A stretch of DNA of 64,000 nucleotides from an uncultured Gammaproteobacteria bacterium (GTDB taxonomy: Bacteria; Patescibacteriota; Patescibacteriia; UBA9934). Shown here piece by piece: positions 1 to 64,000 of this stretch. The position numbers and the translations under genes were made by a program. The notes beneath the pieces were generated by a model. It was not told the DNA's origin. It ran no database searches and saw only the letters and a program-made list of their open reading frames with translations. Numbering within the stretch: the first letter of the stretch is position 1; every line of letters starts with the position of its first letter. The stretch covers positions 21,803 to 85,802 of the forward strand of contig CAYJQH010000002.1 in the NCBI GenBank assembly GCA_964372415.1, written 5' to 3'.

Positions 1-1169
1 ATGTCACGTTTCATGAGTTCGAATTCAATCGCCTGGGAGTGAAAAGCGGCGCGGAACAACACGGCGACATTTGAGAGCTTGGTACCGTCACTCAGTAGTT
101 CAAGTATTTGCTCAACAACATATTGTGCCTCTTGTCGATCATCGGCGGCCGGAACCAGGTATGGTTTGTCACCACTTTTTACGACAGCAACCAGGTCCTT
201 TATAAATTGTTCTTTGTTCCCCTTAATCACGGCGTTAGCTACAGCGAGAATTTCTGGCGTTGAGCGGTAGTTGACAACGAGCCTGAAAACCTTTGTTTGA
301 GCGTGATGCTTAGGAAAATCAAGAATGTTTTTGATTTCGGCTGCTCTAAACGAATAAATACTTTGAGCATCATCGCCAACGACCAAAAGGTTACGGTGAA
401 CACTCGATAAAAGTTCAACAATTTCAGCTTGAATTACGTTGGTATCCTGAAACTCATCAACTAGCACGTAACGAAAACGTTGAGCTAACGACTGACGAAC
501 TTCGCTGTCGTCACGCAACAGACGACGAAGCTCAAGAAGTAGGTCATCAAAATCCATCCCCTTACCCTGTCTTTTAGCTTCCTGAAAACGCAAAATAATC
601 TTCGCAATCTCCGTTTCAAACTCTTCAAAGTGCGGATACCGCCATTCCAGCACTTCACGTATCGGAATATTCGCGTTCGCGGCGTAGGAGGCAATGGCCC
701 GGAGCACAGCAGGACTTGGAAAGCGCTTGCCGTGCTCGGCCACGTGAGCCTCTTTCACACAAATTTTCATTAGGTCGTTGGTATCTTCTTCGTCGAGAAT
801 TGAAAAATCATTACCAAAACCTGTTCGCTGGCCATGTAGGCGCAGAATTCGATTAGCAATCGAATGAAAGGTTCCTGCCCACAAGCCTTGCGGATAAATT
901 TTTAATAAGCCTTCAACGCGAATCGCCATCTCTTTGGCCGCCTTGTTGGTAAAGGTCAAAAGCAAAATCTGATCTGGCGGCACGCCGTGTTCCAAAAGCC
1001 AGGCGACGCGATAAGTTACAGTTCGCGTCTTGCCACTCCCTGCCCCGGCCAAGACCAAACACGGCCCGTCACCATTTTCGACCACCGCCAGCTGCTCCTC
1101 ATTGAGCTCCGCCCGATAGTCGATATTCAACTTTCGCCCCTCGGGTGCTGAGAGAACAAATTCTTTCAT
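1..1169 (-). CDS. UvrD/PcrA-family ATP-dependent DNA helicase, N-terminal portion; the 3' end runs off the window start
   Basis: My own translation of the minus strand from the ATG at 1169 gives MKEFVLSAPEG...LVLAGAGSGKTRT (Walker A), TFTNKAAKEM and VDEFQDTN (DExQ box). The ORF is open to position 1. It is missing from the ORF track because no stop falls inside the window. Confidence 0.85.
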   Translation of the reverse strand, partial: MKEFVLSAPEGRKLNIDYRAELNEEQLAVVENGDGPCLVLAGAGSGKTRTVTYRVAWLLEHGVPPDQILLLTFTNKAAKEMAIRVEGLLKIYPQGLWAGTFHSIANRILRLHGQRTGFGNDFSILDEEDTNDLMKICVKEAHVAEHGKRFPSPAVLRAIASYAANANIPIREVLEWRYPHFEEFETEIAKIILRFQEAKRQGKGMDFDDLLLELRRLLRDDSEVRQSLAQRFRYVLVDEFQDTNVIQAEIVELLSSVHRNLLVVGDDAQSIYSFRAAEIKNILDFPKHHAQTKVFRLVVNYRSTPEILAVANAVIKGNKEQFIKDLVAVVKSGDKPYLVPAADDRQEAQYVVEQILELLSDGTKLSNVAVLFRAAFHSQAIEFELMKRD

Positions 1170-1177
1170 AGCGCTGG

Positions 1178-2206
1178 TTAATGGAGGTACCGCGCCTTAT
1201 TTGCCACATGCTCCCCATGTGTCTTAGCGTAATAAATTTCGCCGTCGTCGGTTGTAAGGAAGTAGAGGTAGTCGTTGGGGGTTGGGTTATAGACGGCGGT
1301 CAGTGCGTTTAAGCTTGGGTTACTGATAGGCCCAGGTGGCAGGCCAGGATATTTGTAAGTGTTGTAAAGCGAATCGGTGTTATCGCGTTCTTCGATGGTG
1401 ATTGATGGGCTATCACCGCCTGTTACATAGTTAACCGTCGAATCAGCTTGGAGAGCCATGCCAATATCTAAACGTTTCAAGAAAATATCGGCCACGTTTT
1501 TCATCGTCTCTGGTCGACGAACCTCACGCTCAATAATCGAGGCCAAGGTCAAAAGCTCGTGGGTGGTGTAACCGACAGCGTCACCACTTGGCGTACCGAG
1601 TGAATCAACTCTGGCCTCCATGGTGTCGAGCATGATGGTAGCAATATCGCTGGCCGTTGCCTCGACGTCAAAGCGATAAGTATCAGGAAACAGGTAGCCT
1701 TCGAGGTCGACGTCATCTGGTTTTTGCGCAGCCACTACAAACGCGTGACTCTCAAGACTCGAGGTAGAGCTCGTCGCCTCTGTCCACTCTTCAACCGAGA
1801 CCAAACCCTTCCGTGCTAGCAGCTCCCCCATCTGCTTAATGGTATAGCCCTCAGGAATAGTCACACTAACTTCATTACTAGAGGCAACAGACGTTAGCGC
1901 CCCAAGAATGTCGCTGTAATTATCTTTAGGAACAATGGCATGAACGCCACTTTGAATATTGTTTGTTAGACCGGCTAATTCGGCCACGATCCGAAACCAA
2001 AAGGCACTGGCAATAAAGTCCTGATCTTCAAGACGGTCAGCCATGGCCACAAACGACTCCCCTTCTTCAACCACAAAATCCTGAGTAGCTACATCTTTTC
2101 CCGGATCACGAATAAAGACTTGATAAATCTGGTTTAAAAAAACGAAAAGTCCAACGGACAAAAGCAATAAAATTATGCCGCACGCCATCAACATTTTCTT
2201 AATCAT
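1178..2206 (-). CDS. mltG: Endolytic murein transglycosylase MltG (YceG-like)
   Basis: 342 aa with an N-terminal TM helix and a YceG-like domain (…NPTPNDYLYFLTTDDGEIYYAKTHGEH). Overlaps the upstream gene by 4 nt. Confidence 0.8.
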   Translation of the reverse strand: MIKKMLMACGIILLLLSVGLFVFLNQIYQVFIRDPGKDVATQDFVVEEGESFVAMADRLEDQDFIASAFWFRIVAELAGLTNNIQSGVHAIVPKDNYSDILGALTSVASSNEVSVTIPEGYTIKQMGELLARKGLVSVEEWTEATSSTSSLESHAFVVAAQKPDDVDLEGYLFPDTYRFDVEATASDIATIMLDTMEARVDSLGTPSGDAVGYTTHELLTLASIIEREVRRPETMKNVADIFLKRLDIGMALQADSTVNYVTGGDSPSITIEERDNTDSLYNTYKYPGLPPGPISNPSLNALTAVYNPTPNDYLYFLTTDDGEIYYAKTHGEHVANKARYLH

Positions 2207-2955
2207 ACGCGGCCATTGTACCGGTCCTTAACAAAGGCCTCAACTCGAGCCAAACGTTCGTGAGTACCAGAGTCAAACCACGGCTCGGTGGCGTGATAAA
2301 AGCCGAGTGGTCGACCACACTTCGCAAGCGACGGCCACAGGTGCGCCTCGTTGGAGACAGGGAGATCTTCCGGTACGTGACTGCGTATCGCCGGCGTCAT
2401 AACGTACCAGCCAGATGAAACAAAGACGGTTGGTTGTTTGCGGAGTTCGTCACCGCGGTTGCGGTCGACATACTCGACAAGTTGCGTTCGCGAGTCATCC
2501 GGAGCCAGAAGCTCGTAATTCAATGCATTTGCGCTCGGGATTTCGATCGCCGCGATCGTCGCCGCAGCCCCAAGCGAACGATGTCGATCAAGAAATTTTA
2601 GCACCTCGATCCAAAAAAGATTGTCAGCATTCAGTACAAAAAAATTATCGGCCAATTTGTTCCAGTCAACAAGTTTCGTCCAACCCCCCGTGCCCATGGG
2701 ACTTGGCTCTCGTAAATACGACAATTGCAATCCTTGTGCAGAACCATCACCGAAAGTTTCTTCAATCATGTGCCCAAGATGGGCTGTCGCAATAGCAATA
2801 TTAGTAATTCCTGCCGACTTGAGGTGCTCGAGGACATAGGACATCATGGGTCGACCCGCAATCGGCACTAAGGGTTTTGGCAGATTATCCGTAAGTGGCG
2901 AGAGACGCGTTCCCTTGCCACCAGCTAAGACTATCGCTTGAATCTTCTCCTTCAT
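2203..2955 (-). CDS. Sugar-1-phosphate nucleotidyltransferase (NTP_transferase family, RmlA/GalU-like)
   Basis: N-terminal LAGGKGTRLSPLTDNLPKPLVPIAG motif typical of sugar-phosphate nucleotidyltransferases; 250 aa. Confidence 0.75.
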   Translation of the reverse strand: MKEKIQAIVLAGGKGTRLSPLTDNLPKPLVPIAGRPMMSYVLEHLKSAGITNIAIATAHLGHMIEETFGDGSAQGLQLSYLREPSPMGTGGWTKLVDWNKLADNFFVLNADNLFWIEVLKFLDRHRSLGAAATIAAIEIPSANALNYELLAPDDSRTQLVEYVDRNRGDELRKQPTVFVSSGWYVMTPAIRSHVPEDLPVSNEAHLWPSLAKCGRPLGFYHATEPWFDSGTHERLARVEAFVKDRYNGRV

Positions 2956-3036
2956 AATCGCGCCTTAGATTAAACTAAAAATACCCAAAACGTCAAAAAC
3001 GTCCTAGATGTCATCTGTGACGTCTTAAACGTCTCT

Positions 3037-3558
3037 TCAAAGAGAAAAAGTAAGAATGTAAGCAAGACCGAAAAGGGCACCAAGAAAAAAGCCAAGCATG
3101 ACATCAAAAAAGTAATGAACTCCAACAATGAGTCGAGACAAGCCAATCAGTAAGGTCGTAATTCCTAGAATGACGTACAGCCCAAAATCTAAGATAACGC
3201 TGCCAGTCTGACCACTCGCTAAAACAAGAGCCCAGGCGGCGCTCACAAAAGCATGGGCAGACGGACAAGCGAAAGTTCTGTACCAAAGTTTGTAATTAGT
3301 TTTACTCTCTTCTCTCGGCCGCTCACGGCGGATAATGTTTTGCAAAGCCAGAGCCAAGGGGTAGGCCAGCATGGGTGGCAAAACGATATGCAAGATATGC
3401 AAACCGTTTTGCCACAACAGAAAGGTCCCCACCAGCACAAAAAGCCACATTCCGTTTCCGGCGACACGTCGCCAAAAATCAAGCTGTGGCTTTCCCCACC
3501 GCTCAAGCTGTTCAGTTAACTCAACATCTCGTTCGCGTAATCGCTTGTGGAGGGTCAT
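3037..3558 (-). CDS. PAP2-family membrane phosphatase (undecaprenyl-PP / phosphatidic acid phosphatase-like)
   Basis: Multi-TM protein with the PAP2 motifs KxxxxxxRP-like, PSAHA (PSGH) and SRLIVGVHYFFDV (SRxxxxxHxxxD). Confidence 0.7.
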   Translation of the reverse strand: MTLHKRLRERDVELTEQLERWGKPQLDFWRRVAGNGMWLFVLVGTFLLWQNGLHILHIVLPPMLAYPLALALQNIIRRERPREESKTNYKLWYRTFACPSAHAFVSAAWALVLASGQTGSVILDFGLYVILGITTLLIGLSRLIVGVHYFFDVMLGFFLGALFGLAYILTFSL

Positions 3559-3561
3559 GGG

Positions 3562-4383
3562 TTACTCTTCGAGGCAGAATGTCTGCTGTGATAAATAGGT
3601 GTTTTGGGCACCTCCTACCTTCTCTTCTGGAGCTTCATAGACGTTCGTCTCTACACAGTTACGATCGAGCCATCGAAGGTTATATGCGGTACCAGTTCCG
3701 CCGAGATCAGCTATCGCACCATAAAATACCTCGTCCGTCTCACCGATGACTTCGGTTTCGCCACTCAACAAGTCCAACACGACAAGCTGATTTCCGGTTT
3801 CAGAAACTGCTGCGTCCATATCATACGGAACAAAAGCGAGTTTAGTCTGGTCGGGAGAAACCTCAAAAGCATCCATAATGACGTATGAATCTTGAGCGAA
3901 ATCTACTAATTTCTGGTCTCCTTCAGTATTCAAGTTGAGTTCATGAAGTTGTAGAAACGGGTTATCGCCTTCTCCTACAAGATGGACAAAAACGCGCCCG
4001 TCGTAGCCCACCTGAGGAACTGCGACGACTTCAACAAAACCACCTATACCTGTTTCGAACACGGTGGTTTCACGACCGGTTTGACGATTGATGATTAAAA
4101 GTTGTTGACCGTATGGATAGCCACCTTCAAGCTTTTTGGTGTAAAGAAGTGGCGCTAACATTGGAGCCTCTTCACGTTGCTCTTGAAATTTAGCAATAGC
4201 TTGGCTTTGGGTTTTTTGGAGATTGGAGTATTGAACAATCACGTAACCAAGGGCGAGTGTCTCGAGGGCAAGAAGAAAAGCCAGGAGAGCCGTGACGATC
4301 GGGTGAATTCCCGAACGGTCAACGTGAATAGATGACGGTTGTTCAATCTCGACTGGCGTCGGTTTCATTTCCGGGTTGTCCAT
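3562..4383 (-). CDS. Hypothetical membrane-anchored protein
   Basis: ORF with one TM helix and a soluble domain of unknown function. The ORF track starts at a GTG at 4410, but an ATG at 4383 (MDNPEMKPT) lies just downstream of repeat element E1, so I prefer it. Confidence 0.5.
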   Translation of the reverse strand: MDNPEMKPTPVEIEQPSSIHVDRSGIHPIVTALLAFLLALETLALGYVIVQYSNLQKTQSQAIAKFQEQREEAPMLAPLLYTKKLEGGYPYGQQLLIINRQTGRETTVFETGIGGFVEVVAVPQVGYDGRVFVHLVGEGDNPFLQLHELNLNTEGDQKLVDFAQDSYVIMDAFEVSPDQTKLAFVPYDMDAAVSETGNQLVVLDLLSGETEVIGETDEVFYGAIADLGGTGTAYNLRWLDRNCVETNVYEAPEEKVGGAQNTYLSQQTFCLEE

Positions 4384-4404
4384 AATCTGTTTACTAACCT
4401 TAAA

Positions 4405-4492
4405 GCCCACTCTGAGAGACAGCGAAGAGTTAGGTTGGTTCGGCGAAAAAATTTCGTCTTACGACCTAACCCCTCACTTTAGTTCGGGGTGG
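4405..4492. repeat. Copy 1 of the 'E' intergenic repeat (…CGAAGAGTTAGGTTGG…CCTAACCCCTCACTTTAGTTCGGGGTGG)
   Basis: Near-identical 28-nt core shared with 8961-9033, and a related copy at 46055-46130. In all three loci it sits between two minus-strand genes, immediately 5' of the downstream gene's start. Confidence 0.7.
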
Positions 4493-4532
4493 ATTCAAAT
4501 AAATTTCAATCCAGTATACCAGCTGATGGCGG

Positions 4533-5978
4533 TTATGTTACACGTTTCTTCAAAAAGCGAATCGCTTGGTCACGAGTCGTGACCTTACCGTGGTCACGAG
4601 CTTCCTCTAGCATACGTTGCAACTCCCCCACTTTGGGCCCAGGTTCAAGTCCTAGAAGATCGATAATCTCGCCGCCCGTGAGGAGTGGGGTTTTTATGGA
4701 TTCGAGAAGGCTATTTTGAGCGACAGCTTGACGCATGACCTCACCGGGAAGGTACGGAGCGGTTGTCGCATCCTTAACTCCCCGACCACGAACGTCGGCC
4801 TCGGTGACTTTCAAATATACCTCGAATGACGTTTCGCCGAGTCGACGGAGCAGTCGACGCACTGCATACACGTAAGATTCGTCATTCAAGTGACCGAGTT
4901 GGAGTTCGCGATACAACATTGAAGGCTTAAGATGATCTTTAACGATTCTTACCACGGAATCCTCGATCTCCCGACCAAAAGTAAACTTTTTAAGCAAACT
5001 CCGCGTCGGCTTCTCGCCTGCCTCCTCGTGGCCACGCGAACGTATTCGACCATCAATAATTGCTGTCGTTGTTGCCTTGCCTAGGTCATGACACAAGGCG
5101 CCTAACATTACCGTGAGCTGGTCTTCGAGGGTCAACTGACGATCCAAAATTAGCTTTGCGGCCTGATCGATAACCATCAGGCTATGAGTCCAAACGTCCC
5201 CCTCGGGGTGCCATTCAGGTTCCTGGTCTGTAGTCTTTAGAACAAACAGTTCTGGATAATATTTTTCGATAATCCCCAAAGCCCACATCAAACGAAAACC
5301 CACCGAAGGTAGCGTGGCTTTCAACAAAAGCTTACGCCATTCGTCGCTCACTCGTTCTTTAGGTAATTCGTTTAGGTCACCACGTTCGATCATTTGTGTC
5401 ATGAGTGCGAATGTCTTGTCTTCAAGGGTAAAGCCGAGGCGAGCCGCAAGTTGAATACCGCGAAAAACCCGTAAGGGATCTTCCTGAAAAGTCGCCGTGT
5501 CAACAACTTGCAAAACTTTTGCTTCAAGGTGAACCTGACCCTGATAAGGGTCATGAAGAACTTCCGTTAGAGGATCAAGACTTATGGCATTGACCGTGAA
5601 GTCCCGCCGGCGAGCCGCCTCACGAAACGACATTTCGGGCGCGCTCTCGGTGACAAAGCCCCTGTGTCCCTTGCCAACTTTAGACTCTCGGCGCGGCGTG
5701 CCGATGTCTATTTCGTATTCATCTGAATACACTTTCAGAATCCCAAATGACGAACCAACAAGATCAACTCGCGGGAACATTTCTTTCACAACCGAGTGAA
5801 GCTTGTCGGGGTGAACGCCGTAAACTTCGAGGTCAATGTCTTTTACTTCTTTACCGAGCAGTCGATCGCGCACATAGCCGCCAACCAAAAGCGCCCGCGG
5901 AGTCACGGGTGCATAAGTAGCATCTGGCTCAAGCTCGGCGATGCGTTTGGCAAACTCGAGAATTGCTTTGGGAAACAT
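4533..5978 (-). CDS. cca: CCA-adding tRNA nucleotidyltransferase (class II, with HD domain)
   Basis: GGYVRDRLLG polymerase-beta head motif, then an HD domain (HDLGK); 481 aa. Confidence 0.85.
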   Translation of the reverse strand: MFPKAILEFAKRIAELEPDATYAPVTPRALLVGGYVRDRLLGKEVKDIDLEVYGVHPDKLHSVVKEMFPRVDLVGSSFGILKVYSDEYEIDIGTPRRESKVGKGHRGFVTESAPEMSFREAARRRDFTVNAISLDPLTEVLHDPYQGQVHLEAKVLQVVDTATFQEDPLRVFRGIQLAARLGFTLEDKTFALMTQMIERGDLNELPKERVSDEWRKLLLKATLPSVGFRLMWALGIIEKYYPELFVLKTTDQEPEWHPEGDVWTHSLMVIDQAAKLILDRQLTLEDQLTVMLGALCHDLGKATTTAIIDGRIRSRGHEEAGEKPTRSLLKKFTFGREIEDSVVRIVKDHLKPSMLYRELQLGHLNDESYVYAVRRLLRRLGETSFEVYLKVTEADVRGRGVKDATTAPYLPGEVMRQAVAQNSLLESIKTPLLTGGEIIDLLGLEPGPKVGELQRMLEEARDHGKVTTRDQAIRFLKKRVT

Positions 5979-6114
5979 GGGCTAGTAAGAATAAACCATA
6001 TTCGTCATTGCGAAGGAGGTATTTATTTCCGACTGAAGCAATCTTTGGTTTACAGATTGCTTCGTCCCGCTCATATTCATTCGGGGTCCGCGCAAAGACG
6101 GAAATATGCAGTCA

Positions 6115-7716
6115 TCACAAAAGAGGGGTTCCGGTCATTTGAGGTGGCTGTTCAAGCCCAAGAATCTTTAGGAAAGTGGGGGCCACATCAGCCAGCATGC
6201 CAATTGGCGGCATAAGTGACAAATCACCGTTTGGTACATCACCAGCAATTGAGGGTTTGCCCTCAAATTCCTTGCCAACAATCCAAAATGGCACGGGGTT
6301 TGTGCTGTGCTCCTTATCTATGGCGTGGGTTTGTAAGTTTAAAACTTCTTCAGCGTTTCCGTGATCAGCAGTGATACAAACCACGCCGCCGGCTTCGAGT
6401 GTGGCCGCAACTATTTTACCCACACAATCATCTACCGTTTCTACAGCCTTGATGGTGGCAGTCACGTTTCCAGTGTGCGCTACCATGTCGGGGTTGGCAA
6501 AGTTCGCAACGATCACATCGTAATTGCCAGTTTGGATCTCTTTAACTACTCGTTCGGTAATTTGCGAGCCACTCATCGCTGGCTCTAAATCGTAACTCGC
6601 CACCTGAGGCGAGGGTATAAGCACTCTGTCTTCGTTTGCAAAAGGTTTCTCTCGTGTGCCGTTAAAAAAGAACGTCACATGGGCATACTTTTCGGTTTCG
6701 GCAATATGGAGTTGAACAAGTCCAGCATCAGAAATAACCTCGGTCAAACCTTTAGTGATCGATTCCGGCGGAAAAGCTACATCAACCGGGAGCCCCGCCT
6801 CATATTCGGTCATGGTGACAAAGGTTAAGTTTTTGATGAACTGGCGTGAGAATTTGTCGAACGATGGTAAAACAAAAGCTCTGGTTAATTGTCGAGCCCG
6901 ATCAGGTCGGTAATTAAAAAAAATTACTGCGTCCCCTTCTTTTACCGTGGCCTTGGGACGCCCAGCTTGAGTAAGAACAGTTGGTTTAAATTCCTCATCA
7001 TAAATTTCTTGGGCGTAAGATTCCTCAAGGGCCTTTAGTGGATCTTCGGCTGTGACCACACCCTGACCGTGAACAATGGCGTTATACGCCTTCTCAATTC
7101 GATCCCAACGATTATCACGGTCCATGGCAAAATAACGACCGGATAACGTAGCTAGATACCCCACGCCAAGTCTCTGAATTTTTTCAAGGAGACTTTTTAC
7201 AAAATCAAGGCCTGAGTTATAAAGCGTGTCCCGACCATCCAGAAAAGCATGCACCGCGACATCCTTGAGCTTAGCTTTTTTACACAAAGCGAGCAGTTGA
7301 TGACAATGATCATCAAACGAATGAACTTTGCCGGAAGACAGGAGTCCCATGAGGTGCAGAGTACCGCCACTTTCCTTAACCTTGGCAAAAGCTTTCTCAA
7401 AAACAGGATTTTTTTCAAAAGTCCCATCAACAATAGCTTTGTTAATTCGTGGCAAAGTTTGGTAATACACTCGGCCAGCGCCAATCGCCAAATGCCCGAC
7501 CTCAGAGTTGCCCATTTCACCCCAATTTAAACCAACATCGTCGCCCGAAGCGCGAAGAGTCATGGTTGGATAACGTTCAGTTAACATCTTAAAAGTTGGC
7601 GTGTTGGCTCTCGTAATCGCGTTTCCTTCACCGTCTGGCGCAACGCCAAAACCATCTAAGATAAGAAGAACCGCCGGACGCGGTCGCTCACCACCACGTG
7701 ATTGCTGTGTCCCCAT
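6115..7716 (-). CDS. gpmI: 2,3-bisphosphoglycerate-independent phosphoglycerate mutase
   Basis: 533 aa; LLILDGFG…NSEVGH…ITADHGN are canonical iPGM motifs. Confidence 0.9.
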   Translation of the reverse strand: MGTQQSRGGERPRPAVLLILDGFGVAPDGEGNAITRANTPTFKMLTERYPTMTLRASGDDVGLNWGEMGNSEVGHLAIGAGRVYYQTLPRINKAIVDGTFEKNPVFEKAFAKVKESGGTLHLMGLLSSGKVHSFDDHCHQLLALCKKAKLKDVAVHAFLDGRDTLYNSGLDFVKSLLEKIQRLGVGYLATLSGRYFAMDRDNRWDRIEKAYNAIVHGQGVVTAEDPLKALEESYAQEIYDEEFKPTVLTQAGRPKATVKEGDAVIFFNYRPDRARQLTRAFVLPSFDKFSRQFIKNLTFVTMTEYEAGLPVDVAFPPESITKGLTEVISDAGLVQLHIAETEKYAHVTFFFNGTREKPFANEDRVLIPSPQVASYDLEPAMSGSQITERVVKEIQTGNYDVIVANFANPDMVAHTGNVTATIKAVETVDDCVGKIVAATLEAGGVVCITADHGNAEEVLNLQTHAIDKEHSTNPVPFWIVGKEFEGKPSIAGDVPNGDLSLMPPIGMLADVAPTFLKILGLEQPPQMTGTPLL

Positions 7717-7760
7717 AACAGGGGCATTCTAGCATAAAACAGTAGATCGATTCAGATCCG

Positions 7761-8084
7761 CTACTGCTTTAATGCAACCTCCGGTGATTGAACCGAAATG
7801 TATTTAACGTTGGTGATTTTTGTGAGACCCAGAAATACCTCCCGTTCCTCAATGCTCGACAAAGAGCGAAGTCGATCAATTTCTGCTGCCAAGCGGTCAT
7901 TCTCTTGGCGTAGACTTTCGTTAGCTTCAATAAAATCGCGCATCATGTACCCCTTAGTAGATGCTGCATTGACCTGAATAATATACAAAATGCCAAAGGC
8001 TAAAATGAGACCGAGAACCAACACGCGCCACGTTTTTTCGTTGCTTATTAGGTGTCGCCAAATTCCTCCTCCTGTCATGGTCAT
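7761..8084 (-). CDS. ftsL: FtsL-like cell division protein (TM anchor plus coiled coil)
   Basis: 107 aa with a single TM helix followed by a leucine-rich coiled coil. Sits immediately downstream of rsmH, as in dcw clusters. Confidence 0.55.
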   Translation of the reverse strand: MTMTGGGIWRHLISNEKTWRVLVLGLILAFGILYIIQVNAASTKGYMMRDFIEANESLRQENDRLAAEIDRLRSLSSIEEREVFLGLTKITNVKYISVQSPEVALKQ

Positions 8085-8087
8085 ACT

Positions 8088-8942
8088 TTAGCGTCGTTCA
8101 GCCAAGCGCAATTTTGCGCTGCGTGCGCGCGGGTTATCTTCAACCTCGTCGCGGCCAGGAACGATCGGTTTTTTGGTAATGGATAAAAGTCCCTTCTGCT
8201 CTTTGAGCCACAACTTCACTTGACGATCTTCGAGCGAATGGAAGCTGATAACAGCCAGCCTACCGCCCGGTGTCAAGACTTCACGCGCTGCCTCCAAACC
8301 CTTGGCCAGTTCGCCAAGCTCATCGTTTACAATCATGCGGAGAGCTTGAAAAACTTTGGTCGCTGGATGAATTTTGCCCCGGCGGGCCACGACCTCTTCA
8401 ATAACTTCTGCCAGCTGCTTCGTGCTTGTAATGCGATCTCGCCGTCTGGCTTCAAAAATAGCTTTGGCAATAATCGCTGCCTTAGGTTCTTCACCTAACT
8501 GACGAAAGAGCGTTGCCAGTTCCTCGCGCGACCAGCTGTTCACCACTTCTTCGGCAGTTAACGACTGTTGTATGTCGTAACGCATATCGAGCGGGCCATC
8601 GTTCATGAATGAAAAGCCTCGAGCTGGGTCATCCACATGAACCGAGGAAAATCCCAGGTCCAGGAGTACCGCTTGAGCTCTCGTTACATGATTCCTAATG
8701 TCAGCGAACGAAGCGTGGACGAGGGTTACTCGTTCGCCAAATTCCCGCAATCGCTCAGTGGCTAGTTCAAGATTCCTCGTATCACGATCAAAACCGATAA
8801 GTTTGCCGTCCGGAGCGATTTGCTCGAGCATAAGACTCGCGTGTCCGCCAAGTCCCACGGTGCCATCAATCACAGTCATACCTGGCTTCAGCTGAAGCCC
8901 TTCGAGAATCTCTTTTGCTAGAACCGGGATGTGTTGGGTCAT
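8088..8942 (-). CDS. rsmH: 16S rRNA (cytosine1402-N4)-methyltransferase RsmH (MraW)
   Basis: HIPVLAKEILEGL…GTVGLGGHAS matches RsmH. The ORF track start (8963) is a GTG that overlaps repeat E2, so I prefer the ATG at 8942 (MTQHIPVL). Confidence 0.85.
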   Translation of the reverse strand: MTQHIPVLAKEILEGLQLKPGMTVIDGTVGLGGHASLMLEQIAPDGKLIGFDRDTRNLELATERLREFGERVTLVHASFADIRNHVTRAQAVLLDLGFSSVHVDDPARGFSFMNDGPLDMRYDIQQSLTAEEVVNSWSREELATLFRQLGEEPKAAIIAKAIFEARRRDRITSTKQLAEVIEEVVARRGKIHPATKVFQALRMIVNDELGELAKGLEAAREVLTPGGRLAVISFHSLEDRQVKLWLKEQKGLLSITKKPIVPGRDEVEDNPRARSAKLRLAERR

Positions 8943-8960
8943 AAGGAAGAACAACGCTGC

Positions 8961-9033
8961 CACTCCGAGCGAATGCGAGGAGTTAGGTCGGCGTGCTGTT
9001 TGGGGAACTAACCCCTCACTTTCGTTCGGGGTG
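8961..9033. repeat. Copy 2 of the 'E' intergenic repeat
   Basis: CCACTCCGAGCGAATGCGAGGAGTTAGGTCGG…ACTAACCCCTCACTTTCGTTCGGGGTGG. Matches E1 at 26 of 28 positions in the core and E3 in the 5' half. Confidence 0.7.
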
Positions 9034-9049
9034 GCAAGTAAGGCGAACC

Positions 9050-9481
9050 TTAAATACCCATTCCTCCCAATTGTTCAGCGATCGCTGTTGAATCCTCCTC
9101 GGCCTGTTTGGCGTAAGCCTCCCAGGTCGTCTTGTCCCATAGTTCCAAACGCGTCTGAACACCGACCATGATCACTTCTTTCCGTAGTTTTGCGAACTCT
9201 CGCAAATACTCCGGCACAATAAACCTTCCTTGCTTATCAAGCTCAACAGCCATAGCGCCAGCGAGCATAAAGCGCGCAAAAGCCCTAGAGTTGGCTTGCC
9301 CCAGGGGCAAACTAGCAATTTTTTCGGCCAGTTTCCCCCACTCCTCTTTAGGGAGCAAGAAAAGTGAAGCGTCGAGACCCCGCGTCACAACTGCCCCGTT
9401 CGCGAAGGTCTCACGCAACTTCACCGGAACGGCGAGCCGCCCCTTATCGTCGATGGTGATTTGGTATTCGCCAATGAGCAT
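9050..9481 (-). CDS. mraZ: Transcriptional regulator MraZ
   Basis: 143 aa with two MraZ/SpoVT-AbrB repeats (DDKGRLAVP…; DKQGRFIVP…). Confidence 0.85.
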   Translation of the reverse strand: MLIGEYQITIDDKGRLAVPVKLRETFANGAVVTRGLDASLFLLPKEEWGKLAEKIASLPLGQANSRAFARFMLAGAMAVELDKQGRFIVPEYLREFAKLRKEVIMVGVQTRLELWDKTTWEAYAKQAEEDSTAIAEQLGGMGI

Positions 9482-9498
9482 AGCAGTGTGAATTCCAT

Positions 9499-9543
9499 GT
9501 CACGAGTAACCCATCGCCAAAGAGTTGACGGGTTACTCATGAC
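9499..9543. promoter_or_regulatory. 14-bp inverted repeat (GTCACGAGTAACCC-N17-GGGTTACTCATGAC) just upstream of mraZ
   Basis: Near-perfect inverted repeat (13 of 14) lying 18-62 nt upstream of the mraZ ATG on the minus strand. Candidate operator or promoter-embedded hairpin. Confidence 0.4.
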
Positions 9544-9809
9544 AAGGGGAAGTTTCCCGAAATTCGGACACCATTATTTGCTGCATGACTACGTTGCGGA
9601 ACTCAGATTTTTTCCTTCCGTACGGTTTAAGTACGCCTCAAAAAATCTTCCCCGCGCCTTGCCCTGCAGCAAATACTGGCGTCCTCTGTTGAACAACAGA
9701 ATAATCAGCACACCCCACTTTGTGCCGCTGAGCACCACTTTACACCATTATTTTACCAACCCAAACCAAAAACCACCTTTTCTGTGGATAAAATTTACTT
9801 TAACCTAAT

Positions 9810-11150
9810 TCAGCTCTTTTTCTTAAGCGGCGAAATTCCAAGTGATCTTCGACTTCTGAGTACTCGATGATAGCTACCAGCAAAGCGATGCGCTTCATCA
9901 CGCGCTTTTTGAAATGTGTCTTTGAAGGCTTGTGCCACGCGACGCAGCTCGGCATTTGTCGTATCGTAAACCAAGCGATCTTGCTTTCGATCAAAACCTT
10001 TGGCAATGCCAATGACCGGAATTTTAAGGTCCATTTCTTTTAGTACCTCGTTGACCCGATTGACCTGCCCTTCTCCACCATCAATGATCATGATGTCCGG
10101 AAGCGGCCAAGCGTGCGGCGAAACCTTGTTGCGTGTTAGGCGTCGACGGAGCATCTCCTCCATTGCTCCGACATCATTGGCACCTTCAAAACCTTTTATT
10201 TTAAATTTTCGATATTCGCTCTTGTTTGGTTTGCCAGCCTCAAATACCACCATCGAACCAACGTTCGAGGTACCGGAAATATTTGCAATATCGTAAGCCT
10301 CGATACGACCGAGCGCGTTGATGTGTTTATTAATATCGTCGGCTTTATCAATAAACTCTTCCCGCATCAAGAGTCCGATATCTTGAACGTGTTCAAGAGC
10401 AAAAACCCGATCACGCAAGGAGGCTGCTTTTTCGAACTCATTCGCTCTCGCGGCGGCATTCATCTCACGTTTTAATTGCTTAAGAAGCGTATCTTTTCGT
10501 CCACTAAAGAAAAGCATGAGCTTTCGAATATTCCGTCGATACTCTTTTGGGAGAATAGTTCCAGCACAAACCCCCGGGCATTTGCCAATTTGAGCATCAA
10601 AACACGGCTTACTTGAACCGCTGACTTCCGGTGGGTTGCAGGTCGACCACGGAATAAATCGACGCACGAGGTCGAGTGCTATCTTGAGCGACCGAGCGCT
10701 CAAATACGGTCCATAAACAGCCAAAAATTGTCGTCGAGCTTTGAGTTGTAAAAATTTCGAAAATGGTTGAATACCCAAGCGCTCGAGATCAAGGCCACGC
10801 ATGAGTACGGGTTTAGGAAAGTCTTCGTTCGTAAGACAGAGGTAAATAAAACTCTTGTCATCACGCCCGGCAATGTTGTATGGCGGTTTGTGGGTACGAA
10901 TATTATTTGCTTCGAGAACTAGCGCTTCAAGCACAGATCCGGTTTGCAGGTAATCGATACGCGCAATGTTAGCCACCAGATCAGCTGTCCGCTGATTTTC
11001 TTTTTTTCCCACGAAGTATGAACCAACGCGCTTCTTGAGCGATGTCGCCTTACCTATATACAGCAACTTATTTTTGAGGTCGTAATAAAAATACACCCCA
11101 GGAGCATCGGGTAATTGATTATTGAGAATTTGGATCTCCTGCGGGATCAT
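9810..11150 (-). CDS. uvrC: Excinuclease ABC subunit C (UvrC), short form lacking the C-terminal (HhH)2 domain
   Basis: GIY-YIG N-terminus (GVYFYYD…LLYIGKA), Cys-rich region, UvrB-interacting region (…EFEKAASLRDRV…) and RNase-H-like endonuclease domain. At 446 aa it ends before the usual helix-hairpin-helix tail. Confidence 0.8.
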   Translation of the reverse strand: MIPQEIQILNNQLPDAPGVYFYYDLKNKLLYIGKATSLKKRVGSYFVGKKENQRTADLVANIARIDYLQTGSVLEALVLEANNIRTHKPPYNIAGRDDKSFIYLCLTNEDFPKPVLMRGLDLERLGIQPFSKFLQLKARRQFLAVYGPYLSARSLKIALDLVRRFIPWSTCNPPEVSGSSKPCFDAQIGKCPGVCAGTILPKEYRRNIRKLMLFFSGRKDTLLKQLKREMNAAARANEFEKAASLRDRVFALEHVQDIGLLMREEFIDKADDINKHINALGRIEAYDIANISGTSNVGSMVVFEAGKPNKSEYRKFKIKGFEGANDVGAMEEMLRRRLTRNKVSPHAWPLPDIMIIDGGEGQVNRVNEVLKEMDLKIPVIGIAKGFDRKQDRLVYDTTNAELRRVAQAFKDTFQKARDEAHRFAGSYHRVLRSRRSLGISPLKKKS

Positions 11151-11155
11151 ACGAA

Positions 11156-12190
11156 TCAGTCGGCGAGAATCACTAAACTATTAAGAACCTCTTCATAAAT
11201 CTTTTCGTCAAACTCAGGGTTAGCGGCAATTACGTAGTATCGGGTTGGACCTTCCTCCGCTCGAACATCGGTCACGATGTGACGACCATTACGCCACTCT
11301 GGTTGATCGGCAAAATCAGCTACGTTGGCTTTCTTTTCAATGTCGTAACGCTTGGCGGTGTAACTATTAGCAATCGTCAGATCTGCAGTCGCATGGATAG
11401 TTACGGTCCGCAACGTTAGGAATTCGCTCGCATCAAAGTAGCGAATAAAAATTTGCGATCGTTCGCGGGCGGTCCCCTCGCCTTCGAGACTGAAGATATT
11501 CAGAGCTTCGATCGACGGCACGTATTCAACTTCCATGTTCTCGGGAATAATGAACTGAATCGCGAACACATTCGCTCCCCTCTCGCTCGCGTCAAAACGC
11601 CGAGGTGAAGTAAGCATGCTTACCTCGTGCTCAGCAAAATAATTGGTCGGGTTCAACCAGGTACTAACCTCCTCGGCCGTACGTTCGTAACCATTGATCT
11701 TGATTGGCTCACCTTGGTACAAACCAAAGTGGAGATGCTTGCGCTCACCGTCGGTCTCTGGTGATCGATCGTCTCCTAAATTCCCGATCATTTGACCTTT
11801 AATCACGGTATCTCCTGGCTCAAGCGTTACGGAGCCAAGATCGAGATGACCATACAAAGCGTTCACGTCGCCGTGATCAATGAGCACAAAACCGCCGTAT
11901 CCCGAAACAAATTCTGCTCGCTCAACGGTGCCATCAGAAATTGCTACCACCGGCACTTCCTCGCCCACATCTTCGTATTCCACATCGTCGCCGACGTGAT
12001 AGCCCACAAAGCGGTCGCTAATGTATTCGCCAAACGACTTAACTGTTCGGCGTTCCACGTAATCATCAATCGGTAAGGTAACACTGGGGGTTACGTTAGT
12101 AACCCCGTTATTCGAGGTTTTTGGTAATGCGCTCGGTGCACAACCTGCGCCGAGCGCTAACAAACTCACGATCGCGAGAAGTTGATACAT
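11156..12190 (-). CDS. Secreted M23-family metallopeptidase (LytM domain), possible lipoprotein
   Basis: Signal peptide ending …LALGAGC. LytM motifs HxxxD and HLHFG (DHGDVNALYGHL…KHLHFGLY). The C-terminal ~150 aa are of unknown function. Confidence 0.75.
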   Translation of the reverse strand: MYQLLAIVSLLALGAGCAPSALPKTSNNGVTNVTPSVTLPIDDYVERRTVKSFGEYISDRFVGYHVGDDVEYEDVGEEVPVVAISDGTVERAEFVSGYGGFVLIDHGDVNALYGHLDLGSVTLEPGDTVIKGQMIGNLGDDRSPETDGERKHLHFGLYQGEPIKINGYERTAEEVSTWLNPTNYFAEHEVSMLTSPRRFDASERGANVFAIQFIIPENMEVEYVPSIEALNIFSLEGEGTARERSQIFIRYFDASEFLTLRTVTIHATADLTIANSYTAKRYDIEKKANVADFADQPEWRNGRHIVTDVRAEEGPTRYYVIAANPEFDEKIYEEVLNSLVILAD

Positions 12191-12192
12191 AT

Positions 12193-14724
12193 TTACTTTT
12201 TGGCACGTCCCACATAGGAACGCAAATATTTACCAGTGTGACTTAATGGTTTACGCGCAATATCTTCTGGGGTACCCGCAGCGACCACAGTGCCACCTTT
12301 GTCGCCTCCTTCGGGGCCCATATCTATAACCCAGTCAGCAGTTTTGATGACGTCCAGGTTGTGCTCAATCACCACCATCGTGTTTCCTTTGTCCACCAAT
12401 CGGTGAAGAACTTCAAGGAGCTGCCTGACATCGTCGAAGTGCAGACCGGTCGTCGGTTCATCGAGAAGGTAAAGCGTTTTACCTGTCTGTCGTCGTGCGA
12501 GTTCGGTGGCGAGCTTCACTCGCTGCGCCTCGCCGCCCGAGAGCGTAGTCGCCGACTGGCCAAGAGTGATGTACGACAAACCAACCTCATTTAAGGCTCT
12601 GAGCTTATTGTGAATGTCAGATATATCTTTAAAAAACTGCTCGGCGATTTCGACCGTCATGCTGAGCACATCCGAGATGTTTTTTTCTTTATAGGTGACC
12701 TCAAGTGTTTCCCGATTAAAACGTTTCCCTTTGCACACTTCACAAACCACATACACCGTGGGCAGAAAGTGCATCTCAATCTCAATCACGCCGTGGCCTT
12801 CGCAGTGATCGCAACGACCACCCGGCACGTTAAAACTAAAACGACCCGATTTATAACCGCGGAAGCGCGCTTCCTCGGTGGCAGCAAATAATTCACGAAT
12901 TGGCCCCCAAGCACCAGTGTAGGTAGCGGGATTGGAGCGTGGCGTGCGACCGATGGCTGATTGATCAATAAGAATAGCTTTATCGATGTATTCAATGCCT
13001 AAAACTGCTTTATTTTTCCCTGGCTCGTCCCTTCCGCCATAAAGTTTCTTGGCTATCGACTTGTACATCACATCGTAGGCCAGGGTAGATTTGCCAGAAC
13101 CGGAGACACCGGTGACGCAAATAAATTTACGGAGCGGAAAGTCGACATCAACATTTTTGAGATTATTTTCGTGAGCCCCACGAACTTTAATCGCTCCGGC
13201 ATCCTTAGCGCGACGCTCTCGGGGAACAGGAATAGCCTCATCACCTCGTAAATAGGCTGCGGTTCGTGATTTTTTATTCTTAAAAATATCGGGCGTGCTG
13301 CCGGAACATACCACTTCTCCGCCATGAACTCCTGCCCCGGGCCCAATTTCTACCAAGTAATCTGAACGGCGAATCGTGTCTTCATCATGTTCAACCACAA
13401 GTACGGTGTTCCCGAGATCACGAAGATCCTCGAGCGTCTTAATCAGACGTTCGTTGTCGCGTTGATGTAAGCCAATGGTTGGCTCGTCGAGGACGTACAT
13501 GGCGCCTACTAAGCGCGAGCCGATTTGTGAAGCGAGTCGGATACGCTGCGCTTCACCTCCGGAAAGCGTACCGGCCGTTCGATTGAGCGTCAGGTAATGC
13601 AAACCGACATCCAACATAAAACCTAGCCGATTCGAGATTTCTTTAAAGATGCTCGTGGCAATCTCTTGTTGACGATCGGTTAGGCGTAGCTCAAGTAAAA
13701 AATTGATCGCCTCGTCGACTGACATAGCGGTCAGGTCAACAATCGATTTGCCACCTATAAATACATGCAAGGCTTCTTTGCGGAGTCGTGCTCCAAGACA
13801 GACTCCACACAATTCATCGGAGAACAATTCACGGGTGCCAAGGCCTGAACATTCCGAACAAGCGCCGTAAGGGCTATTGAAGGAAAAAAGTCGCGGCTCG
13901 ATTTCCGGAAATGAAAAACCATCAACTGGGCAACTAAATTTAGCCGACAAGTAACGTTCGGCGCCGTCGGGCATAAGCACGAGTGCCAGATCTTGGCCAC
14001 GATCGATGGCCTGCTCAAGGGCATCGGCTAGTCGCTGTCGAGATTCTTTAGTCGGCGAGGTCAACATGGCAGTCGGAATAGTATCGATGACGAGCTGAAT
14101 GTCGTGCGCTTTATAACGCGACAGCTCAATGCGCTCATTCAGACGGAACATCTTGCCATCAATCCGAACTTTGGCAAAACCGGCATTGTAAAGATCGTAC
14201 AACATTTGGTAGTATTCACCCTTTCGTCCGCGAACAATAGGCGCAAGAATCGAGATCTCGGTGGGCTTTTGGGAAACCTCGGACTTTGCTTTCAATTCTT
14301 TAATAACAATATCGACCATCTCATCGACAGTGAGTTTTTCGATCTTTCGGCCGCACTCTGGACAATGAGGTTCGCCAATACGCGCGTAGAGCACGCGTAG
14401 GTAGTCGTAAATTTCGGTAATCGTGGCGATTGTAGAACGAGGATTTCGGGAATGTGCCTTTTGATCGATAGAAATAGCTGGCGACAGACCCTCGATTTCA
14501 TCAACGTCAGGCTTTTGCATATTGCCCAAAAATTGTCGGGCGTAGGCCGACAAAGACTCGACGTATCGGCGCTGACCTTCGGCAAAAATGGTATCAAATG
14601 CCAACGAGGACTTCCCCGATCCAGAAAGCCCGGTGATACACACCAGTTTGTTGCGCGGCAATTCAAGCGAAATGTTCTTTAAGTTATGTTCGCGAGCACC
14701 TTTGATGATGATCTTGTCTTGCAT
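12193..14724 (-). CDS. uvrA: Excinuclease ABC subunit A (UvrA)
   Basis: 843 aa with two ABC ATPase modules ([20 protein letters not shown]) and zinc-finger Cys clusters. The N-terminus [20 protein letters not shown] is diagnostic. Confidence 0.9.
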
Positions 14725-14760
14725 ATATATTTTCAGTATTGTGCGGGTTGGAGGTATTTA

Positions 14761-15201
14761 ATGTCTTCCGAAAAACCAGAAGTGAGGCAAGCCGGTTGCG
14801 GCGGTCTGGGCTCGGCTGAAGGCGGTTTGCCGCGCGTCGATCCGAGACACGGACACGATCCGGGCGATGAGGACCCGACTGTCGATAAACCTATTTTCGA
14901 AGACCCAACGGTGCTCAATGATCTGCCACGCGACGCTTCGACCAACCGCGTCGGCCCACCGATCTATGAGCTGCCAACTGAGGCAGGACGCACCACCTGG
15001 GGCTGGGATCAACAGACTCGCTCTCCAGCCGAGATCACCGCGGCCATGTTTCTCCTCACCACGATGGGGCGTCTCCCCTATCGAGACATTCTTCTCCTTG
15101 CCGATCAGTGTGTAGGCGCGAACCTGAACAGCTTGTCGGACGAGGATCGTCAACTGTTCTTCGAGCGCCTGGCAGCGCTCAAGAGCCGCTACCAGAGTTA
15201 A
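14761..15201 (+). CDS. GC-rich small hypothetical protein (146 aa, Pro/Asp-rich) inserted between uvrA and uvrB
   Basis: ATG at 14761 preceded by GGAGG at -12. Codon usage is strongly GC-biased relative to the flanking genes. It exactly fills the uvrB-uvrA intergenic gap in the opposite orientation, and its 3' end overlaps the uvrB stop by 23 nt. Confidence 0.5.
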
Positions 15202-17248
15202 TCGGCAACTCCTTGCTGCGACGCCTCGCTTGTTTCTTAGCAGGCGTTTTTTGTTTACCTGAAAGTTCTTTTTCGAGCAGGGCTATCTCGTCACGCAGAA
15301 TTGCCGCTGTTTCGAAAAGCAAGTTGGCGGCTGCGGCTTTCATTTCGACCTTTTTCTCATTTATTACTTCTTCTAGCTCCTTAGGACTTGCCGTGAGTTC
15401 GATCTGAAGAATTTGCTTAGTTTTATCTTCGCTCACCTCGCCGAGCATGGCTCTGATATCAGAAATCTTTTTATTAATACTCTTTGGCGTAATGCCATGT
15501 TCTTTGTTGTACGCGAGCTGAAGTACCCGACGGCGCTTGGTTTCGTTTAGTGCTCGTTCTAGTGAACCGGTTTGATGATCCGCATAAAGCACCACGAGAC
15601 CGTTAACGTTGCGTGCGGCACGACCAATAGTTTGCACGAGCGATGTTTCGGATCGAAGAAAGCCCTCTTTATCGGCGTCTAGAATACCAATAAGCGAGAC
15701 CTCCGGCAGGTCTAATCCTTCACGAAGTAAGTTAACTCCGACCAGGACATCATATGCGCCACGTCGCAAATCAGAGAGAATCGTAATGCGTTCCAGGGTT
15801 TCGATATCAGAGTGTAAATAAGCGACTTTTATTCCCTCATCCTTCAGATACTGCGCCAAATCTTCAGCCATTTTTTTAGTCAGAGTCGTAATTAGTGCGC
15901 GTTCTCCTTGATCAACTCGCTCCCGGATTCGCTTGATGATGTCTTTTACCTGACCGGGGTGATCGCCACTAGGAATAACTGGCAGGACAAGTGTTTGTGG
16001 GTCAACCAGTCCGGTAGGGCGGACAATTTGCTCGACGACCTGTTCCGAAATCTGTCGTTCGTAGGGTCCCGGGGTGGCTGACACCATCACCATCTGATTA
16101 ACTTGGCCAATAAATTCATCAAAAGTTAGCGGTCGATTGTCTTTAGCTGAGGGCAACCGGAATCCGTGCTCAATTAGCGTTTGTTTACGGGCTTGATCAC
16201 CAGCATACATACCCCCGATTTGCGGCAAGGTGACGTGTGACTCGTCGACTATTGTCAAAAAGCCATCCGGAAAGTATGACAATAAAGTTGATGGCGGCTG
16301 ACCCGGCGATCGGCCATCGAAGTGTCGCGAATAATTTTCAATGCCACTGCAGTAACCAAGATTACGAATCATTTCTATGTCGTATCTTGTGCGACGCGAT
16401 AATCGTTCGTATTCAAGAACCTTGCCCTGGGTATCAAACTCTTTTAGACGGGCTCCCAGTTCGGATTCAATATCCTTAAGAGCCCGCTCGCGTTCCCCGG
16501 GTGCGCTCATGAAGTGTTTGGCCGGAAAAAGCCAAACGTCTTCTGGTTGGTCTTTGATCTCGCGGGTTACCGGGTCGAGGCGAAAGATTTGTCGTACCTT
16601 CTCACCTTCAAGAACGATGCGATAAATCACCTCTTCATTGACCGGCATGACCTCGATAACGTCACCGCGAGCGCGGAACTGACCGCGTGTCAGATCACTT
16701 GTTGTGCGAGTGAATTGCATCTCGACCAGTCGCCGCATGATCTCCTCGCGAGCCTGTTGCTGCTGAGCGGTCACCCGCAGCACAACCGCTTGATACTCCT
16801 CAGGCGAGCCCAAACCGTAAATGCAAGACACCGAGGCCACGATAATGACATCCTTACGAGTTAGCAGCGCTTGCGTGGCTGCGTGCCGAAGGCGATCGAT
16901 CTCGTCGTTGATCGTGGCTTCTTTTTCGATATACGTGTCAGTTCGTGGCAAGTAGGCCTCTGGCTGATAGTAGTCGTAGTACGAAACGAAGTATTCGACG
17001 ACGTTATCGGGAAAAAATTCGCGAAACTCGTTACACAGTTGAGCAGCTAGAGTTTTGTTGTGCGCTATAACGAGCGTTGGCTTTTGGATCTGCTGAATCA
17101 CGTTGGCCATCGTAAAAGTTTTGCCTGAGCCAGTTACGCCAAGCAATGTTTGGCGCGACAAACCCTCACGAAGTCCGTTCGTGAGTTGCTCGATCGCTTT
17201 AGGCTGATCACCAGCCGGCTGATACTCGGAATTTAACTTGAATTGCAT
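15179..17248 (-). CDS. uvrB: Excinuclease ABC subunit B (UvrB), with a ~24-aa basic C-terminal extension
   Basis: [11 protein letters not shown]alker A, helicase motifs, and the UvrC-binding helix (…[12 protein letters not shown]…). The tail …[19 protein letters not shown] extends past the usual terminus. Confidence 0.9.
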
Positions 17249-17359
17249 AACTACAGAGATGCCTCACTTTCGTTTGGCATAAAATCAGCAAATGCCCCAA
17301 GAGCGGAGGCTCTAGGGGTATGTTCGTATTTTGTACGGTTACAATAACATGCCTAATTA

Positions 17360-17863
17360 TCACTGTCGAGAAGTATCCACACCTCCGCCAAGACTTTTTT
17401 TCTCAATCACGTCAAGGGTTCCAGCCGGCACCTTACTTCGCCATGCTTTATTGCCACTTGCAATCAACTGACGAATTTCCGCGCCAACAATGCCTGGCAC
17501 TGGCACCACTTTTTTCGTGGCGATATTTTTCTTTTCGAAAATTGATCGTACCGCTTCGTTGCCACTCCAAATCACCGGCTCGGTTGGGTTATTAGCAGCA
17601 TCGAGCACATGGACTGCCCAATCTTCATCAGCTGGCGCGTCCTTAACAACGGCAATAGTTGCGTCCGGCAGATTGGCCGCCAACAGGGCGCCAGAAATCA
17701 TTTCGCGACGTTGTTCTAGTGTGAAAGGGTCTTCGTTACCGTTCTTGACCCCATCGCAAATAACCACGACAACGCTATCAGACAATTTTGCCATGCCTTG
17801 GACAACCATCAGGTGTCCGTTATGAAATGGCTGAAATCGACCAGGGAAAATAAGCGTGGACAT
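17360..17863 (-). CDS. Archaeal-type nicotinamide-nucleotide adenylyltransferase (NadM-like cytidylyltransferase fold)
   Basis: GRFQPFHNGH (HxGH) motif at the N-terminus; 167 aa. Confidence 0.7.
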   Translation of the reverse strand: MSTLIFPGRFQPFHNGHLMVVQGMAKLSDSVVVVICDGVKNGNEDPFTLEQRREMISGALLAANLPDATIAVVKDAPADEDWAVHVLDAANNPTEPVIWSGNEAVRSIFEKKNIATKKVVPVPGIVGAEIRQLIASGNKAWRSKVPAGTLDVIEKKSLGGGVDTSRQ

Positions 17864-17866
17864 AAG

Positions 17867-18787
17867 CTAGTCTGTCATTAGTCGCTCTTTGGTCATAACC
17901 GGGAGCGCAAATTTTCGAGTCAGCTGAGTTAAAAGAAGCGGCGGAACATCAATCTTGGACATGTCATTTGTCCCTGTGCCGCGCCCCGACAAGGCCTCAA
18001 GATAACCAATGTCATGAGGATCAAAACCCATGAGCGTGGCCGCTACGGCATCGGCGGCAACTGGATCAGTACTCGCCAACACTACTCCCATTGAGACCGG
18101 CGTGCCATCAACTGGGCCATCACCTTCCATGCCCAGGATACCATCAATAACTACCAAATCGCAGGGTAAATGTTTAAAAAGCTGAGCAATGAGCTCATTG
18201 GCTGCTGCCAGTCCATAAGCGTTGAGCCAGGGAGCCCGAGACCAAACCCGTCCCTGAATACCTACCCGTGAGGGCACAATCATCGTTGCCTCAGACCACG
18301 AACTGATAGCGAGTGACGCCCCATAAACATGATGGGTCTTAAGAGGCGCGACGGCAATTCGTAAATCACAATCACGCACCAATCGTGGCCGACGAACCGC
18401 GACAGTTCGACCTTCAACCAGATATGATTCCTCGTAAATATCTTCGTCGTTCAAGTCGACGAGTGAAAGATTGACGTACTGCGTGATTAAGCCTTCATAG
18501 CCAAAATTTCTAAAACTAGCCTTAGTGCCGTAATGCGCCCCGTCGGCGATCACAATAGGAACATCGGTATATACCCGAATCTGATCCAAGACTCCCCGTA
18601 CCGCGTCAACGTGGGTTGAGGCAAGTTGCAGTTCATGATGCGTTAGGTTGGGCTGAATTAGAATCTGCTTGGCGGATCTAAAACGAGCCACAGCCTCATT
18701 GCCAAGCTCATCGATTGCCTGGCGCACAGCTTTTCGACGATGTTCGTTCTGGATCAAGGCAACCTTCTGCATAGCTGGCCTGAGCAT
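17867..18787 (-). CDS. DUF362 domain protein
   Basis: 306 aa with the GILGMEGDGPVDG motif characteristic of DUF362. Confidence 0.5.
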   Translation of the reverse strand: MLRPAMQKVALIQNEHRRKAVRQAIDELGNEAVARFRSAKQILIQPNLTHHELQLASTHVDAVRGVLDQIRVYTDVPIVIADGAHYGTKASFRNFGYEGLITQYVNLSLVDLNDEDIYEESYLVEGRTVAVRRPRLVRDCDLRIAVAPLKTHHVYGASLAISSWSEATMIVPSRVGIQGRVWSRAPWLNAYGLAAANELIAQLFKHLPCDLVVIDGILGMEGDGPVDGTPVSMGVVLASTDPVAADAVAATLMGFDPHDIGYLEALSGRGTGTNDMSKIDVPPLLLTQLTRKFALPVMTKERLMTD

Positions 18788-18815
18788 ACACAGGCTACCT
18801 TAGAGAGGCAATGAG

Positions 18816-20051
18816 TTATTCGTAACGCAAAGCTTCAATTGGACTTTTCCGGGAAGCGCGTAGCGCTGGGTAAAGCCCAAAAACAATACCAGTAATAGCC
18901 GCTACGACAAGCGCTGCCCCGGCGGCTGAAGAGGGAAAAATATAAGTCCACTCCATATTGATTATTGAGCTTAAAATCTTCGATGCCAAAAACGACAATC
19001 CTGATCCGAAAATTATCCCTATTAGGCCGCCAAGAGTTGTGAGTAATAAAGCTTCAAAAAGAAACTGCAAAAGAATGTCTCTGTTTCTGGCTCCGAGTGC
19101 TTTACGCAAGCCTATCTCTTTGGTCCGTTCAGTGACAGCCACCAGCATAATATTCATAATGCCAATACCACCGACTACGAGAGAAATCGCCGCAATCGCC
19201 GAAAGAAAAACGGTCAAAATGTTGGTTACGCTAGCTACTTGTTTGGCTGCATCAGCTTGGGAAGTAACATGAAAATCGTCGTTTATAGGATCGTCAATAG
19301 AATGTTCCCGACGGAGGGTGCTTAGAATTTCCTCCTTAGCGAGCGGTACAGCTTCTTCACTTATGGCCTGAGTAATAATCATGTTGTAGTGATCAATGTC
19401 CACCATATCCTGAGCGGTGGTGTAAGGGATGAGCACCATGAAATCGACTTCGAAGAGACCAAAAAAACCCTTCTTATCAAACGTGCCAATAACTTCAAAT
19501 TCTTCGTTCTGTATCTCAATCGTCTGCCCAACTGGATCTTGGTTCGGGAATAATTCCTGACGCACCTCAAACCCAAGTACCGCAACTTTACGCTTAGAAG
19601 AGACATCTTCCTCCCTTAGCAAGCGACCGGTGGAGAGTGAGACACCAAAAACCGAGGCAAAATTTTCCGTTGAACCGGTAGTACTCGCTTCGGCCGAAAA
19701 CTTGTCAATCATCACCCGGCCAGGAACAAAAACAACAGGGGCTAAATCAACCAAATTTGGTGCGTTTGCTTTATCACTCAACACCTCAAGATCACTGTTT
19801 TTAAGAGAATTAGACAAAAGGGACACAAGATCAGAAGGCGTTTCGGGCATCGGTCCTGGCTCAATAATAATCGTGCCGAGGCCAAGCCCTTGAATTTGAC
19901 CCAAAATCAAATTCTCGGCCCCCTGCCCCACGGACTGGATGAGGGTGATTGAGGTCACGCCAATAACAATGCCAAGAATCGTGAGCGCAGAACGCGTGGC
20001 GTGGGCCCAAAGGCCCGACAAGGCGGTCTTGAAAGCGTGAGATATTTTCAT
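18816..20051 (-). CDS. ABC transporter permease, MacB/FtsX-like
   Basis: N-terminal TM helix, large periplasmic domain, and a C-terminal FtsX-like 3-TM module; 411 aa. Confidence 0.8.
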   Translation of the reverse strand: MKISHAFKTALSGLWAHATRSALTILGIVIGVTSITLIQSVGQGAENLILGQIQGLGLGTIIIEPGPMPETPSDLVSLLSNSLKNSDLEVLSDKANAPNLVDLAPVVFVPGRVMIDKFSAEASTTGSTENFASVFGVSLSTGRLLREEDVSSKRKVAVLGFEVRQELFPNQDPVGQTIEIQNEEFEVIGTFDKKGFFGLFEVDFMVLIPYTTAQDMVDIDHYNMIITQAISEEAVPLAKEEILSTLRREHSIDDPINDDFHVTSQADAAKQVASVTNILTVFLSAIAAISLVVGGIGIMNIMLVAVTERTKEIGLRKALGARNRDILLQFLFEALLLTTLGGLIGIIFGSGLSFLASKILSSIINMEWTYIFPSSAAGAALVVAAITGIVFGLYPALRASRKSPIEALRYE

Positions 20052-20929
20052 AATGAGTCACGGCTATCGCTTGCTATTTGTCCGTCTTTAATTCGAATCG
20101 TCCTTTTGGCCTGGCTTGCCGTCCAAGCATCGTGAGTGATAACAATAATGGTTCGACCTTTGGCGTGAAGATCATTTAAGGTTTCCATAACCGTCTGTCC
20201 AGAGACAGAGTCAAGATTTCCCGTTGGTTCATCGGCAAAAATGACCGCAGGATTATTAACTATCGACCTCGCAATCGCCACGCGTTGTTTTTCGCCTCCG
20301 GAAAGCTGGTTGGCTGTGTGGTTTAAGCGGTGCGAAAGTTGAACGGACTGAAGAGCCGTGGTGGCTAACTCGTCCCATATGCTTTTTGGCGTTTTTGAGT
20401 ACATGAGAGGGAGCTTCACGTTTTCAAGCACCGTAGCACGAGGCAAAAGATTGAAGGCTTGAAAAACAAAACCTAAACTCTCGTTACGCAAACGAGCTAA
20501 GGCATTTGGAGAAAGTTGTTCGGTATTGAGACCAGAAAAAAAATATTCACCGCTACTTGGTCGGTCAAGACAGCCAAGTAATTGCAAGAGCGTAGACTTG
20601 CCAGATCCCGATGGGCCCATGATGGCAATAAATTCTCCCTTGTTTATTGAAAGATTAACGTTCCGGAGCGCGACAGTTTGAACGCCGCCTGTTTCGTAGA
20701 CCTTACATAAATCGCGTGTTTCAATGAGAGCTTTTGCTGGCGTGACAGTGCTAGTTAAAGAAACTGTTTTGGCGCTCAAACGGGGCGTAAGGTTCTTGAA
20801 AGCATAACGAAGCTGACGCTTAGACCAACCTACACGTAACAACTCGTCGGAAATTTTTAACTCATCCAAACCCTGCTCTTGGGCGGCAATTATATAGGCC
20901 TTTAACTTTTCTATTTCTGCGGGTGTCAT
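20048..20929 (-). CDS. ABC transporter ATP-binding protein (MacB/LolD-like) with a ~75-aa N-terminal extension
   Basis: [11 protein letters not shown]alker [14 protein letters not shown] signature and a Walker B. 4-nt overlap with the permease gene. Confidence 0.85.
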
Positions 20930-20995
20930 AAAGGTGGGAGGTTACTCTGGTCAAACCGAATTAACAATCCCCAATAAAACAAAGCGTGGTAAAAG

Positions 20996-21024
20996 TTGAA
21001 ATTTTTCTCAACTTCAGCTATCAT
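20996..21024 (+). promoter_or_regulatory. Candidate sigma70-like promoter (TTGAAA-17-TATCAT) upstream of the tRNA-Gln leader element
   Basis: Hexamers read directly from the sequence with a 17-nt spacer. It lies ~45 nt upstream of the conserved element at 21055. Confidence 0.35.
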
Positions 21025-21054
21025 GATTACAATTTTTAACAAGAAAACGTATTA

Positions 21055-21169
21055 AGTTTCGTCAGTTACGAGGAGGAGACGAGTAAGGGCGAGGCGTACT
21101 GATAAGTACGGTGAGTCCGACGGAGTCGACGACGAAGTAAATGGCGAAACTTGGATACGTTTTCTATAC
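21055..21169 (+). ncRNA. Conserved tRNA-abutting element, copy 1 (candidate structured leader or ncRNA)
   Basis: Shares the blocks CGAGGAG…GAGGCGTAC-loop-GTACGGTGA…CCGGAGTCG…ACTTGGATA…TAC with 34156-34307 and 26277-26369, and ends exactly at the tRNA-Gln 5' end. The hairpin stem covaries between copies (GTACT/AGTAC versus GTAGT/ACTAC). Confidence 0.5.
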
Positions 21170-21243
21170 TCCGGGATCGTCTAAGGGCAGGACAGCGGCC
21201 TTTGAAGCCGTGAATCTTGGTTCGAATCCAAGTCCCGGAACCA
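21170..21243 (+). tRNA. tRNA-Gln (anticodon TTG), CCA encoded
   Basis: Manual cloverleaf: acceptor TCCGGGA/TCCCGGA, anticodon loop CTTTGAA, T-arm CTTGG-TTCGAAT-CCAAG. Confidence 0.85.
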
Positions 21244-21246
21244 AAA

Positions 21247-21280
21247 AACCTCGACACAATTTCGAGGTTTTTTGTTTTTG
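21247..21280 (+). terminator. Rho-independent terminator after tRNA-Gln
   Basis: Hairpin AACCTCGACACAATTTCGAGGTT followed by TTTTTGTTTTT. Confidence 0.7.
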
Positions 21281-21417
21281 AGTTTAAGAATTTAGTATTC
21301 GAGACGAGTTTGGGTGAATGGGGAAGATTTTTCCGAAGCGTAGTTCATGCTACGGTGAGGAAAAATCGGGGCCCCATGAGGCCAAAATTGGCCGAATAAT
21401 AAATTCTCCAAAAAGAA

Positions 21418-21455
21418 GCGCCCCGGCCAGTCTGACGACTGGTCGGGGCACGTGA
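21418..21455 (-). terminator. Rho-independent terminator of the 519-aa gene
   Basis: GC hairpin CCCCGGCCAGTC…GACTGGTCGGGG, followed on the minus strand by a TTCTTTTT run. Confidence 0.6.
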
Positions 21456-21465
21456 CGGTGACCGG

Positions 21466-23025
21466 TTAGAGGTCGTCGAGATCGTTCGACATGTCCTCGA
21501 CCGGCACGGCTTCGTCTTCGACGAAGTCAACCGAGGTGGCCATGGTCCGCCGGATGGCGGTCTCCACAGCCTCGGCGATCTCCTCGTTTGAGAGCAGGGA
21601 CGGACGCTGCGGGTGCGACAGCGACCCGTTCAGCAACATGCCCGCCTCGACGAAGAAATACCAGTGCTGCGCCGGCTCCGGCAGATCTCGGCCGGCCGCC
21701 TCGCCATTATGGAAGTTGTCGATGATCCGCCGAACGTCAGACACGAGGTCAGCATGATCGATCCTGACCTCGGACCAACCGGCGCGTCGGGCCTCGGCGA
21801 GAGCGATCTCCTCGGCGATCTCCCAGATCTGCTGCTTGTTGTCATCGGACGTGAAGACGCTCACGTTGCCGCTCGATCGACGGATGACGACCACCTGAGC
21901 CTGATGCACGCTCCGAAGCCACGAGCTCATCTTTCGGAGATTCGTCTCGGCGAAGGCCACTCGCACCCCAGAAATCTGGCGCAAGAGGCCGTTATTTTCC
22001 TGGAAGGATTGTGCGCATTCCTCTTGAAACTCGCGAGCACTCGCCAAGTAGCAGTTGAAGATCTTGAAGACCTTCCGGCCAAGCTCCTCCGGGGACATCT
22101 TGCCCCAAATGTTCAAAGCCGTGACCACGGAGTCGAGCTCGAACGGCAACTGCTTGCGGTCCGGCTCGCGGTACCGCTTGAGCTCCCTTAGAAGGTAGCG
22201 CAAGAGCTTGGCCTCACGATCCTCCACCCTCTTGAAGTTGAGGCCAAAGAACTTGGCCACCTCGTCCGCCGTCGTGGACGGCGGAAAGTGTCCGCCTTCA
22301 ATATCCACGAAGATGGTTCGCGGATTCTCCAGGTACTCTCTCAGGGTTTCCGCGTCCGCGTAGACGAGCTGCGGCTCGTTCAGATACCGCCCGACGATCC
22401 AAGCCTTGGCCAATCCATTCAAGGTGGCGTAGGCCGGAACCACGATAGTCGGTCGACGGAGCTTGCGCATGGCTTCGGCCGTCATCGGCTCGGAAGCCGT
22501 AGACAGAGCGAGGGGCACAGTGAGCGGTCGCGCCATGGGCTGACAGCTCGCGCCATAAAGATGCGCATTGACCACGGCCTCGATCCAGTTGAAGACCCAC
22601 AAGTCGTCGACCTTCTGGTCCTTGCCCCACCATTCGAGCGTCTTGACCACCTCCCCCCATTCGAGGCGAGTTTGTCCGGACACTGCACCCTGGTCATCCT
22701 TGCGCGTGTCAGCGCGGCGAATTTCCGAAAGCAGCGTCTTGTACTCGGATCTGTCGAACAGTCCAAGTTCCTTGGCGGTCAGAGTGGCGGCGCACTCGCC
22801 GGGCAATCGGCCATCCAGCCGGTGCTCGTCAAACATTCCGCCACCAATGCCGATCAGGGCCACCGTGGAGTCACCAAGAAAGGTGCGCTTGGCGCGCTCC
22901 TCATCCCAGAACTCCACCGTGGCTTCAGGATTGGCCCGGCGGATGAGCGCCGCGGCCACGTGCTCGTCGGCATGTGCCCCTCGGTGGGAAACGGCCAGCC
23001 TGAGCTTGAGCGGATCGAGAGCCAT
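21466..23025 (-). CDS. GC-rich hypothetical protein with an N-terminal MYG1/UPF0160-like metal-dependent hydrolase motif and an acidic C-terminal tail
   Basis: 519 aa. N-terminal VSHRGAHADEH…IGIGGGMFDEHR resembles the HxGxFHADE…GG.YD..HH pattern of the MYG1 family. AGGAG lies 8 nt upstream of the ATG. GC content is much higher than in the neighbouring genes. Confidence 0.45.
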   Translation of the reverse strand: MALDPLKLRLAVSHRGAHADEHVAAALIRRANPEATVEFWDEERAKRTFLGDSTVALIGIGGGMFDEHRLDGRLPGECAATLTAKELGLFDRSEYKTLLSEIRRADTRKDDQGAVSGQTRLEWGEVVKTLEWWGKDQKVDDLWVFNWIEAVVNAHLYGASCQPMARPLTVPLALSTASEPMTAEAMRKLRRPTIVVPAYATLNGLAKAWIVGRYLNEPQLVYADAETLREYLENPRTIFVDIEGGHFPPSTTADEVAKFFGLNFKRVEDREAKLLRYLLRELKRYREPDRKQLPFELDSVVTALNIWGKMSPEELGRKVFKIFNCYLASAREFQEECAQSFQENNGLLRQISGVRVAFAETNLRKMSSWLRSVHQAQVVVIRRSSGNVSVFTSDDNKQQIWEIAEEIALAEARRAGWSEVRIDHADLVSDVRRIIDNFHNGEAAGRDLPEPAQHWYFFVEAGMLLNGSLSHPQRPSLLSNEEIAEAVETAIRRTMATSVDFVEDEAVPVEDMSNDLDDL

Positions 23026-23144
23026 TTTTCACTCCTACTCTTGTATGTGATGCCGGCAGATTTCCGGCGGTGAATGAACAACGTGCCCAAGCTTGACACA
23101 AAACAGACCTTTTGTCAAGGTTTTTGGCCAACATTAGATATTTT

Positions 23145-24056
23145 TTACGTTTTTAGGTATTTTCGCATAGCCATCCAGGTGGTCACCATACTAAGGAGGG
23201 CCAGGAGTGCGAATTGAGAGCCAAAAATAAGTGGTGCTTGGACCCAAAAATAATCTGAAAGATTTATGTCTACGCCGCTAAAAAAGCGACTAATACTTGG
23301 CTCGAGCGTAGTGAGGACAAGGGCTACAAGGCCGGCTACTAGCACTGTGGCAGCAAAGCTGTAAAGCATGGCCTCAAGTAAGAAGGGTCCACGCACGAGC
23401 CAGTTTTTGGCGCCCACGAGCTTCATGACCGCGATTTCATCCCGATGAACGTAAATGGCCACGCGAATCGTATTGAAAACTATCAGCATGGCAATGAGCG
23501 CAAAAAAGGCGGCTAACCCAAAACCTCCCCAACGAACCTTTTCGGCAAAGTTCGACAACTTAGTAATCACTAACGCGTGATCGGCAAAATTTGTTTCTTT
23601 GATATAGGGTGTGAACTCAGGGCTTTGAACAGCCTCTAAAATAAATGGAAAATCCTCCGGGTCGTGAGCGGAAATAAGAAGCGAATCGCCAATTGGATTG
23701 CCACCCACTTCTTCTAGGGCGGCCAAAATTTCTGGGTCGTCAGCGTGGAGTCGTTTAAAATTCTCAAGTGATGCTTCGGCCTCAATGACGGATACGTCCC
23801 TGACTTGTGGGAGTCCTAAGAGATAGCCCCGAACCGCTGCTTGAATATCGTTACTAGTACCTTGATTAAAGAAAATCTCAACCTGCACGCTTTGCTCTAC
23901 CGAACGTATAGTTGTTTCGGCCAGCACATTTAAAATAAGAACGGCATTTATAGTAATGAGCGTAAGCAGCATCACTGTAGTTGTCACAAAAGACAACCAA
24001 AAATTACGCAAGGCACTTTGCAGAGCAAACTTCACCAAGCGCCACATTTCTTGCAT
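23145..24056 (-). CDS. ftsX: Cell division permease FtsX
   Basis: 303 aa with an N-terminal TM helix, periplasmic domain and C-terminal 3-TM FtsX module. Directly follows ftsE. Confidence 0.8.
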   Translation of the reverse strand: MQEMWRLVKFALQSALRNFWLSFVTTTVMLLTLITINAVLILNVLAETTIRSVEQSVQVEIFFNQGTSNDIQAAVRGYLLGLPQVRDVSVIEAEASLENFKRLHADDPEILAALEEVGGNPIGDSLLISAHDPEDFPFILEAVQSPEFTPYIKETNFADHALVITKLSNFAEKVRWGGFGLAAFFALIAMLIVFNTIRVAIYVHRDEIAVMKLVGAKNWLVRGPFLLEAMLYSFAATVLVAGLVALVLTTLEPSISRFFSGVDINLSDYFWVQAPLIFGSQFALLALLSMVTTWMAMRKYLKT

Positions 24057-24061
24057 AGGTA

Positions 24062-24904
24062 TTAACCAAGATGATAACGACCGTGTTCAGCATCAGCCAC
24101 AATCTTGCCGTCATTTAAAGTAATAACTCGCTTACGAAGCCCATTCACGATATCTCTGTCGTGAGTCACAAGAACGATAGTTGTTCCTACCTCGTGGATG
24201 CGTTTAAAGAGCTCAAGAATATCACGAGCCGTCAAGGTATCGAGGTTTCCTGTCGGCTCATCAGCTATGATGATCTTTGGCCTGTGCACCAAGGCACGGG
24301 CCACTGAGACGCGTTGTTGTTCACCACCAGAAAGCTGTCTTGGGTAACGATGCAATTTATCAGCTAAACCAACGATCTTCATGACTTGCGGCACCACCTG
24401 CCTGATACGGCTCGTTGCTGCTCCGGCAACTTCCAAAGCAAAAGCTACGTTTTCGTAAGCGGTTTTTTTGGGTAATAGTTTATAGTCCTGAAAAACCACA
24501 CCAATCTGACGACGTAAAATTGGTACTTCGTGATACCTGAGACGTGAAATATCCCAATCCCCAACCGAAATCTGCCCATGGGTTGGCTGTTCTTCCGCAA
24601 AAAGAAGTTTAGCTAAAGTTGTTTTTCCGGATCCGCTCGTACCAACAATCGACACGAACTCGCCAGGTTTAATATGAAAACTTACGCCATCCAAAGCGCG
24701 CGTGTCTGGTTGGTAGATTTTACTCACGTTTTTAAACGTAATCACTCGGGCAGTATAGCATGTACGACCGTTGACTAAAAATGAATTTTCAACTAGACTG
24801 GGGCGTCGTTTCTTGGAGGTAATGTTGGATAACGACTCAGAGATCATTCTCGTGAAAAGCAAGTTCGGAGACCGTGAGATCTCCCGGGAAAACGTGGATT
24901 CCAT
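24062..24904 (-). CDS. ftsE: Cell division ATP-binding protein FtsE
   Basis: GTSGSGKTTL…LSGGEQQRVSVAR…[11 protein letters not shown]. The first ~50 aa of the ORF are probably not translated. A GTG at 24745 (VITFKNVSKIY) is the likelier start. Confidence 0.8.
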   Translation of the reverse strand: MESTFSREISRSPNLLFTRMISESLSNITSKKRRPSLVENSFLVNGRTCYTARVITFKNVSKIYQPDTRALDGVSFHIKPGEFVSIVGTSGSGKTTLAKLLFAEEQPTHGQISVGDWDISRLRYHEVPILRRQIGVVFQDYKLLPKKTAYENVAFALEVAGAATSRIRQVVPQVMKIVGLADKLHRYPRQLSGGEQQRVSVARALVHRPKIIIADEPTGNLDTLTARDILELFKRIHEVGTTIVLVTHDRDIVNGLRKRVITLNDGKIVADAEHGRYHLG

Positions 24905-25976
24905 TCTGGATACGCGGATTTTCCGGATTGTCGGTAAGCGGGAGTGGGTGGTAAAGAGCGGTTTCTACGACCGGCCCTTCATCTGCTACAACCGCAGTCA
25001 AGATAGGCACCATGCCTACCAAAACCCGCACACCGCATTTCGAGCCACGGTTTACGCCGATGGCTTCGAGGGGTACGGCGCCGACGACATTCCGGAAGGC
25101 GACCTGCAAAAGCTCAAGGCCTGGCTCGAGCGTCACCGCTACCTGCAGCTCCTTGTGTCCGACGACATGATGCGCGGGCCGGAGCGGGCCATGTTCAACA
25201 GGCTGTGCATCGAGCTCGCGACCAAGATGGGTCGGCCGGTGAACGAGGTCAAACGCGAAATCCTGACTCAGACCATCATTGCCGCCACCCTTGAGGGTGA
25301 AGCGGCAGTCGAGAGCTTGGGCGAGACGATCGGGCTTGATCGGCGACGGATTGCAGAAATCACCGCCATCGGTCGAAACGTCAACTGGCACGGGGCCCTC
25401 ATCGTGCGTGAGATCAGAGAACAAGAAGATCTCATGACGGCCTGCGGCGCCGAGCTGAGCGCCCTTCTCGAAGCCCGTTCAACGCTCTTCGACGACGCGG
25501 CCAGACGCGAAAGTCACCTGAGGAACGTCAAAAACATCGCAACGCTCCTCGGCACGATCAAGGACCGCCCATGGCGAAGCCTGGCACAACGCGACATTCA
25601 GGACCTCGAACAGTACGTCGGCTATGGCTCAACGGGTGTCGAAGCCCTGATCCAGGCCGAACTCTTCCTCCGTCGACCGGTAGCCGCGCACAAGTGCTTC
25701 TACCTGTCGCGCCAGATCAACGTAGTGCTCTATCGGCTGGCCATGGCCGAAGCGAGACAAGGCAACATCCGCTCCGCTCTCCTTGATCGGGGCTACGCCG
25801 AACTCGTCGCCATTCGGGACTCCATCGATCCCGCGACGGGCGAAATCCTGCAGCGCAACCCGCTCTGGAGCGCCCTCGGTCGCATCAACGATGCGCTCCA
25901 TATCTGGCGTGCGAGCAGCAGCCACTTCGAGGACGTTCGCAACCTCCTCCGCCACGCCGCTGCCACGTTCGGCTAG
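24771..25976 (+). CDS. GC-rich hypothetical protein (401 aa), no recognisable domain
   Basis: Long ORF whose codon usage shifts to high GC after about 24880. Followed by a strong terminator. Its start overlaps the dubious N-terminal extension of ftsE on the other strand. Confidence 0.5.
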   Translation: MTKNEFSTRLGRRFLEVMLDNDSEIILVKSKFGDREISRENVDSILDTRIFRIVGKREWVVKSGFYDRPFICYNRSQDRHHAYQNPHTAFRATVYADGFEGYGADDIPEGDLQKLKAWLERHRYLQLLVSDDMMRGPERAMFNRLCIELATKMGRPVNEVKREILTQTIIAATLEGEAAVESLGETIGLDRRRIAEITAIGRNVNWHGALIVREIREQEDLMTACGAELSALLEARSTLFDDAARRESHLRNVKNIATLLGTIKDRPWRSLAQRDIQDLEQYVGYGSTGVEALIQAELFLRRPVAAHKCFYLSRQINVVLYRLAMAEARQGNIRSALLDRGYAELVAIRDSIDPATGEILQRNPLWSALGRINDALHIWRASSSHFEDVRNLLRHAAATFG

Positions 25977-25984
25977 GCATCTCC

Positions 25985-26017
25985 CGGCTCGGACCCCTTG
26001 GTCCGAGCTGCTTTTTA
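25985..26017 (+). terminator. Rho-independent terminator of the 401-aa gene
   Basis: GCTCGGACC-CCTT-GGTCCGAGC followed by TGCTTTTT. Confidence 0.7.
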
Positions 26018-26034
26018 TGTTCGACCTCCCCTCA

Positions 26035-26100
26035 CCCCTCCTTCTTAAGGAGGGGACTGCTCACTGTTTCACCCTTTATAAGGGGGAATGAAGGGGGTCG
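26035..26100. repeat. GC-rich palindromic hairpin element (CCCCTCCTTCTTAAGGAGGGG … CCCTTTATAAGGG … GGGGGAATGAAGGGGG)
   Basis: A near-identical CCCCCTCCATTTATGGAGGGGG…GGGGGTTGGGGGAGG element is found at 62405-62440. Both lie just beyond the terminator of a GC-rich gene. Confidence 0.6.
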
Positions 26101-26107
26101 AACACAA

Positions 26108-26135
26108 AAAGCACATGCCTTCTGGCACGTGCTTT
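26108..26135. terminator. Bidirectional terminator hairpin (GCACATGCC-TTCT-GGCACGTGC, A-run on one side, T-run on the other)
   Basis: Serves the plus-strand 401-aa gene region and the minus-strand tRNA-Thr. Confidence 0.6.
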
Positions 26136-26211
26136 TGGAGCCACTTCCGGGATTTGAACCCGGGACCTCTGCTTTACGAAAGCATTGCTCTACCGCTGAG
26201 CTAAAGTGGCC
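26136..26211 (-). tRNA. tRNA-Thr (anticodon CGT), CCA encoded
   Basis: Reverse complement is GGCCACTTTAGCTCAGCGGTAGAGC…TTCGTAA…GGTCCCGGGTTCAAATCCCGGAAGTGGCTCCA. Confidence 0.85.
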
Positions 26212-26230
26212 TAGAAAACGTATAACCAAA

Positions 26231-26259
26231 TTATCGACCATGAGAAAACTGATTTAAAC
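26231..26259 (-). promoter_or_regulatory. Candidate promoter of tRNA-Thr (TTTAAA-17-GATAAT on the minus strand)
   Basis: Read directly from the sequence. The promoter-proximal sequence TTGGTTATACGTTTTCTA resembles the 3' end of the tRNA-abutting element copies. Confidence 0.35.
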
Positions 26260-26276
26260 GGCCAAATACTAAAAAC

Positions 26277-26369
26277 AGCGAGGAGCGAAGTGAGGCGTAG
26301 TTAATACTACGGTGAACGAGCACCGGAGTCGCGACAACGCAGTTGGTTATTTGAATCAGTTTTTTGTAC
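26277..26369 (+). ncRNA. Conserved tRNA-abutting element, copy 3 (plus strand, ending at the 3' CCA end of the minus-strand tRNA-Gly)
   Basis: AGCGAGGAGCGAAGTGAGGCGTAGTTAATACTACGGTGAACGAGCACCGGAGTCGCGACAACG…TTGGTTA…TTTTTTGTAC. The hairpin carries compensatory changes relative to copies 1 and 2. Confidence 0.45.
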
Positions 26370-26444
26370 TGGAGCAGGAGACGGGACTCGAACCCGCGAC
26401 CCTTTGCTTGGGAAGCAAATGTTCTACCACTGAACTACTCCTGC
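26370..26444 (-). tRNA. tRNA-Gly (anticodon CCC), CCA encoded
   Basis: Reverse complement is GCAGGAGTAGTTCAGTGGTAGAAC…TTCCCAA…GGGTCGCGGGTTCGAGTCCCGTCTCCTGCTCCA. Confidence 0.85.
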
Positions 26445-26593
26445 GTTTTAAGCGCAAAATATATAGCACGATTTTACTATCCAGTCTAGACTAAGTCTCG
26501 GGTTTCTGCTAACCTTTAGCCGCATCGTGATCCCCATGATGCATCAAGCCAACCCTTTCCACTACAGCGCTCCCCGCGCTGAGCGGAGAGTCC

Positions 26594-27124
26594 ATGATCC
26601 TCGAAACCAGGGCGGTAATCCCCCGCCTTTCGCTCCAGTCGCGACTCCCCCGTGCAGCCAGCATCATCCGCCCCAAGCTGACCGATGATGGCAATCTGAT
26701 CTTGATCCTCAACCCCGAGGGTCTGATCCGCATCCATCTCCGCCGTGAGAACGTCGACAATCAGGCTCTCTACGAATGCCTGGTGGTCGACGAAGAAGGC
26801 CGGCCCCTCGAGCTCTTCTTCGGACGCGGCATCTGCGACGCACTCCTCAACGCCTGTGCCCACCTCGTGGAACACGGCGCCGTCATCCTCCCCGTGAGCG
26901 ACGAAGTGCGCGGCAAGTACATCTCGAACGAACGGCATCACAAGTCGGTCCGCCTGAACTTCGACGACACGAAGGACCTGTCCGTCATCGAGGTGATCCG
27001 GCTCCGACTCAACACCTACGAGGTCAAGATCTTCGACGAGCCGCTCCCGGGATTCTTCTCGAACCCCGTGCTCGGCGTCATCGGGGGCCTGTATTACCTC
27101 AAGGCGAAGGGCTACCTCATGTAG
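26594..27124 (+). CDS. GC-rich hypothetical protein (176 aa)
   Basis: ATG preceded by GGAGAG. GC-rich codon usage. Followed by a nested GC hairpin and T-run terminator. The antisense ORF (26516..27169) has an Asp/Glu/Gly/Val-rich composition typical of an artefact. Confidence 0.5.
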   Translation: MILETRAVIPRLSLQSRLPRAASIIRPKLTDDGNLILILNPEGLIRIHLRRENVDNQALYECLVVDEEGRPLELFFGRGICDALLNACAHLVEHGAVILPVSDEVRGKYISNERHHKSVRLNFDDTKDLSVIEVIRLRLNTYEVKIFDEPLPGFFSNPVLGVIGGLYYLKAKGYLM

Positions 27125-27140
27125 CGCCGACTCGTTCCCC

Positions 27141-27190
27141 TCCCGCACTCCCTGGCTCCCCCGAGCCATGGCGTGCGGGAATCTTTTTTT
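27141..27190 (+). terminator. Rho-independent terminator (CCCGCAC…GGCTCCCCCGAGCC…GTGCGGG followed by TCTTTTTTT)
   Basis: Read directly from the sequence. Confidence 0.65.
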
Positions 27191-28040
27191 ACCACACTAA
27201 AACTAGCGGTGGATTAGCTTGTCTTCTTGTGGCAATGATCTCTCCCAAGGTTAATTTTTTAACCGCGATTCCTCTAAACCTTACATACTCTTCACCGTTT
27301 ATTTTTTCTCGGCTAAGTAACTCAACAACCCAGTAAGCTTCTGGTCCACTCAAAATTTCTGAGTGTTCGCTAATCTGAAGAGTGAGCGCCGGCCTTAACC
27401 AGTGCGGCACCTCGCTCACCTTCATGAGCCCTAGATCACCTTTATTTTTAGCTGAAATGTCCTCAGAAAAATACTCCGCCACATCCCTAAACGGCATGCC
27501 GTCATCAATTTTTTTCATGATCTCCTCAAGAGTATTTTTAGCTGCCTCCTGACCAGCATCACCCAAGGCTACCGCCTGTTCCACGCCTTGCGACAAGAGA
27601 AGCGGCGCCACCACAAACTGACGGTAATCGTCTACAGTCCAACCAGCCTGACTAAGTCCTGAAGCAATTAGCTCCTCATTAACTTCATAATGAGCTATAG
27701 CTTCACGGTTAGTAATCACTCCAAGTTCATTGGCTAATTGCTCAATATACAAACGGTGAACACCACTTTTTAAACCTTCGTCGAAAGCTTCTTCGCCTTG
27801 TGCCTGGCCAAATGCTTCTGCCGCTCGAGCAAGTTCTAGGATGGTGCTATAAGATAAAGTTTTTTGGGACGAAGCTTCACCAGCCTTAATAAAAACTGCT
27901 GGCGCAATTACGCCTCTAGCAAAAAGGCGCGCCGGGCCGTGCGTAAAATGAAAAATAAAAAAAGAATAATTAAAAATTGCATAAACAAAAATTACGCTCA
28001 ACAGAAAAAAACCTGCAGGGCGTAATCTCGCGAACTTCAT
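27189..28040 (-). CDS. Membrane-anchored parvulin-type peptidyl-prolyl cis-trans isomerase (PrsA/SurA-like)
   Basis: N-terminal TM helix and a PpiC-type rotamase domain (…FSEDISAKNKGDLGLM…GPEAYWVVELL). Confidence 0.65.
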   Translation of the reverse strand: MKFARLRPAGFFLLSVIFVYAIFNYSFFIFHFTHGPARLFARGVIAPAVFIKAGEASSQKTLSYSTILELARAAEAFGQAQGEEAFDEGLKSGVHRLYIEQLANELGVITNREAIAHYEVNEELIASGLSQAGWTVDDYRQFVVAPLLLSQGVEQAVALGDAGQEAAKNTLEEIMKKIDDGMPFRDVAEYFSEDISAKNKGDLGLMKVSEVPHWLRPALTLQISEHSEILSGPEAYWVVELLSREKINGEEYVRFRGIAVKKLTLGEIIATRRQANPPLVLVW

Positions 28041-28435
28041 AACCCCTCAAGCGAAGCAAAACGAGCAGGGTTGAAAAAATAATAAAACCAACGAGCCGGA
28101 TTTTTCAGACCATCATCTATAGCTACCCCCTCAACCAGCCCATTATTAACGACGTCATCCGGGAGATCGACAACCACCAAAGTTTCGCCTGATTCACCTA
28201 AACCACGTTTCATCCGGGCCTCTCGCTCCAGATAATATTCGCTCGACAAGCTCTCAATAAGTGTGAGTGATGCCAGTTTTTCTCCTTCTAATCGGTCATA
28301 TTCGGCCTGAAGCGCAGCGATTTCATTTTCGATTTGGCGGTTACGGAAATATTCCCGACCAAAACCCACAAATAACAAGCCAAGAACAACCATGGTTCCA
28401 AGAAGAAAAAGGGATATTTTAGGCAACAATCTCAT
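28037..28435 (-). CDS. FtsB/DivIC-like septum formation initiator
   Basis: 132 aa with a single TM helix and a coiled coil (…ENEIAALQAEYDRLEGEKLAS…). Sits upstream of murE and murD in dcw context. Confidence 0.55.
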   Translation of the reverse strand: MRLLPKISLFLLGTMVVLGLLFVGFGREYFRNRQIENEIAALQAEYDRLEGEKLASLTLIESLSSEYYLEREARMKRGLGESGETLVVVDLPDDVVNNGLVEGVAIDDGLKNPARWFYYFFNPARFASLEGL

Positions 28436-28494
28436 ATAACTAACTAATCGGCTAATGGGCTAAACAGCTAACCAGCCTCTAAAACCAACGGCTT
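28436..28494. repeat. 8-nt periodic tandem repeat (AATCGGCT/AATGGGCT/AAACAGCT/AACCAGCC)
   Basis: Period-8 units containing GCTAA. The reverse-complement family lies at 29820-29883 on the other side of murE. Confidence 0.55.
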
Positions 28495-29814
28495 TCAGGT
28501 GTTATTGTACCCCATTCGTTTAAGTGCCGCACGCGCGACTTGGCGATCGTCCCAAGGAATTTTTTTTCCGTGAGCTACGGCCATAACAGGTTCCGATCCC
28601 TTGCCGGTAATAAGTACCGCATCCCCTTCGCGGGCGAGTGACAAGGCTTTAGCGATCGCTTCGCCGCGATCGTCAATTACAAACAAATCCAGTCCGTCTC
28701 TCTTGCCTATTTCTCGAGCCCCTTGAGCCACTTGTTCCATGATGGTTCGCGGATCATCATCATAAGGATCCTCGTTCGTCACAATAACAAAGACTTCGTT
28801 CTCGGCGGCCAATTTACCGATGAGCGGTCGACGCGCCAAATCGCGCCCGCCACCAGCTGAACCGTGAACGCCAATGAGCCGCCTCGCGCCGTGAGCTTTT
28901 GCCGCCGCCATAAGCGCCTTTAGGGCATATGGCTCATATGCGTAATCAACAATCACCGTAAATGACTGACCTTGGTTGATGAGTTCGAATCTTCCTGCCA
29001 CAGGGTGTAATGACTCGGCGGCAGTCAAAACATCGGTCAACGAATAGCCAAGACTCGCCACAGCCGCCATTGCGGCGAGTGCATTGTATCGCTCGAACTT
29101 GGCCGGCAGGGCAAGTCGACAAGGTACATTGTTAACACTGACGTCTGCCCCTTTCTCATCAACGAGCAACTCACGAGCCGCATATCCCTCGCCCGGCAGT
29201 TGCGACCAGCCGTAGTACACGTGTCTATCTGCCTTGAACTCAGCAAAATAGCGCGTGTGCTCATCATCAGCGTTTAACACACTCACCTTGAGTACTCGCT
29301 TATCGTCGATAATTTTATGAGGACGTCGCGTTAGATGATCAAATAATTTCCCTTTGGCCGCTTTGTACTTTTCGAATCCACCATGAGCTTCAATATGTTC
29401 TGGGGTTAAATTCGTAAAAACGACTTCGTCGTAATTAATGCCCAAATGACGGTATTGAGAGATCCCTTGTGAAGAACTTTCGACAACCGCATACGAACAG
29501 CCCGCAGCCACCATGTCAGACAACATTTTTTGCAACAAAAAACGACCCGGCATGGTCATCTTCATGCGGTTCTCAATGTCGCGCCCTGCAATGTTGAACC
29601 CTGCTGTCGAAGTGTAACCAACAGTCTCGCCAAGTTCGGTAAGAATCTGAGCAATAAAATTTACGGTTGACGATTTGCCGTTAGTTCCGGTCACGCCGAT
29701 AACAATGAGTTGCGATGAGGGGTTGCCATAAAACGCCGCTGCCAGTTTAGCAAGAGCAAAGTGATAAACAACCTTAATGGGCTCGGGAATGAGTTGCTTA
29801 AGCCAGTAAAGCAT
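28495..29814 (-). CDS. murE: Mur ligase, most like UDP-MurNAc-L-Ala-D-Glu:meso-DAP (or Lys) ligase MurE
   Basis: GVTGTNGKSST P-loop, TNLTPEHIEAHGGFEKY, and a C-terminal …NEDPYDDDPRT (DNPR-like) motif. Confidence 0.75.
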   Translation of the reverse strand: MLYWLKQLIPEPIKVVYHFALAKLAAAFYGNPSSQLIVIGVTGTNGKSSTVNFIAQILTELGETVGYTSTAGFNIAGRDIENRMKMTMPGRFLLQKMLSDMVAAGCSYAVVESSSQGISQYRHLGINYDEVVFTNLTPEHIEAHGGFEKYKAAKGKLFDHLTRRPHKIIDDKRVLKVSVLNADDEHTRYFAEFKADRHVYYGWSQLPGEGYAARELLVDEKGADVSVNNVPCRLALPAKFERYNALAAMAAVASLGYSLTDVLTAAESLHPVAGRFELINQGQSFTVIVDYAYEPYALKALMAAAKAHGARRLIGVHGSAGGGRDLARRPLIGKLAAENEVFVIVTNEDPYDDDPRTIMEQVAQGAREIGKRDGLDLFVIDDRGEAIAKALSLAREGDAVLITGKGSEPVMAVAHGKKIPWDDRQVARAALKRMGYNNT

Positions 29815-29819
29815 AGCCG

Positions 29820-29883
29820 GTTAGCCGGTTTGCCGATTAGCGGCGCGGATGGTTCTAACCGGCTAATCGACTAATCGACTTTA
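29820..29883. repeat. 8-nt periodic repeats in both orientations (CCGGTTAG/CCGGTTTG/CCGATTAG … TAACCGGC/TAATCGAC/TAATCGAC), forming a 9-bp inverted repeat
   Basis: GCCGGTTAG…CTAACCGGC inverted repeat plus direct octamer repeats. Lies between murD and murE. Confidence 0.55.
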
Positions 29884-31338
29884 TTAGAGGTTACGCACTT
29901 CTTCACGAAACTGCTCGCCACGATCAAATTCGTTCTTGAACATATTAAAACTTGCGGCGCCAGGAGACAAAAGCACCACGTCAGCAGTAGCGGCTAGCTT
30001 GCTCGCTTTTTGAACCGCCTCCTTCATGCTGTGCACTTCATGAATAGGCACTTTGCCGATAATTTTCGGCTTGAGAATTTCCGAAGCCGTACCCGGGAAA
30101 AGCATAACCGCCTTGACCCCATCGACAATCGACTGGGCCAGACCATCAAATACAAGTTTCTTGTCGACGCCACCACAAATTAGAATCAAATGCTCCTTGC
30201 TCCCAAACCGCTTGATGGCTGCGACGACGGCATCGGGCGAGGTGGCAGCTGTGTCGTTAATGTATGTTATTTCATTAACTTCACGAATCAGTTCTTGCCT
30301 GTCTGGAACGCCTTTGAATTCACGTAGCACTTTGGCCACCCCTTCAGGCGGCACGCCGCGAAGAATTGCTGCGCAGGAAGCCGATAAAACATTTTCAAGA
30401 TTATGTTCGCCTGATAAGGCGATCTCAGAAACCGGTAAAATCTCTGTTTCTTCCCCATCTTGTAAAAAGATTAATTGACCGTTTTTTATTGAGCAGCCAT
30501 TTTTTTGTAATTCATTTCGTGAAAACCACCATAGCTGCCCCTTGATCCGTGGCTCCATCGAGCGAACAAGATCATGATCCCAGTTTATAACAGTGTGTTG
30601 ACTCTCCGTTTGATAGGCGAAAATTATCTCTTTCGACTTTTGATAGTCCTCAAATGAGGCATAACGATTGAGATGATCTGGGTAAATATTAGTTAACACG
30701 GATATTTCTGGACCTTTACCAAGATCCATAAGTGCCGCCGGAAGACTATCAAGGAGCCAAGATGAGAGTTCAAGGACGATGGGTGTGGGAGTGTTTGTTT
30801 TCAGGAGTTCGTCCAAAAATTCAAGTGGCGAAACACGAATGTTTCCGGCAGTGATCGCCTTTGGATCTAAGATCTTTAACATTTCACCAATTAAGAGTGT
30901 GGTCGTCGTCTTACCACGAGTTCCAGTAACCGCCATGATGGGATGCTTGTAGTAACGAAAAAACAAACTGACGTCTGACTCAATATTTACTCCCTTTTCG
31001 CGAGCTAACTTTACATATTCAGATTCACTTGGCACGCCGGGATTTTGCACCACGCAATCCACGTTTTCGAAATCCTCTTTACGATGCTGTCCGAGAACAA
31101 ACACCGGTTGATAAATTGTTCTGTCCGGATACATGTCGCGGTACTTATGGAACCACTCCATAACAAGCTCCACTGATTCTTTGAGTTCGTCTGTATCTTT
31201 AAGGTCAGTAATCACAGTTTGTGCCCCATGACGCATAAGCCACTTGGCAGTGCTTAGGCCGCTTCCCTGTTTAAAGCTGCCGAGTCCCATGACGGTAACC
31301 ACGGCGTCCTTAAAGTTCTCTATTTTTGATAAATTCAT
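29884..31338 (-). CDS. murD: UDP-N-acetylmuramoylalanine--D-glutamate ligase MurD
   Basis: N-terminal VMGLGSFKQGSGLSTAKWL…AVTGTRGKTTTT, with the central and C-terminal domains of the Mur ligase family. Confidence 0.85.
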   Translation of the reverse strand: MNLSKIENFKDAVVTVMGLGSFKQGSGLSTAKWLMRHGAQTVITDLKDTDELKESVELVMEWFHKYRDMYPDRTIYQPVFVLGQHRKEDFENVDCVVQNPGVPSESEYVKLAREKGVNIESDVSLFFRYYKHPIMAVTGTRGKTTTTLLIGEMLKILDPKAITAGNIRVSPLEFLDELLKTNTPTPIVLELSSWLLDSLPAALMDLGKGPEISVLTNIYPDHLNRYASFEDYQKSKEIIFAYQTESQHTVINWDHDLVRSMEPRIKGQLWWFSRNELQKNGCSIKNGQLIFLQDGEETEILPVSEIALSGEHNLENVLSASCAAILRGVPPEGVAKVLREFKGVPDRQELIREVNEITYINDTAATSPDAVVAAIKRFGSKEHLILICGGVDKKLVFDGLAQSIVDGVKAVMLFPGTASEILKPKIIGKVPIHEVHSMKEAVQKASKLAATADVVLLSPGAASFNMFKNEFDRGEQFREEVRNL

Positions 31339-31345
31339 ATTTTCT

Positions 31346-31384
31346 CAAGACCCAGGACTCAAGACTCTAGACTCTAGAGTCTCG
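31346..31384. repeat. Heptamer tandem array (CAAGACC CAGGACT CAAGACT CTAGACT CTAGAGT CTCG) containing the palindrome GACTCTAGAGTC
   Basis: Member of the CTAGACT/AGTCTAG family. Lies between the P-type ATPase stop and the murD start. Confidence 0.7.
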
Positions 31385-31397
31385 TGGTTGGTAATGG

Positions 31398-33920
31398 TTA
31401 AGATTGTAACAGACGAAGCTTGGTAAACTCCATGAGAAGTAATTTTACCGTTAGACCGGCTAAGAATATGGCGAATACAGTTAGTCCCGGCCAGCCCAGA
31501 TCCAGAGTTACGGTGAGACCGGGAATGAGTAGTGGCAGAAAGAGCAATAGGCCACTCACTAAAAGCGCCATTGAGAGTAGCGGATTGTTGAAAATTCGCA
31601 CCTTCCATAAAGGCTGCCGTAAAACACGAAGAACATAAATGCTAACCAAGGAATCAAGACCAAGAGCCAGAAAAACCATGGTTCTAGCTATATTCTCACT
31701 GAAGCCGAGTTCAATCGCCGCGACGTACAAAGTAACTAACATCACAACCGACAGTCCGCCAATAAACAGCGTCCACTTACCTAATTCTGAACCGATAATC
31801 GACGACCCTTTTGGTCGAGGATATTCCTTCATAATGCCTGGTTCAGCTGGCTCTGTAGCGAGCGCCATGGCGGGCAAACCGTCGGTAACTAAATTAATCC
31901 ACAGAATATGAATCGGTCCTAACGGCAAAGGAAAGCCTAAGATCAGAACGGCAGCAATAAGTGCTACCTCGCTTAAGCTAAAAGTTAACAGGTAAACTGT
32001 TACTTTGCGAATATTATCGTAAATAGTGCGACCCTCGCGTATAGCATCAATGATCACCTGAACATTACTTTCAAGAAGCACCATATCGGCAGTCTCTTTA
32101 GCGACATCAGTGCCGCTCCCGACGGCAATGCCGATTTCGGCGGCACGCAAAGCGGGAGCGTCGTTCACTCCATCCCCAGTCATAGCGACCGAGAATCCAC
32201 GTCGCTGAAAGGCTTTTACAATTCGCACCTTTTGCTCAGGCAAAACTCGCGCATAAACCCCAATATCTGCCACCAAACGTTCTAGCTCGGCATCCGATAA
32301 TGTCGTCATTTCGGTACCGGTAATTACTCTCTCACCGTTTGTGAGTAAACCGATATCGCGAGCCACCCGCTCGGCGGTTGCGGGATGATCACCGGTCACC
32401 ATAACTACGCGGATGCCAGCATTCATTGCTTGAGCAACAGTTTGTCGAGCTTCCGGTCGGAGCGGATCAGCAAGACCAATGATGCCTAGCGCAGTAAAAT
32501 CAACCATGGCCTTGACTGAAAATTCTTGCGGTACGTCATGTTGTCGCTTAGCTAGTAAAAAAAGCCGCAACCCACGCTTGGCCAAACTGTCGATTTCCGT
32601 TTCCAGACGAATTCTTGTGGCATCATCAATATCGCACCGCGCCAAGACTACCTCAGGGGCTCCCATGAGATACCAAACTACCCCGCCGTCTTCTTGAACG
32701 GCTCTAGCCGAAAATTTTCGGACTGAATCAAAAGGCAACTCAGCAATAATTTGCGCCTCCGTAAAAATACTTTCGGCCGATAAGTACTTTTGAAAGGCTG
32801 TCTGACTGGCGCTTGCCAAATCACCCTGACCACGCACAAAAAGAGATAAAGCGTGATTGATCTCTGACTTTGTCACATAATCCCTCACTTTAACCTCGAC
32901 AACAGTCATTTCGCCGGTCGTGAGCGTCCCGGTTTTATCCACACAAACTACATTAACCTGCCCCAGTGTTTCGGCGGCTAAAAGCCGTCGTACCAAAGCT
33001 TTTTTTCTAAGCATCCGTTGCATACCAGCAGTCAAAATAACGGTTAAGGCAACGCCTAAACTCTCAGGCACCACAGCTACCGCGAGGGCAGCTGCAATGG
33101 CCAAGAGGCTGGTAGTTTCAATACCACGCCAAGCGCCAAGAATAACCACAAAAGCCGCAGACAATAAGGCGATGCCAATAATCAGGCGCGACAAACCGTA
33201 AAGTTCCCTCTGTAGTGGAGTGGGCTCGGCTTGAATATTCGTCACCATACCTGCCACGCGACCAAACTCGGTGGCTGAGCCAGTTGTGACAATTACTGCC
33301 TCACCTATTCCAGCCATCACAGTTGTTCCTGCAAAAACCATTGAGGCTCGCTCAGTTATCGAGGTTTCATTAGACACCGGAAATATTTGCTTACCAACTT
33401 CGCTCGATTCTCCAGTTAAAGTTGACTCATTGACCGCTAAAAAATTCGCCACGATCAAACGGCTGTCAGCTGTAATCCTATCTCCGGCTGAAAGAACAAC
33501 TATATCGCCGGGCACCAATTCGATAGCTGATAGTCGAATCAGCTTCCCCTCGCGACGCACGGTAACCTGATATTCAAGCTTCTGCTCCAAGGCAGCCAAG
33601 GCGTGATCAGCGCGATACTCTTGGTAAAAACCAAGCAGCGTGTTACCAAGTAGAATAGCTAGGATCAAACTAGCATCAATACTCTCCCCCAGGGTAACGC
33701 TCACGGCCGCGGCGATGGCCAAGATAAAAACTAAGGGACTTTTGAGTTGACGTACTAAGTACGTAACTGTCGTCACGCGTCGTGGCTTAGGCAGTTCATT
33801 CTTGCCGTAATCCAACAGTCGCCGCTTCGCCTCCTCGGCGCTCAGCCCATCTCGGCTCACCCCCTGAGCCCGCATCACCTCCTGAACCGGCATCGCGTGC
33901 CAAGGCAAAACCTCCACCAT
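31398..33920 (-). CDS. Cation-transporting P-type ATPase (Ca2+/Mg2+-type, P2/P3-like)
   Basis: 840 aa with DKTGTLT, TGDGVNDAPAL and 10 predicted TM helices. Has the cation_ATPase N-terminus. Confidence 0.85.
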   Translation of the reverse strand: MVEVLPWHAMPVQEVMRAQGVSRDGLSAEEAKRRLLDYGKNELPKPRRVTTVTYLVRQLKSPLVFILAIAAAVSVTLGESIDASLILAILLGNTLLGFYQEYRADHALAALEQKLEYQVTVRREGKLIRLSAIELVPGDIVVLSAGDRITADSRLIVANFLAVNESTLTGESSEVGKQIFPVSNETSITERASMVFAGTTVMAGIGEAVIVTTGSATEFGRVAGMVTNIQAEPTPLQRELYGLSRLIIGIALLSAAFVVILGAWRGIETTSLLAIAAALAVAVVPESLGVALTVILTAGMQRMLRKKALVRRLLAAETLGQVNVVCVDKTGTLTTGEMTVVEVKVRDYVTKSEINHALSLFVRGQGDLASASQTAFQKYLSAESIFTEAQIIAELPFDSVRKFSARAVQEDGGVVWYLMGAPEVVLARCDIDDATRIRLETEIDSLAKRGLRLFLLAKRQHDVPQEFSVKAMVDFTALGIIGLADPLRPEARQTVAQAMNAGIRVVMVTGDHPATAERVARDIGLLTNGERVITGTEMTTLSDAELERLVADIGVYARVLPEQKVRIVKAFQRRGFSVAMTGDGVNDAPALRAAEIGIAVGSGTDVAKETADMVLLESNVQVIIDAIREGRTIYDNIRKVTVYLLTFSLSEVALIAAVLILGFPLPLGPIHILWINLVTDGLPAMALATEPAEPGIMKEYPRPKGSSIIGSELGKWTLFIGGLSVVMLVTLYVAAIELGFSENIARTMVFLALGLDSLVSIYVLRVLRQPLWKVRIFNNPLLSMALLVSGLLLFLPLLIPGLTVTLDLGWPGLTVFAIFLAGLTVKLLLMEFTKLRLLQS

Positions 33921-34155
33921 AGTTGGGAGTATTTTATCATCAAAAACCTCCTAAAATTTATCCCGGCGTTGTCGCGTCGCCATGCTCGGACTCGCCGTAG
34001 CTCTACTACGCCTCGTCCTGCGCTATCGTCGCTCCTAGCCGGAATAAATTTCTATGAGGTTTTTGGTACACCTACTCTACTCTTTTCAAAATCTTAAATT
34101 TTTGCTATCCTTTGCCCGATATTTCATTAGTCTGTTGAGAGAAAACCTAATAAGG

Positions 34156-34307
34156 TTCGTCAGTTTTACAGATTATTGCGTTGGCCTACTAAGTTCGGCG
34201 AGGTTCAAGGAGCAACGAGGACCGACTGAGGCGTACTTGAAAAGTACGATGAAGGAGGCCCGGAGTTGCACGAAGAAGATCGTCGAACTTGGGTAGGCCA
34301 AAGGTAC
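34156..34307 (+). ncRNA. Conserved tRNA-abutting element, copy 2 (upstream of tRNA-Lys)
   Basis: TTCGTCAGTT…AACGAGGACCGACTGAGGCGTACTTGAAAAGTACGATGAAGGAGGCCCGGAGTTGCACGAAG…CGAACTTGGGTA…GGTAC, ending at the tRNA +1. It has a GAAA-loop hairpin and a 50-nt insertion in its 5' part. Confidence 0.5.
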
Positions 34308-34382
34308 GCGCTGGTAGCTCAGTGGTAGAGCAAAGGCCTTTTAAGCCTGTGGTCGTGGGTTCGATCCCCACCCGGCGCACCA
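34308..34382 (+). tRNA. tRNA-Lys (anticodon TTT), CCA encoded
   Basis: GCGCTGGTAGCTCAGTGGTAGAGC…CTTTTAA…GTGGGTTCGATCCCCACCCGGCGCACCA. Confidence 0.85.
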
Positions 34383-34412
34383 AAAAACACCCAGCTTTGG
34401 GTGTTTTTTGTT
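34383..34412 (+). terminator. Rho-independent terminator after tRNA-Lys
   Basis: ACACCCAGCTTTGGGTGT followed by TTTTTTG. Confidence 0.7.
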
Positions 34413-35059
34413 TATTTAGTACACACGATTTTTAATGTTTCATTCTCCCAAACAAACCAGGTGGTCTCATCGTTATTTTCGAAACCCAGTAGATTGCTAG
34501 AGGTTTCATAGACGTAGCCTCTTTCGGTCGTTTCTCCATATTCATAAATCTCTCCGGTATCGGCATCGACGATGGCCATGCCATAACAGCCCTCGCTACA
34601 ACCCCATTCGGCAAATACATACTTGCCAGCAAAATTCACTCCGCGATTGACATCACGCGTTATTGCCGTTCGATGATGCGTGGCGGCCTCGTTGCTTGAA
34701 AAATCCGGAGCTGCGACACGACCTTGATATACGTCGACGGAATAATCAGAAAATGTTGGCGTCGAAGCACAAGCTCCATTTGACTGAGCCTCTAGGGTCC
34801 CGACCGGCTCGTTTAGTTCGTGATCAATTCTTATCTGAGTAAATTGATGGGTTTCTTGGTTGAACGATAGTCGAGTGCTGTCTGGACTAATGCACGTGGG
34901 TTGGCTAGCTCCGTATAACCATTCCCCACCTACTTCCTCGCAATGCATCATGTAGTGGCGAACGGAGCCTTCAGGTGGAGCCAAAAAAATAGCCGTGGCG
35001 CCGCCTGCAGCTGCCAAACCTGCAATAATCACAAAAACAGCTGATTGTAAGCGTGTCAT
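34412..35059 (-). CDS. Hypothetical secreted or membrane-anchored Cys-rich protein
   Basis: 215 aa with an N-terminal hydrophobic segment and 8 or more Cys. No recognisable domain. Confidence 0.45.
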   Translation of the reverse strand: MTRLQSAVFVIIAGLAAAGGATAIFLAPPEGSVRHYMMHCEEVGGEWLYGASQPTCISPDSTRLSFNQETHQFTQIRIDHELNEPVGTLEAQSNGACASTPTFSDYSVDVYQGRVAAPDFSSNEAATHHRTAITRDVNRGVNFAGKYVFAEWGCSEGCYGMAIVDADTGEIYEYGETTERGYVYETSSNLLGFENNDETTWFVWENETLKIVCTK

Positions 35060-35112
35060 ACATTAATACTTCCGGACTGTAAGCCGAAAATAGCCCAATT
35101 AGAAATTCCTAG

Positions 35113-36180
35113 TTAGGACCTTATCATTGCCATGGCCTCATGGACAATACGTGCGTCAGCATTCACCGGAAAAAGTCCCCTAATGTTGTGACCTAAGCTA
35201 GTTCGGCGTACGGAATCTTCAAGCAGGCGTTCGATTGCGGTCCTAAGTGACTGTGGTGTGAATTCACTTAAAAACTCAGCCGCTCGTTGCCCAGCCAGAA
35301 CTTGTGCATTGGCCACCTGTTGCGAGCCTGGTAATGGGACAAGAATCGCTGCTTTGCCGAGAGCTGCGAGTTCAGTGATGGTACCCATACCTGCCCGAGC
35401 AACGACGACATCGCTCGCTGCGTACAGATCGGCGAGATCGTTGGCTGCAAACTCCAGAGCTGCGTAATTTGGCGCGAGCCCTCGTAGGCTATGAAGCATT
35501 TTTCCTTGCCCAGTAAGATGAATAACGTTGGCTTTTTTTGTTAGCTCTTGGCCAATAATAGCCATCGCTTGATTGAGGCTGGCTGCTCCGGTGCCGCCAC
35601 CGATCACCAACACTGTGGGCTTGGCGCTCTCAAATCCGTAGCTTTCGTAAACTCGCTCGCGTTGACCGTGGAGAAGCTGCTCTCGTGCCATCGCGCCAAC
35701 AACGGTCGTTTTGCGAGCCGCAAAGGAAGCTGCGCTTAAAGGCCAAGTGACACTAATCTTTTTTGCAAAAGGAGCCATGAGTCGATTGGCCAAACCGGGA
35801 ACAACGTCAAGCTGATGCAGCCAGACAGGCACGCGCTTAAGCCAAGCGGCAATAACAATGGGAACGCTGACGTAAGCACCAGCCGTAAAGATGATTGTTG
35901 GCTCAAGTTGAGTCAGGAGCTGCCAAGCCTTAAAAAAAGAAAATAAAAATTGCCCTGGAATGAATGGCCACAGCCAAGGTCGATGACGGTCAAATTTAGG
36001 CGCCGCAAGCGCGAAAAAAGGGATCCGAGAGGCCTCGACCAAGGTCCTTTCAGGCCCCTGCGGTGTACCAATCCATGACAGGCGAGCCCCAGGCTGACGC
36101 TTACGCCATTCGTGAGCTACTGCCAAAAGAGGGGTTACCGGCCCTAGGGTTCCGCCACCAGTTAACAAAATATTACTCAT
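35113..36180 (-). CDS. murG: UDP-GlcNAc:MurNAc-pentapeptide-PP-undecaprenol GlcNAc transferase MurG
   Basis: GT28 fold. N-terminal LTGGGTLGPVTP and a C-terminal …GGGTGA… with a conserved E/Q. Confidence 0.85.
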   Translation of the reverse strand: MSNILLTGGGTLGPVTPLLAVAHEWRKRQPGARLSWIGTPQGPERTLVEASRIPFFALAAPKFDRHRPWLWPFIPGQFLFSFFKAWQLLTQLEPTIIFTAGAYVSVPIVIAAWLKRVPVWLHQLDVVPGLANRLMAPFAKKISVTWPLSAASFAARKTTVVGAMAREQLLHGQRERVYESYGFESAKPTVLVIGGGTGAASLNQAMAIIGQELTKKANVIHLTGQGKMLHSLRGLAPNYAALEFAANDLADLYAASDVVVARAGMGTITELAALGKAAILVPLPGSQQVANAQVLAGQRAAEFLSEFTPQSLRTAIERLLEDSVRRTSLGHNIRGLFPVNADARIVHEAMAMIRS

Positions 36181-37289
36181 AATGGCTGCCCTTTTGATGC
36201 CGAAACATTCAGTACGATTCCCGCGGCTGTCAACGATACTGCAAGTGCCGTTCCGCCGTAACTAATAAACGGCAGCGGCACGCCAGTAATTGGCAGTAGA
36301 CCAACCATAGCGCCGACGTTAATCAATGCCTGCAGACCGAACCAGGTCATGATACCCATAACTAGATATTTGCCAAAAAGGTCTGGCGCTCGTTCGCCAA
36401 TATTGATGCCGCGCAACAAAAAAACAAGATAGAAACCAAGAAATGCGCTGGTTAAGACAAATCCCAATTCTTCGGCCACGATCGGAAAAATTGAGTCGCC
36501 CGCGACCTCCGGCAGATATTGAAATTTTTGTAAGCTGTGCCCATAACCTCGTCCAAATAATCCACCTGAGCCAATAGCGAGGAGTGCTTGATTAATGTGA
36601 TAGCCGATCCCTCGAGGGTCAAGCTCAGGATGCAAAAAAGTTAGAACACGCGCCGCCCGATATTCTGAAAAACGGAGAATAAGGGCCATGATACCTAATC
36701 CAGAAAGACCAGCTCCGAGGAGATACCTAAGAGGCGCACCGGCTACAAAATACACCACGAACGAAGTCAGCACGATGATAGCCAAGGTACCTGTGTCGGG
36801 CTGCAAAAAAAGAAGTAGCGCGATCACGCCCATCACCGACAGAAACGGAATGAGTCCGCCCCAAAATGATTTTAGTTCAAGGTGACTTCTTTTTTCAAGC
36901 CAAGCTGCCAAATAGATAAGAAAAGTCAGCTTCACTACTTCTGATGGTTGAAAAGATATGCCACCAAGCGAAATCCAGCTATGCGCCGTGCCAAACTCGG
37001 CGCCAACACCCGGAATAAACACAAGGAGCAACAGAATAATCGAAATTATCAACATGTGTGGCGCGAAATGCCTAAAAAAGCTGTACGGGATTCGGTAAGC
37101 AATAACAAACCCGACAACCCCAACGAGCACGCCAAAAATAAGTTGATGTTTAAGAAAGTAATAACCGTCAGCAAATTTTTCGTAACCGAGTGGCCAAGAG
37201 GCTGAAGTGAGAAGAATTAAACCAAGAAGGACGAGGCCGGCAAGCAAGCCCAGGAAGGCGCGGTCAGCCGCTGACCGAGTACGATTCAT
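36177..37289 (-). CDS. ftsW: SEDS-family peptidoglycan glycosyltransferase FtsW/RodA
   Basis: 370 aa, 10 TM, with characteristic motifs (…GDSIFPIVAEELGF…PFISYGGT…). 4-nt overlaps with mraY and murG. Confidence 0.85.
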   Translation of the reverse strand: MNRTRSAADRAFLGLLAGLVLLGLILLTSASWPLGYEKFADGYYFLKHQLIFGVLVGVVGFVIAYRIPYSFFRHFAPHMLIISIILLLLVFIPGVGAEFGTAHSWISLGGISFQPSEVVKLTFLIYLAAWLEKRSHLELKSFWGGLIPFLSVMGVIALLLFLQPDTGTLAIIVLTSFVVYFVAGAPLRYLLGAGLSGLGIMALILRFSEYRAARVLTFLHPELDPRGIGYHINQALLAIGSGGLFGRGYGHSLQKFQYLPEVAGDSIFPIVAEELGFVLTSAFLGFYLVFLLRGINIGERAPDLFGKYLVMGIMTWFGLQALINVGAMVGLLPITGVPLPFISYGGTALAVSLTAAGIVLNVSASKGQPL

Positions 37290-38392
37290 AAAGAAACTGG
37301 AGTCAAATCAAGAAGCGCCACGATAAGACCAAGGCCGGCACCAATCCATGACACAACCCAAAATCGCATGACGACTTTTGGTTCCGGCCAACCTTTAGCC
37401 TCGAAGTGGTGATGTATGGGCGCAATCAGAAAAATTTTCCGTTTGAAAATTTTCTTAGAGAGAATTTGAATGATAGTGGTCACTGCCTCAACTACAAATA
37501 CGATACCGATAATGGGTAGAAGAAAGGCGCCGTTTGTCAGCATAGCCACTATGCCAAGCGTCACCCCGAGACTCATCGCACCCGTGTCGCCCATAATAAA
37601 ACGGGCAGGATAAATATTGAACCACAAAAAAGCCAGGAGTGTGCCCACGATAACCGCGCAAAATACAGCTAGGTCTTCCCTGCCCTGAAGGAGCGCGATG
37701 ACGGCGTAGGCCGAGAAAGCCGAGGCTAAGGAACCGCCGGCCAGGCCGTCGAGTCCATCTGTTTGGTTAACGGAAAACGAAGTAGCAACAATGACTAGAA
37801 TAAAAAACGGTACATACCACCATCCCATAGCAATATCGCCCAAGTTAAGAATGGGTACATGGAGCGTGTCAAAACCAAGTTTAAAATAAAACCACCAAGC
37901 CCCCACGGCCGCAATTACTGTATAGAGCGCCAAACGATGCCTAATGTTAATCCCTCCGCCGTGCGGGCCTATTTTAAGAACATTAAAAAAATCATCAGCC
38001 AAACCGACGAGCCCGGCTGCGACCAGGGCAAATAATGGTAACCAGGTTTGGGCTCGTGACAAAAAATTTAGTTGCCCTAAAACGCCGTCAAAAAATACTG
38101 CCCCAAGTGCCACAAGAAGCGTTATTACGAGCGTCGTGCCCCACATTAAAACTCCTCCCATAGTGGGCACACCAGCTTTCTTTTTATGGAGCTCAGCGAA
38201 CATTGGAGCTTTAACGGCGCTCCTTATGGATTTTCCGAGGCGATATTTATACAAAAAATGTGTCAAAAGTGGTGTCCAGGCAATGGCTAAAACAAAGGCG
38301 ATGGTTGACATGATTAACATGTGAACAATCGTCGCTGAGAAAATTGGGTCACCTGAAAAATCAACCACCATAGGTGAGGTGAAGAAAAACAA
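37286..38392 (-). CDS. mraY: Phospho-N-acetylmuramoyl-pentapeptide transferase MraY
   Basis: 10 TM, with the motif triad that includes NxTDGLDGLA and the HHHFE region. Confidence 0.9.
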   Translation of the reverse strand: MFFFTSPMVVDFSGDPIFSATIVHMLIMSTIAFVLAIAWTPLLTHFLYKYRLGKSIRSAVKAPMFAELHKKKAGVPTMGGVLMWGTTLVITLLVALGAVFFDGVLGQLNFLSRAQTWLPLFALVAAGLVGLADDFFNVLKIGPHGGGINIRHRLALYTVIAAVGAWWFYFKLGFDTLHVPILNLGDIAMGWWYVPFFILVIVATSFSVNQTDGLDGLAGGSLASAFSAYAVIALLQGREDLAVFCAVIVGTLLAFLWFNIYPARFIMGDTGAMSLGVTLGIVAMLTNGAFLLPIIGIVFVVEAVTTIIQILSKKIFKRKIFLIAPIHHHFEAKGWPEPKVVMRFWVVSWIGAGLGLIVALLDLTPVSL

Positions 38393-38753
38393 TAAAAATC
38401 ATGGCCACAAATAACAATAGCTCAACTAGTACCGTAGCCGAAGCAACAACGTACGACAGCATAGGGTCTCGTTGCCAGGTAAAACGCGCCGCAAATAAAT
38501 TGAGAATAATAAACAAGATACCTACCCCGGGAACTACGTAAATTTGCCACCACGGGCCAACCGTATCAATGCCAAAATGAATATTGTAATGAAGTGGCAC
38601 GGCTTTTTTATTAATAATTTCCGGCACTACCCGCCACGAAGGAAGGGCGACAGCTAAAGCCCAAAAAAGAAGCGATAACGCTATGGCCATTTGAAAAAAA
38701 CGGCGTCGTGCCATTTCTTTTAAGGGTTCTTGCGGAGTAAGTCCAAGGGTCAT
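38361..38753 (-). CDS. Hypothetical small membrane protein (4 TM)
   Basis: 130-aa hydrophobic ORF whose 3' end overlaps the mraY start by 32 nt. Confidence 0.45.
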   Translation of the reverse strand: MTLGLTPQEPLKEMARRRFFQMAIALSLLFWALAVALPSWRVVPEIINKKAVPLHYNIHFGIDTVGPWWQIYVVPGVGILFIILNLFAARFTWQRDPMLSYVVASATVLVELLLFVAMIFIVFLHLTYGG

Positions 38754-38757
38754 GAAA

Positions 38758-39027
38758 TTAAGCTACGGCTACAACGCGTCGGACTTCAGGAAGTCGTTTG
38801 CAAAGCGCCGTCTCAACGCCGTGTTGCAAGGTTATCGAAGAAAGGGCACAGGAAGCACAGGCGCCTGTCAGTTTGACCGTCACCGTACCCGTTGGTTCGT
38901 CAACTGAAATGAGTTCAATTCCTCCACCATGCAGACCGAGCGTCTGACGAACCTCCTCAAGGACCGCGCACACAAGATCGTGCATACGAAGCAAAGTATA
39001 GCTTAAAATCGTTAACTTTAACAACAT
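38758..39027 (-). CDS. Nfu/NifU-like Fe-S cluster scaffold domain protein
   Basis: 89 aa with …VKLTGACASCALSSITLQHGVE… (the CxxC NifU C-terminal domain). Confidence 0.7.
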   Translation of the reverse strand: MLLKLTILSYTLLRMHDLVCAVLEEVRQTLGLHGGGIELISVDEPTGTVTVKLTGACASCALSSITLQHGVETALCKRLPEVRRVVAVA

Positions 39028-39090
39028 TTTCCACCTTGACGGAATCCGTGCCTTCCGCTACTCTGTACGCTATTAACCGAGAGCCAAACA

Positions 39091-39208
39091 TTAGACTCTA
39101 GATCCTAGACTCTAGACGCAAGTATCTAATATTGCGTCTTTGACGTCTTGTACGTCGCGATGGAGCGAGTCTAGAATCTAGGGTCTCGAGTCTTGAGTCT
39201 TGAGTCTC
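39091..39208. repeat. Large inverted array of heptamers. Left arm TAGACT CTAGATC CTAGACT CTAGAC, ~50-nt core with its own GACGCAA…TTGCGTC hairpin, right arm AGTCTAG AATCTAG GGTCTCG AGTCTTG AGTCTTG AGTCTC
   Basis: Arms are reverse complements built from the CTAGACT unit. Lies between the divergent nfu and rpmA genes and ends 4 nt before the rpmA ATG. Confidence 0.75.
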
Positions 39209-39212
39209 TTCT

Positions 39213-39485
39213 ATGGCACATAAATTAGCCCAGGGTTCAACGCGAAATGGCCGCGATTCGCAGGCCAAGCGACTCGGCGTTAAGCGCGCCGATGGCCAGG
39301 TTGTTAAAACCGGTCAAATTATTGTTCGCCAGCGCGGCACTAAAATCCATCCGTCTAAAAACGTTAGCGCCGGTAAAGACTTTACACTTTTCGCCATGAA
39401 AGATGGCAAGGTAAAGTTCAACACCAAAAAAACACCGAACTTCATTGGTAAACTCCAGGTACGAACTTTCGTCTCAGTGGTTTAA
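39213..39485 (+). CDS. rpmA: 50S ribosomal protein L27
   Basis: [25 protein letters not shown]…; 90 aa. Confidence 0.95.
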
Positions 39486-39519
39486 TAAAAATTCGAGCCT
39501 AGGCTCGAATTTTTATTTT
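39486..39519. terminator. Bidirectional terminator (AAAAATTCGAGCCTAGGCTCGAATTTTT) between convergent rpmA and pyrG
   Basis: Perfect 20-bp palindrome centred on CCTAGG and flanked by an A-run and a T-run. Overlaps the pyrG stop codon. Confidence 0.75.
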
Positions 39520-41150
39520 CTACGACTTACCCGTTGTTTGGCGGCCCTGAGCAAACCAACAAACAAGGGGTGAGCCGACAAGGGCCTACTTTGAAATTCC
39601 GGATGAAATTGGACGCCCACAAAAAATGGGTGATCTTTGACTTCAACAATTTCAACCAGTTGATTATCTGGCGAGATTCCCGCAATCACCAAACCAGCCT
39701 TTTCTAGATCGGCTCGATACTTGTTGTTAAACTCGTATCTGTGACGATGACGTTCGCTCACTTCCCCGACCCCATAGGTGGCCCGCGACGTTGATCCTGG
39801 CATGAGGCGACAAGGGTACGCACCAAGTCTTAGCGTTCCGCCGTATTTTTTGTCCTTAACATTTTGGCCTTGACCATCCATGAGATCGATTACCGGGTGT
39901 TTAGTTTTAGGGTTAATCTCGGTCGTGTTGGCCGATTTTAAGCCGAGTTCGTGACGGGCAAATTCAATGACCGCGCACTGCATGCCATAACATAGGCCGA
40001 GATACGGAATTTTCTTTTTTCGGCAATACTCAATAGCCGCGATCTTTCCCTCAATACCTCGTGATCCGAAACCGCCAGGAATAATTATCGCGTCGAGTTT
40101 TTTGAGTTCCGCCAGCTTCTTTGGATGCTCTTCAAATTCTTCTGAATTAAGCCATTCAATCCTCGGCTTAACTTGGGCGGCAGCCCCAGCATGCTTCACG
40201 GCTTCGAGCACAGAAATATAGGCATCGGACAAGGTAAAACTTCCAGTCGAGAAATATTTGCCAATAACGCCGACGCGAACCTCTTTACGACTGTTCTCGC
40301 GCGCCTTCACAAAGGCATCCCAATGGCGAAGATCGTTCTTTTTTACGCGAAGACCAAAGCTCTTCAAAACTTTTCGCGCAAAATCTTGCTCCTCGAATAT
40401 CCTCGGGATGTCGTAGATGGACTTCACATCTGGGGCCGAAATAATGTGCTCCCAGGGTACTTGGCAAAAATGGGCTATTTTTTGTTTGCGTGGCTTGTCC
40501 ATTGGCTCTTCAGAACGGCCAACCACAAAATTTGGTTGAATGCCCGCGCTGTTGAGCGTGCGCACTGCGTACTGAGTGGGCTTGGTCTTCATCTCCCCCA
40601 CAGACCGTGGCACGGGCAAATAGCTCACGAGCGCAAATTGCACATCCTGACCATGACGCACTTGCATCATTCGAGCAGCCTCCAAAAACAGAATGTTCTG
40701 GTACTCACCAACCGTACCGCCAACTTCAATGAGCGTAATGTCTGCCTTGGCTGTTTTGGCCGCGGTCTCAATACGCTGAATAACCTCTTCTGGCACGTGC
40801 GGCACTACCTCAACGCACTTGCCGCCGTACTCCAAATTACGCTCCCGTTCAATGACAGAGTTATAAACTCGGCCGGTTGTCATGTAGTTGAGTTTGGTTA
40901 TATCAACATCAAGATATCTTTCGTAGGTACCAATATCCTGATCTGTCTCATCGCCGTCCACGGTAACAAAAACCTCCCCGTGTTCTACGGGGTTCATCGT
41001 TCCGGCGTCAACGTTTACGTAAGGGTCAATTTTGATAGCGGTCACGCGGTAACCTTTCGCTTTGAGGGTCAAGCCGAGAGCCGCGGTGGATGTTCCTTTC
41101 CCCACGCCGCTCATGACGCCTCCGACCACGAACAGGTACCGATGACGCAT
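39513..41150 (-). CDS. pyrG: CTP synthase
   Basis: MRHRYLFVVGGVMSGVGKG…, and a C-terminal GATase domain with GLCYGMQ and HPEF. Confidence 0.95.
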   Translation of the reverse strand: MRHRYLFVVGGVMSGVGKGTSTAALGLTLKAKGYRVTAIKIDPYVNVDAGTMNPVEHGEVFVTVDGDETDQDIGTYERYLDVDITKLNYMTTGRVYNSVIERERNLEYGGKCVEVVPHVPEEVIQRIETAAKTAKADITLIEVGGTVGEYQNILFLEAARMMQVRHGQDVQFALVSYLPVPRSVGEMKTKPTQYAVRTLNSAGIQPNFVVGRSEEPMDKPRKQKIAHFCQVPWEHIISAPDVKSIYDIPRIFEEQDFARKVLKSFGLRVKKNDLRHWDAFVKARENSRKEVRVGVIGKYFSTGSFTLSDAYISVLEAVKHAGAAAQVKPRIEWLNSEEFEEHPKKLAELKKLDAIIIPGGFGSRGIEGKIAAIEYCRKKKIPYLGLCYGMQCAVIEFARHELGLKSANTTEINPKTKHPVIDLMDGQGQNVKDKKYGGTLRLGAYPCRLMPGSTSRATYGVGEVSERHRHRYEFNNKYRADLEKAGLVIAGISPDNQLVEIVEVKDHPFFVGVQFHPEFQSRPLSAHPLFVGLLRAAKQRVSRRK

Positions 41151-41177
41151 AGATTGCTAGCTACTGGCTACTAGCGG

Positions 41178-41600
41178 TTAGCCGCTAGCGGATTCAATAT
41201 TTACTCGGACTTTCGCATCGAAGCCGCTTGGAAATTCGAGATCGACCTCAAAGGTCCCGGGTTCGGTCAAGGGATCTGTTTTGATAACGTTTTTAGGCAC
41301 CGCGACATCTTGTTCTTTAAGAGCCGCCCGGATCTCTGTAGCAGTAACCGGTTTTTTAAGTTTGCCGTCTTTTACTGGCACAGAAATTGTCAGTTCCAGT
41401 CCATCGGCCGCACTCGCGAGTGACTGCTCTTCTTGTTCAGCCTTTGACGGCATCTTGGCCGGCGCTTCGGCGTTTGATTCAGAAGTTTGGACGGCAAGAA
41501 ATTGCGGAAATAAAAAATTCTTAGCGTACCCATCCGGTACCTCAATGGTTAAACCTTTTGGTCCAAGCGAGGCAACTGTCTCAAGGAGGGTGACGAACAT
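41178..41600 (-). CDS. rplI: 50S ribosomal protein L9
   Basis: N-domain …SLGPKGLTIEVPDGYAKNFLFP… and the C-domain; 140 aa. Confidence 0.8.
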   Translation of the reverse strand: MFVTLLETVASLGPKGLTIEVPDGYAKNFLFPQFLAVQTSESNAEAPAKMPSKAEQEEQSLASAADGLELTISVPVKDGKLKKPVTATEIRAALKEQDVAVPKNVIKTDPLTEPGTFEVDLEFPSGFDAKVRVNIESASG

Positions 41601-42106
41601 AAGCGTAAAGCTTTCTTTATAATACCAAGCATGTCGCGGTAACTGGAACGGCGCAAAACCTGACGAGCTGGCACCCAGACAACATCACGAATGCGCTCTC
41701 CGCCCTCACTTCGTTCGGGGCGAACTAATTTTGCCTCAGAGAAGGCCTCAAAAAGAAAATAATGAATGTATTTGTGGATAAGCGTTCCCTTGTGCACAAA
41801 TCTATCGTGAAACCAAATATCAATGGTGTCGAGCTGGGCCACGTACTTAAGCGGCGACAAACCCATTTCTTCTTTTATTTCACGTACTGCCGCCTCCCGA
41901 TATGATTCACCGGGTTGTACATGACCCTTAGGAAAAGCCCATTTACCATACGAATCAATCACCATGGCAAAAAAGACTCCGCTCTTTGTTCTTTTGAACA
42001 CCAAACCACCCGAGGACACCTCGGTACGGTGGCGAGCTTTCCGCCGTTTACTCGGATGCCTCGAGGAAACGAAGCGCCGCGTCGAATTGGGAGTCTTCTT
42101 CTGCAT
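41549..42106 (-). CDS. NUDIX hydrolase
   Basis: Nudix box GHVQPGESYREAAVREIKEEMG. The 3' end overlaps rplI by 52 nt. Confidence 0.75.
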   Translation of the reverse strand: MQKKTPNSTRRFVSSRHPSKRRKARHRTEVSSGGLVFKRTKSGVFFAMVIDSYGKWAFPKGHVQPGESYREAAVREIKEEMGLSPLKYVAQLDTIDIWFHDRFVHKGTLIHKYIHYFLFEAFSEAKLVRPERSEGGERIRDVVWVPARQVLRRSSYRDMLGIIKKALRLCSSPSLRQLPRLDQKV

Positions 42107-43286
42107 TTTCTGAAGGGGCTACGATTTCGTCTGGAGTGATGCCAAGTTCATCAATTGACCTACCGAGCGGCGTGAGCCAGCGAGCCACGGTAATTTTAAC
42201 TGCGCTGCCGTCAGGAAGCTCATGGTATTCCTGAACCGAACCCTTACCGAAAGTTTGTTCGCCAATAAGGTGCGCAAGTTTGTAGTCTTGGAGTGCGCCG
42301 GAAAGAATTTCTGACGCTGAAGCCGAGCCACCGTTCACCAAAACCACAGTGTCAAGTCCGGCAAGTCGAGAATCACCTTGAGCTAAAAAGGCTTGCTGTT
42401 CGCCGCGAACTTCTTCAATGACCGCGGTTCGGTTATCTATCCAGTAACCGGCCAAATTGATGGCCGCGTCAAGATAACCACCAGGATTGTTTCGTAGATC
42501 AAGTACGAGTTTTTTTGCGCCTCTATTGAGCACCTCTTTGACCGCTTTGTCAAAAAGCCGCACCGTGTCTTCATTGAACATGGTTATGGTGATAACCACT
42601 ACCCCGTCGTCGCGAATCTCAGAAATTACGCTATCGACATTGATTTCGTCACGAATAATATCAACATCGAAAGGTTCTTCTAGGCCTTCACGAAAAATGG
42701 TCAGCACGACATGCGTACCTTTGTCGCCACGAATTAAATCAACGGCCTCATTAACTGACATGCCAGTAGTATCAACCTTGTCTATCATGATGATGTGATC
42801 ACCCGGTTTAAGACCGGCGTTATCGGCTGGCGTCTCCGGCAAAGGAGCGATAACCACTACAAAACCATCGTCGTCGAGCCCTATTTCAGCCCCAATACCA
42901 AAAAACGAACCCTCCAGCTCTTGGGCAAAGCTAGCGGCCATTTCTGGCGTGAAAAAAGTCGAATATGGGTCCCCGAGTCCCCACAAGAGTCCCTGGAGCG
43001 AACCGTAAAAAAGGTCTTTGTCAACGACTGGCTGATCAACATACTGTTGTTCAACTAACCGCCAAACGTCCCAGAACAGGTCAAAATCTACATCAGCACC
43101 AGAAACTACAGGTGGATTTTGATATTTTCCAATAACCGCACCTGAGCCATCGTCGTTGGTGTGACCTATGGTGTAACCAAAAACGAAAAAAAAGGCCGCA
43201 ACCCCTAGCGCCAAAATTGCTTTAAGTGGCGCCAAAAGCGGCGAACGTAACTCTTTAGCCTCAGACATACGCAAGGATTGTAGCAC
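42048..43286 (-). CDS. ctpA: Carboxy-terminal processing peptidase (S41, Ctp/Prc-like) with a PDZ domain
   Basis: N-terminal TM, PDZ (GLKPGDHI), and S41 motifs LDLRNNPGG and TFGKGSVQ. Confidence 0.85.
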   Translation of the reverse strand: MLQSLRMSEAKELRSPLLAPLKAILALGVAAFFFVFGYTIGHTNDDGSGAVIGKYQNPPVVSGADVDFDLFWDVWRLVEQQYVDQPVVDKDLFYGSLQGLLWGLGDPYSTFFTPEMAASFAQELEGSFFGIGAEIGLDDDGFVVVIAPLPETPADNAGLKPGDHIIMIDKVDTTGMSVNEAVDLIRGDKGTHVVLTIFREGLEEPFDVDIIRDEINVDSVISEIRDDGVVVITITMFNEDTVRLFDKAVKEVLNRGAKKLVLDLRNNPGGYLDAAINLAGYWIDNRTAVIEEVRGEQQAFLAQGDSRLAGLDTVVLVNGGSASASEILSGALQDYKLAHLIGEQTFGKGSVQEYHELPDGSAVKITVARWLTPLGRSIDELGITPDEIVAPSENAEEDSQFDAALRFLEASE

Positions 43287-43379
43287 GAGTCGTCCGCTTC
43301 TAAAATCCTAGAAAAACTAGACATTGATTGATAATAAAATTCCCCAGAAACGCTAGCGCCTCGTGAGGAATTGATTCGG

Positions 43380-44111
43380 TTACTTCATACGGAACGTCAC
43401 AACGCCAACACCAGCCTCCGGCCGCGAATACATTGCACTCGTCAATCGAATTGTACTGTTAGCTTGCCAAATTCCAAGCCAAGCGCAATTTTTCACATCT
43501 GCACGCTCGACTGAACCAGGTAGTAGCATCGCGTGGCATTCCAGCCTGAGATTTTTCTTGTAATGAACGTACAGAGCAATGCCTGCGTCCGCAGTACCTG
43601 CGAGTATGTTGCCAACGCATTCCTTCAGACACTCTTTTGGTTCGCGACCACGATTTTTCCAACCGTAGTTAGCACGAAACCAGTAAGGTTCTTTAGGAAC
43701 AGCGTGTAGTTCATCACGTGGCACAAAACTCTCATTATCGTACTTATACGTGAGCCCTCTGTAGGTAATTCCAACACGCTCAACTCGAAGAGTACGGGAG
43801 GGACGAGGATCATCAAGAGCAAGAAGTGGGAATTTTTCATCTTCGTCGAGCAGGGTTTCCGGAATCTCAGGGATAGATTCCAAGTAGCTGTTGAATCTTC
43901 GATAGCTGAGGGAGCGAACTGCACCGAGTTCCCACAAACACCTTGCTTGTTGAGTACGTAGATCATTCGGCCCCTTGTTGAACTCATCCACCATTAACTT
44001 TTGGATGAGCTTGTCCATCTCGTCACCAATCCCAGGCAAACCTCGCTTGATTCGAGCTTCTTGAATTTGGTAAAGTTTGCGAATGTGCTCATCAGTCAAC
44101 CGATCAGACAT
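43380..44111 (-). CDS. Hypothetical protein
   Basis: No recognisable domain. I prefer the ATG at 44111 (MSDRLTDEH, GAGG at -7) to the ORF-track start at 44180. Confidence 0.45.
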   Translation of the reverse strand: MSDRLTDEHIRKLYQIQEARIKRGLPGIGDEMDKLIQKLMVDEFNKGPNDLRTQQARCLWELGAVRSLSYRRFNSYLESIPEIPETLLDEDEKFPLLALDDPRPSRTLRVERVGITYRGLTYKYDNESFVPRDELHAVPKEPYWFRANYGWKNRGREPKECLKECVGNILAGTADAGIALYVHYKKNLRLECHAMLLPGSVERADVKNCAWLGIWQANSTIRLTSAMYSRPEAGVGVVTFRMK

Positions 44112-44219
44112 TGAAACCTCAGTCGAGCATTTATGGTTACTAGTGCTGGTACGCAAAGTCTTTTCAGACCTAGGCCACACTCAATAAAATGTACTAGCAA
44201 TTGTTAAAAAAAACAATTA

Positions 44220-45203
44220 TTGATATGCTTCGCAAAATTTATGCACCGCGTTGTCCGAAAATTTCTCTTCGCCTTTTTTGTGGCCGTGTTTGTGGTGGCA
44301 ACACCACTTGTTATTTTGTATACCGCTGGTTACCGGCTCAATATTACCAGTCGTCGCGTACTCCAAACAGGAGTGATTGCGATCACCACCTCTCCTAGGG
44401 GAGCAAGTATTTATCTGGATAACACGCTAATAAACGACAAAACTCCGCTCGTCATTCAACGACTGGCACCTAAAACTTACGAGTTACAATTCGAAAAAAA
44501 TGGTTATCACACCTGGGAACAGCGGGTGGAGGTGCGCGAAGGTGTGACCACTTACGTCACCGCCCGACTCTTTGCTGCTTCAGAGCCAACTCCCCTAGCG
44601 TTAAGTGAAGCTCGTGAGCTATTAGCCGAACACGATAAAGATTCACAATTACCCGCTATCCCGGACGATATTCAGTTGCTTGATAAACGAGTCCAAGTTG
44701 AAGTTTGGCGCCAAACTGATGAAGAGAGCGTGCTCATCGGCATTCTCCCGCCAGGCGTCTACACCTTACTCTACGACGACGGAGAGTATCTGCTATTTGA
44801 GACTGAAAGTCGTGCCGCATTTGTGGTGTCGCGAGCCGGAAACAATGTGACCACGCTGTCACCAAACATGGGGGCGTTCTCCTGGCTTGATGACACCCAC
44901 AGCTTACTTTGGACAGACGGCACCGAAGTGGCTCTTTTTGAAGCTTCGACTGGCGAACGGTTAACCATCACTAGGCTCGGTGAGCCCATCATTAATGTGG
45001 CCTGGCACCCTTCTGGCGATACTCTCTTCTACGCCACTAACCGCTCCCTTCTTGCCGCCTCACGGGAACAGTACGACACGCGTCCGACGACGCTTCTTGT
45101 TGACGGGGTGACGATCAACGATTTTTGGCTGGCTGAAAACGGTAAAGAACTGTACCTAGCCACCGGTCCACAAGCCATCTCTACCCTGTCACTCACCGAG
45201 TAA
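44220..45203 (+). CDS. Membrane-anchored PEGA-domain protein
   Basis: TM helix followed by a PEGA-like segment (ITTSPRGASIYLDNTLINDKTPLV…KNGYHTWEQRVEV…) and a beta-rich C-terminal region. Confidence 0.55.
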   Translation: MICFAKFMHRVVRKFLFAFFVAVFVVATPLVILYTAGYRLNITSRRVLQTGVIAITTSPRGASIYLDNTLINDKTPLVIQRLAPKTYELQFEKNGYHTWEQRVEVREGVTTYVTARLFAASEPTPLALSEARELLAEHDKDSQLPAIPDDIQLLDKRVQVEVWRQTDEESVLIGILPPGVYTLLYDDGEYLLFETESRAAFVVSRAGNNVTTLSPNMGAFSWLDDTHSLLWTDGTEVALFEASTGERLTITRLGEPIINVAWHPSGDTLFYATNRSLLAASREQYDTRPTTLLVDGVTINDFWLAENGKELYLATGPQAISTLSLTE

Positions 45204-46043
45204 GTAGGCGCGAAGCGCTAACTGACGGTGACGCAATTTGGGAAATTTAGTATTTTGCAAAGCCGCAAACTTTGGTCTTTTGGCTGGTTTAGGAAACTCA
45301 TCTGAGGCCACTCTTTTTCGCGGAGTTTTAATCTCAAGAAGTGTAAAAACTTCCTCGGCAAACTCATACCAGGTAACGCCTTCGCCGTCGTTTACTAAAT
45401 GATAAACGCCCGGCGCATACCCCTCGGTCACCAGTCGGTAAGTGGCAAGCGCCAAGTCCGGCGTATAAGTTGGGCAGCCAACTTCTTCGTTCACAATTGA
45501 AAGCTCTGGTTTGCTCGCGGCCAGACGCGCGATAAGATCAACAAAACTTTCTTTGCTGTCTTCGGTTAATCCTCTTTTACCAAAAAGACGCGAAGTGCGA
45601 ACGATATATATCTTGCCCCCCACCTCGCTTACTAATTTTTCGCCCAAATGTTTAGTTTCACCGTATTTAGAAATCGGTCGCGGCTCGTCGGTTTCTAAGT
45701 AGCCCTCTGGTTTATTACCAGAAAAAACATAGTCGGTGCTGAAGTGAACCAGGGGCACACCAAGCACCTTTGCAATCTCTGCTAAATACTGGGGCCCGAG
45801 CGCGTTTATGGCATAAGCTACAGGAAAGACCGTGGCCTCTTCGATTTTATCAACTGCATTAAACGCTGCGCAGTTAATAATCAATTCTGGTTGCAATTCT
45901 GCCACTTTATTGAGCACTTGATCGTGATTGGTAATATCCAAATCGCCCTGAGTCCAAGCCACCACGTCGTGCCCCTGACTTGAAAAAACTTTAATAATAT
46001 CTTGTCCAAGTGACCCTAGAGCTCCGGTGATTAAGACTTTCAT
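45189..46043 (-). CDS. rfbD: dTDP-4-dehydrorhamnose reductase
   Basis: MKVLITGALGSLG Rossmann motif and the YxxxK family. The ORF-track start (GTG at 46058) overlaps repeat E3, so I prefer the ATG at 46043. Confidence 0.85.
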   Translation of the reverse strand: MKVLITGALGSLGQDIIKVFSSQGHDVVAWTQGDLDITNHDQVLNKVAELQPELIINCAAFNAVDKIEEATVFPVAYAINALGPQYLAEIAKVLGVPLVHFSTDYVFSGNKPEGYLETDEPRPISKYGETKHLGEKLVSEVGGKIYIVRTSRLFGKRGLTEDSKESFVDLIARLAASKPELSIVNEEVGCPTYTPDLALATYRLVTEGYAPGVYHLVNDGEGVTWYEFAEEVFTLLEIKTPRKRVASDEFPKPAKRPKFAALQNTKFPKLRHRQLALRAYLLGE

Positions 46044-46054
46044 AATCCGTTTGT

Positions 46055-46130
46055 CCACTCCGAGTGAATACGAGGAGTTAGGTTGGTGCGGCGTCGTTCC
46101 TCCAAGACCCCTCGCATTCGCTCAGGGTGG
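46055..46130. repeat. Copy 3 (divergent) of the 'E' intergenic repeat
   Basis: CCACTCCGAGTGAATACGAGGAGTTAGGTTGGTGCGGCG…GACCCCTCGCATTCGCTCAGGGTGG. The 5' half is nearly identical to E2. Confidence 0.6.
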
Positions 46131-46139
46131 CTGACAGAG

Positions 46140-46685
46140 TTAGAACGGCAGGTTAAGCACCGACAGTCGCGGCGCGGCGGCGTCACGTGCCGAAAGAATC
46201 GGCGGCTGACCCTGAAGCAGAGGCCAGTTAATAGCGAGCTCAGGATCATTCCAAGCCACGTTGGCATCCGCGGCTTTATCGAATGTTTCGGTACATTTAT
46301 ACACCACTTCAGCGTCCTCAAAGGTATAAAAACCATGTCCAAAGCCGGGTGGCACCCACAACATTCTTTTGTTGGCAGCCGTTAGCTCAAGGCCAAACCA
46401 TTGTTTATAGGTTGGTGAGGCCTTACGCAGGTCGACGGCCATGTCCCAAATGCGCCCCCGCGTACAACGCACAAGCTTGCCCATCGCTTTTGGCGGCAAT
46501 TGAAAATGAATTCCGCGGAGCACACCCTTAACTGAAAACGAATGGTTGTCTTGTGAAAAATTAGTGGGCAGCCCTAAAGCGGCAAATTTATCGGCGTTAA
46601 ATGATTCATAAAAAAATCCTCGGTCATCTCCAAAGACCTCCGGTTCGATGATCAACAAACCCTCAAGGGGGTGAAGGGCCTTCAT
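46140..46685 (-). CDS. rfbC: dTDP-4-dehydrorhamnose 3,5-epimerase
   Basis: …DDRGFFYESFN…RGIHFQ…; cupin fold, 181 aa. Confidence 0.9.
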   Translation of the reverse strand: MKALHPLEGLLIIEPEVFGDDRGFFYESFNADKFAALGLPTNFSQDNHSFSVKGVLRGIHFQLPPKAMGKLVRCTRGRIWDMAVDLRKASPTYKQWFGLELTAANKRMLWVPPGFGHGFYTFEDAEVVYKCTETFDKAADANVAWNDPELAINWPLLQGQPPILSARDAAAPRLSVLNLPF

Positions 46686-47692
46686 AAAACTCGACCAAAT
46701 TGCAACTTAAACCACTCTCGGTAAGCCGAGCTTTGACGAATCGGCCGCCACCAAGGCTCATTCTTGCGGTACCAGGCGACCATATTCTTAAGTCCTTCAT
46801 CAAAAGTAAAAGCTGGTTGCCAGCCGAGTTCGCGTTGGATTTTTGAGTAATCAATGCTGTAGCGACGATCCTGACCAGGACGATCGTTAATAAACTCGAG
46901 CATGTTTTCGGTTAAGCCCATAGCGTTTAAAAGTATGCGAGCGGTTTCAAGCATACTCATCTCGGAATTGCCTCCCATCATGTAAGTTTCACCAATAACC
47001 CCTTTTTCTAAAATCGCGAGCAACCCCAGGGAATGATCGCGCGCGTGAATCCAATCACGAACCTGACGCCCGTCCCCGTGAATTAATACTGGGTGCCCGT
47101 CTATAAGATTGGTGATAGCAATCGATAAAAACTTTTCGGGGTACAAAAAAGGACCGTAGTTATTGGTGCAGTTTGAAATTGTTGCCTTAAGTCCGTGGGT
47201 ATGGACTGCGGCCCGCACCAAATGATCAGAAGCCGCCTTGGTAGCTGAATATGGGTTACGCGGATCGTACGGTGTTTTTTCGTGAAATTTAGAATCAGTT
47301 GGCCCGAGTGAGCCAAAAACTTCGTCGGTGCTCACGTGGTGCAGGCGCTTACCATGCTTTACACAAGCATCAATAATGCGCTGCGTGCCAAGTACGTTGG
47401 TCAAAATAAAAGGCTCAGCATCAACTATCGAGCGATCAACATGCGTTTCGGCGGCAATATTCACAACCACATCAACCGCGGCCACAAGCTCGTCAACTAT
47501 CTTCTTATCGACAATCGAACCATAAACAAACTTATAACGCGGGTTGGTCTGAATATCCATGGTATTGGCAAGATTGCCCGCATAGGTAAGAGAGTCAAGA
47601 TTGACCACTTCCCAATCCGGGCGTTCGCTCAAAACCGTGCGAATAAAATGGCTGCCAATAAAGCCGCAACCGCCGCTAACCAAAACCTTCAT
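46682..47692 (-). CDS. rfbB: dTDP-glucose 4,6-dehydratase
   Basis: MKVLVSGGCGFIGSHF…YSATKAASDHL… (extended SDR family). Confidence 0.9.
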   Translation of the reverse strand: MKVLVSGGCGFIGSHFIRTVLSERPDWEVVNLDSLTYAGNLANTMDIQTNPRYKFVYGSIVDKKIVDELVAAVDVVVNIAAETHVDRSIVDAEPFILTNVLGTQRIIDACVKHGKRLHHVSTDEVFGSLGPTDSKFHEKTPYDPRNPYSATKAASDHLVRAAVHTHGLKATISNCTNNYGPFLYPEKFLSIAITNLIDGHPVLIHGDGRQVRDWIHARDHSLGLLAILEKGVIGETYMMGGNSEMSMLETARILLNAMGLTENMLEFINDRPGQDRRYSIDYSKIQRELGWQPAFTFDEGLKNMVAWYRKNEPWWRPIRQSSAYREWFKLQFGRVL

Positions 47693-47746
47693 AGCACTCC
47701 GGAGCTTACTTTAGAGAGCTTTTACCCGTCAAATAGCCATTTTCCG

Positions 47747-48151
47747 CTACATCGCTGCCCGTAATGTTGCTCGAGTGGCGGCCAACATGTCTTTTGTCGG
47801 GTGCATTTTAGTAAAAGTTCGTGCCTGTCCCTCATAACGCGGCATGAGGTGCACATGGGTATGCATAACAACTTGGCCGGCGACCTCACCCTCATTCATT
47901 CCGAGGTTATAACCTGTAGCGCTAAGCGCCTGCATAATTTTCGGCGCAATACTATGAATGACTCTCATCACAGCCAGGGCATCCTCCAGACTACCTTGGC
48001 TCAAACATTGGGCATGCGCTTTAGGAACTATTAGCAAATGCCCTTGACTTACCGGATTAATGTCAAGGAAAGCAATAATTTTGTCGTCCTCATAAACTTT
48101 TTCTGCCGGCACTTGACCGTCGATTATTTTACAAAAAAGACATTCAGCCAT
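47747..48151 (-). CDS. HIT-family (histidine triad) nucleotide hydrolase
   Basis: …GQVVMHTHVHLMPR… HxHxHxx motif; 134 aa. Confidence 0.85.
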   Translation of the reverse strand: MAECLFCKIIDGQVPAEKVYEDDKIIAFLDINPVSQGHLLIVPKAHAQCLSQGSLEDALAVMRVIHSIAPKIMQALSATGYNLGMNEGEVAGQVVMHTHVHLMPRYEGQARTFTKMHPTKDMLAATRATLRAAM

Positions 48152-48161
48152 ACAAAAAAAA

Positions 48162-48527
48162 TTAATCTTTTTCTTGTTTGAGTGACCTTACCACATAAAG
48201 CGACGTCCAAGGAAGAATTGCTGTCACTAAAAGCACAAACAGTTCCCAGGCTCCATAAATTAGGCGCACAGATACTACATAACTTACAAGAAGGAGCGTA
48301 AGGCCAAGCGTTAAAACAAAATTCAACGGTCGCAGACGTTGCTTAAAATCAGGTACGCTGGGTAAAAAAATGATTGCCATTAAGCCAAAAGACAAAGTTA
48401 AAAAGAACCAAATTTGGATAGGGAAAACGCGATCAACTATCCCTTTTGTAACTTGAAAATATAACAAACCAAGTAACACGAGTGAAAAAACTATAAACCC
48501 GTTGTAAAAAATTTTACCCATATTCAA
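48162..48527 (-). CDS. Hypothetical small membrane protein (3-4 TM)
   Basis: Hydrophobic 121-aa ORF. 4-nt overlap with the upstream gene. Confidence 0.45.
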   Translation of the reverse strand: MNMGKIFYNGFIVFSLVLLGLLYFQVTKGIVDRVFPIQIWFFLTLSFGLMAIIFLPSVPDFKQRLRPLNFVLTLGLTLLLVSYVVSVRLIYGAWELFVLLVTAILPWTSLYVVRSLKQEKD

Positions 48528-49969
48528 TGAAATAGTACTCGAATTTCGTGGAGATATGGTTCTGTTTCAAAAACCTCAAGTCCAGGCACTGAAATGATAA
48601 ATTTATAACTTCCTTGCTCGCTAGCCAAATCCCATAAGCTCCAGGTGGCACTTGCTATTTGCCAACCATCACTCCTAAGCGACTCTTTAGGCAGACGCGC
48701 ATAAATAGCCTCAGCCTCGAGGACTGCTAAATTAGTGAAAGCATTAATCGAGACTGGGTCGGGGTTAAAGAAGGCATCGGGCGACAATGCGTACTTCCCC
48801 TCCCCCACGATCTTGACGTCACCAACGGGGCTTGAAGCTTGAACAACTCCCGGTTTGTGAATGGCCAGAGCGTACTTTTGCTTAACCTCTTTGATGGCAA
48901 GTTGTTCCTGACCAAAACGTATGGTCTGCAGTCCTTCAGCATGGGCCGTCTCAACAGTTACCCGTTTGGCGTCAGTCACAAAATCCGTGGCTCTAGGTGC
49001 CACTAAAAAGCCTACGTCATCTCCAAGGTAGATTGAATTTTTGAACACAAAATAACTTTGGGCGGTTTCTATGGATCGCCACATGGTATCTGAGGTCCCG
49101 GACAACACAATCCGATACACGCCCTCTGACCAACCATGGCCGATTATTTCAAGCCTCGTTAGCGGTGATTGCTCCTGGTTAGTTGAGATATTTTCGTCGT
49201 CGGCAAAGGATAACGACTTCATGAGGTCACCGTTCTCATTAAAAACTTTGATAAAACCTTCATCACTACCGTAAGTTCGATTAATATCTACAAAAGATGC
49301 AACAAGCCTGAAGTTCTCATTTTTAATGTATGTTAGAGCTTCGTGCGGTCCACGCAAGGCCACGTTCCAGGAGTGGCAACTCGTTTGTCCGCAGGAGGCG
49401 TAATCGTCATCCCTGTAAGGTTGCGGATACGAAGCACGGTATGTGGCCACGTCAGCACGCAGTGGCAAACCGCCTGCAAGTTCAATTCCAGAAACCGGTG
49501 AAATAAAAATTGAATTTCCGTTAGCCAATTCAGTCACTGGCCAAGTTACTTCCTCCAGTATGGAGTTATGCAAAGGCACAAAATCAAAAGCTTGAGCCGA
49601 CAAATCTTTGAGCGCCCCAACTTCTATGATTGAAGCGCCTCGGTCGTCAAAAGCGAGTTCTACTGTTACCTCATCAAACTCGCCGTAGGGCGGGGTCACC
49701 GTGAAATATACCGGCTCGCCCGTTAAAGCCAAGTAGGCGCCGCGTTCGTCATGAAGAACGTCGCTTACCCGGTCGTCAGGGAGTGGCCGATTGATGTACG
49801 GCGAAATTTTTCCTGGACGATACGCCACTTCGCGCTCTCCGGAAGGTGATGTCCAGGACCAAAGCAAATACCCAGCCAAAACCGTGGGAGCAAAAATTAT
49901 GAAGAGAGTTAGGAGACGTGACCAAAACATATTAATGTGCACGTAATCTGTACAAAGACTCTTCGTCAA
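48524..49969 (-). CDS. Hypothetical membrane-anchored extracytoplasmic protein (481 aa)
   Basis: N-terminal TM helix and a large domain with no recognisable motifs. Sits in an operon with the glycosyltransferases. Confidence 0.45.
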   Translation of the reverse strand: MTKSLCTDYVHINMFWSRLLTLFIIFAPTVLAGYLLWSWTSPSGEREVAYRPGKISPYINRPLPDDRVSDVLHDERGAYLALTGEPVYFTVTPPYGEFDEVTVELAFDDRGASIIEVGALKDLSAQAFDFVPLHNSILEEVTWPVTELANGNSIFISPVSGIELAGGLPLRADVATYRASYPQPYRDDDYASCGQTSCHSWNVALRGPHEALTYIKNENFRLVASFVDINRTYGSDEGFIKVFNENGDLMKSLSFADDENISTNQEQSPLTRLEIIGHGWSEGVYRIVLSGTSDTMWRSIETAQSYFVFKNSIYLGDDVGFLVAPRATDFVTDAKRVTVETAHAEGLQTIRFGQEQLAIKEVKQKYALAIHKPGVVQASSPVGDVKIVGEGKYALSPDAFFNPDPVSINAFTNLAVLEAEAIYARLPKESLRSDGWQIASATWSLWDLASEQGSYKFIISVPGLEVFETEPYLHEIRVLFH

Positions 49970-51461
49970 CGGTCAATACTTGTTCGATTAAGACTCCGTA
50001 ATTAAGTAATTTAATCTCACGCAAATACGCAAAATCTTCTTCCGGTAGGGTTATGCCAAAGTAATAAAGCGGGGCGGTTTGATCGAGTTCGGACAAGGCA
50101 TTATAAGTCTCTTCACTTCTAAGTGGCGTCACCACGCGACGATACGGAAAAAGATATTTATCAGCTCGATCAACAATAATAATCGCCTGCTCTTCGGTGT
50201 TCAGGAGAATAATTTCCCGTTTCTTAGCGAACGAATCTAGTGCGGCACGAGTTGGTACAAACCCGTCATGGCCAAAAAAGACTAGCTGCGCTGAGAGCGT
50301 AAAGCATAACCCAAGCACAGCTAGCGCTCCCCATTTATACTTTGACCACAAGACAGTCGTCGCCTGCGCGGCATAAAGAGAAGCCACCACAAAAATCGGC
50401 AACCAGTACCTAACATGAGAGTTGGCTAGGCTCGCAATCGTTGGGTCGGGATTATCGACCGTGAGCCAACTACCGTACAGCACAATGAGCCAAAGCGAAA
50501 TTGCCGCCCCAAGTGCTATAGCCACTTGCCATCGACGGTCGCTTAGCTCACGAGTCAGTATAACCATGACGAGACCCAAAATGGCGGGTATTGTCATCCA
50601 CGGATAAAGGCCAAAAACATAGTCACGAAGGTTCTTAAGGATGTTCATCTCATGGAAACCAAACGGCAGAACGAGCGACCAGGGACTGGATTCTGCAAGC
50701 GAAGTCTCAAGCGCGCCTCCCGTAATTTCATATGCATAATGCGCAGTGTAGCCAGTCGTAAATAAACTGCCAAAAGTTGCTTGTTGAGTAACTAGCATGA
50801 GTATGATTGGAGGTAAAATTCCAAAAACAATCGGTAGAACCCGTGTTCGTGTTACGAGCGCAAGTGTAATGGCGCTAGGCACAAGCCACCACGCTTCAAC
50901 CGGTCTTATAAAAAGCGCCATGCCAAGGCAGAGACCGCTCGCAACTAGCCAACGTTGTCCTTTGCTACCGAACCATAAAGCAAAAACAATAAAAGCTAAA
51001 AACGCTACATTGTGCATCATGACTCGTCCGGTGTAGTACCAAAAGGCGGGGTGGATAGCCAAAAAAAACGCCGCCAAATTTGCTAGAAGTTGATTGCTGA
51101 AAACTTTCTGAATAAAATCTCGCCAGGCGAAAATAGCCAAAATCGCAAGCAGCGGTGTCACGATGAACATGCTGTAGGAACCAAAAATGGCTGCGACGGT
51201 TCCGGTCAAGACCAAAAAACCCAAAAAACCACCCGGGACGATACTGGCTCCAAAACCAAGAGCGCTCCTAGGATGTAACAGTCCAGCGAAGTTTTCATTA
51301 AGCGGCTCAGGAATAACTAAGGAACCGGTTTTGGCCAAAGTGCGAGCAAACACAAAAGCGGCGTTTTCGTCGGGTGAGACGAAAACGTCACCTTTAACCA
51401 ACCAAAACAAGGTCAATCCGTAAAAGACAAGGAGACAGGCAACAATTATCTTTTTAGCCAT
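49932..51461 (-). CDS. GT-C fold membrane glycosyltransferase (ArnT/PMT-like, polyprenyl-phosphate-sugar dependent)
   Basis: 509 aa and 11 or more TM helices. The N-terminal loop motif …VSPDENAAF… is typical of GT-C enzymes. Confidence 0.6.
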   Translation of the reverse strand: MAKKIIVACLLVFYGLTLFWLVKGDVFVSPDENAAFVFARTLAKTGSLVIPEPLNENFAGLLHPRSALGFGASIVPGGFLGFLVLTGTVAAIFGSYSMFIVTPLLAILAIFAWRDFIQKVFSNQLLANLAAFFLAIHPAFWYYTGRVMMHNVAFLAFIVFALWFGSKGQRWLVASGLCLGMALFIRPVEAWWLVPSAITLALVTRTRVLPIVFGILPPIILMLVTQQATFGSLFTTGYTAHYAYEITGGALETSLAESSPWSLVLPFGFHEMNILKNLRDYVFGLYPWMTIPAILGLVMVILTRELSDRRWQVAIALGAAISLWLIVLYGSWLTVDNPDPTIASLANSHVRYWLPIFVVASLYAAQATTVLWSKYKWGALAVLGLCFTLSAQLVFFGHDGFVPTRAALDSFAKKREIILLNTEEQAIIIVDRADKYLFPYRRVVTPLRSEETYNALSELDQTAPLYYFGITLPEEDFAYLREIKLLNYGVLIEQVLTVDEESLYRLRAH

Positions 51462-51465
51462 AACC

Positions 51466-52050
51466 CTATAACGAATACGTCATTACCGCGACGAGCGCAA
51501 ATACCAAGGACACCGCAAGAATTCCTTCACCAAAAATTATGAGTTCAGGCAGCCCGAGGGCTAAGCCAAGTAGTAAACAAGTAAATGAAGTGAATTGCAG
51601 GAACATTTTTAACTTACCCCATACGTTGGCCATCATGACCGTGCCTACATAACGAGTCGACGCCCAACGCAGTGAAGGCAGGATATCCAAAACGATGGCG
51701 CTAAAAATAATTATTGGATGGTAATACAGAAGTCCAAGAAGTATCGCAATAGAACCAATAAGCAATTTGTCGGCGATTGGATCAAAAAAAATGCCCCACG
51801 GAGTGATTTTGTTGCGTACCCTGGCGAGAGAGCCGTCAATAGCGTCGGTGAAGGCCGTAAAAATAAAAAGTGGCACACCGTAAAGATAGTTCTCAACAAA
51901 CAAAAGCCAAAGCACGAGCGGGGTCAACAAAAAACGCAGAGCCGTTACATGGTTGGGCTGCACCGCCTCCGGGATAAATGGCAAAACAATAAGCCGCATG
52001 ATACGGTCATGCGGAAGTAATTTGGAAGACCGGGTATTTTCTTTCTGCAT
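51466..52050 (-). CDS. CDP-alcohol phosphatidyltransferase family protein
   Basis: DAIDGSLAR…G…DPIADK, i.e. the D-x2-DG-x2-AR…G-x3-D-x3-D motif. Confidence 0.8.
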   Translation of the reverse strand: MQKENTRSSKLLPHDRIMRLIVLPFIPEAVQPNHVTALRFLLTPLVLWLLFVENYLYGVPLFIFTAFTDAIDGSLARVRNKITPWGIFFDPIADKLLIGSIAILLGLLYYHPIIIFSAIVLDILPSLRWASTRYVGTVMMANVWGKLKMFLQFTSFTCLLLGLALGLPELIIFGEGILAVSLVFALVAVMTYSL

Positions 52051-52083
52051 GCTATCATTCTAGCAAATCTTGGCGCAAAATAC

Positions 52084-53940
52084 ATGATTGCCCGTACCGT
52101 CAGTCTGTTTCTGGCTCTGGTTAGCCTCATCGGCTGCGCTTTTTATTATACGTCTAAACTCACCACGCCGATACTTGTCATAACGCTTCTCCTTGCCCTG
52201 CTCGTCACCTTACTTATTACCCTTAAAAAACCTGGACTTAAAGTAACACCCTTAAAATTACGACTAACCACTCTTGAGGGAATTATTGGCGCCAGCGGTC
52301 TGTTTTGTCTTATCTTGTGGTGGCTGCAAATTTTTCCGTTGCGTGAAGCTTTCCTTAACCAAGCCCACCGCACCCTCTGGGATGTAGTCAACCCGGAATA
52401 TCTTTTTCTTATTGCTCTTGCCTGGTGGTGCGTTTTACTTCTCGCCTACCGCGCCTCATGGCTCGCTTGGCCGCTTGCCAGTCTTACGCTTTTTAGCGGC
52501 GTTGCTCTGGCCGCCTCGCTCTTTCCGCTAGGTTTTGGCTTTGACCCATTCATTCATCGAGCAACCATTGAACACCTTGCAAATTTTGGAACGATCACTC
52601 CTAAACCGCTTTATTACATTGGGCAATACGTGCTTGAACTCATTGCCGTCAAGCTCTTTTTTATACCCCTTAACGTGGTTGATAGTCTGCTCGTTCCAGT
52701 GCTGTTTTCGGTTCTCGTTCCACTTTTTCTTATTGGGCAACGTCAACCGATTGTCTTAGCCACACTTGTCTTAATACCTCTTGGAATCTTTGTCCAAACC
52801 ACCCCCATGGCTTTGGCGCTTCTTTGGACCTTATTAACAGTACTTGCACCGCGAGAGCCTAAGTATCTGCCAGCTATTTTGTCACTCGCCGCGCTCCTCA
52901 CTCATCCGCTTACTGGCATACCCGCTGTTATTTACGTGGTCTTACTCACGGGTGATGAGTTTATTACCCACCGTTATCTTCGTCAGGCATTTCGGGCTGT
53001 AATTTTTACAGTGTCTAGCTTAGCTATTCCTCTGGCCTTTGTAATTCAAGCAAAAATTTCTGGTTTAGCTTTAAACTTCGATTTTGGGCATTTGTTCGCC
53101 TGGACTGAATTGCCGCTAACGAGTTTTATAGGCACGCACTGGCAAGTCTTTGGCGACCTCGCCTACACTTTCATAAAAAACTCCCAGATATTCTTGGTTA
53201 TCTTAGCAATACTTACTCTCGTTATGGTTCCGGCTAGCCGCCGCCTGGCTACGCCCAATATTCTCATCGCTGCCTCGCTCCTCGTAAGTTTTATTGTGCT
53301 CAGTCTGGGCTTTGATTTCAGGTTTCTTATTTCTTATGAACGAACAGATTTTGCCTTACGACTCCTAGGCATCACGCTCCTTTTTTTGATCCCCATACTT
53401 CGTGATGGTGTGGTCGCCTTATTTGATCGAGTAAAACCCTTTCCGGCTCTGACCTTGGGAATTGTAGGACTAAGTACCATGATGTTCGCCGCCTTCACTT
53501 ATGGCGCCTATCCGAGGCACGATAACTACGCCCGTTCAGCCGGCTTCAATGTAACAACACTCGACTTAGCCACCGTTCACGCTATAGACAATTACCAAAC
53601 GGGAGAGGAATATGCAGTCCTTGCGGATCAGGCACTATCAGCGGCGGCGATTAGAGAATTCGGTTTTGTTAAATATTATCCCGGCGATATCTTTTACTAT
53701 CCTGTACCAACCGGTGGGCCACTTTACGCTATCTACCTTGATCTTGTAGAAAACGGACCTGAACTACAAAAAATTGAACAAGCCATGGAACTTACTGGCG
53801 TTGATCTAGTGTTCTTTGCCATTCATGGATATTGGTGGCAAGCTGACCGTCTAATTGAAAACACTAAACCTCTGGCTCGTGACTGGTTTGCTTTTGGCCA
53901 AGGCGAGCAAGGCATCACGATTTTTGTTTTCTCACGCTAA
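52084..53940 (+). CDS. Large polytopic membrane protein (618 aa), possible GT-C-like or polymerase-like enzyme with a C-terminal soluble domain
   Basis: About 14 TM helices and a ~150-aa soluble tail. No firm family assignment. Confidence 0.45.
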   Translation: MIARTVSLFLALVSLIGCAFYYTSKLTTPILVITLLLALLVTLLITLKKPGLKVTPLKLRLTTLEGIIGASGLFCLILWWLQIFPLREAFLNQAHRTLWDVVNPEYLFLIALAWWCVLLLAYRASWLAWPLASLTLFSGVALAASLFPLGFGFDPFIHRATIEHLANFGTITPKPLYYIGQYVLELIAVKLFFIPLNVVDSLLVPVLFSVLVPLFLIGQRQPIVLATLVLIPLGIFVQTTPMALALLWTLLTVLAPREPKYLPAILSLAALLTHPLTGIPAVIYVVLLTGDEFITHRYLRQAFRAVIFTVSSLAIPLAFVIQAKISGLALNFDFGHLFAWTELPLTSFIGTHWQVFGDLAYTFIKNSQIFLVILAILTLVMVPASRRLATPNILIAASLLVSFIVLSLGFDFRFLISYERTDFALRLLGITLLFLIPILRDGVVALFDRVKPFPALTLGIVGLSTMMFAAFTYGAYPRHDNYARSAGFNVTTLDLATVHAIDNYQTGEEYAVLADQALSAAAIREFGFVKYYPGDIFYYPVPTGGPLYAIYLDLVENGPELQKIEQAMELTGVDLVFFAIHGYWWQADRLIENTKPLARDWFAFGQGEQGITIFVFSR

Positions 53941-55155
53941 GCGGCGCTCCCGTTTTTTTTGAACCTGCTTAACAATCAACTGTAAAAAGGTATCGGTGTA
54001 ATTGGGAAGGGCGTAAGGAATCACACTTTTAGCTATCTCCTCCGTATTTTTAAGATACTCCTCTTTTTTTTGATTTATCACCTGGGCTGCACGTAAAAAA
54101 TCCTCTTTGTTGCCGGGGGTAAAAAGCTCACCGGTTTTCCCTTCAGTCACGAGCTCGCCAACGCCGCCAATCCGCGAGGCCAAAACCGGCACACCGGCGC
54201 TAAGCGATTCGTAAATAACTGTAGGCGAATTCTCGTAGCACAAAGACGGCACAACTGTGGCGTGAACAATGGCAAAAAGTTTTTGAATCTCTTGAGACGT
54301 CATGTAACCTAAAAATCTTATCCGGTGATCTTTTGCTGCATATTCTTCCACAGTGCTTCTAAGCGGTCCATCGCCAATAATAAGTAACGTCGTATCTTGC
54401 GGCAATTGGGAAAACATTTCCAAAAGAAACATTACACCTTTGTGAGTCGCCAATTGACCGGCAAATAAGAGTCGCAAGCCACTCGCCCGGCTCAAGTCGC
54501 GTTGCACCATGCTGTAACTTGGTCCTGGATTCCTAAGTACTATCGTTTCACTCTCTTCAAAAAAGCCGTAATTCAGATACATGGTGCGTAAGTATTCTGA
54601 AGGCGAAATGACTAGTTCTGGCCTGCCCATAGCTCGCCGACACAAGGCCCGGTAGACGGCATAAAAGGGCCACACATACCAAGGCAGCCGCTCACGGCCA
54701 AACATCAAAAGACCCGAGGGAAAAAGTAGCTGAACGTCGTGCAAAACATGAATGTGTGGAATATTTTCCCTCTGAATAATGAGCGGAACGTTTATCCCAA
54801 GACCCTTGAGGTTGTGAGTGATTACGATGTCAGGTGATTCCTGACGCAAGATTTGCTTAATTATCCCACTGCTTCGCAAGCTTAAGGTGTCAATCACGTG
54901 CCACAACAATCTTAGCCACTTGGGATATTTGTAATCATGCGAAGTAAAGTAAATATTGGTTGGAAAAAACCTGTAAATACGTTCCGAGCTCGCATCGTCC
55001 ATAGTGAAACGTTCAACCGAACCTCTGGGCTGACCAGTGATAACAAAAACATCGTGCCCGCGAGCGACTAATTCCTCTACGGTGCGAACTATAACGTTTT
55101 CTGCGCCGCCGCGAGCGTAAGGCGGATAAAGATTTGTGATTATGCCAATTTTCAT
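53932..55155 (-). CDS. Glycosyltransferase family 4
   Basis: MKIGIITNLYPPYARGGAENV…, with a C-terminal E-x7-E-like GT4 region. Confidence 0.8.
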   Translation of the reverse strand: MKIGIITNLYPPYARGGAENVIVRTVEELVARGHDVFVITGQPRGSVERFTMDDASSERIYRFFPTNIYFTSHDYKYPKWLRLLWHVIDTLSLRSSGIIKQILRQESPDIVITHNLKGLGINVPLIIQRENIPHIHVLHDVQLLFPSGLLMFGRERLPWYVWPFYAVYRALCRRAMGRPELVISPSEYLRTMYLNYGFFEESETIVLRNPGPSYSMVQRDLSRASGLRLLFAGQLATHKGVMFLLEMFSQLPQDTTLLIIGDGPLRSTVEEYAAKDHRIRFLGYMTSQEIQKLFAIVHATVVPSLCYENSPTVIYESLSAGVPVLASRIGGVGELVTEGKTGELFTPGNKEDFLRAAQVINQKKEEYLKNTEEIAKSVIPYALPNYTDTFLQLIVKQVQKKRERRLA

Positions 55156-56222
55156 ACCGTCCGCAATGAGTTGTACAAAGGCAACAAATTTTCTGCAAGC
55201 TTCTCCCGACTATAAAGCACTAATGTTCTATCTCTTGCAGCCTGACCAAGACGTGCACACAAAACTTCATCTTCAAGTAATCTTTTAAGCGCGCCAGCGA
55301 GCGCATCAGGGTCTTTTGGCGGCACCACCAAGCCTGTTTCTTCTGGCACAACTACCGTGCGCACCCCCGGCAAGTCAACCACAATCGAGGGCACGCCGCT
55401 TGCTGCGGCCTCAAGGGTAACTAAGCCGAAGGCTTCGTTCATCGCTACCGAGGGCAAAACGTGCACCTGAGCTTCGCGAACAATTGATGGCAAATCGCGA
55501 TCACTGATATTGCCCAAAAATCTAACCCGGTCGCTAATGCCGAGAGTCATGGCCAACTGCTCATACACTGGTCTTAGATCGCCCTCGCCAACAATAACCA
55601 GGTTCCAAGGCACGCTTGATGACAGCTGCCACATTGATTGCAGGAGCACGTCAACCCCCTTAAAATCATGAGCCGTATCTAAGCCGCCAATAAACAAGAC
55701 GATTCGCTTGTCTAAGGGTATTTGAAAACGCTCCCTAATTTTTAAGTCACGTCCTGGAAAAAAACGAGCGACCTCAACGCTGAGCGGCCGTTCAACCATT
55801 CTGGGGTGACGAAGGCCAATGGCTCTGGCGTAATCAAACGAACTCACCAAGATCATTTTTGCTAGACGTAAAATTATCGGTTCCAAAAAAATTCGGTGCA
55901 GATGAAAAATAATTCCCCGGTAATCTTTAGCGCTAGGCGCCATGTGATAAGTAACAATAAGTGGCGTGTGAAAAAAAAGACTGGCTAGTGCCGCAAAAAT
56001 GTCGCTCCCGTAGAACGGATAGTGAAGATGAATAAAATCAAAACCTCTTAACTGCCAAAGTAACTGCGGCATGACGGCCGCGTTACCAAAATTTCGTTTT
56101 TTGGGAACAATAACCGAGACCTCAAGGCCAGAAGCGCGTAAAGCCTCAACGTCAGCTGCCGCCACTGCCCCCATACCGCCACGGTATGGTGGATAAACAG
56201 GCGTGATTATTGCTACCCGCAT
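55152..56222 (-). CDS. Glycosyltransferase family 4
   Basis: MRVAIITPVYPPYRGGMG… is the likelier start. The ORF track extends to 56282. Confidence 0.8.
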   Translation of the reverse strand: MRVAIITPVYPPYRGGMGAVAAADVEALRASGLEVSVIVPKKRNFGNAAVMPQLLWQLRGFDFIHLHYPFYGSDIFAALASLFFHTPLIVTYHMAPSAKDYRGIIFHLHRIFLEPIILRLAKMILVSSFDYARAIGLRHPRMVERPLSVEVARFFPGRDLKIRERFQIPLDKRIVLFIGGLDTAHDFKGVDVLLQSMWQLSSSVPWNLVIVGEGDLRPVYEQLAMTLGISDRVRFLGNISDRDLPSIVREAQVHVLPSVAMNEAFGLVTLEAAASGVPSIVVDLPGVRTVVVPEETGLVVPPKDPDALAGALKRLLEDEVLCARLGQAARDRTLVLYSREKLAENLLPLYNSLRTV

Positions 56223-56223
56223 A

Positions 56224-57303
56224 TTACCAGCGTACTCCGGCTCGCAGGACTTTGAACAGTCTGTCCATGAGCGGATTAGCAAACTTTTGCAACAAACTGT
56301 TCTCTGTCTCTTGATACTCTATACGGCCGGTGAAAAATCGTAATAGTTCTTGGTCAGAAATTTTCCGCAACTTCTGTACTCGACAACGCATAGCGCATAG
56401 CAGGTTCCAGCTAGAGGGCTTAAACCATTGTGCACTAGCCCAGACTTTTGCCCTAAACCAACCGCCCCGTATAGCCATAAGCCATGAACCGCAATTAATG
56501 GCTAAGATGAGTGGGGCAAAAATTATTAAGGTGCGGTAACGAAAATACGACAAGATCACAATCATCCGATACAGTTCCATCCAGGCAAACTTTTTTGGAT
56601 TACGCGAAAAGTGATAATCATGAAAGGCAGAGGCCTGAGTCGCTAGAAGGTTCTTATAACCGGCAAGCCTAAGCCTTAGCCCTAGCTCAAGATCTTCGTG
56701 ATACATAAAAAATCCTTCCTCTAAAAGTCCCACTTCACGAAGAGCCGCAGCCCTATACAATACCGCGGCGCCGCTTGCATAGGTGATCTCTTCCCCATCC
56801 TTAACTGCCACCTCGCTCATGAGGCGGCCATTATCACGAGCGTAACCGTAGCCAGCAATGTGTACCATGCCACCTGACACATTAACCTTTTCTGGCTGGG
56901 GCCAATAACGAATCAAGCATTGAACCGAACCTACCCGCGGATCATGTTGAGCAAGTTCCACGAGCTTGGTTATTGACTCGGGAGCTAAGCGCAGATCTCC
57001 GTTGTGCAAAAAAACATAGTCGAATTCCTGATTAAGCGCCCAGCGTATGCCAAGATTATTACCCTTGCCAAAACCATGATTTATTCCGTCATTTAACAAT
57101 TTAATTTCAGGCAAATCTTTGCCGCTACGTGGTATAACATCTCTTTCTATGACTTCAACCACGTTGTCACTAGAACCATTTGGTATAAAAATCAAGGTCA
57201 AACAATCCTTAGGGTATTGAAGTTTGGCGATAGCAGCGACAACCTCCGGCACGTACTGCACTGTGCCGTGGCAAATATAAATAATAGCAACCCGCGGCAT
57301 CAT
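56224..57303 (-). CDS. Glycosyltransferase family 2
   Basis: …VAIIYICHG…GKGNNLG…DYVFLHNGD…; GT-A fold with DxD. Confidence 0.75.
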   Translation of the reverse strand: MMPRVAIIYICHGTVQYVPEVVAAIAKLQYPKDCLTLIFIPNGSSDNVVEVIERDVIPRSGKDLPEIKLLNDGINHGFGKGNNLGIRWALNQEFDYVFLHNGDLRLAPESITKLVELAQHDPRVGSVQCLIRYWPQPEKVNVSGGMVHIAGYGYARDNGRLMSEVAVKDGEEITYASGAAVLYRAAALREVGLLEEGFFMYHEDLELGLRLRLAGYKNLLATQASAFHDYHFSRNPKKFAWMELYRMIVILSYFRYRTLIIFAPLILAINCGSWLMAIRGGWFRAKVWASAQWFKPSSWNLLCAMRCRVQKLRKISDQELLRFFTGRIEYQETENSLLQKFANPLMDRLFKVLRAGVRW

Positions 57304-57653
57304 ACCTTTTTAAGCTCTTTCTCCCCTTCCAAAATCGCCAGGTGACTAACCAAATCGGTTAGTTCGCGTTGCAGTTGATGCTGCCTAATAAGCACGCGGT
57401 GATATGACCAAATGAGACCCAAAATTGCGAGGTATATCAACAGATCAGCGCCCCGTCCTACACCCACAAAGCGAGCCAAGATATCGGTCCACTCAGGCAC
57501 GACCGCCACCACAATCACGAGCGTCCAGACAATCATCATGAGGGCCAGCCAATATTTAGACACCTGTCTTGCGCTGTATTGCGAGACGGTGCGGCCAATA
57601 GCCAATAGGGAAAAGAGAACTAAAAAAATCTTAAACACCATATTAGCCAACAA
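57300..57653 (-). CDS. DUF2304-like small membrane protein associated with GT2 enzymes
   Basis: 117 aa and 3-4 TM helices. Sits between two GT2 genes, as in GtrB-type loci. Confidence 0.5.
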   Translation of the reverse strand: MLANMVFKIFLVLFSLLAIGRTVSQYSARQVSKYWLALMMIVWTLVIVVAVVPEWTDILARFVGVGRGADLLIYLAILGLIWSYHRVLIRQHQLQRELTDLVSHLAILEGEKELKKV

Positions 57654-58320
57654 TGCGCTTTTTTAGCATATCAAACACGCTCAACATTGCTTTAAGCGTA
57701 GTTTGGCCCTTCGCGAGCGAAGTAATTGAGTAACGAATAGTTACCGGCACCTCCACGTAACGTAACCTTTTTGCCACGATGAGATCCAAAATTTCTGAAG
57801 CGTGAGCCATGCGGTCGAGAGTAATTTCAATCTCCTGCGCTGCCTTACGAGATAAGGCACGAAAACCGTTGTGACTATCGGTTACCCGAATGCCTGAAAA
57901 AAACATGGTAAACAGTGTGCCAACTTTAAGCATGAGGCGTCTAAACCACGGCATGTTAATCGCTTCTTTACCTAAAAATCGCGAGCCTAAAACCACGTCC
58001 GCACGTCCCATGATGATTGGCTCAAGGAGCGTTGGTATCTCCTGTCCCTCCATTTGGCCGTCGGCGTCAAAATGAACAATGATCTCAGCGTCTAAATTTT
58101 TGAGGGCAAAAATCTTGCCGGTCTCGAGCGCCGCGCCTTGTCCACGATTAATTATGTGACGCAGTACCATAGCCCCAGCCTGGCGCGCTGCGTCACTTGT
58201 TGCATCAAGACTGCCGTCATCAACGACTACCACATGATTAACAAAAAGTTTGGCGTCAGCCACCGCTTTCGCTACTCTAGATGCTTCATTGTACGCGGCT
58301 ATGATCGCAACTGATCGCAT
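57643..58320 (-). CDS. GT2 polyprenyl-phosphate glycosyltransferase (DPM1/GtrB-like)
   Basis: …IIAAYNEASRV…VVVDDGSLD…GQGAALETG…HFDADGQ… The ATG at 58320 is preferred. The ORF-track start at 58341 is a TTG that lies inside the heptamer repeat. Confidence 0.8.
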   Translation of the reverse strand: MRSVAIIAAYNEASRVAKAVADAKLFVNHVVVVDDGSLDATSDAARQAGAMVLRHIINRGQGAALETGKIFALKNLDAEIIVHFDADGQMEGQEIPTLLEPIIMGRADVVLGSRFLGKEAINMPWFRRLMLKVGTLFTMFFSGIRVTDSHNGFRALSRKAAQEIEITLDRMAHASEILDLIVAKRLRYVEVPVTIRYSITSLAKGQTTLKAMLSVFDMLKKRIVG

Positions 58321-58325
58321 AAAAT

Positions 58326-58398
58326 AAGACCCGAGACTCAAGACTCAAGTTGGCACAACTGGCCATTTTTACCACTTGGGTCTTGGGTCTGGGGTCTC
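58326..58398. repeat. Inverted heptamer array (AAGACCC GAGACT CAAGACT CAAG … CTTGGGT CTTGGGT CTGGGGT CTC)
   Basis: Reverse-complementary arms around a 27-nt spacer. Lies between the epimerase stop and the GT2 start. Confidence 0.7.
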
Positions 58399-58421
58399 AA
58401 ATACTGTACTTTCGTACCCTT

Positions 58422-59447
58422 TTATCCATTATTGGTCAAGAGAATCTTATTGGCCCTGATGTAATCAATAGTCTTTTTTAAACCGTCTTCCAAGCGTACA
58501 AGGGGCAACCAGCCCAGAGTTTCTTTGGCTTTATTAAGATTGGGTAAAGTAAGTGGAATTAGGTAAGGCGGTTGAGCCTCATAGTTTACGGCTACCTCGG
58601 CTTCAGCTAACTTCATAATCATGCGAGCTACCTCAATAATTGGTACTTCGGTGTCGCTCCCTAGGTTAATCGGCCCTATTCCTTTTTCGGTCTTCATGAG
58701 CCTCAAAAGTCCGTCAACCACATCGGTTACATAAATCAGGGCGGTAGTTGTAGCTTCGTTTCCCATGACGGCTAGCGGTTTTCCATCAAGCACATTTAAC
58801 ACAAAATCAGGCACTTGGTGACCGTGAAATAACGCCATGCGTGGCCCATAAGTGCGGAAGATACGGGCGATTTTGCAATCAATGCCATAGACGTCGGCAT
58901 AAGTGGTAAACATAGTCTCAGCAAAACGTTTGCCCTCGTTCAAGGCAGCCCGCGGATTCAGGTGATCAATAATTCCAAGCTCAGTTTCATCAACGCCATC
59001 AGAATCAACTGCGCTTCGCGCTCCATAAATGGCACCTGTTGAGGCAAGCAGCGTCTTGGCTTTATATTTGACCGCCAAATCAAGAATATTTTTTGTGCCA
59101 AGTGAATTGGTAAATAAAGTTTGCATCTTAAATTTATCGTAGGCTTTGACCGAAGTCGGCATGGCCAGGTGATAAATTTCTTGGAGACCAAGAAAACGGA
59201 ACTTAAACGCATCGAGCTCGGGAAACGATTCTAGATCGAATGGTTCATTAATGTCTAAACGCAAAAATTGAAAATCAGGATTTCTAAGCAGTGGGTCGAT
59301 GTTACGAACGTGACCGGTCGAAAAATCGTCAAGACAAATGACTCTGTTTTGAGCTCTAAGTAATGATTCACATAAGAATGAACCGATAAATCCTGCCCCG
59401 CCAGTCACGAGCACGTTTTTTTTCTCCATACCGCTACCAAGCGCCAA
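58422..59447 (-). CDS. NAD-dependent epimerase/dehydratase (UDP-glucuronate decarboxylase/UXS-like extended SDR)
   Basis: VLVTGGAGFIGSFL… Rossmann motif and a YxxxK-family fold; 341 aa. Confidence 0.75.
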   Translation of the reverse strand: MALGSGMEKKNVLVTGGAGFIGSFLCESLLRAQNRVICLDDFSTGHVRNIDPLLRNPDFQFLRLDINEPFDLESFPELDAFKFRFLGLQEIYHLAMPTSVKAYDKFKMQTLFTNSLGTKNILDLAVKYKAKTLLASTGAIYGARSAVDSDGVDETELGIIDHLNPRAALNEGKRFAETMFTTYADVYGIDCKIARIFRTYGPRMALFHGHQVPDFVLNVLDGKPLAVMGNEATTTALIYVTDVVDGLLRLMKTEKGIGPINLGSDTEVPIIEVARMIMKLAEAEVAVNYEAQPPYLIPLTLPNLNKAKETLGWLPLVRLEDGLKKTIDYIRANKILLTNNG

Positions 59448-61527
59448 GAAAGGCGCCGTTATCTGTAATTAATTTTTGTCCAACAATAATTATTTCGTTG
59501 CCGGAACTTGAGAACACGCGTATCTCGCCAGCCGTGAGTCGCGGAGCGATCGTCAAGTCAATCTCGCCATCGATATCAATGTCTGAAGCTTGAATCTCTA
59601 CTCCCCTAGACAGTGCTCCGTCTGCAATTGAGAAACTTCTGATAAGCGCTCCAATTTTATTATAAGCCCTAATCGTGGCACCTGAGGCAGTTGGCACAGC
59701 CACGATAATCTCATCGCGGTCATCAAGATCAACGTCTCCAATCGTGACCCCAAGCCCTTGAGTGGTCACGGGATCCCCCAAAAAACTTGTGATCAAGCTT
59801 CCGTTGTTATCATAAATAGCAATTCTTGGCTCCCCGCTCGTAGCCCAAACTACAAATTCTGCGTCCCAGTCGTCGTCAACATCTGCCACCTCTATGGCAA
59901 GTGGCGCCTGAGGTGCAAAGCCGTCTACCGTAAATCGTGATAGCTCTTGGCCGCGTTCTGTCCAGATCACAATATCATTGCTTACCCCAGCGCCCACAGC
60001 TGACACAATCTCAAGCGTGCTGTCGCCATTCACATCCCCAACCGCAATATTTACCCCGTGGGTAGAACTTTTTTCGTAGGCAAACCATTCGTAAACCATG
60101 GCTCCGAAAGGTTTAAAAATTCTGATGTGCGGTCCGCCAGTTTCCCCGGCAGAAGCCACGACCTCAGGAATTGCGTCGCCGTCAAAATCGGCCAGCTCAA
60201 CGTGTACTCCGCCTGTAAAGTTAGTGGTATAAGCCGTAAAGGTGGCGTACGGCGTGCCGTCAGCCCGAACCACTTGAATGTCTGGTCTAGCCCCAAATGG
60301 GGCGCCAAGCGCAACGAATGAATAGTATTCGTTGCTTTTATCGGGTGATATAGTTTTATCTATTGCCTCATTCTCTGGTTCTGCAGGCTCAACGTTCTCC
60401 GTCTCTTCTGGCTCGGCCACAGAAATACCGTCTGAATACGCCGAACCAATCTCAAGCGCGCGGGCGATGTTTAACCTGCCAACCCCAAAACTTCCTACTC
60501 CTCCGGGAGCGGAACGAATTGGATCAACCGACAACTTCAAAATAATAGCCACCTCATCTGGAGTTAGGTCTGGATACTGGATAAGTAAAAGCCCAACTGC
60601 TCCAGCCACAAGCGGGCTAGCTGTGGAAGTGCCCGACCACGGACCGCTGTAGGGATCGGCAAATCCTTGGGTGATATCTTGGTATCCCAGACCAAAAATA
60701 TCTTCACCTGGGGCCGACAGATCGGCACATTCAACGCCGTAGTTTGAGAAATCAGAACCGTTATCACCGTCGTCGGTTGAAGTCACGCCAATTACCCAAT
60801 CAGTAGATTGCCCTGTAAGACAAGCCGGGTAAACCGGAATGTTGTTTACGTTTTGCGCGTTGTTCCCTAGTGCCGCCACAATAACCACCCCAGCCTCGTA
60901 AGCCCGTTTGACCGCCGAAGTTAAAATAAGTGAAGCGTTGTCACCGGCAAAACTCATGTTAATGACTTTAGCCCCATTTTCGACGGCATAATCAATAGCC
61001 GCCGCGGCATCTGGCTCGTTGCCTACACCAACCTCGTCAAGCATTCTGAGGGTCATTATCTTAGCTTCCCAAAGAACACCGGCGTAACCGCTACCGTTAT
61101 TTGTTTCGGCCGCAATGAGTCCAGCCACGAGCGTGCCGTGCGAAACCGCATCGGGATCAGTGGTGAGCGAAAGATCAACCGAGGGATTGTTATCATTACT
61201 CACAAAATCCCAACCGTTAACATCATCTACGTAACCGTTACCATCGTCATCTTTGCCGTTGCCGGCAATCTCTTTGCTGTTTTGCCACACATGTTTGGCA
61301 AAATCAGGGTGATCAACGTCTATCCCGGTATCTAGGACGGCAATAATCAAAGACGAATCTCCAGTTTCTGTATCCCAGGCCACAGGAGCTTGAATTTTTG
61401 TTAGATACCACTGCTCGGGAAACAACGAATCATTTGGCGTTAAGGCTAAAACTTGTATTGGCAAGCCTAAAATAACTATTAATACAAAAATCTTGCGGAG
61501 CCGCGACCAAAACTTTGGGTACTCCAT
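59434..61527 (-). CDS. Secreted subtilisin-like serine protease (S8) with C-terminal FG-GAP/VCBS-like repeats
   Basis: Asp, His and Ser catalytic motifs (AVLDTGID; HGTLVAG; GTSTASPLVAG). Five or more repeats of the form DxDGD..E(I/V)V. Confidence 0.8.
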   Translation of the reverse strand: MEYPKFWSRLRKIFVLIVILGLPIQVLALTPNDSLFPEQWYLTKIQAPVAWDTETGDSSLIIAVLDTGIDVDHPDFAKHVWQNSKEIAGNGKDDDGNGYVDDVNGWDFVSNDNNPSVDLSLTTDPDAVSHGTLVAGLIAAETNNGSGYAGVLWEAKIMTLRMLDEVGVGNEPDAAAAIDYAVENGAKVINMSFAGDNASLILTSAVKRAYEAGVVIVAALGNNAQNVNNIPVYPACLTGQSTDWVIGVTSTDDGDNGSDFSNYGVECADLSAPGEDIFGLGYQDITQGFADPYSGPWSGTSTASPLVAGAVGLLLIQYPDLTPDEVAIILKLSVDPIRSAPGGVGSFGVGRLNIARALEIGSAYSDGISVAEPEETENVEPAEPENEAIDKTISPDKSNEYYSFVALGAPFGARPDIQVVRADGTPYATFTAYTTNFTGGVHVELADFDGDAIPEVVASAGETGGPHIRIFKPFGAMVYEWFAYEKSSTHGVNIAVGDVNGDSTLEIVSAVGAGVSNDIVIWTERGQELSRFTVDGFAPQAPLAIEVADVDDDWDAEFVVWATSGEPRIAIYDNNGSLITSFLGDPVTTQGLGVTIGDVDLDDRDEIIVAVPTASGATIRAYNKIGALIRSFSIADGALSRGVEIQASDIDIDGEIDLTIAPRLTAGEIRVFSSSGNEIIIVGQKLITDNGAFLGAW

Positions 61528-61554
61528 ACCGGGACATTATACCGTATCCAAGCA

Positions 61555-61648
61555 CTAGACTCTAAACCCTAGACTCTAAAAAATTACCAAAAAACAGGTT
61601 CTTCTTGAGCTACTTGAGGCTTGAATCTAGGGTCTTGGATCTAGAGTC
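61555..61648. repeat. Inverted heptamer array (CTAGACT CTAAACC CTAGACT CTAAA … TTGAATC TAGGGTC TTGGATC TAGAGTC)
   Basis: Same CTAGACT/AGTCTAG family. Lies between the TPR-protein stop and the protease start. Confidence 0.7.
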
Positions 61649-61651
61649 GAT

Positions 61652-62362
61652 TTAGGAATTTTCACATTGCGTTTTAGCCGACGCAATATCTTGTTTTATG
61701 GCCTCATTGTCGGGTGGCAGTAAATCCTTGGCCACCTCATAGTGATCTAGTGCCCTATCGCAGTCATCGTGAGTCAAATACCATGTGGCGAGTTCGGTCA
61801 TAAACCACGGTGTTTGGCCAACACGGTCGACGCCATCTTCAAGCACTATCTTTACCTCGTCTTCTCGCGAACCGTCAGGGGGGTTATTCCGAATAGCCAT
61901 TACTAAGTCGCGATAAAACTCCTCTGTTGGATCAAGTTCAACAGCCTTGGCAAACGCCGCTTCGGCTTTGCTGTAATCCTCCATCCGAGTCAAAATTTCG
62001 CCGTAAAAATTCCAGGCTGACATGTTAATAGCGTTGAGCGTTAAGTATTCCTCAATGGTCTCGCGCGCGAGCACCAGGTCACCAAGCATAGAAGCATTCC
62101 AGGCGATTGAGGTAAACAAATCCCAGTCAACATCCTGAATGTCCATGGTGGCTTTTTGAGCTACCAAGGCCGACTGAGCTATATCGAGTTGCTGCTCATA
62201 ATACGCCCGTTCCGAATCGGTCATTTGCGCGTAATCGTCAGTTAGCACCAGACCGCGATAAGCGTAAGCGTCGGAATTAAAGTACCAAACCGCAAAGACC
62301 CCAAGAACCACCATCAATACGACGGCAATACCGGCAATAAAAACATTTCTAGAAAACGTCAT
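61652..62362 (-). CDS. Membrane-anchored TPR-repeat protein
   Basis: I prefer the start MTFSRNVFIAGIAVVLMVV at 62362. The ORF-track start at 62446 would run through the upstream terminator hairpins. Confidence 0.55.
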   Translation of the reverse strand: MTFSRNVFIAGIAVVLMVVLGVFAVWYFNSDAYAYRGLVLTDDYAQMTDSERAYYEQQLDIAQSALVAQKATMDIQDVDWDLFTSIAWNASMLGDLVLARETIEEYLTLNAINMSAWNFYGEILTRMEDYSKAEAAFAKAVELDPTEEFYRDLVMAIRNNPPDGSREDEVKIVLEDGVDRVGQTPWFMTELATWYLTHDDCDRALDHYEVAKDLLPPDNEAIKQDIASAKTQCENS

Positions 62363-62404
62363 ACGCCAAGTATGGTAAGTGATGCAGACTAAAAGTGCAA
62401 TGCT

Positions 62405-62476
62405 CCCCCTCCATTTATGGAGGGGGTTGGGGGAGGTTAAAACCAAACACCCCGGCCCTTGCGAGCACGGGGTGTT
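62405..62476 (-). terminator. GC hairpin element (CCCCCTCCATTTATGGAGGGGG) plus a rho-independent terminator (ACACCCCG…CGGGGTGT, then a T-run on the minus strand)
   Basis: Lies just 3' of the GC-rich surface-protein gene. The first hairpin is a near-copy of the one at 26035. Confidence 0.6.
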
Positions 62477-62520
62477 TGTTGCTCCCGGAGCTTGCGCCCC
62501 GAGTCAGGTAACCGCCGTCA

Positions 62521-64000
62521 TTAGAAGACGAGCGAGTTGCCGGTCACTGGTAGGTTGTCTACCAAGTGAGCACCGTAGCGTTCCTGAGCGCCGGTTGAGG
62601 TGGAGCCATCGGAGAGCGTGAAGCTACCAATGGACGTTACACCGTCATCCTGCCAGAGGAAGGCACCAGGTACACGGTCGACGTTGTCACCCGTGTCGTT
62701 GAGGCTACCTGTGTCTGGCGTTGTGGCCAAGTAGCCGCGGACTACCGTGAGGGTTGTGCCGCCATCTACAACGACCAGCATCTTTTCGTCATCCGAGCCA
62801 CAACCGTTATCGGCGGTGTCCATACAGAGCACATCACCCAAGGCGTAGGTTGAAGCTGCGCCCATGCTGAGTATTGTATCGGTACCTGTGACGTTGTCCT
62901 CTGCGAGCTCATCAGCTGCAAGGAAGCTAGCGTCAGCCACGATCGGATCGGTGGCCATCTCAACTTGGAAGGTATCGTCATTAGCCGCTGAAGCGAGCGA
63001 TAGGTCAACCCACAACGCATACATGTAGGTCTGTCCCTTCGGCACTACTTCCTCGGTCGTGAGCGACAAACGCTGCCAAGCAAGATCGGTTGAGGCGGTC
63101 GTACAGTCAGCACCGGTTGCGGTGAGACCAGTCCAATCGGCATCCACATCAAGCGCCAAGGCCGTGCCCTGTTCGCTCATGTTGTAGAAGTCGAAATCCT
63201 CGTCGTTCATTGAGGTGGCGTCAGCATCCGTATCACAGTTCTCCCACAAGGTCGGCGTGCCGGTGTTGTCGGTCGCGCTAATCTTGAAGAGAATGTTTTT
63301 GAAGATCACGTCTTCGTTTGAAGAAGCCGCAATGTTGAAGCGGAAGACTTCCTGGTCGCCAGGCACCTTAGCGCCTGTCGGACTTGAGGAATTGAGACTG
63401 ATGGTTGGCTTGGTTTCGCGGACTACAAACTGGGCAATGCCGTCCGTAGCGTAAGCGTCATCACCAACCACTGTAGCATCGTCGTCATCAAGCGTGGTGC
63501 CAGAACCAGCACCTACGGCCTGGAAGTTGTCATCGTTTGTGGTGTCCGCAAAGAGACCCATGCGGATTTCTTCATTGGAACGCGCGTTACCACCCGAATC
63601 ACGATCCGTGAGAGGAGTAGTTACGTAGACGTTCACAATACCCGGAGTTCCAGTCTTAACGTACATGTCAAGATCCGAGAACTTGGCTTCGTTGCCGGTC
63701 ATCGAGACCGACTTCGAACCAGTCGTACCATCGGCCTTCGGGAAGTCGATCTTCACCGTTGAAATGTTATTAGCGTAAGACGATGAGTTCGCGGTACCGG
63801 TGTCATCTTCAGCCGCCTCTTCCGAGAAGGTGAGGATATTCACATCGAAGTTTTCATTCGTAGCGGTGAAGCGGAAGGTCGAAACCTTCACGTCAGTCGA
63901 GCTCGTAAGAATGAAGTCCGGCGATGGCGTGCTCGAATCAGCAGCCATAGTGAGCGAACCGGCATCGTTGACACTGACCACGTTGGTCGGGCTTGTGCCG
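62521..64000 (-). CDS. Large GC-rich Thr/Asp/Gly-rich secreted surface protein, C-terminal part; the 5' end runs off the window
   Basis: Open minus-strand frame of 486 or more aa, low-complexity acidic and T/S-rich, with GC-rich codon usage. Its stop is at 62521. Confidence 0.55.
   Translation of the reverse strand, partial: GTSPTNVVSVNDAGSLTMAADSSTPSPDFILTSSTDVKVSTFRFTATNENFDVNILTFSEEAAEDDTGTANSSSYANNISTVKIDFPKADGTTGSKSVSMTGNEAKFSDLDMYVKTGTPGIVNVYVTTPLTDRDSGGNARSNEEIRMGLFADTTNDDNFQAVGAGSGTTLDDDDATVVGDDAYATDGIAQFVVRETKPTISLNSSSPTGAKVPGDQEVFRFNIAASSNEDVIFKNILFKISATDNTGTPTLWENCDTDADATSMNDEDFDFYNMSEQGTALALDVDADWTGLTATGADCTTASTDLAWQRLSLTTEEVVPKGQTYMYALWVDLSLASAANDDTFQVEMATDPIVADASFLAADELAEDNVTGTDTILSMGAASTYALGDVLCMDTADNGCGSDDEKMLVVVDGGTTLTVVRGYLATTPDTGSLNDTGDNVDRVPGAFLWQDDGVTSIGSFTLSDGSTSTGAQERYGAHLVDNLPVTGNSLVF

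What the first reader, a model, noticed from the sequence alone, without database searches (positions are those of the whole stretch)
8961..9033. 'E' element: a ~75-nt repeat in the 5' regions of three unrelated genes (hypothetical at 3562, rsmH, rfbD)
Copies at 4405-4492, 8961-9033 and 46055-46130 all lie between two minus-strand genes, directly abutting the start of the downstream gene. They share CCACTC(C/T)GAG…CGA(A/G)GAGTTAGGT(T/C)GG … (A)CCTAACCCCTCACTTT(A/C)GTTCGGGGTGG.

The two halves are partly self-complementary (GTTAGGT/ACCTAAC), so the mRNA could form a hairpin just upstream of the RBS. The ORF-track GTG starts of all three genes fall inside the repeat, which argues for the downstream ATG starts.

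The element may be a mobile promoter/UTR module (MITE- or REP-like) or a shared translational control structure.
Basis: seen in the sequence. Interest (0 to 1): 0.6.

Follow-up and report, generated by a model that had tools for sequence, protein, structure and literature searches.

The report
Dispersed hairpin repeat between operon genes
A 75-86-base hairpin-forming DNA repeat has inserted itself between neighbouring genes at three places in this small groundwater-type (Patescibacteria) genome; it looks like a new family of the small, probably mobile, palindromic repeats known from other bacteria, not a shared gene switch.

Summary
Three copies (9034..8960, 4492..4407, 46130..46055, all read on the - strand) share two conserved ~29-nt arms (73-93% identical). 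The spacers are unrelated and 17-28 nt long.

Each copy lies in a short spacer inside an apparent operon: mraZ-[E]-rsmH, CCA/polyA polymerase-[E]-membrane protein, rmlC-[E]-rmlD. Each is 9-40 nt after a stop codon and 11-23 nt before the next ATG, in one orientation.

The host is an Uhrbacteria-like Patescibacterium. In syntenic relatives all three sites lack E, with spacers of 1-9 nt in most and 48-145 nt in three. E was not found in about 220 kb of related DNA, apart from same-species contigs. One rearranged copy lies in a more distant groundwater Patescibacterium, and that site is also empty in its close relatives.

E has no Rfam match, no promoter or terminator consensus, no covariation signal and no flanking target duplication. 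No transposase is encoded in the window.

Best reading: a new lineage-restricted family of REPIN/MITE-like palindromic repeats, co-transcribed as an intercistronic hairpin. It is a new member of a known kind, of moderate-to-low interest. Genome-wide copy number and the mobilising enzyme could not be tested.

The parts
8960..9034 (-). E1, 75 nt, between mraZ (9050..9481) and rsmH (8088..8942). Arm A is 9034..9005, the spacer about 17 nt, arm B 8988..8960. It starts 15 nt after the mraZ stop and ends 17 nt before the rsmH ATG.
   Evidence: Sequence. Pattern hits against zero in shuffles. Hairpin -42.2 kcal/mol, z -6.8. CM 90.2 bits. Flanking genes by Pfam. Spacer is only 4-5 nt in L007 and L012.
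4407..4492 (-). E2, 86 nt, between the CCA-adding/polyA polymerase gene (4533..5978) and a conserved hypothetical membrane protein gene (3562..4383). Its spacer is 11 nt longer and forms its own mini-hairpin. It starts 40 nt after the stop and ends 23 nt before the ATG.
   Evidence: Sequence. Hairpin -33.0 kcal/mol, z -3.6. CM 81.8 bits. The orthologous spacer is 9 nt in L011 and 7 nt in L012. Start codon fixed by orthologue alignment. A promoter-like site at 4541..4513 lies just upstream of the element, outside it.
46055..46130 (-). E3, 76 nt, between rmlC (46140..46685) and rmlD (45189..46043). It starts 9 nt after the stop and ends 11 nt before the ATG.
   Evidence: Sequence. Hairpin -39.1 kcal/mol, z -4.2. 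CM 87.9 bits. Pfam for the flanks. The orthologous spacer is 48 nt without E in L014-L016 (RmlD 79% identical) and 1 nt in L017.

Best explanation
E is a new, lineage-restricted family of small non-coding palindromic repeats with REPIN/MITE-like architecture. Two conserved ~29-nt arms lie in inverted orientation around a free-to-vary spacer.

Shown: copies were inserted recently into short spacers between co-oriented genes of an Uhrbacteria-like Patescibacterium, because orthologous sites in relatives lack the element. All copies have the same orientation relative to both transcription and replication.

Inferred: the copies were spread in trans by a transposase or recombinase encoded outside this window. 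The most likely candidate is an enzyme that acts on single-stranded hairpin DNA, as RAYT/IS200-IS605 enzymes do, which would fit the missing target-site duplication and the strand bias. The elements are probably co-transcribed with the flanking genes and fold into a ~29-pair imperfect RNA hairpin between cistrons. Like REP, ERIC and Correia elements, such a hairpin could act as a 3'-exonuclease block or an RNase III-type processing site and shift the relative stability of the two cistrons. No gene-specific regulatory role is required. They persist where a hairpin without a U-tract is tolerated.
For: Three copies share sharp common boundaries and unrelated flanks. Arms are 73-93% identical while spacers are 25-46% identical and differ in length. 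This matches the published REPIN description: two inverted REPs, variable spacer, hairpin retained (PMC3337134). The full-length hairpin forms on both strands.

Insertion polarity is supported at every site. The mraZ-rsmH spacer is 5 nt in L007 and 4 nt in L012/L013. The polymerase-hypothetical spacer is 9 and 7 nt in L011 and L012. The rmlC-rmlD spacer is 1 nt in L017, and 48 nt without E in L014-L016.

The distribution is patchy. No E was found in about 220 kb of related Patescibacteria loci by HMM or CM. One rearranged copy occurs in a more distant groundwater Patescibacterium, L003 6008-6121: arm B and the apical stem are intact and an inverted solo arm A is present. Its own 89% relatives have a 5-nt spacer there; its 95% relative (L018) has an extra gene after nfo and a 100-nt spacer before the DUF167 gene that holds no E.

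The three short-read contigs of the same species that reach an E copy all stop inside it. GC skew is uniformly negative on the + strand, so orientation is also fixed relative to replication.
Against: Only three full copies and one rearranged copy could be examined, so genome-wide copy number is unknown. The strict arm pattern had no match in 185,579 species-representative genomes and only one in the metagenome collection. No transposase, RAYT or other Y1-HUH gene is in the window. No target-site duplication or common target motif flanks the copies. Each arm on its own is only a weak palindrome, -1.6 to -4.5 kcal/mol, unlike classical REPs. The window spacers are 20-63 nt longer than E itself, so more than the 75-nt core differs from the empty sites. 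No transcript data exist, so any RNA-level effect is inference.
Confidence: 0.68

Rival explanations
1. Host-selected intercistronic RNA hairpin. The element is kept, or was recruited, because a long stem between cistrons is useful, for example as an RNase III processing site or as a 3'-end stabiliser for the upstream cistron. Mobility is secondary.
For: All copies are in the sense orientation in spacers inside operons, close behind a stop codon. The mraZ-rsmH spacer carries three unrelated long hairpins in three lineages: E in the window, a 112-nt insert in L008 and a 145-nt insert of -51.6 kcal/mol in L011. Other spacers of the window also hold long hairpins. Correia elements are reported to bind or be cut by RNase III (abstract of PMC2649163).
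Against: Other relatives have 1-9 nt spacers at the same junctions and evidently need no hairpin. Sense and antisense folds are equally stable, so there is no G-U asymmetry favouring the mRNA strand. There is no covariation above shuffled controls. Orientation is confounded with replication direction.
Confidence: 0.17
2. A shared cis-regulatory 5'-UTR structure (translational control, riboswitch-like or protein-binding) that co-regulates rsmH, rmlD and the hypothetical gene.
For: The stem ends 11-23 nt before each start codon, and the same arm faces the start codon in every copy.
Against: The downstream genes are functionally unrelated. The element is absent at all three sites in relatives. 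The apical spacer, where a ligand or protein site would be expected, is not conserved. Rfam gives only sub-threshold generic hairpin (miRNA-precursor) matches. The stem does not include the start codon or a Shine-Dalgarno sequence.
Confidence: 0.06
3. A mobile promoter or an intrinsic terminator module that rewires transcription at its insertion sites.
For: Some known small repeats create promoters at their ends (Correia, per the abstract of PMC2649163). E is a strong GC-containing stem directly after stop codons.
Against: There is no -35/-10 match inside any copy, and the only promoter-like site near a copy (4541..4513) lies outside E2. No U/T tract follows the stem, and no terminator-like call coincides with the full hairpin. 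A terminator between mraZ and rsmH, or between rmlC and rmlD, would cut off genes that are adjacent or overlapping in relatives.
Confidence: 0.05
4. An integron attC-like recombination site that marks gene cassettes.
For: It is an imperfect palindrome of attC-like length between co-oriented genes. The motifs GTTAGGT and ACCTAAC fit the attC core (GTTRRRY) and inverse core (RYYYAAC) consensus as I recall them. Conserved mismatches occur in the stem.
Against: The two motifs sit at the apical end of the stem in the order GTT...AAC, not at the base in the order AAC...GTT. The flanking genes are conserved syntenic housekeeping genes, not cassettes. No integrase is in the window.
Confidence: 0.02

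Closest known systems
REPINs (REP doublets forming hairpins), mobilised by RAYT transposases, in Pseudomonas and Enterobacteria (PMC3337134, PMC3116915)
   Same: Two conserved short units in inverted orientation. The spacer varies in length and sequence but the hairpin is kept. Size is similar (E 75-86 nt; a GI REPIN is 89 bp). Location is extragenic. No target duplication. Solo or rearranged units occur as remnants, as with the inverted arm in L003.
   Different: There is no sequence similarity. Each E arm alone is only a weak palindrome. No RAYT gene was seen, though only 64 kb was available. REPIN populations are described as long-lived and vertically inherited, whereas E is missing from relatives at 74-79% protein identity. 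The host is a reduced Patescibacteria genome, a group for which my two literature searches found no report of such repeats.
Bacterial MITEs such as Correia/CREE (Neisseria) and ERIC/IRU (enterobacteria) (PMC2649163, PMC2229807, PMC10969869)
   Same: Small, non-coding, with terminal inverted repeats. Presence/absence polymorphism between relatives. Often co-transcribed with neighbouring genes as a long hairpin that can affect mRNA processing.
   Different: E has no detectable target-site duplication (Correia duplicates TA, from my own knowledge). It is shorter than Correia or ERIC, has no promoter-like ends, and no parent insertion sequence with matching ends is known.
Classical REP/BIME elements of E. 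coli as intercistronic mRNA stabilisers (my own knowledge: Newbury et al. 1987 and later work)
   Same: Located inside operons just after stop codons. A stem-loop without a U-tract. Plausible 3'-exonuclease barrier.
   Different: REP units are 20-40 nt and occur in hundreds of copies with gyrase, IHF or Pol I binding. None of this is tested for E.

Membership tests
REPIN / REP-RAYT system | Two conserved short units in inverted orientation separated by a variable spacer, the whole forming a hairpin | tested here: met
   Arms are 73-93% identical and spacers 25-46% identical with different lengths. The stem has 29 pairs with 84% of cells paired. Folds are -33 to -45 kcal/mol.
REPIN / REP-RAYT system | Each unit (REP) is itself a short imperfect palindrome | tested here: inconclusive
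   Each arm has only a 4-5 bp closing inverted repeat (ACYCC...GGRGT). Single-arm DNA folds are -1.6 to -4.5 kcal/mol, z -0.3 to -2.1.
REPIN / REP-RAYT system | A cognate single-copy RAYT (Y1 HUH transposase) gene flanked by the repeats | not testable with these tools
   None was found among the window ORFs scanned against Pfam. The rest of the source genome could not be fetched.
REPIN / REP-RAYT system | Tens to hundreds of extragenic copies per genome, persisting in related lineages | tested here: inconclusive
   All copies are extragenic, at 3 per 64 kb. Genome-wide number is unknown. E is absent from about 220 kb of related loci and from the syntenic sites, which argues against long vertical persistence.
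MITE (transposase-dependent miniature inverted-repeat element) | Terminal inverted repeats at sharp element boundaries | tested here: met
   The ends are CCACCC...GAGTGG, and the alignment loses all similarity immediately outside them.
MITE (transposase-dependent miniature inverted-repeat element) | Target-site duplication flanking each copy | tested here: not met
   The flanks are TTG|..|CAG, AAT|..|GCT and CAG|..|ACA. There is no direct repeat and no common target.
MITE (transposase-dependent miniature inverted-repeat element) | Presence/absence polymorphism (empty sites) in relatives | tested here: met
   All three window sites and the L003 site lack E in relatives.
MITE (transposase-dependent miniature inverted-repeat element) | A parent insertion sequence with the same ends in the genome | not testable with these tools
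   No transposase is in the window, and the remaining genome is unavailable.
Integron attC site | RYYYAAC at the 5' base and GTTRRRY at the 3' base of the hairpin, within cassette arrays next to intI | tested here: not met
   The motifs are present but apical and in reverse order. The flanking genes are syntenic housekeeping genes. No integrase is in the window.
Intrinsic (Rho-independent) terminator | GC-rich stem followed directly by a U/T tract | tested here: not met
   No terminator-like call matches the full hairpin, and no T-run follows it (sequence).
Any curated RNA family (Rfam 15) | Score at or above the family gathering threshold | tested here: not met
   Only tRNAs reach threshold in the window. 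Permissive scans of E1 and E3 give 12-22-bit generic miRNA-hairpin matches against thresholds of 58-90 bits.

The most novel reading that the evidence does not exclude
Patescibacteria (CPR) genomes, usually regarded as streamlined and poor in repeats, may carry lineage-specific families of hairpin elements that repeatedly colonise the same stop-codon-proximal spacers inside essential operons. The mraZ-rsmH junction holds three unrelated long hairpins in three lineages and almost no spacer in two others. These elements may be moved by a mechanism other than the known RAYT/IS routes, or be recurrently selected as intercistronic RNA processing signals. E would be the first recognisable multi-copy family of such a class.
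Probability: 0.12. Interest if true: 0.6.

Novelty: new member of a known kind. Interest (0 to 1): 0.33.

Why it matters
If confirmed genome-wide, E would document an active or recently active small palindromic repeat family in an ultra-small Candidate Phyla Radiation genome. It would give a marker for strain and lineage typing. It would also give a natural test of how a 29-pair hairpin dropped between tightly coupled cistrons (mraZ-rsmH, rmlC-rmlD) affects operon expression. In practice it explains why automatic gene callers extend three genes to GTG starts inside the repeat, and why short-read assemblies of this organism break at these points. It does not reveal a new regulatory principle.

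Tried and rejected
1. Exact arm-pattern scan of 185,579 species genomes gave 0 hits. The source genome and close relatives are not in that set. The second genome scan, with RsmH, returned only 33-35% identical proteins from unrelated phyla (L004-L006), which was useless.

2. Viral-contig scans: the right arm gave 0 hits. The left arm gave 2 hits (L009, L010) that lie in coding sequence without a partner arm, so they were rejected as chance.

3. Fetching the source contig failed. The exact RsmH protein is listed (P0001, 109-kb NCBI contig) but is not retrievable, so no genome-wide census was possible.

4. Covariation was tested with three copies. One double change was seen and there was no excess over shuffles, so the test is uninformative.

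5. The CM hit L003 5919-6043 looked like a second full element. Its distal arm is conserved Nfo coding sequence that is also present in relatives lacking the insert, so I regard it as a coincidental pairing partner.

6. I first read the fact that two Logan contigs end exactly 30 nt (k-1 for k=31, my recollection of the Logan pipeline) into E1 as evidence of another identical copy. A third contig ends 21 nt into E3, which that argument does not explain. I keep it only as 'assemblies break inside E'.

7. The hypothetical gene next to E2 as a transposase or cargo: it is a membrane-anchored protein with orthologues at the same position in relatives without E. Rejected.

8. The inserts at the mraZ-rsmH spacer of L008 and L011 as diverged E copies: no HMM, CM or BLAST similarity, and no second copy in the 15-16 kb available.

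9. Literature: two searches found no paper linking CPR/Patescibacteria with MITEs or REPs in a relevant way.

Full report
**Observation**

The three claimed copies are present. On the minus strand, which is the strand of all flanking genes, they read:
- E1, 9034..8960, 75 nt
- E2, 4492..4407, 86 nt
- E3, 46130..46055, 76 nt

. A degenerate pattern for the left arm hits exactly these three sites. The 23-nt right-arm core hits two of them. No hits occurred in 100 dinucleotide-preserving shuffles. A profile HMM and a covariance model built from the copies find nothing else in the 64-kb window. Similarity stops abruptly at CCACCC... and ...GAGTGG, and the flanks do not align.

**Anatomy**

In fact the whole element is an imperfect palindrome.
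- Arm A is CCACCCCGAACGAAAGTGAGGGGTTAG. Arm B is CCTAACTCCTCGCATTCGCTCGGAGTGG. They pair over 29 positions.
- 84% of pair-cells are standard pairs, against 33-45% when partners are slid by 1-3 columns.
- RNA folds are -42.2, -33.0 and -39.1 kcal/mol on the sense strand, with z -6.8, -3.6 and -4.2. They are equally good on the antisense strand. DNA folds give the same hairpin.
- Arms are 73-93% identical between copies. The spacers between them are 25-46% identical and differ in length. E2 has an 11-nt longer spacer with its own mini-hairpin.
- Some asymmetries are shared by all copies: a C.A mismatch at pair 5 and a G.U at pair 22. The copies therefore descend from one asymmetric ancestor.
- Three sequences give no covariation signal, with one double change and no excess over shuffles. 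This says nothing either way about selection on structure.

**Context**

Pfam identifies the neighbours:
- mraZ-[E1]-rsmH-ftsL-like
- CCA-adding/polyA polymerase-[E2]-hypothetical membrane protein-PAP2
- rmlB-rmlC-[E3]-rmlD

Each element starts 15, 40 or 9 nt after the upstream stop codon. Each ends 17, 23 or 11 nt before the downstream ATG.

The GTG starts of the mechanical ORF list lie inside the repeat. The ATG starts are the real ones:
- The database proteins identical to RsmH and RmlD are 284 aa.
- The Pfam domains begin at residue 1-2.
- Orthologues of the hypothetical protein align from the ATG at 4383.

Other checks were negative:
- No sigma-70-like promoter pair and no stem-plus-T-tract terminator coincides with any copy. 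The only promoter-like site nearby (4541..4513) lies upstream of E2, outside it.
- Rfam has no family for E. Permissive scans return only generic long-hairpin (miRNA precursor) matches far below threshold.
- No transposase, integrase or Y1-HUH protein is encoded in the window.

**Host and relatives**

RsmH and RmlD homologues place the window in Patescibacteria, close to 'Candidatus Uhrbacteria'. The source genome itself could not be fetched. It is also not among the species-representative genomes. Syntenic loci of relatives were retrieved through their proteins.

*Site 1, mraZ-rsmH.* The spacer is 5 nt in L007 (RsmH 74% identical) and 4 nt in L012/L013 (69%). L008 (74%) has a 112-nt insert and L011 (68%) a 145-nt insert at the same junction. 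Both are long hairpins with no similarity to E.

*Site 2, polymerase-hypothetical.* The spacer is 9 nt in L011 and 7 nt in L012. The hypothetical gene is missing altogether in L007 and L008.

*Site 3, rmlC-rmlD.* The spacer is 48 nt without E in L014-L016 (RmlD 79%) and 1 nt in L017 (63%).

So all three sites lack E in every relative sampled. Neither the HMM nor the covariance model finds E anywhere in about 220 kb of related loci. The only exceptions are three short Logan contigs of the same species, identified by identical MraZ or RmlC. All three stop inside the element: 30 and 30 nt into E1, and 21 nt into E3. This is the behaviour expected of repeats or hairpins in short-read assembly, but it is not proof of further copies.

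**A copy elsewhere**

The strict arm-B pattern has one match in the metagenome collection: L003, a Hainich groundwater contig. One chance match is not excluded by the pattern alone; my rough estimate is on the order of one chance match or fewer. Several features argue that it is real:
- It is intergenic, between co-oriented genes (nfo and a DUF167 gene).
- It ends 11 nt before the ATG, in the same orientation.
- It agrees with E at several unconstrained positions.
- It retains the apical stem (GAAGGATTAG...CCTAACTCTTC).
- It is preceded by an arm-A sequence in inverted orientation.

It does not fold into one clean hairpin (z -0.3), so it is a rearranged copy. L003 is also a Patescibacterium. 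Its Nfo is 89% identical to one (P0243) whose longest listed contig has the same length, 874,264 bp, as that of an RsmH (P0009) only 67% identical to the window's. If these are one contig, L003's lineage is more distant than relatives that lack E. In its own 89% relatives the nfo-DUF167 spacer is 5 nt; in the 95% relative L018 an extra 204-aa gene follows nfo and the 100-nt spacer before the DUF167 gene holds no E. The distribution is thus patchy and the insertions are young. That is the signature of a mobile or recently mobile element rather than of a conserved regulatory RNA.

**Mechanism**

Shown: a multi-copy palindromic unit with conserved arms and a free spacer; insertion relative to empty sites; uniform orientation; no promoter or terminator consensus.

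Inferred:

(i) Spread in trans by an enzyme encoded outside the window. Two observations fit the RAYT/IS200-IS605 style of transposition, which acts on single-stranded hairpins on the lagging-strand template (family properties from PMC3337134 and my own knowledge). These are the lack of target duplication and the fixed orientation relative to a uniformly negative GC skew. The enzyme was not found, and orientation is confounded with transcription, because nearly all genes in the window are on one strand.

(ii) Co-transcription as an intercistronic hairpin. Like REP, ERIC or Correia elements, it may block 3' exonucleases or be cut by RNase III (the Correia/RNase III link is from the abstract of PMC2649163). 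No transcript data are available.

**Rivals**

A dedicated shared translational control element is unlikely. The regulated genes are unrelated, relatives do without it, the apical region is not conserved, and the stem does not cover the start codon.

Promoter and terminator readings fail their consensus tests. A terminator would also sever operons that are contiguous in relatives.

The attC resemblance (GTTAGGT and ACCTAAC fit the core and inverse-core consensus) fails on position and order of the motifs and on gene content.

A host-selected processing hairpin remains possible. It is the main alternative, and it is compatible with a mobile origin. The recurrence of unrelated hairpins at the mraZ-rsmH junction in three lineages is the best argument for it.

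**Comparison and novelty**

Architecturally E is closest to REPINs. The published description matches: two inverted conserved units, a spacer of variable length and sequence, hairpin retained, about 89 bp, and solo units as remnants.

Membership cannot be claimed. The cognate RAYT is untested. Each arm alone is only a weak palindrome. The family does not persist across related lineages.

As a MITE it meets the terminal-repeat and empty-site criteria but fails the target-duplication criterion.

There is no sequence relationship to any described family. Two literature searches found no report of such repeats in CPR/Patescibacteria.

I therefore rate it a new member of a known kind: small dispersed palindromic repeats. 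Interest is moderate to low. The host group and the operon-internal hot spot are the only mildly surprising aspects.

**Limits**

Only 64 kb of the source genome was available, with three full copies. Copy number, the mobilising enzyme and transcription remain untested.

Noticed in passing
window 31346-31391, 39084-39213, 58318-58349, 61548-61648; L008 11186-11261: A second intergenic repeat family is built from 7-nt units (AGACTCT / AGAGTCT) arranged as inverted arrays that form hairpins. There are 16 near-matches to AGACTCTAGAGTCT in the window against 1.5 expected. One copy lies in the relative L008. Unlike E, this family is shared between lineages.
   Followed up: partly
L008 9889-10000; L011 9856-10000: The mraZ-rsmH spacer carries long hairpin inserts unrelated to E and to each other in two relatives (-28 and -51.6 kcal/mol). 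It is only 4-5 nt in L007 and L012. This is either an apparent hot spot for hairpin insertion or a recurrent selection for a hairpin at this junction.
   Followed up: partly
window 9482-9809: The 328-nt region upstream of mraZ folds into two long, near-perfect hairpins, with arms at 9495-9515/9527-9547 and 9566-9585/9665-9684. Energies are -46 and -61 kcal/mol, z -5.4 and -6.7. No function is assigned.
   Followed up: no
window 29815-29883 and 62447-62520: Two further short spacers have strong structure. One is a hairpin made of GATTAG/CTAATC-type heptamers between two Mur ligase genes (z -3.6). The other is a double GC-rich hairpin (z -2.9).
   Followed up: no
window 3562-4383; L011 14326-15132; L012 4908-5711: The fast-evolving membrane-anchored hypothetical protein downstream of E2 is conserved in position in L011 and L012 (38-39% identity). 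It has been lost in L007 and L008, where the polymerase gene runs straight into PAP2.
   Followed up: yes
L007 9376-9430 and 9531-9585: An exact 55-nt direct repeat, with its second copy overlapping the mraZ start, occurs in the relative GCA_964644265.1.
   Followed up: no
window 24905-26515: This 1.6-kb stretch has no Pfam-recognisable gene. It holds two tRNA genes (26139-26210, 26373-26444) and a 401-aa plus-strand ORF (24771-25976) without family matches.
   Followed up: no
L001 1662-1691, L002 1193-1222, L024 2023-2043: All three short-read (Logan) contigs of the same species that reach an E copy terminate inside it. Two independent samples end at exactly 30 nt into E1 and one ends at 21 nt into E3.
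   Followed up: partly

Follow-up and report, generated by a model that had tools for sequence, protein, structure and literature searches.

An antisense orphan gene in the uvrB-uvrA spacer of three Patescibacteria genomes, and a predicted terminator that lies within the coding sequence of the UvrB basic tail

Results

An opposite-strand ORF fills the space between uvrB and uvrA

The window, by which we mean the whole stretch of 64,000 nucleotides that was analysed, carries uvrB and uvrA as neighbours on the minus strand and, between them, a plus-strand ORF of 146 codons that we call orfX. The features on which the analysis bears are the following.

12193..14724, minus strand: uvrA, 843 aa, Pfam UvrA_inter and ABC_tran (identical product); its start codon lies 36 nt from the orfX start, in divergent orientation
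14702..14731, plus strand: sigma-70-like promoter candidate of orfX (TTGATG, 18 nt, TATATT)
14750..14754, plus strand: predicted GGAGG Shine-Dalgarno (SD) site of orfX, 6 nt 5' of the ATG
14761..15201, plus strand: orfX, orphan ORF of 146 aa, with its ATG at 14761 and a stop codon ending at 15201
15179..17248, minus strand: uvrB, 689 aa, convergent with orfX
15179..15262, minus strand: coding sequence of the UvrB C-terminal extension (residues 663-689) and stop codon
15220..15256, plus strand: predicted Rho-independent terminator of orfX, with a hairpin at 15220-15248 (10 bp, one bulge) and T6 at 15247-15252, then GTTT

A first-pass annotation had already described the two neighbouring genes with the 146-aa ORF between them, and these coordinates were confirmed. 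It had also put the gap at 455 nt; the gap is indeed filled by the ORF but measures 454 nt (14725..15178), and the 23-nt overlap that it reported between orfX and the uvrB stop falls at 15179-15201, at the 3' end of both genes. Over the Pfam gathering thresholds, UvrB contains ResIII, UvrB_inter, Helicase_C, UvrB and UVR. Downstream of uvrA come an M23 peptidase gene and uvrC, and uvrA, the M23 gene and uvrC are spaced only 2-5 nt apart.

A family of three syntenic members

Homologues were sought among ~15 billion proteins overall, by three word-indexed searches of 5.8 billion clusters and by HMMER, run exhaustively over 1.84 billion representatives. In the first word-indexed search (5.8 billion protein clusters) the orfX product matched itself alone. 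The exhaustive HMMER scan added one homologue, P0002 (132 aa, E 1.4e-9), and a profile search added another, P0003 (143 aa); a further profile search gave no more members, and the family thus consists of the window protein, P0002 and P0003. Another candidate from the metagenome scan, L084, turned out to be a false positive on a eukaryote-like contig. The two homologues, whose loci are referred to as L083 and L085, are 35-42% identical to the window orfX product and 49% identical to each other. Like orfX of the window, both occupy the uvrA-uvrB spacer in antisense orientation, overlap the uvrB 3' end (by 35 and 23 nt) and share the order uvrC, uvrA, orfX, uvrB, a cytidylyltransferase-like gene and DUF362. 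Between the window and L083, UvrA is 86% identical, UvrB 80% and UvrC 80%, whereas the orfX product reaches only 35-38%. The window locus itself was also recovered in independent assemblies of two other samples, which differ from it by 0 and 2 SNPs; orfX contains none of these.

Outside these three loci nothing was found. As the first-pass annotation had noticed, the product has no known domain: searches of Pfam, PHROGs, NCBIfam and PADLOC gave no match at E<=1, the best hit of a PDB profile search had E=1.9, and Rfam gave no match. Six-frame translations of the best 80 uvrB loci of GTDB species did not match the orfX HMM, the spacer translated in six frames did not match the spacers of relatives, and no paralogue of orfX occurs in the window. 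In the literature we found no earlier description of such a gene between uvrA and uvrB.

Comparative signs that orfX is protein-coding

Is such an ORF a gene? In dinucleotide-preserving shuffles of the segment, an ATG-initiated ORF of at least 146 aa arose on either strand in 23 of 2000 cases, and a chance ORF is excluded mainly because of the conserved syntenic homologues. In all three species orfX is intact, its indels are all in frame and the initial Met-Ser is kept. The three pairwise comparisons gave 65/55/80, 55/54/84 and 47/29/72 differences at codon positions 1/2/3, the third-position differences being counted over 129, 134 and 131 aligned codons, respectively. In the sense frame the pN/pS ratio was 0.52-0.77, which is high, against 0.87-1.12 for the exact antisense frame; synonymous sites are saturated. 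The orfX frame also gave the best cross-species bit scores (131, 70 and 65), whereas any other of the six frames reached at most 56. The ATG and GGAGG are kept in all three genomes, with spacers of 6 nt in the window, 5 in L083 and 4 in L085.

These data bear on the idea that the spacer serves as a structured part of the operon or yields a non-coding RNA, antisense or regulatory, in which case orfX would be an incidental and untranslated frame. Such a view would suit an ORF that is fully antisense to the presumed uvrB-uvrA read-through, that lies in GC-rich DNA where frames tend to stay open (both strands are open in the window) and that shows a relatively high pN/pS. But a frame left to chance would not be expected to stay intact in three lineages whose proteins are only 35-49% identical, with in-frame indels only: at 60% GC we estimated ~4.5 stops per 140 random codons, and none was seen. 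The third-position excess is found in the plus frame only, the start codon and GGAGG keep a proper spacing, and the Rfam search was negative. We consider the non-coding reading improbable. The first-pass annotation had itself allowed for an antisense artefact of GC-rich DNA; the third-position excess, the pN/pS of 0.52-0.77 and the in-frame indels point away from it.

The opposite possibility is that the real gene is the minus-strand ORF at 14758..15153 (131 aa), on the strand of uvrB and uvrA, and that orfX is its shadow. The operon-sense orientation would be the more conventional one, and the exact antisense frame of the window runs open for 147 codons, in frame with uvrA. In L085, however, this frame contains an internal stop and in L083 it is out of frame with uvrA; its pN/pS is 0.87-1.12, its cross-species scores are lower and it has no conserved start. 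The open antisense frame is explained by a GC-rich sense gene that lacks TTA, CTA and TCA codons, of which the orfX orthologues contain 0-1 where native usage predicts 2.6-4.7, and selection for an open antisense frame was ruled out by the internal stop in L085. We therefore give the minus-strand ORF very little credence. Taken together, these comparisons indicate that orfX is a genuine small protein-coding gene of a narrow Patescibacteria (CPR) lineage, lying antisense in the uvrB-uvrA spacer, with its coding status, conservation and overlap geometry documented by the alignments.

orfX belongs to a class of GC-rich, SD-led orphans

The GC-rich codons, which the first-pass annotation called foreign-like, and the GGAGG that it noted were both borne out. 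The GC content of orfX is 0.596 (GC1/2/3 of 0.67/0.49/0.63) against 0.49 (0.58/0.40/0.49) in 39 long ORFs of the window, and the GGAGG is exceptional in this genome. Native genes of the window genome have essentially no SD site, 4-mer matches occurring at chance level. Among the 40 ORFs listed, only orfX and the GC-rich orphan at 21466-23025 are preceded by a 5-mer SD; in a third GC-rich orphan, 24825-25976, a GGAGG is present when the start is re-set to TTG 24825. The same split is seen in L083, where uvrA, uvrB, uvrC, iPGM, rsmH and mraZ lack an SD while the GC-rich small ORFs 4637-5122 and 7074-7415, as well as orfX, have a GGAGG at +5. None of the GC-rich SD-led orphans has a Pfam or PHROG match. 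On these counts orfX is a member of a visible class of GC-rich, SD-led orphan cassettes, which may be imports from a donor that uses SD sites or a native set with a special mode of translation.

A published report found the anti-SD motif in just 48% of Parcubacteria (PMC9297842), and the SD-less translation of the native genes fits this figure. It also tempers the usability of the orfX GGAGG, which we regard as a predicted SD in a group where some members lack the anti-SD (PMC9297842).

The predicted terminator and the UvrB tail share the same DNA

Nineteen nucleotides past the orfX stop begins a predicted terminator that lies entirely within uvrB codons 665-677. The scan of the orfX 3' end described it as an 8-pair stem followed by TTTTTTGTTT. 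The window hairpin has a dG of -19 kcal/mol (z -3.1), and the homologous hairpins reach -26.1 kcal/mol (z -5.2) in L083 and -28.5 kcal/mol (z -3.1) in L085, each followed by U7. Across the three loci the T-tract is invariant and the stem sequences differ; in a manual reading, the inner stems of L083 and L085 are distinguished by two double changes that preserve pairing and two single compatible changes. In all three genomes the hairpin and U-tract 3' of orfX thus have the sequence features of a Rho-independent terminator. Within positions 1-20000 it is the sole terminator-like candidate with an uninterrupted T6. Textbook terminators also follow other plus-strand features of the genome, namely two tRNAs and the 24825-25976 orphan.

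On the other strand the same nucleotides are codons. Read directly on the minus strand, cgcttgtttcttagcaggcgttttttgtttacc becomes GGT AAA CAA AAA ACG CCT GCT AAG AAA CAA GCG, i.e. codons of the UvrB tail. The codons of UvrB residues 665-677, the K/R-rich core of this tail, form the strand complementary to the hairpin and U-tract of the orfX terminator; the final 7 uvrB codons and the stop overlap the 3' end of orfX. With Lys codons opposite the U-tract and Arg, Pro and Ala codons opposite the GC-rich stem, the terminator would double as coding sequence of the basic UvrB tail. The UvrB tails of L083 and L085 both contain GKKKTRR. Read together, the two strands show that one piece of DNA provides both the codons of the basic UvrB tail and the predicted 3' end of the orfX transcription unit.

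The first-pass annotation had seen a K/R-rich extension of ~24 aa, and this held: the Pfam UVR match extends to residue 661 of the 689, leaving 27-28 residues, 8 of which are K or R. It had gone on to suggest that inserted DNA encoded the tail, and here only one part stands. The tail is the reverse complement of the orfX terminator and 3' end, but basic tails also exist without orfX. When the UvrB C-termini of relatives were compared, as that annotation had proposed, long tails that are K/R-rich over 15-30 residues past the UVR (UvrC-binding) hairpin were found in other lineages (Uhrbacteria L004, L010, L012, Planctomycetes L043, L029, L036, L071, L057), none of which has an orfX homologue. 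Because basic tails occur in lineages that have neither orfX nor an antisense terminator, the tail is not diagnostic of an insertion. Nor are basic UvrB tails in general antisense terminators, an idea that we rejected because most long-tailed UvrBs elsewhere are not the reverse complement of a hairpin and T-run. Among the loci compared, tail and antisense terminator coincide only in the three orfX genomes.

The orfX product is acidic and half disordered

The orfX protein is acidic in all three genomes (pI 4.6-4.7; 4.7 in the window). Residues 1-88, rich in Pro, Asp and Gly, are predicted to be disordered, and AF2 gave them no structure; the low-confidence models place three helices after them, at 89-101, 107-118 and 127-145 (pLDDT 52 at full length, and 59 for residues 56-146 run with the 3-sequence alignment). 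With this low-confidence model, the best Foldseek match in the PDB had E=3. So far the product is a hypothetical protein from three metagenomic genomes.

Conservation is concentrated in short stretches: the Met-Ser start, GCGG (residues 12-15), P-R-V-x-P (residues 24-28), a 27-residue block, RD.STN.VG.P.Y.LP.E.GR.TWGWD (residues 57-83), and L-[ST]-[DE]-E-x-R-Q in the C-terminal helix. An acidic, proline-rich linker varies in length between the proteins. A disordered half bearing a linear motif, followed by a three-helix C-terminal domain, is in these models the anatomy of a binding or adaptor protein. The protein has evolved quickly under moderate purifying selection. Two specific readings of the motifs were rejected. 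The PcrA/UvrD helicase-interaction motif, [VIL]-D-x-x-T-G-E-[VIL]-[VILT] (PMC8318588), is absent, the TGE triad being found in none of the three sequences. A lipoprotein reading of the AGC/GCGG motif fails because the 10-20 residues before Cys13 are charged or hydrophilic in all three proteins, with no h-region.

What ties orfX to excision repair is its position. As the three members come from one syntenic context, their positional conservation is inseparable from shared ancestry; the three genomes are not independent evidence and do not prove an excision-repair link.

The cassette is older than the split of the three species

In many bacteria, among them the Firmicutes (Bacillus subtilis, L025), uvrB and uvrA form an operon with the same one-strand gene order, an arrangement common among the relatives that we retrieved. 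Compared with this usual operon, the cistrons of the window are 454 nt apart with an opposite-strand gene between them. The best UvrB identity among the best 80 uvrB loci of GTDB species was 64% (Magasanikbacteria, Uhrbacteria), and the junctions in other Patescibacteria vary. The first-pass annotation had proposed to look for a short spacer in relatives: one exists in L006 (Parcubacteria), where it is 68 nt long, whereas L013 has ~315 nt that contain no ORF, and L008, L005, L003 and L038 have from one to several unrelated genes between uvrB and uvrA. This variable content makes a lineage-specific gain at the uvrB-uvrA junction plausible.

The GC content is raised in all three orthologues (GC 0.58-0.60 and GC3 0.64-0.68, against a GC3 of 0.50-0.59 in their uvrB), which makes any acquisition an ancient one. 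In the first-pass annotation, the same ORF with a native-like composition in relatives would have spoken against an insertion; the relatives do carry the ORF, but its composition is not native-like there either. An insertion was not recent: the same gene, site, GC excess and GGAGG recur in two further species, saturated at synonymous sites relative to the window. The orfX cassette is older than the split of the three species, whose UvrBs are 80% identical.

The strongest form of the insertion idea, in which GC-rich foreign DNA recently entered the uvrB-uvrA junction of the window genome and extended the uvrB frame, can be weighed on this basis. It would readily explain a GC content of 0.60 against 0.49, a GGAGG in an SD-less genome, a spacer content that differs across Patescibacteria, and a UvrB tail encoded by the terminator and 3' end of the cassette. 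But two other species, whose UvrB is just 80% identical and for which dS is saturated, have the same gene, of the same composition and at the same site, and basic UvrB tails also exist without orfX. No direct or inverted repeats beyond chance flank orfX, and searches of IMG/VR viral contigs, GenBank phages and PLSDB plasmids turned up no relatives. A recent foreign insertion is accordingly most improbable. A recent genomic islet or mobile insertion was rejected likewise: the composition is atypical, but there are no repeats and no mobile homologues, and the gene is present in both of the closest relatives found. The proposal that an insertion remodelled the end of uvrB thus survives in part, as a lineage-specific gain that is plausible but not recent; the searches found neither insertion scars nor a donor for orfX.

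An older origin could be of two kinds. On the first, orfX was born de novo and in place: the spacer had widened in the ancestor that the three species share, and the gene emerged from its antisense strand. The absence of any homologue beyond the three syntenic loci in ~15 billion proteins favours this, and so do the disorder of half the protein and its fast evolution, both typical of young genes. A gene born in place does not easily account for a composition well over the native level at all three codon positions, nor for a complete foreign-style expression kit (GGAGG and intrinsic terminator). Other GC-rich orphans, in the window genome and in L083, carry the same signals, and this sharing suggests a common outside source or a common special regime. 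We regard de novo birth as a serious but rather doubtful origin. On the second, which our preferred account includes as a possibility, the orfX cassette was acquired from elsewhere at an ancient date.

Predicted expression of orfX against the uvrB-uvrA direction

The promoter candidate of orfX overlaps the 5' end of uvrA: its -35 lies within uvrA codons 5-7, its -10 adjoins the uvrA start codon, and it ends 30 nt 5' of the orfX ATG. At the homologous position L085 has TTGATG-16-TAGAAT, and L083 has TTGATG-16-TAAGAT, which scores 8/12 and is under the scan threshold. The candidate -35 is pinned by the UvrA codons I-I-K, and sigma-70-like matches occur at chance frequency in the window genome, which limits the weight of the candidate. 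The AT-rich -10 may instead be an A/U-rich leader for SD-less initiation of uvrA. We infer that orfX uses this promoter. For the minus strand, the scan yielded neither a terminator-like site within the spacer nor a promoter candidate that is conserved at all three loci; in L083 a weak promoter-like site on this strand lies inside orfX, and uvrA might have its own promoter there. A GAAC-N4-GTTC SOS (Cheo) box was found near none of uvrA, uvrB and orfX.

Since the spacer shows no minus-strand terminator and no conserved uvrA promoter, uvrA is presumably read through from uvrB. In the simplest reading, the expression of uvrA to uvrC would depend on this read-through. The orfX cassette would comprise a promoter candidate overlapping the uvrA 5' end, the GGAGG, an ORF of 146 codons and an intrinsic terminator; its transcription would run head-on into the uvrB-to-uvrA read-through, and its transcript would be an RNA complementary to the spacer and to the uvrB 3' end. 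Expression of orfX and of uvrA/uvrC would then be antagonistic, in the manner of an excludon.

Discussion

The whole of the data is best explained, and we think probably so, by an ancient and self-contained orfX cassette whose terminator is shared with the UvrB tail and whose transcription we infer to interfere with uvrA. What is new in orfX is first the family itself: it is a new orphan protein family, antisense-nested and with its terminator embedded in a neighbouring coding sequence. Small ORFan proteins are known from CPR/Patescibacteria, and orfX resembles them in having no detectable family, a narrow distribution, a small size and a fast evolution. It differs from other CPR ORFans in its fixed position inside a DNA-repair operon, and in belonging, within an otherwise SD-less genome, to a visible subclass of single-gene cassettes that are GC-rich, SD-led and equipped with terminators.

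The arrangement also recalls excludons. As described in PMC12288877 and PMC3377988, overlapping transcription of neighbouring genes in an excludon leads to interference and to RNase III cleavage. With the excludons of Listeria and other bacteria the orfX locus shares a predicted antisense overlap with the uvrB 3' end and with the read-through, known here from the sequence. The geometry predicted in this case, in which orfX has its terminator within uvrB and its promoter candidate within uvrA and the spacer lacks a minus-strand terminator, would be one that gives transcriptional interference and RNase III-sensitive duplexes, and an excludon-like effect on uvrA expression would follow from it. 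The differences are just as clear: classical excludons involve the long UTRs of divergent or convergent genes, whereas with orfX a whole protein gene is nested in an operon spacer and its terminator lies inside the coding sequence of the neighbour.

A bolder proposal goes further and makes orfX and the UvrB tail a co-evolved, dual-use module. In a lineage with no obvious SOS system, orfX would serve specifically to regulate nucleotide excision repair: its transcription would throttle the read-through from uvrB into uvrA-uvrC, and its acidic, disordered protein would bind a repair partner through GR.TWGWD, for example the basic UvrB tail, while the GC-rich SD-led orphans would form a separately translated accessory pool. 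We find this proposal unlikely as it stands.

If the shared-terminator cassette is what it appears to be, it would clearly exemplify how an intrinsic terminator can double as coding sequence for the basic tail of a conserved repair enzyme. It would explain where such a basic tail comes from, with the U-tract giving Lys codons and the GC stem Arg, Pro and Ala codons. An independently expressed gene would lie head-on in the DNA-repair operon of a reduced-genome symbiont, and the UvrB:UvrA ratio could in this way be set with no classical regulator involved. Finally, GC-rich orphans with a GGAGG in an SD-less genome would be a signature of acquired or specially translated CPR genes, and would raise the question of whether the ribosomes of such CPR bacteria use the SD interaction at all.

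Gene context and the uvrA-orfX spacer

Nearly all genes in the first part of the window (positions 1-24000) lie on the minus strand, and many of them are separated by gaps of 0-5 nt, as is the case for uvrA, the M23 peptidase gene and uvrC. The orphan gene situated between uvrA and uvrB, orfX, was the sole plus-strand gene in about 24 kb among the long ORFs that we examined. The divergent spacer between uvrA and orfX was compared in the window and in L083 and L085, two loci of related Patescibacteria with the same uvrA-orfX-uvrB order. The 34-nt spacer of L085 contains a perfect 10-bp palindrome, ATTACGTAAT (positions 1996-2005), the 8-bp core of which, TTACGTAA, is found in L083 (positions 9973-9982). 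This palindrome is missing from the window, where the corresponding sequence is TTTCAGTATT. It may be an operator in the species of L085 and L083.

The exact antisense frame of orfX (14758-15201, minus strand) is open over 147 codons and in frame with uvrA. Over the same interval, orfX has no TTA, CTA or TCA codon, where native codon usage would give 4.7 (P=0.006). The open antisense frame is not conserved; indeed, it contains an internal stop in L085 and is out of register with uvrA in L083. The metagenome scan for orfX gave a single match, OOQC01020390.1 (47% identity across 32 residues). This 1.3-kb contig has no coherent bacterial ORFs, and we took the match to be a false positive.

GC-rich orphan genes and Shine-Dalgarno usage

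Other GC-rich genes of the window, together with tRNA genes, are as follows.

GC-rich genes and tRNA genes of the window
21170-21240, 26139-26210 and 26373-26444: tRNA genes
21466-23025, minus strand: GC-rich orphan gene, 519 aa, GC 0.61, GC3 0.78
24825-25976, plus strand: GC-rich orphan gene, 383 aa, GC 0.60, GC3 0.76
62521-63948, minus strand: moderately GC-rich ORF, 475 aa, GC 0.546, GC3 0.63

The 519- and 383-aa orphans, both carrying either AGGAG or GGAGG, flank the native ftsX/ftsE pair; the 383-aa gene is followed by a strong terminator (25985-26010). Searches of Pfam and PHROG gave no match for these two genes, nor for the 475-aa ORF, which has no Shine-Dalgarno (SD) sequence.

Across the whole window and L083, housekeeping-type genes lack an SD sequence, their SD 4-mer matches being at chance level; perfect GGAGG sites with a spacing of 4-6 nt are found on GC-rich lineage-specific ORFs. 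This pattern is consistent with the absence of the anti-SD reported for many Parcubacteria (PMC9297842); the 16S 3' end of the organism itself lies outside the window.

UvrB and the uvr junctions

The domain-2 loop of UvrB carries the PcrA/UvrD interaction motif in other bacteria. This helicase-binding motif is [VIL]-D-x-x-T-G-E-[VIL]-[VILT] (PMC8318588). In the translated UvrB of the window, the loop reads L-D-P-V-T-R-E-I-K (residues ~238-246; 16510-16536, minus strand), with TRE where the motif has TGE.

The uvrA-uvrC junction is occupied in the window by the M23 peptidase gene (344 aa, 11156-12190) and in L083 by a different gene, a GGAGG-led 113-aa orphan (7074-7415, minus strand, GC 0.605). 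Small orphan cassettes are thus found repeatedly at the junctions of this uvr array.

What the first reader, a model, noticed from the sequence alone, without database searches (positions are those of the whole stretch)
21055..21169. Conserved ~95-nt element with a covarying hairpin, repeated three times and always abutting a tRNA gene
Three loci (21055-21169, 34156-34307, 26277-26369) share the ordered blocks CGAGGAG-GA…TGAGGCGTA-[hairpin]-CGGTGA/CGATGA…CCGGAGTYG…CGAAG…ACTTGGNTA…TAC.

The hairpin stem differs between copies through compensatory changes: GTACT-GATA-AGTAC, GTACTT-GAA-AAGTAC and GTAGT-TAAT-ACTAC. Compensatory change of this kind is what a conserved RNA secondary structure produces, and is not expected from DNA sequence identity alone.

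In copies 1 and 2 the element ends (…TAC) on the nucleotide before the mature 5' end of a same-strand tRNA (Gln, Lys). A further conserved TTCGTCAGTT box lies upstream. The likeliest reading is a lineage-specific structured tRNA leader or a co-transcribed small RNA processed by RNase P. I could not match it to hammerhead, SRP, 6S or other families I know.
Basis: seen in the sequence. Interest (0 to 1): 0.8.

Follow-up and report, generated by a model that had tools for sequence, protein, structure and literature searches.

The report
Rod-shaped hairpin RNA family beside tRNAs
The window holds six copies of an undescribed, roughly 120-base rod-shaped hairpin element, most likely a structured RNA, that recurs across the ultra-small "candidate phyla radiation" (CPR) bacteria and nearly always points its 3' end at a tRNA gene or a neighbouring gene end.

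Summary
Each copy is a 120-125 nt rod hairpin. It has a 19-27 bp closing stem of free sequence and a conserved, purine-rich ~85 nt apical domain (…CGAG…GGAGY-GAGG-CGUA[loop]UACG-GRUGA-R…CGGAGU…) built from tandem G·A loops.

The window has six copies, not three.

A pattern scan plus a covariance model found 49 copies (41 distinct) in 35 loci. All are from Patescibacteria/CPR genomes and metagenomes. None came from viral contigs, phages, plasmids or Rfam.

Covariation is strong: 91% of cells are paired against 71% in shuffles, and 13 of 18 pairs show double changes. Only the purine strand is kept foldable (G·U 62 vs A·C 11 in closing stems).

Of 48 copies, 22 have a tRNA end just beyond their 3' end (18 at the tRNA 5' end, 4 at the CCA end on the other strand). 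Only one has a tRNA end at its 5' side.

Copy 1 forms a clean unit: promoter, hairpin, tRNA-Gln, terminator.

Best reading: a new multi-copy structured RNA, often made as the 5' part of tRNA/rRNA precursors and released by RNase P. The main rival is a selfish palindromic repeat. Function is unknown.

The parts
21042..21165 (+). Copy 1: full rod hairpin. Apical domain is 21063-21143; the closing stem pairs AGAAAACGUAUUAAGUUUCGUCAG with UGGCGAAACUUGGAUACGUUUUCU.
   Evidence: MFE -52 to -58 kcal/mol, z -7.2. Covariance-model hit of 57.6 bits. Boundaries.
21005..21033 (+). Sigma-70-like promoter (TTCTCA-17-TACAAT). It would start transcription at about 21040-21042, the base of copy 1.
   Evidence: Consensus scan. 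A match to the consensus only, not proof of function.
21170..21243 (+). tRNA-Gln(UUG), 4 nt after the base of copy 1.
   Evidence: ARAGORN; Rfam tRNA, 60.6 bits.
21242..21284 (+). Intrinsic-terminator-like hairpin plus T run that closes the copy 1 / tRNA-Gln unit.
21287..21407 (+). Copy 4: diverged rod hairpin (GAAGCGUA…UACGGUGA). It lies between the tRNA-Gln terminator and the terminator of the convergent gene 21466-23025.
   Evidence: Covariance-model hit at 21305-21391, 39.2 bits, E 3e-10. Sequence. MFE -55 kcal/mol.
26243..26365 (+). Copy 3: rod hairpin, the best-scoring copy in the window. It is antisense to the tRNA-Gly / tRNA-Thr pair, and its 3' end lies 4 nt from the CCA end of tRNA-Gly.
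   Evidence: Covariance-model hit of 76.4 bits. Boundaries. Four G·U pairs and one A·C in the closing stem.
26370..26444 (-). tRNA-Gly(CCC), whose 3' end abuts copy 3.
26136..26210 (-). tRNA-Thr(CGU). It is preceded on its own strand by a leftover 3' half-stem (26211-26230, TTGGTTATACGTTTTCTAG) and a promoter-like site.
   Evidence: The remnant was recognised by comparison with copy 1 and with L111 and L119, where an intact hairpin precedes tRNA-Thr.
34181..34301 (+). Copy 2: rod hairpin, 6 nt before tRNA-Lys.
   Evidence: Covariance-model hit of 72.9 bits. MFE -59.6 kcal/mol.
34308..34382 (+). tRNA-Lys(UUU), followed by a terminator at 34381-34410.
34140..34163 (+). Orphan 5' half-stem (AGAAAACCTAATAAGGTTCGTCAG) of a copy-1-type element, upstream of copy 2.
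   Evidence: Sequence comparison. In the related genome (L101) a copy-1-type hairpin precedes tRNA-Lys.
33939..34067 (-). Copy 5: diverged rod hairpin in the leader of the P-type ATPase gene (31398-33920). It diverges from copy 2.
   Evidence: Covariance-model hit at 34041-33964, 27.2 bits, E 3e-6. MFE -61 kcal/mol. Pfam assignment of the gene.
9566..9684 (-). Copy 6: weak, diverged rod hairpin between uvrC and mraZ, on the same strand as both.
   Evidence: Covariance-model hit at 9667-9583, 14.6 bits, E 0.03. MFE -55 kcal/mol. Pfam assignments.

Best explanation
The finding is one member of an undescribed family of roughly 120-nt rod-shaped structured RNAs of Patescibacteria (CPR).

**Anatomy.** Each copy has a long closing stem in which only the pairing is conserved. 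Above it sits a conserved apical domain: short helices separated by tandem G·A/A·G loops, one invariant G·U pair, and a pseudo-twofold core in which CGAG-N3-CGGAG appears on both arms.

**Proposed mechanism.**
1. The purine-rich strand is transcribed from a promoter just upstream of the hairpin base. This is suggested by consensus matches for four copies and inferred for the rest.
2. Where a tRNA or 23S rRNA follows, the rod is the 5'-terminal part of the precursor. RNase P cleavage at tRNA +1 releases it as a discrete RNA with both ends buried in a helix. This step is inferred from the known action of RNase P.
3. Where the 3' end meets the end of a convergent gene or tRNA, the hairpin itself probably ends both transcripts. 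In the window's clade the stem is flanked by an A run and a U run.
4. The conserved, symmetric, non-Watson-Crick apical domain is most likely a protein-binding platform, possibly for a dimer. This is inferred.

The function of the RNA or its protein complex is not known.
For: **Real family.**
- 20 of 23 genome hits and 19 of 19 metagenome hits to a 21-base pattern are genuine and come from CPR.
- The model R1 finds 49 copies.

**Selected structure.**
- 91.2% of cells are paired against 70.9% in shuffles.
- 13 of 18 pairs show changes on both sides.
- Slid controls give 23-47% paired (likewise).
- Closing stems contain 675 Watson-Crick pairs, 62 G·U, 11 A·C and 31 mismatches.

**Strand-specific folding, as expected of RNA.**
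- G·U outnumbers A·C 62 to 11 (p about 1e-9).
- The sense strand is more stable in 42 of 43 copies (-50.5 vs -38.1 kcal/mol).
- The G·U pair next to the apical stem is kept in 37 of 41 distinct sequences.
- This holds even for copies that are antisense to their neighbours.

**Unpaired purines are the most conserved positions**.

**Transcription-unit logic.**
- Copy 1 runs promoter, hairpin, tRNA-Gln, terminator.
- Sigma-70-like sites lie 14-18 nt before the hairpin base in the 23S leader copy (L107) and in L124 and L128.
- -10-like hexamers are about 1.6-fold enriched 4-23 nt upstream of the base.

**Polarity fits a gene that needs promoter room upstream.**
- A tRNA end lies just 3' of the element in 22 of 48 copies, and just 5' in 1 of 48.
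- Gaps on the 3' side are mostly 0-12 nt (one copy, L116, has about 30 nt). Gaps on the 5' side are 23 nt or more.

**No sign of classical mobility.**
- No target-site duplication: longest shared flank word 3.69 against 3.67 in controls.
- No recurrent neighbouring protein.
Against: - No expression data exist. Promoters are consensus matches only, and most copies have none by the strict scan.
- Copy 3 and its relatives (in L109, L111, L119 and L122) lie antisense next to tRNA 3' ends. No + strand promoter was detected for copy 3, and there is as little as about 20 nt between divergent hairpin pairs.
- At least five copies lie between two genes of the opposite strand, and some have only 23-44 nt on their 5' side.
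- The antisense of a tRNA is not recognised as a tRNA by ARAGORN or Rfam. RNase P release is therefore doubtful for those copies.
- Near-identical copies occur within one genome: L092, both L096 copies and L112. L094 and L109 share an identical apical domain on different closing stems. The same hairpin type sits next to different tRNAs in related genomes. All of this resembles a spreading or recombining repeat.
- The hairpin before tRNA-Thr has been lost in the window, leaving a remnant. It is therefore dispensable for that tRNA.
Confidence: 0.45

Rival explanations
1. A selfish, non-autonomous palindromic repeat, in the spirit of ERIC, Correia or REP elements. It would spread or recombine within CPR genomes and land preferentially at the ends of tRNA genes and other gene ends. 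The conserved apical domain would be what its mobilising machinery recognises, as an RNA or single-stranded DNA intermediate. Any effect on neighbouring genes would be secondary.
For: - Multi-copy and strictly intergenic: 6 copies in 64 kb.
- It occurs in either orientation relative to its neighbours.
- Four near-identical copies sit before four different tRNAs in one genome (L092, both L096 copies, L112).
- A 92.5% identical double-hairpin block lies between different tRNA pairs in L119 and L122.
- Mosaic copies and orphan half-stems occur.
- Hairpin types are shuffled among tRNAs between the window and its relative.
- A public contig of the same species ends inside copy 1.
- The junction to both kinds of tRNA end is very tight (0-11 nt), with a shared …UAC tail.
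Against: - There is no target-site duplication.
- No transposase, integrase or reverse transcriptase lies in the window or recurs in 35 loci.
- The termini are the variable part and the centre is the conserved part. This is the reverse of DDE-type MITEs.
- The core is conserved across CPR phyla with compensatory changes.
- No copy was found in viral contigs, phages or plasmids.
- Orientation at tRNAs is strongly biased: 18 same-strand against 4 opposite.
Confidence: 0.3
2. A purely cis-acting transcript element. It could be a 5' leader or spacer hairpin acting as an RNase III processing stem, a stabiliser, or an attenuator / bidirectional terminator for stable-RNA and other operons, with no role as a free RNA.
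For: - Closing stems of 19-27 near-perfect base pairs are the size RNase III cuts.
- In the window's clade the stem is flanked by GAAAAC…GUUUU(C/U). Copy 3 ends in a run of six U.
- Copies sit exactly where terminators of convergent genes belong.
- Other copies sit in the leaders of tRNA, 23S rRNA, rpsA, mraZ and a P-type ATPase gene.
Against: - U runs are absent from most lineages.
- tRNA-Gln and tRNA-Lys have their own ordinary terminators.
- A terminator or processing stem does not need about 25 invariant unpaired purines or a conserved G·U pair.
- In the terminator position it is the less stable strand that would be read.
Confidence: 0.15
3. A single-stranded DNA hairpin that serves as a recognition site for an HUH-type transposase or recombinase, or as another replication-linked site, on one DNA strand.
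For: - Folding is strand-specific regardless of local gene orientation.
- The four strong copies in the window are all on the + strand, opposite to almost all genes.
- The absence of target-site duplication fits such enzymes.
Against: - From the gene orientation and GC skew, the purine strand here is not the lagging-strand template that such systems use.
- No HUH or recombinase gene was found nearby.
- The 18 to 4 bias towards the tRNA strand is a transcription-type signal.
- A conserved G·U wobble and tandem sheared G·A motifs are typical of RNA (an argument from general knowledge).
Confidence: 0.05

Closest known systems
tRNA-linked small RNAs released by tRNA-processing enzymes (MALAT1-mascRNA, plant tRNA-snoRNA units, and the E. 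coli 3'ETS-leuZ spacer RNA), recalled from general knowledge
   Same: A non-tRNA RNA shares a transcript with a tRNA. One of its ends is set by the tRNA-processing cut. Copy 1 has exactly this layout: promoter, hairpin, tRNA, terminator.
   Different: Here the partner is a multi-copy, CPR-wide conserved rod placed 5' of many different tRNAs. About half of the copies have no tRNA at all. Processing has not been shown.
ERIC / IRU and Neisseria Correia elements (roughly 100-155 bp imperfect palindromic intergenic repeats that are transcribed and folded), recalled from general knowledge
   Same: Similar size, intergenic location, occurrence in both orientations, many copies, and a hairpin form in RNA.
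   Different: There is no target-site duplication. The ends vary while the centre is conserved. The loops are purine-rich non-Watson-Crick motifs. The 3' end shows strong polarity towards tRNA ends. Distribution is CPR-wide. Sequence similarity to these elements was not tested.
REP / BIME elements with RAYT transposases
   Same: Intergenic palindromes, often found just after genes.
   Different: REPs are 20-40 nt long and carry GTAG or CGTC tags. This element is about 120 nt with a different conserved core, and no RAYT-like gene was seen nearby.
Kink-turn and other tandem-G·A protein-binding motifs
   Same: Tandem sheared G·A/A·G pairs lie next to a Watson-Crick helix with a bulged purine (CGAG opposite CGGAG).
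   Different: The bulge is 1 nt, not 3. The motifs are repeated four or more times along one rod and are arranged with pseudo-twofold symmetry. This was read from the alignment only.
Group II intron domain V
   Same: GAGGCGUA…UACGGUGA resembles the GAGCCGUAU…GUACGGUUC of domain V, including a G·U pair at the same place. This is a resemblance recalled from memory.
   Different: AGG replaces the AGC triad. There is no 2-nt bulge and no upper helix or GNRA loop. Rfam intron models give no match. It is probably a coincidence.

Membership tests
Any Rfam 15 family | A match to a curated covariance model | tested here: not met
   Gathering-threshold scans of the window and 39 loci return only tRNA and LSU rRNA. 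Scans at E up to 10 over copies 1 and 3 and L092 give nothing credible over the hairpin.
tRNA 5' leader (RNase P substrate) | Same strand as the tRNA and directly upstream of it, with no promoter in between | tested here: met
   Met for copies 1 and 2 and for 16 other copies, where the gap from hairpin base to tRNA +1 is 1-11 nt (one copy, L116, about 30 nt). Not met for copy 3, the other antisense copies, or the roughly 26 copies with no tRNA nearby.
tRNA 5' leader (RNase P substrate) | A promoter upstream of the leader and a terminator after the tRNA | tested here: inconclusive
   Consensus matches are present for copy 1 and for L107, L124 and L128. None was found for copy 2.
tRNA 5' leader (RNase P substrate) | Cleavage at tRNA +1 that releases the leader | not testable with these tools
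   Needs end-mapping or an in vitro RNase P assay.
MITE (DDE-type) | Target-site duplication flanking the element | tested here: not met
   The longest word shared across the two boundaries averages 3.69, against 3.67 ± 0.16 in shuffled pairings.
MITE (DDE-type) | Conserved terminal inverted repeats with a variable interior | tested here: not met
   The closing-stem sequence varies freely while the apical 85 nt are conserved.
MITE or other mobile repeat | Near-identical copies at unrelated sites in one genome | tested here: met
   L092, both L096 copies and L112 score 82.7-85.8 bits and sit before tRNA-Arg, -Leu, -Met and -Gly. L119 and L122 share a block at 92.5% identity.
MITE or other mobile repeat | A cognate transposase or reverse transcriptase in the genome or nearby | tested here: inconclusive
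   None was found in the window ORFs scanned or recurring in 35 loci. Whole genomes were not available.
Intrinsic terminator | A G+C-rich stem followed directly by a U run | tested here: inconclusive
   A GUUUU(C/U) tail is present in the window's clade (copies 1 and 3, L094, L101, L109, L111 and others). It is absent in L091, L092, L095, L103, L105, L110 and L125. The terminator scan did not call any copy.
6S RNA | About 180 nt, a large central bubble, one or two genes per genome | tested here: not met
   No Rfam 6S match. The element is 120 nt with small symmetric loops and occurs six times in 64 kb.
Kink-turn | A 3-nt bulge followed by tandem G·A and A·G pairs | tested here: not met
   Tandem G·A pairs are present but the bulge is 1 nt (CGAG opposite CGGAG).
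Retron or other RT-linked non-coding RNA | An adjacent reverse transcriptase gene | tested here: not met
   The neighbouring genes are housekeeping genes, and no recurrent neighbour was found.

The most novel reading that the evidence does not exclude
The rods are the RNA subunits of a CPR-specific ribonucleoprotein. They would be a multi-gene family of stable ~120-nt RNAs, made mainly by riding on tRNA/rRNA promoters and being cut free by RNase P. Their pseudo-twofold tandem-G·A core would bind a dimeric protein and act in trans, for instance in stable-RNA processing or in translation control through their many GGAG/GAGG motifs.

A still bolder variant would explain the exact joints of the rod's 3' tail (…UAC) to both mature ends of tRNAs: copies spread through an RNA intermediate, with tRNA-primed or template-switching reverse transcription.
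Probability: 0.3. Interest if true: 0.8.

Novelty: new variant of a known kind. Interest (0 to 1): 0.7.

Why it matters
CPR bacteria make up a large share of bacterial diversity, have tiny genomes, and are almost unstudied at the RNA level. This element is multi-copy, strongly covarying and conserved across CPR phyla, yet it is absent from Rfam and from the literature I could search.

If it is a real RNA, it would be one of the few CPR-specific structured RNAs. It would also be a bacterial example of small RNAs produced in series with tRNAs.

If it is instead a selfish repeat, it would be an unusual one. It is conserved in its centre rather than at its ends, it leaves no target duplication, and it is aimed at both ends of tRNA genes. 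It would also help explain tRNA-gene shuffling and assembly breaks in CPR genomes.

Either way, the covariance model gives annotators a way to mask or label these regions.

Tried and rejected
- **Rfam.** Tried at gathering thresholds and at permissive E-values. Nothing matched.
- **Viral contigs.** The core pattern gave 90 hits. All were chance: none had the stem or the downstream GGAGU.
- **Phage and plasmid collections.** No match.
- **False genome hits.** Three genome hits in Lachnospiraceae/Faecalimonas fall inside coding sequence and are chance matches.
- **Literature.** Six full-text searches on CPR/Saccharibacteria with structured RNA, small RNA, repeats or tRNA flanks found no description. 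The paper on group I introns in Patescibacteria tRNAs (PMC13011429) mentions no leader or hairpin.
- **Neighbouring protein.** A shared neighbouring gene (transposase, RT or RNA-binding protein) was sought by all-against-all BLAST of ORFs from 39 loci. Only orthologous loci shared genes.
- **Target-site duplications.** None found.
- **Strain-level presence/absence.** The single exact-match contig is 3.5 kb and ends inside copy 1. The near-identical Gracilibacteria loci were the same organism.
- **Readings considered and dropped.** These were 6S RNA, SRP RNA, kink-turn, sarcin-ricin/loop E, group II domain V, retron, attC and REP. Each failed on a defining feature (see the membership tests).
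- **First base-pair count.** My first count for the closing stems over-extended the stems. It was replaced by a stricter scoring that treats both strands alike.

Full report
**1. What is in the window**

This core occurs three times in the window and in none of 100 shuffles.

ARAGORN and Rfam place four tRNAs:
- tRNA-Gln at 21170-21243 (+)
- tRNA-Lys at 34308-34382 (+)
- tRNA-Gly at 26370-26444 (-)
- tRNA-Thr at 26136-26210 (-)

Folding shows that the conserved block is only the upper part of a much longer irregular hairpin. Copy 1 folds at -52 kcal/mol (z -7.2) and copy 2 at -44 kcal/mol (z -5.2). With wider flanks, copy 3 folds in the same way.

The 'TTCGTCAGTT box' is the 5' strand of the closing stem of copy 1.

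The full hairpins are 21042-21165, 34181-34301 and 26243-26365.

**2. The family**

- The core pattern gave only chance hits in viral contigs.
- With GGAGT added, it hit 23 places in one-genome-per-species contigs. Twenty are genuine. All are in Patescibacteria: Saccharibacteria, Gracilibacteria, Doudnabacteria, and two MAGs labelled Gammaproteobacteria that share the window's hairpin types.
- A metagenome scan gave 19 more loci, all genuine.
- Every copy folds into the same rod.
- The covariance model R1, built from 21 sequences, then found extra, more diverged copies.

In the window the extra copies are:

| Position | Strand | Score |
|---|---|---|
| 21305-21391 | + | 39 bits |
| 34041-33964 | - | 27 bits |
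| 9667-9583 | - | 15 bits |

Many further copies appeared in the flanks of the fetched loci. In all there are 49 copies, 41 of them distinct.

The window itself is ordinary chromosome. It carries uvrABC, mur ligases, murG, mraZ, CTP synthase and ABC transporters. Almost every gene is on the - strand, and GC skew is negative throughout.

**3. Structure**

On the 41 distinct sequences:
- 91.2% of pair cells are standard pairs, against 70.9% in column shuffles.
- 13 of 18 pairs show changes on both sides.
- Sliding the partner by 1-3 columns gives 23-47% paired.
- The hand-made 21-sequence alignment, which was not fitted to the model, gives the same picture.

The apical domain, read from the base towards the loop, runs as follows:
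1. a helix, then a GA/GA loop
2. a 5-bp covarying helix
3. CGAG opposite CGGAG (tandem G·A with one bulged G)
4. a 2+2 bp helix around an A·A mismatch
5. the mirror-image motif, CGGAG opposite CGAG
6. a 2-bp covarying helix
7. GAGG opposite GRUGA (G·A, A·G, an almost invariant G·U, then G·R)
8. the CGUAN/NUACG stem and a free loop

The unpaired purines are the most conserved positions. The core is pseudo-twofold symmetric, which is why the same words appear on both arms.

The closing stems differ completely in sequence between copies yet remain paired. They contain 675 Watson-Crick pairs, 62 G·U, 11 A·C and 31 mismatches.

**4. Which strand folds**

The closing-stem count used a scoring that treats G·U and A·C alike, so it is symmetric for the two strands. 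G·U outnumbers A·C 62 to 11 (binomial p about 1e-9).

The purine-rich strand is the more stable in 42 of 43 copies, at -50.5 against -38.1 kcal/mol.

This also holds for copies lying antisense to their neighbours. The selected form is therefore a single strand of fixed polarity. RNA is the simplest candidate.

**5. Context and polarity**

Of 48 copies scoring at least 35 bits, 22 have a tRNA end 21-35 nt beyond the 3' end of the model hit. This means the tRNA end lies 0-11 nt beyond the hairpin base.
- In 18 cases it is the 5' end of a same-strand tRNA.
- In 4 cases, plus 2 weak copies, it is the CCA end of a tRNA on the other strand.
- Only one copy has a tRNA end that close on its 5' side.

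Many different tRNAs are involved. One copy precedes 23S rRNA.

Two arrangements recur:
- hairpin, tRNA, then an inverted hairpin
- tRNA, inverted hairpin, hairpin, tRNA

Among copies without a tRNA:
- Many lie between two genes of the opposite strand, with the 3' end touching or slightly overlapping the stop codon of the convergent gene (L093, L094, L095, L100, L102).
- Others lie in the leaders of same-strand genes: rpsA in L106, a glycosyltransferase in L098, mraZ (copy 6) and a P-type ATPase (copy 5).

Gaps on the 5' side are always 23 nt or more.

**6. Transcription units**

For copy 1 the consensus scan finds TTCTCA-17-TACAAT ending at 21033. That is 8 nt before the hairpin base. A terminator follows right after tRNA-Gln.

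Similar promoter-like sites lie 14-18 nt before the base of the 23S-leader copy and of two other tRNA-leader copies. -10-like hexamers are about 1.6-fold enriched 4-23 nt upstream of the base across all copies, which is weak evidence.

There is no room for a promoter between the hairpin and the tRNA. Same-strand tRNAs must therefore be transcribed through the hairpin. RNase P, which cuts at tRNA +1, would then free the rod. This last step is inferred from established knowledge and is not shown here.

No + strand promoter was detected for copy 3.

**7. Signs of repeat-like behaviour**

- Four near-identical copies precede four different tRNAs in one MAG.
- L094 and L109 share an identical apical domain, including the free loop, on unrelated closing stems.
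- A double-hairpin block, 92.5% identical, lies between different tRNA pairs in L119 and L122.
- The hairpin type before tRNA-Lys, -Gln and -Thr differs between the window and its closest relative.
- The window keeps an orphan 5' half-stem at 34140-34163 and an orphan 3' half-stem before tRNA-Thr at 26211-26230.
- A public contig of the same species ends inside copy 1.

Against classical transposition:
- There are no target-site duplications.
- No transposase-like neighbour was found.
- The ends are variable and the centre conserved.
- No copies occur in viral contigs, phages or plasmids.

**8. Verdict**

I rank the explanations as follows:

| Explanation | Confidence |
|---|---|
| Undescribed CPR-wide family of rod-shaped structured RNAs, commonly produced at the head of tRNA/rRNA transcripts and released by RNase P, with a protein-binding apical domain | 0.45 |
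| Selfish palindromic repeat aimed at tRNA and gene ends | 0.30 |
| Purely cis-acting processing or terminator hairpin | 0.15 |
| Single-stranded-DNA site | 0.05 |

The first two are not exclusive. The function is unknown, and expression data would settle most of this.

Noticed in passing
window 34140-34163 and 26211-26230: Two orphan half-stems of hairpin elements. One is a 5' arm upstream of copy 2. The other is a 3' arm directly before tRNA-Thr on the - strand, where relatives (L111, L119) have an intact hairpin. A promoter-like site (TTTAAA-17-GATAAT, 26258-26230, - strand) overlaps the deletion point.
   Followed up: partly
window 33938-33955 (- strand): The 3' arm of copy 5 contains AGGAGG followed 6 nt later by an ATG. 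That ATG is out of frame with the P-type ATPase ORF, whose own ATG at 33920 has no obvious ribosome-binding site. This could be a leader peptide or a sequestered start site.
   Followed up: no
window 9485-9545 (- strand): A second, unrelated perfect hairpin (GUCAUGAGUAACCCGUC…GAUGGGUUACUCGUGAC) lies between copy 6 and the mraZ start codon and ends at the ATG.
   Followed up: no
window 1-64000: Almost all genes of 200 aa or more are on the - strand, and GC skew is negative throughout. tRNA-Gln, tRNA-Lys and the four strong hairpin copies are nevertheless on the + strand, so they would be transcribed head-on to the inferred replication direction.
   Followed up: partly
window 21242-21284 and 34381-34410: The terminators of tRNA-Gln and tRNA-Lys begin inside the encoded CCA. 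Each has an A run before the stem and a T run after it, which makes them look bidirectional. All four tRNAs encode CCA.
   Followed up: no
L098, L100, L106, L131 (3' flank of the hairpin): In one Saccharibacteria subgroup the closing stem is short (element 89-101 nt). The hairpin is followed by a second conserved stem-loop (for example AGCAGGCCRAGCUYUGCUUGGACUG in both L131 copies). This may form a larger RNA.
   Followed up: no
L092, L094, L096, L101, L109, L111, L112: Two MAGs labelled 'uncultured Gammaproteobacteria' (CAZXUX…, CAYZYJ…) carry these CPR-type hairpins. One of them (CAZXUX) is the closest relative of the window found here. The taxonomic label is probably wrong.
   Followed up: no
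L133 (= window 17633-21133, reversed): The only public contig encoding the identical ABC ATPase ends inside the apical domain of copy 1. This is consistent with the repeat breaking short-read assemblies.
   Followed up: no
window 21466-23025, 26516-27169, 34412-35059, 52084-53940: Four sizeable ORFs next to or near the elements have no Pfam match.
   Followed up: no
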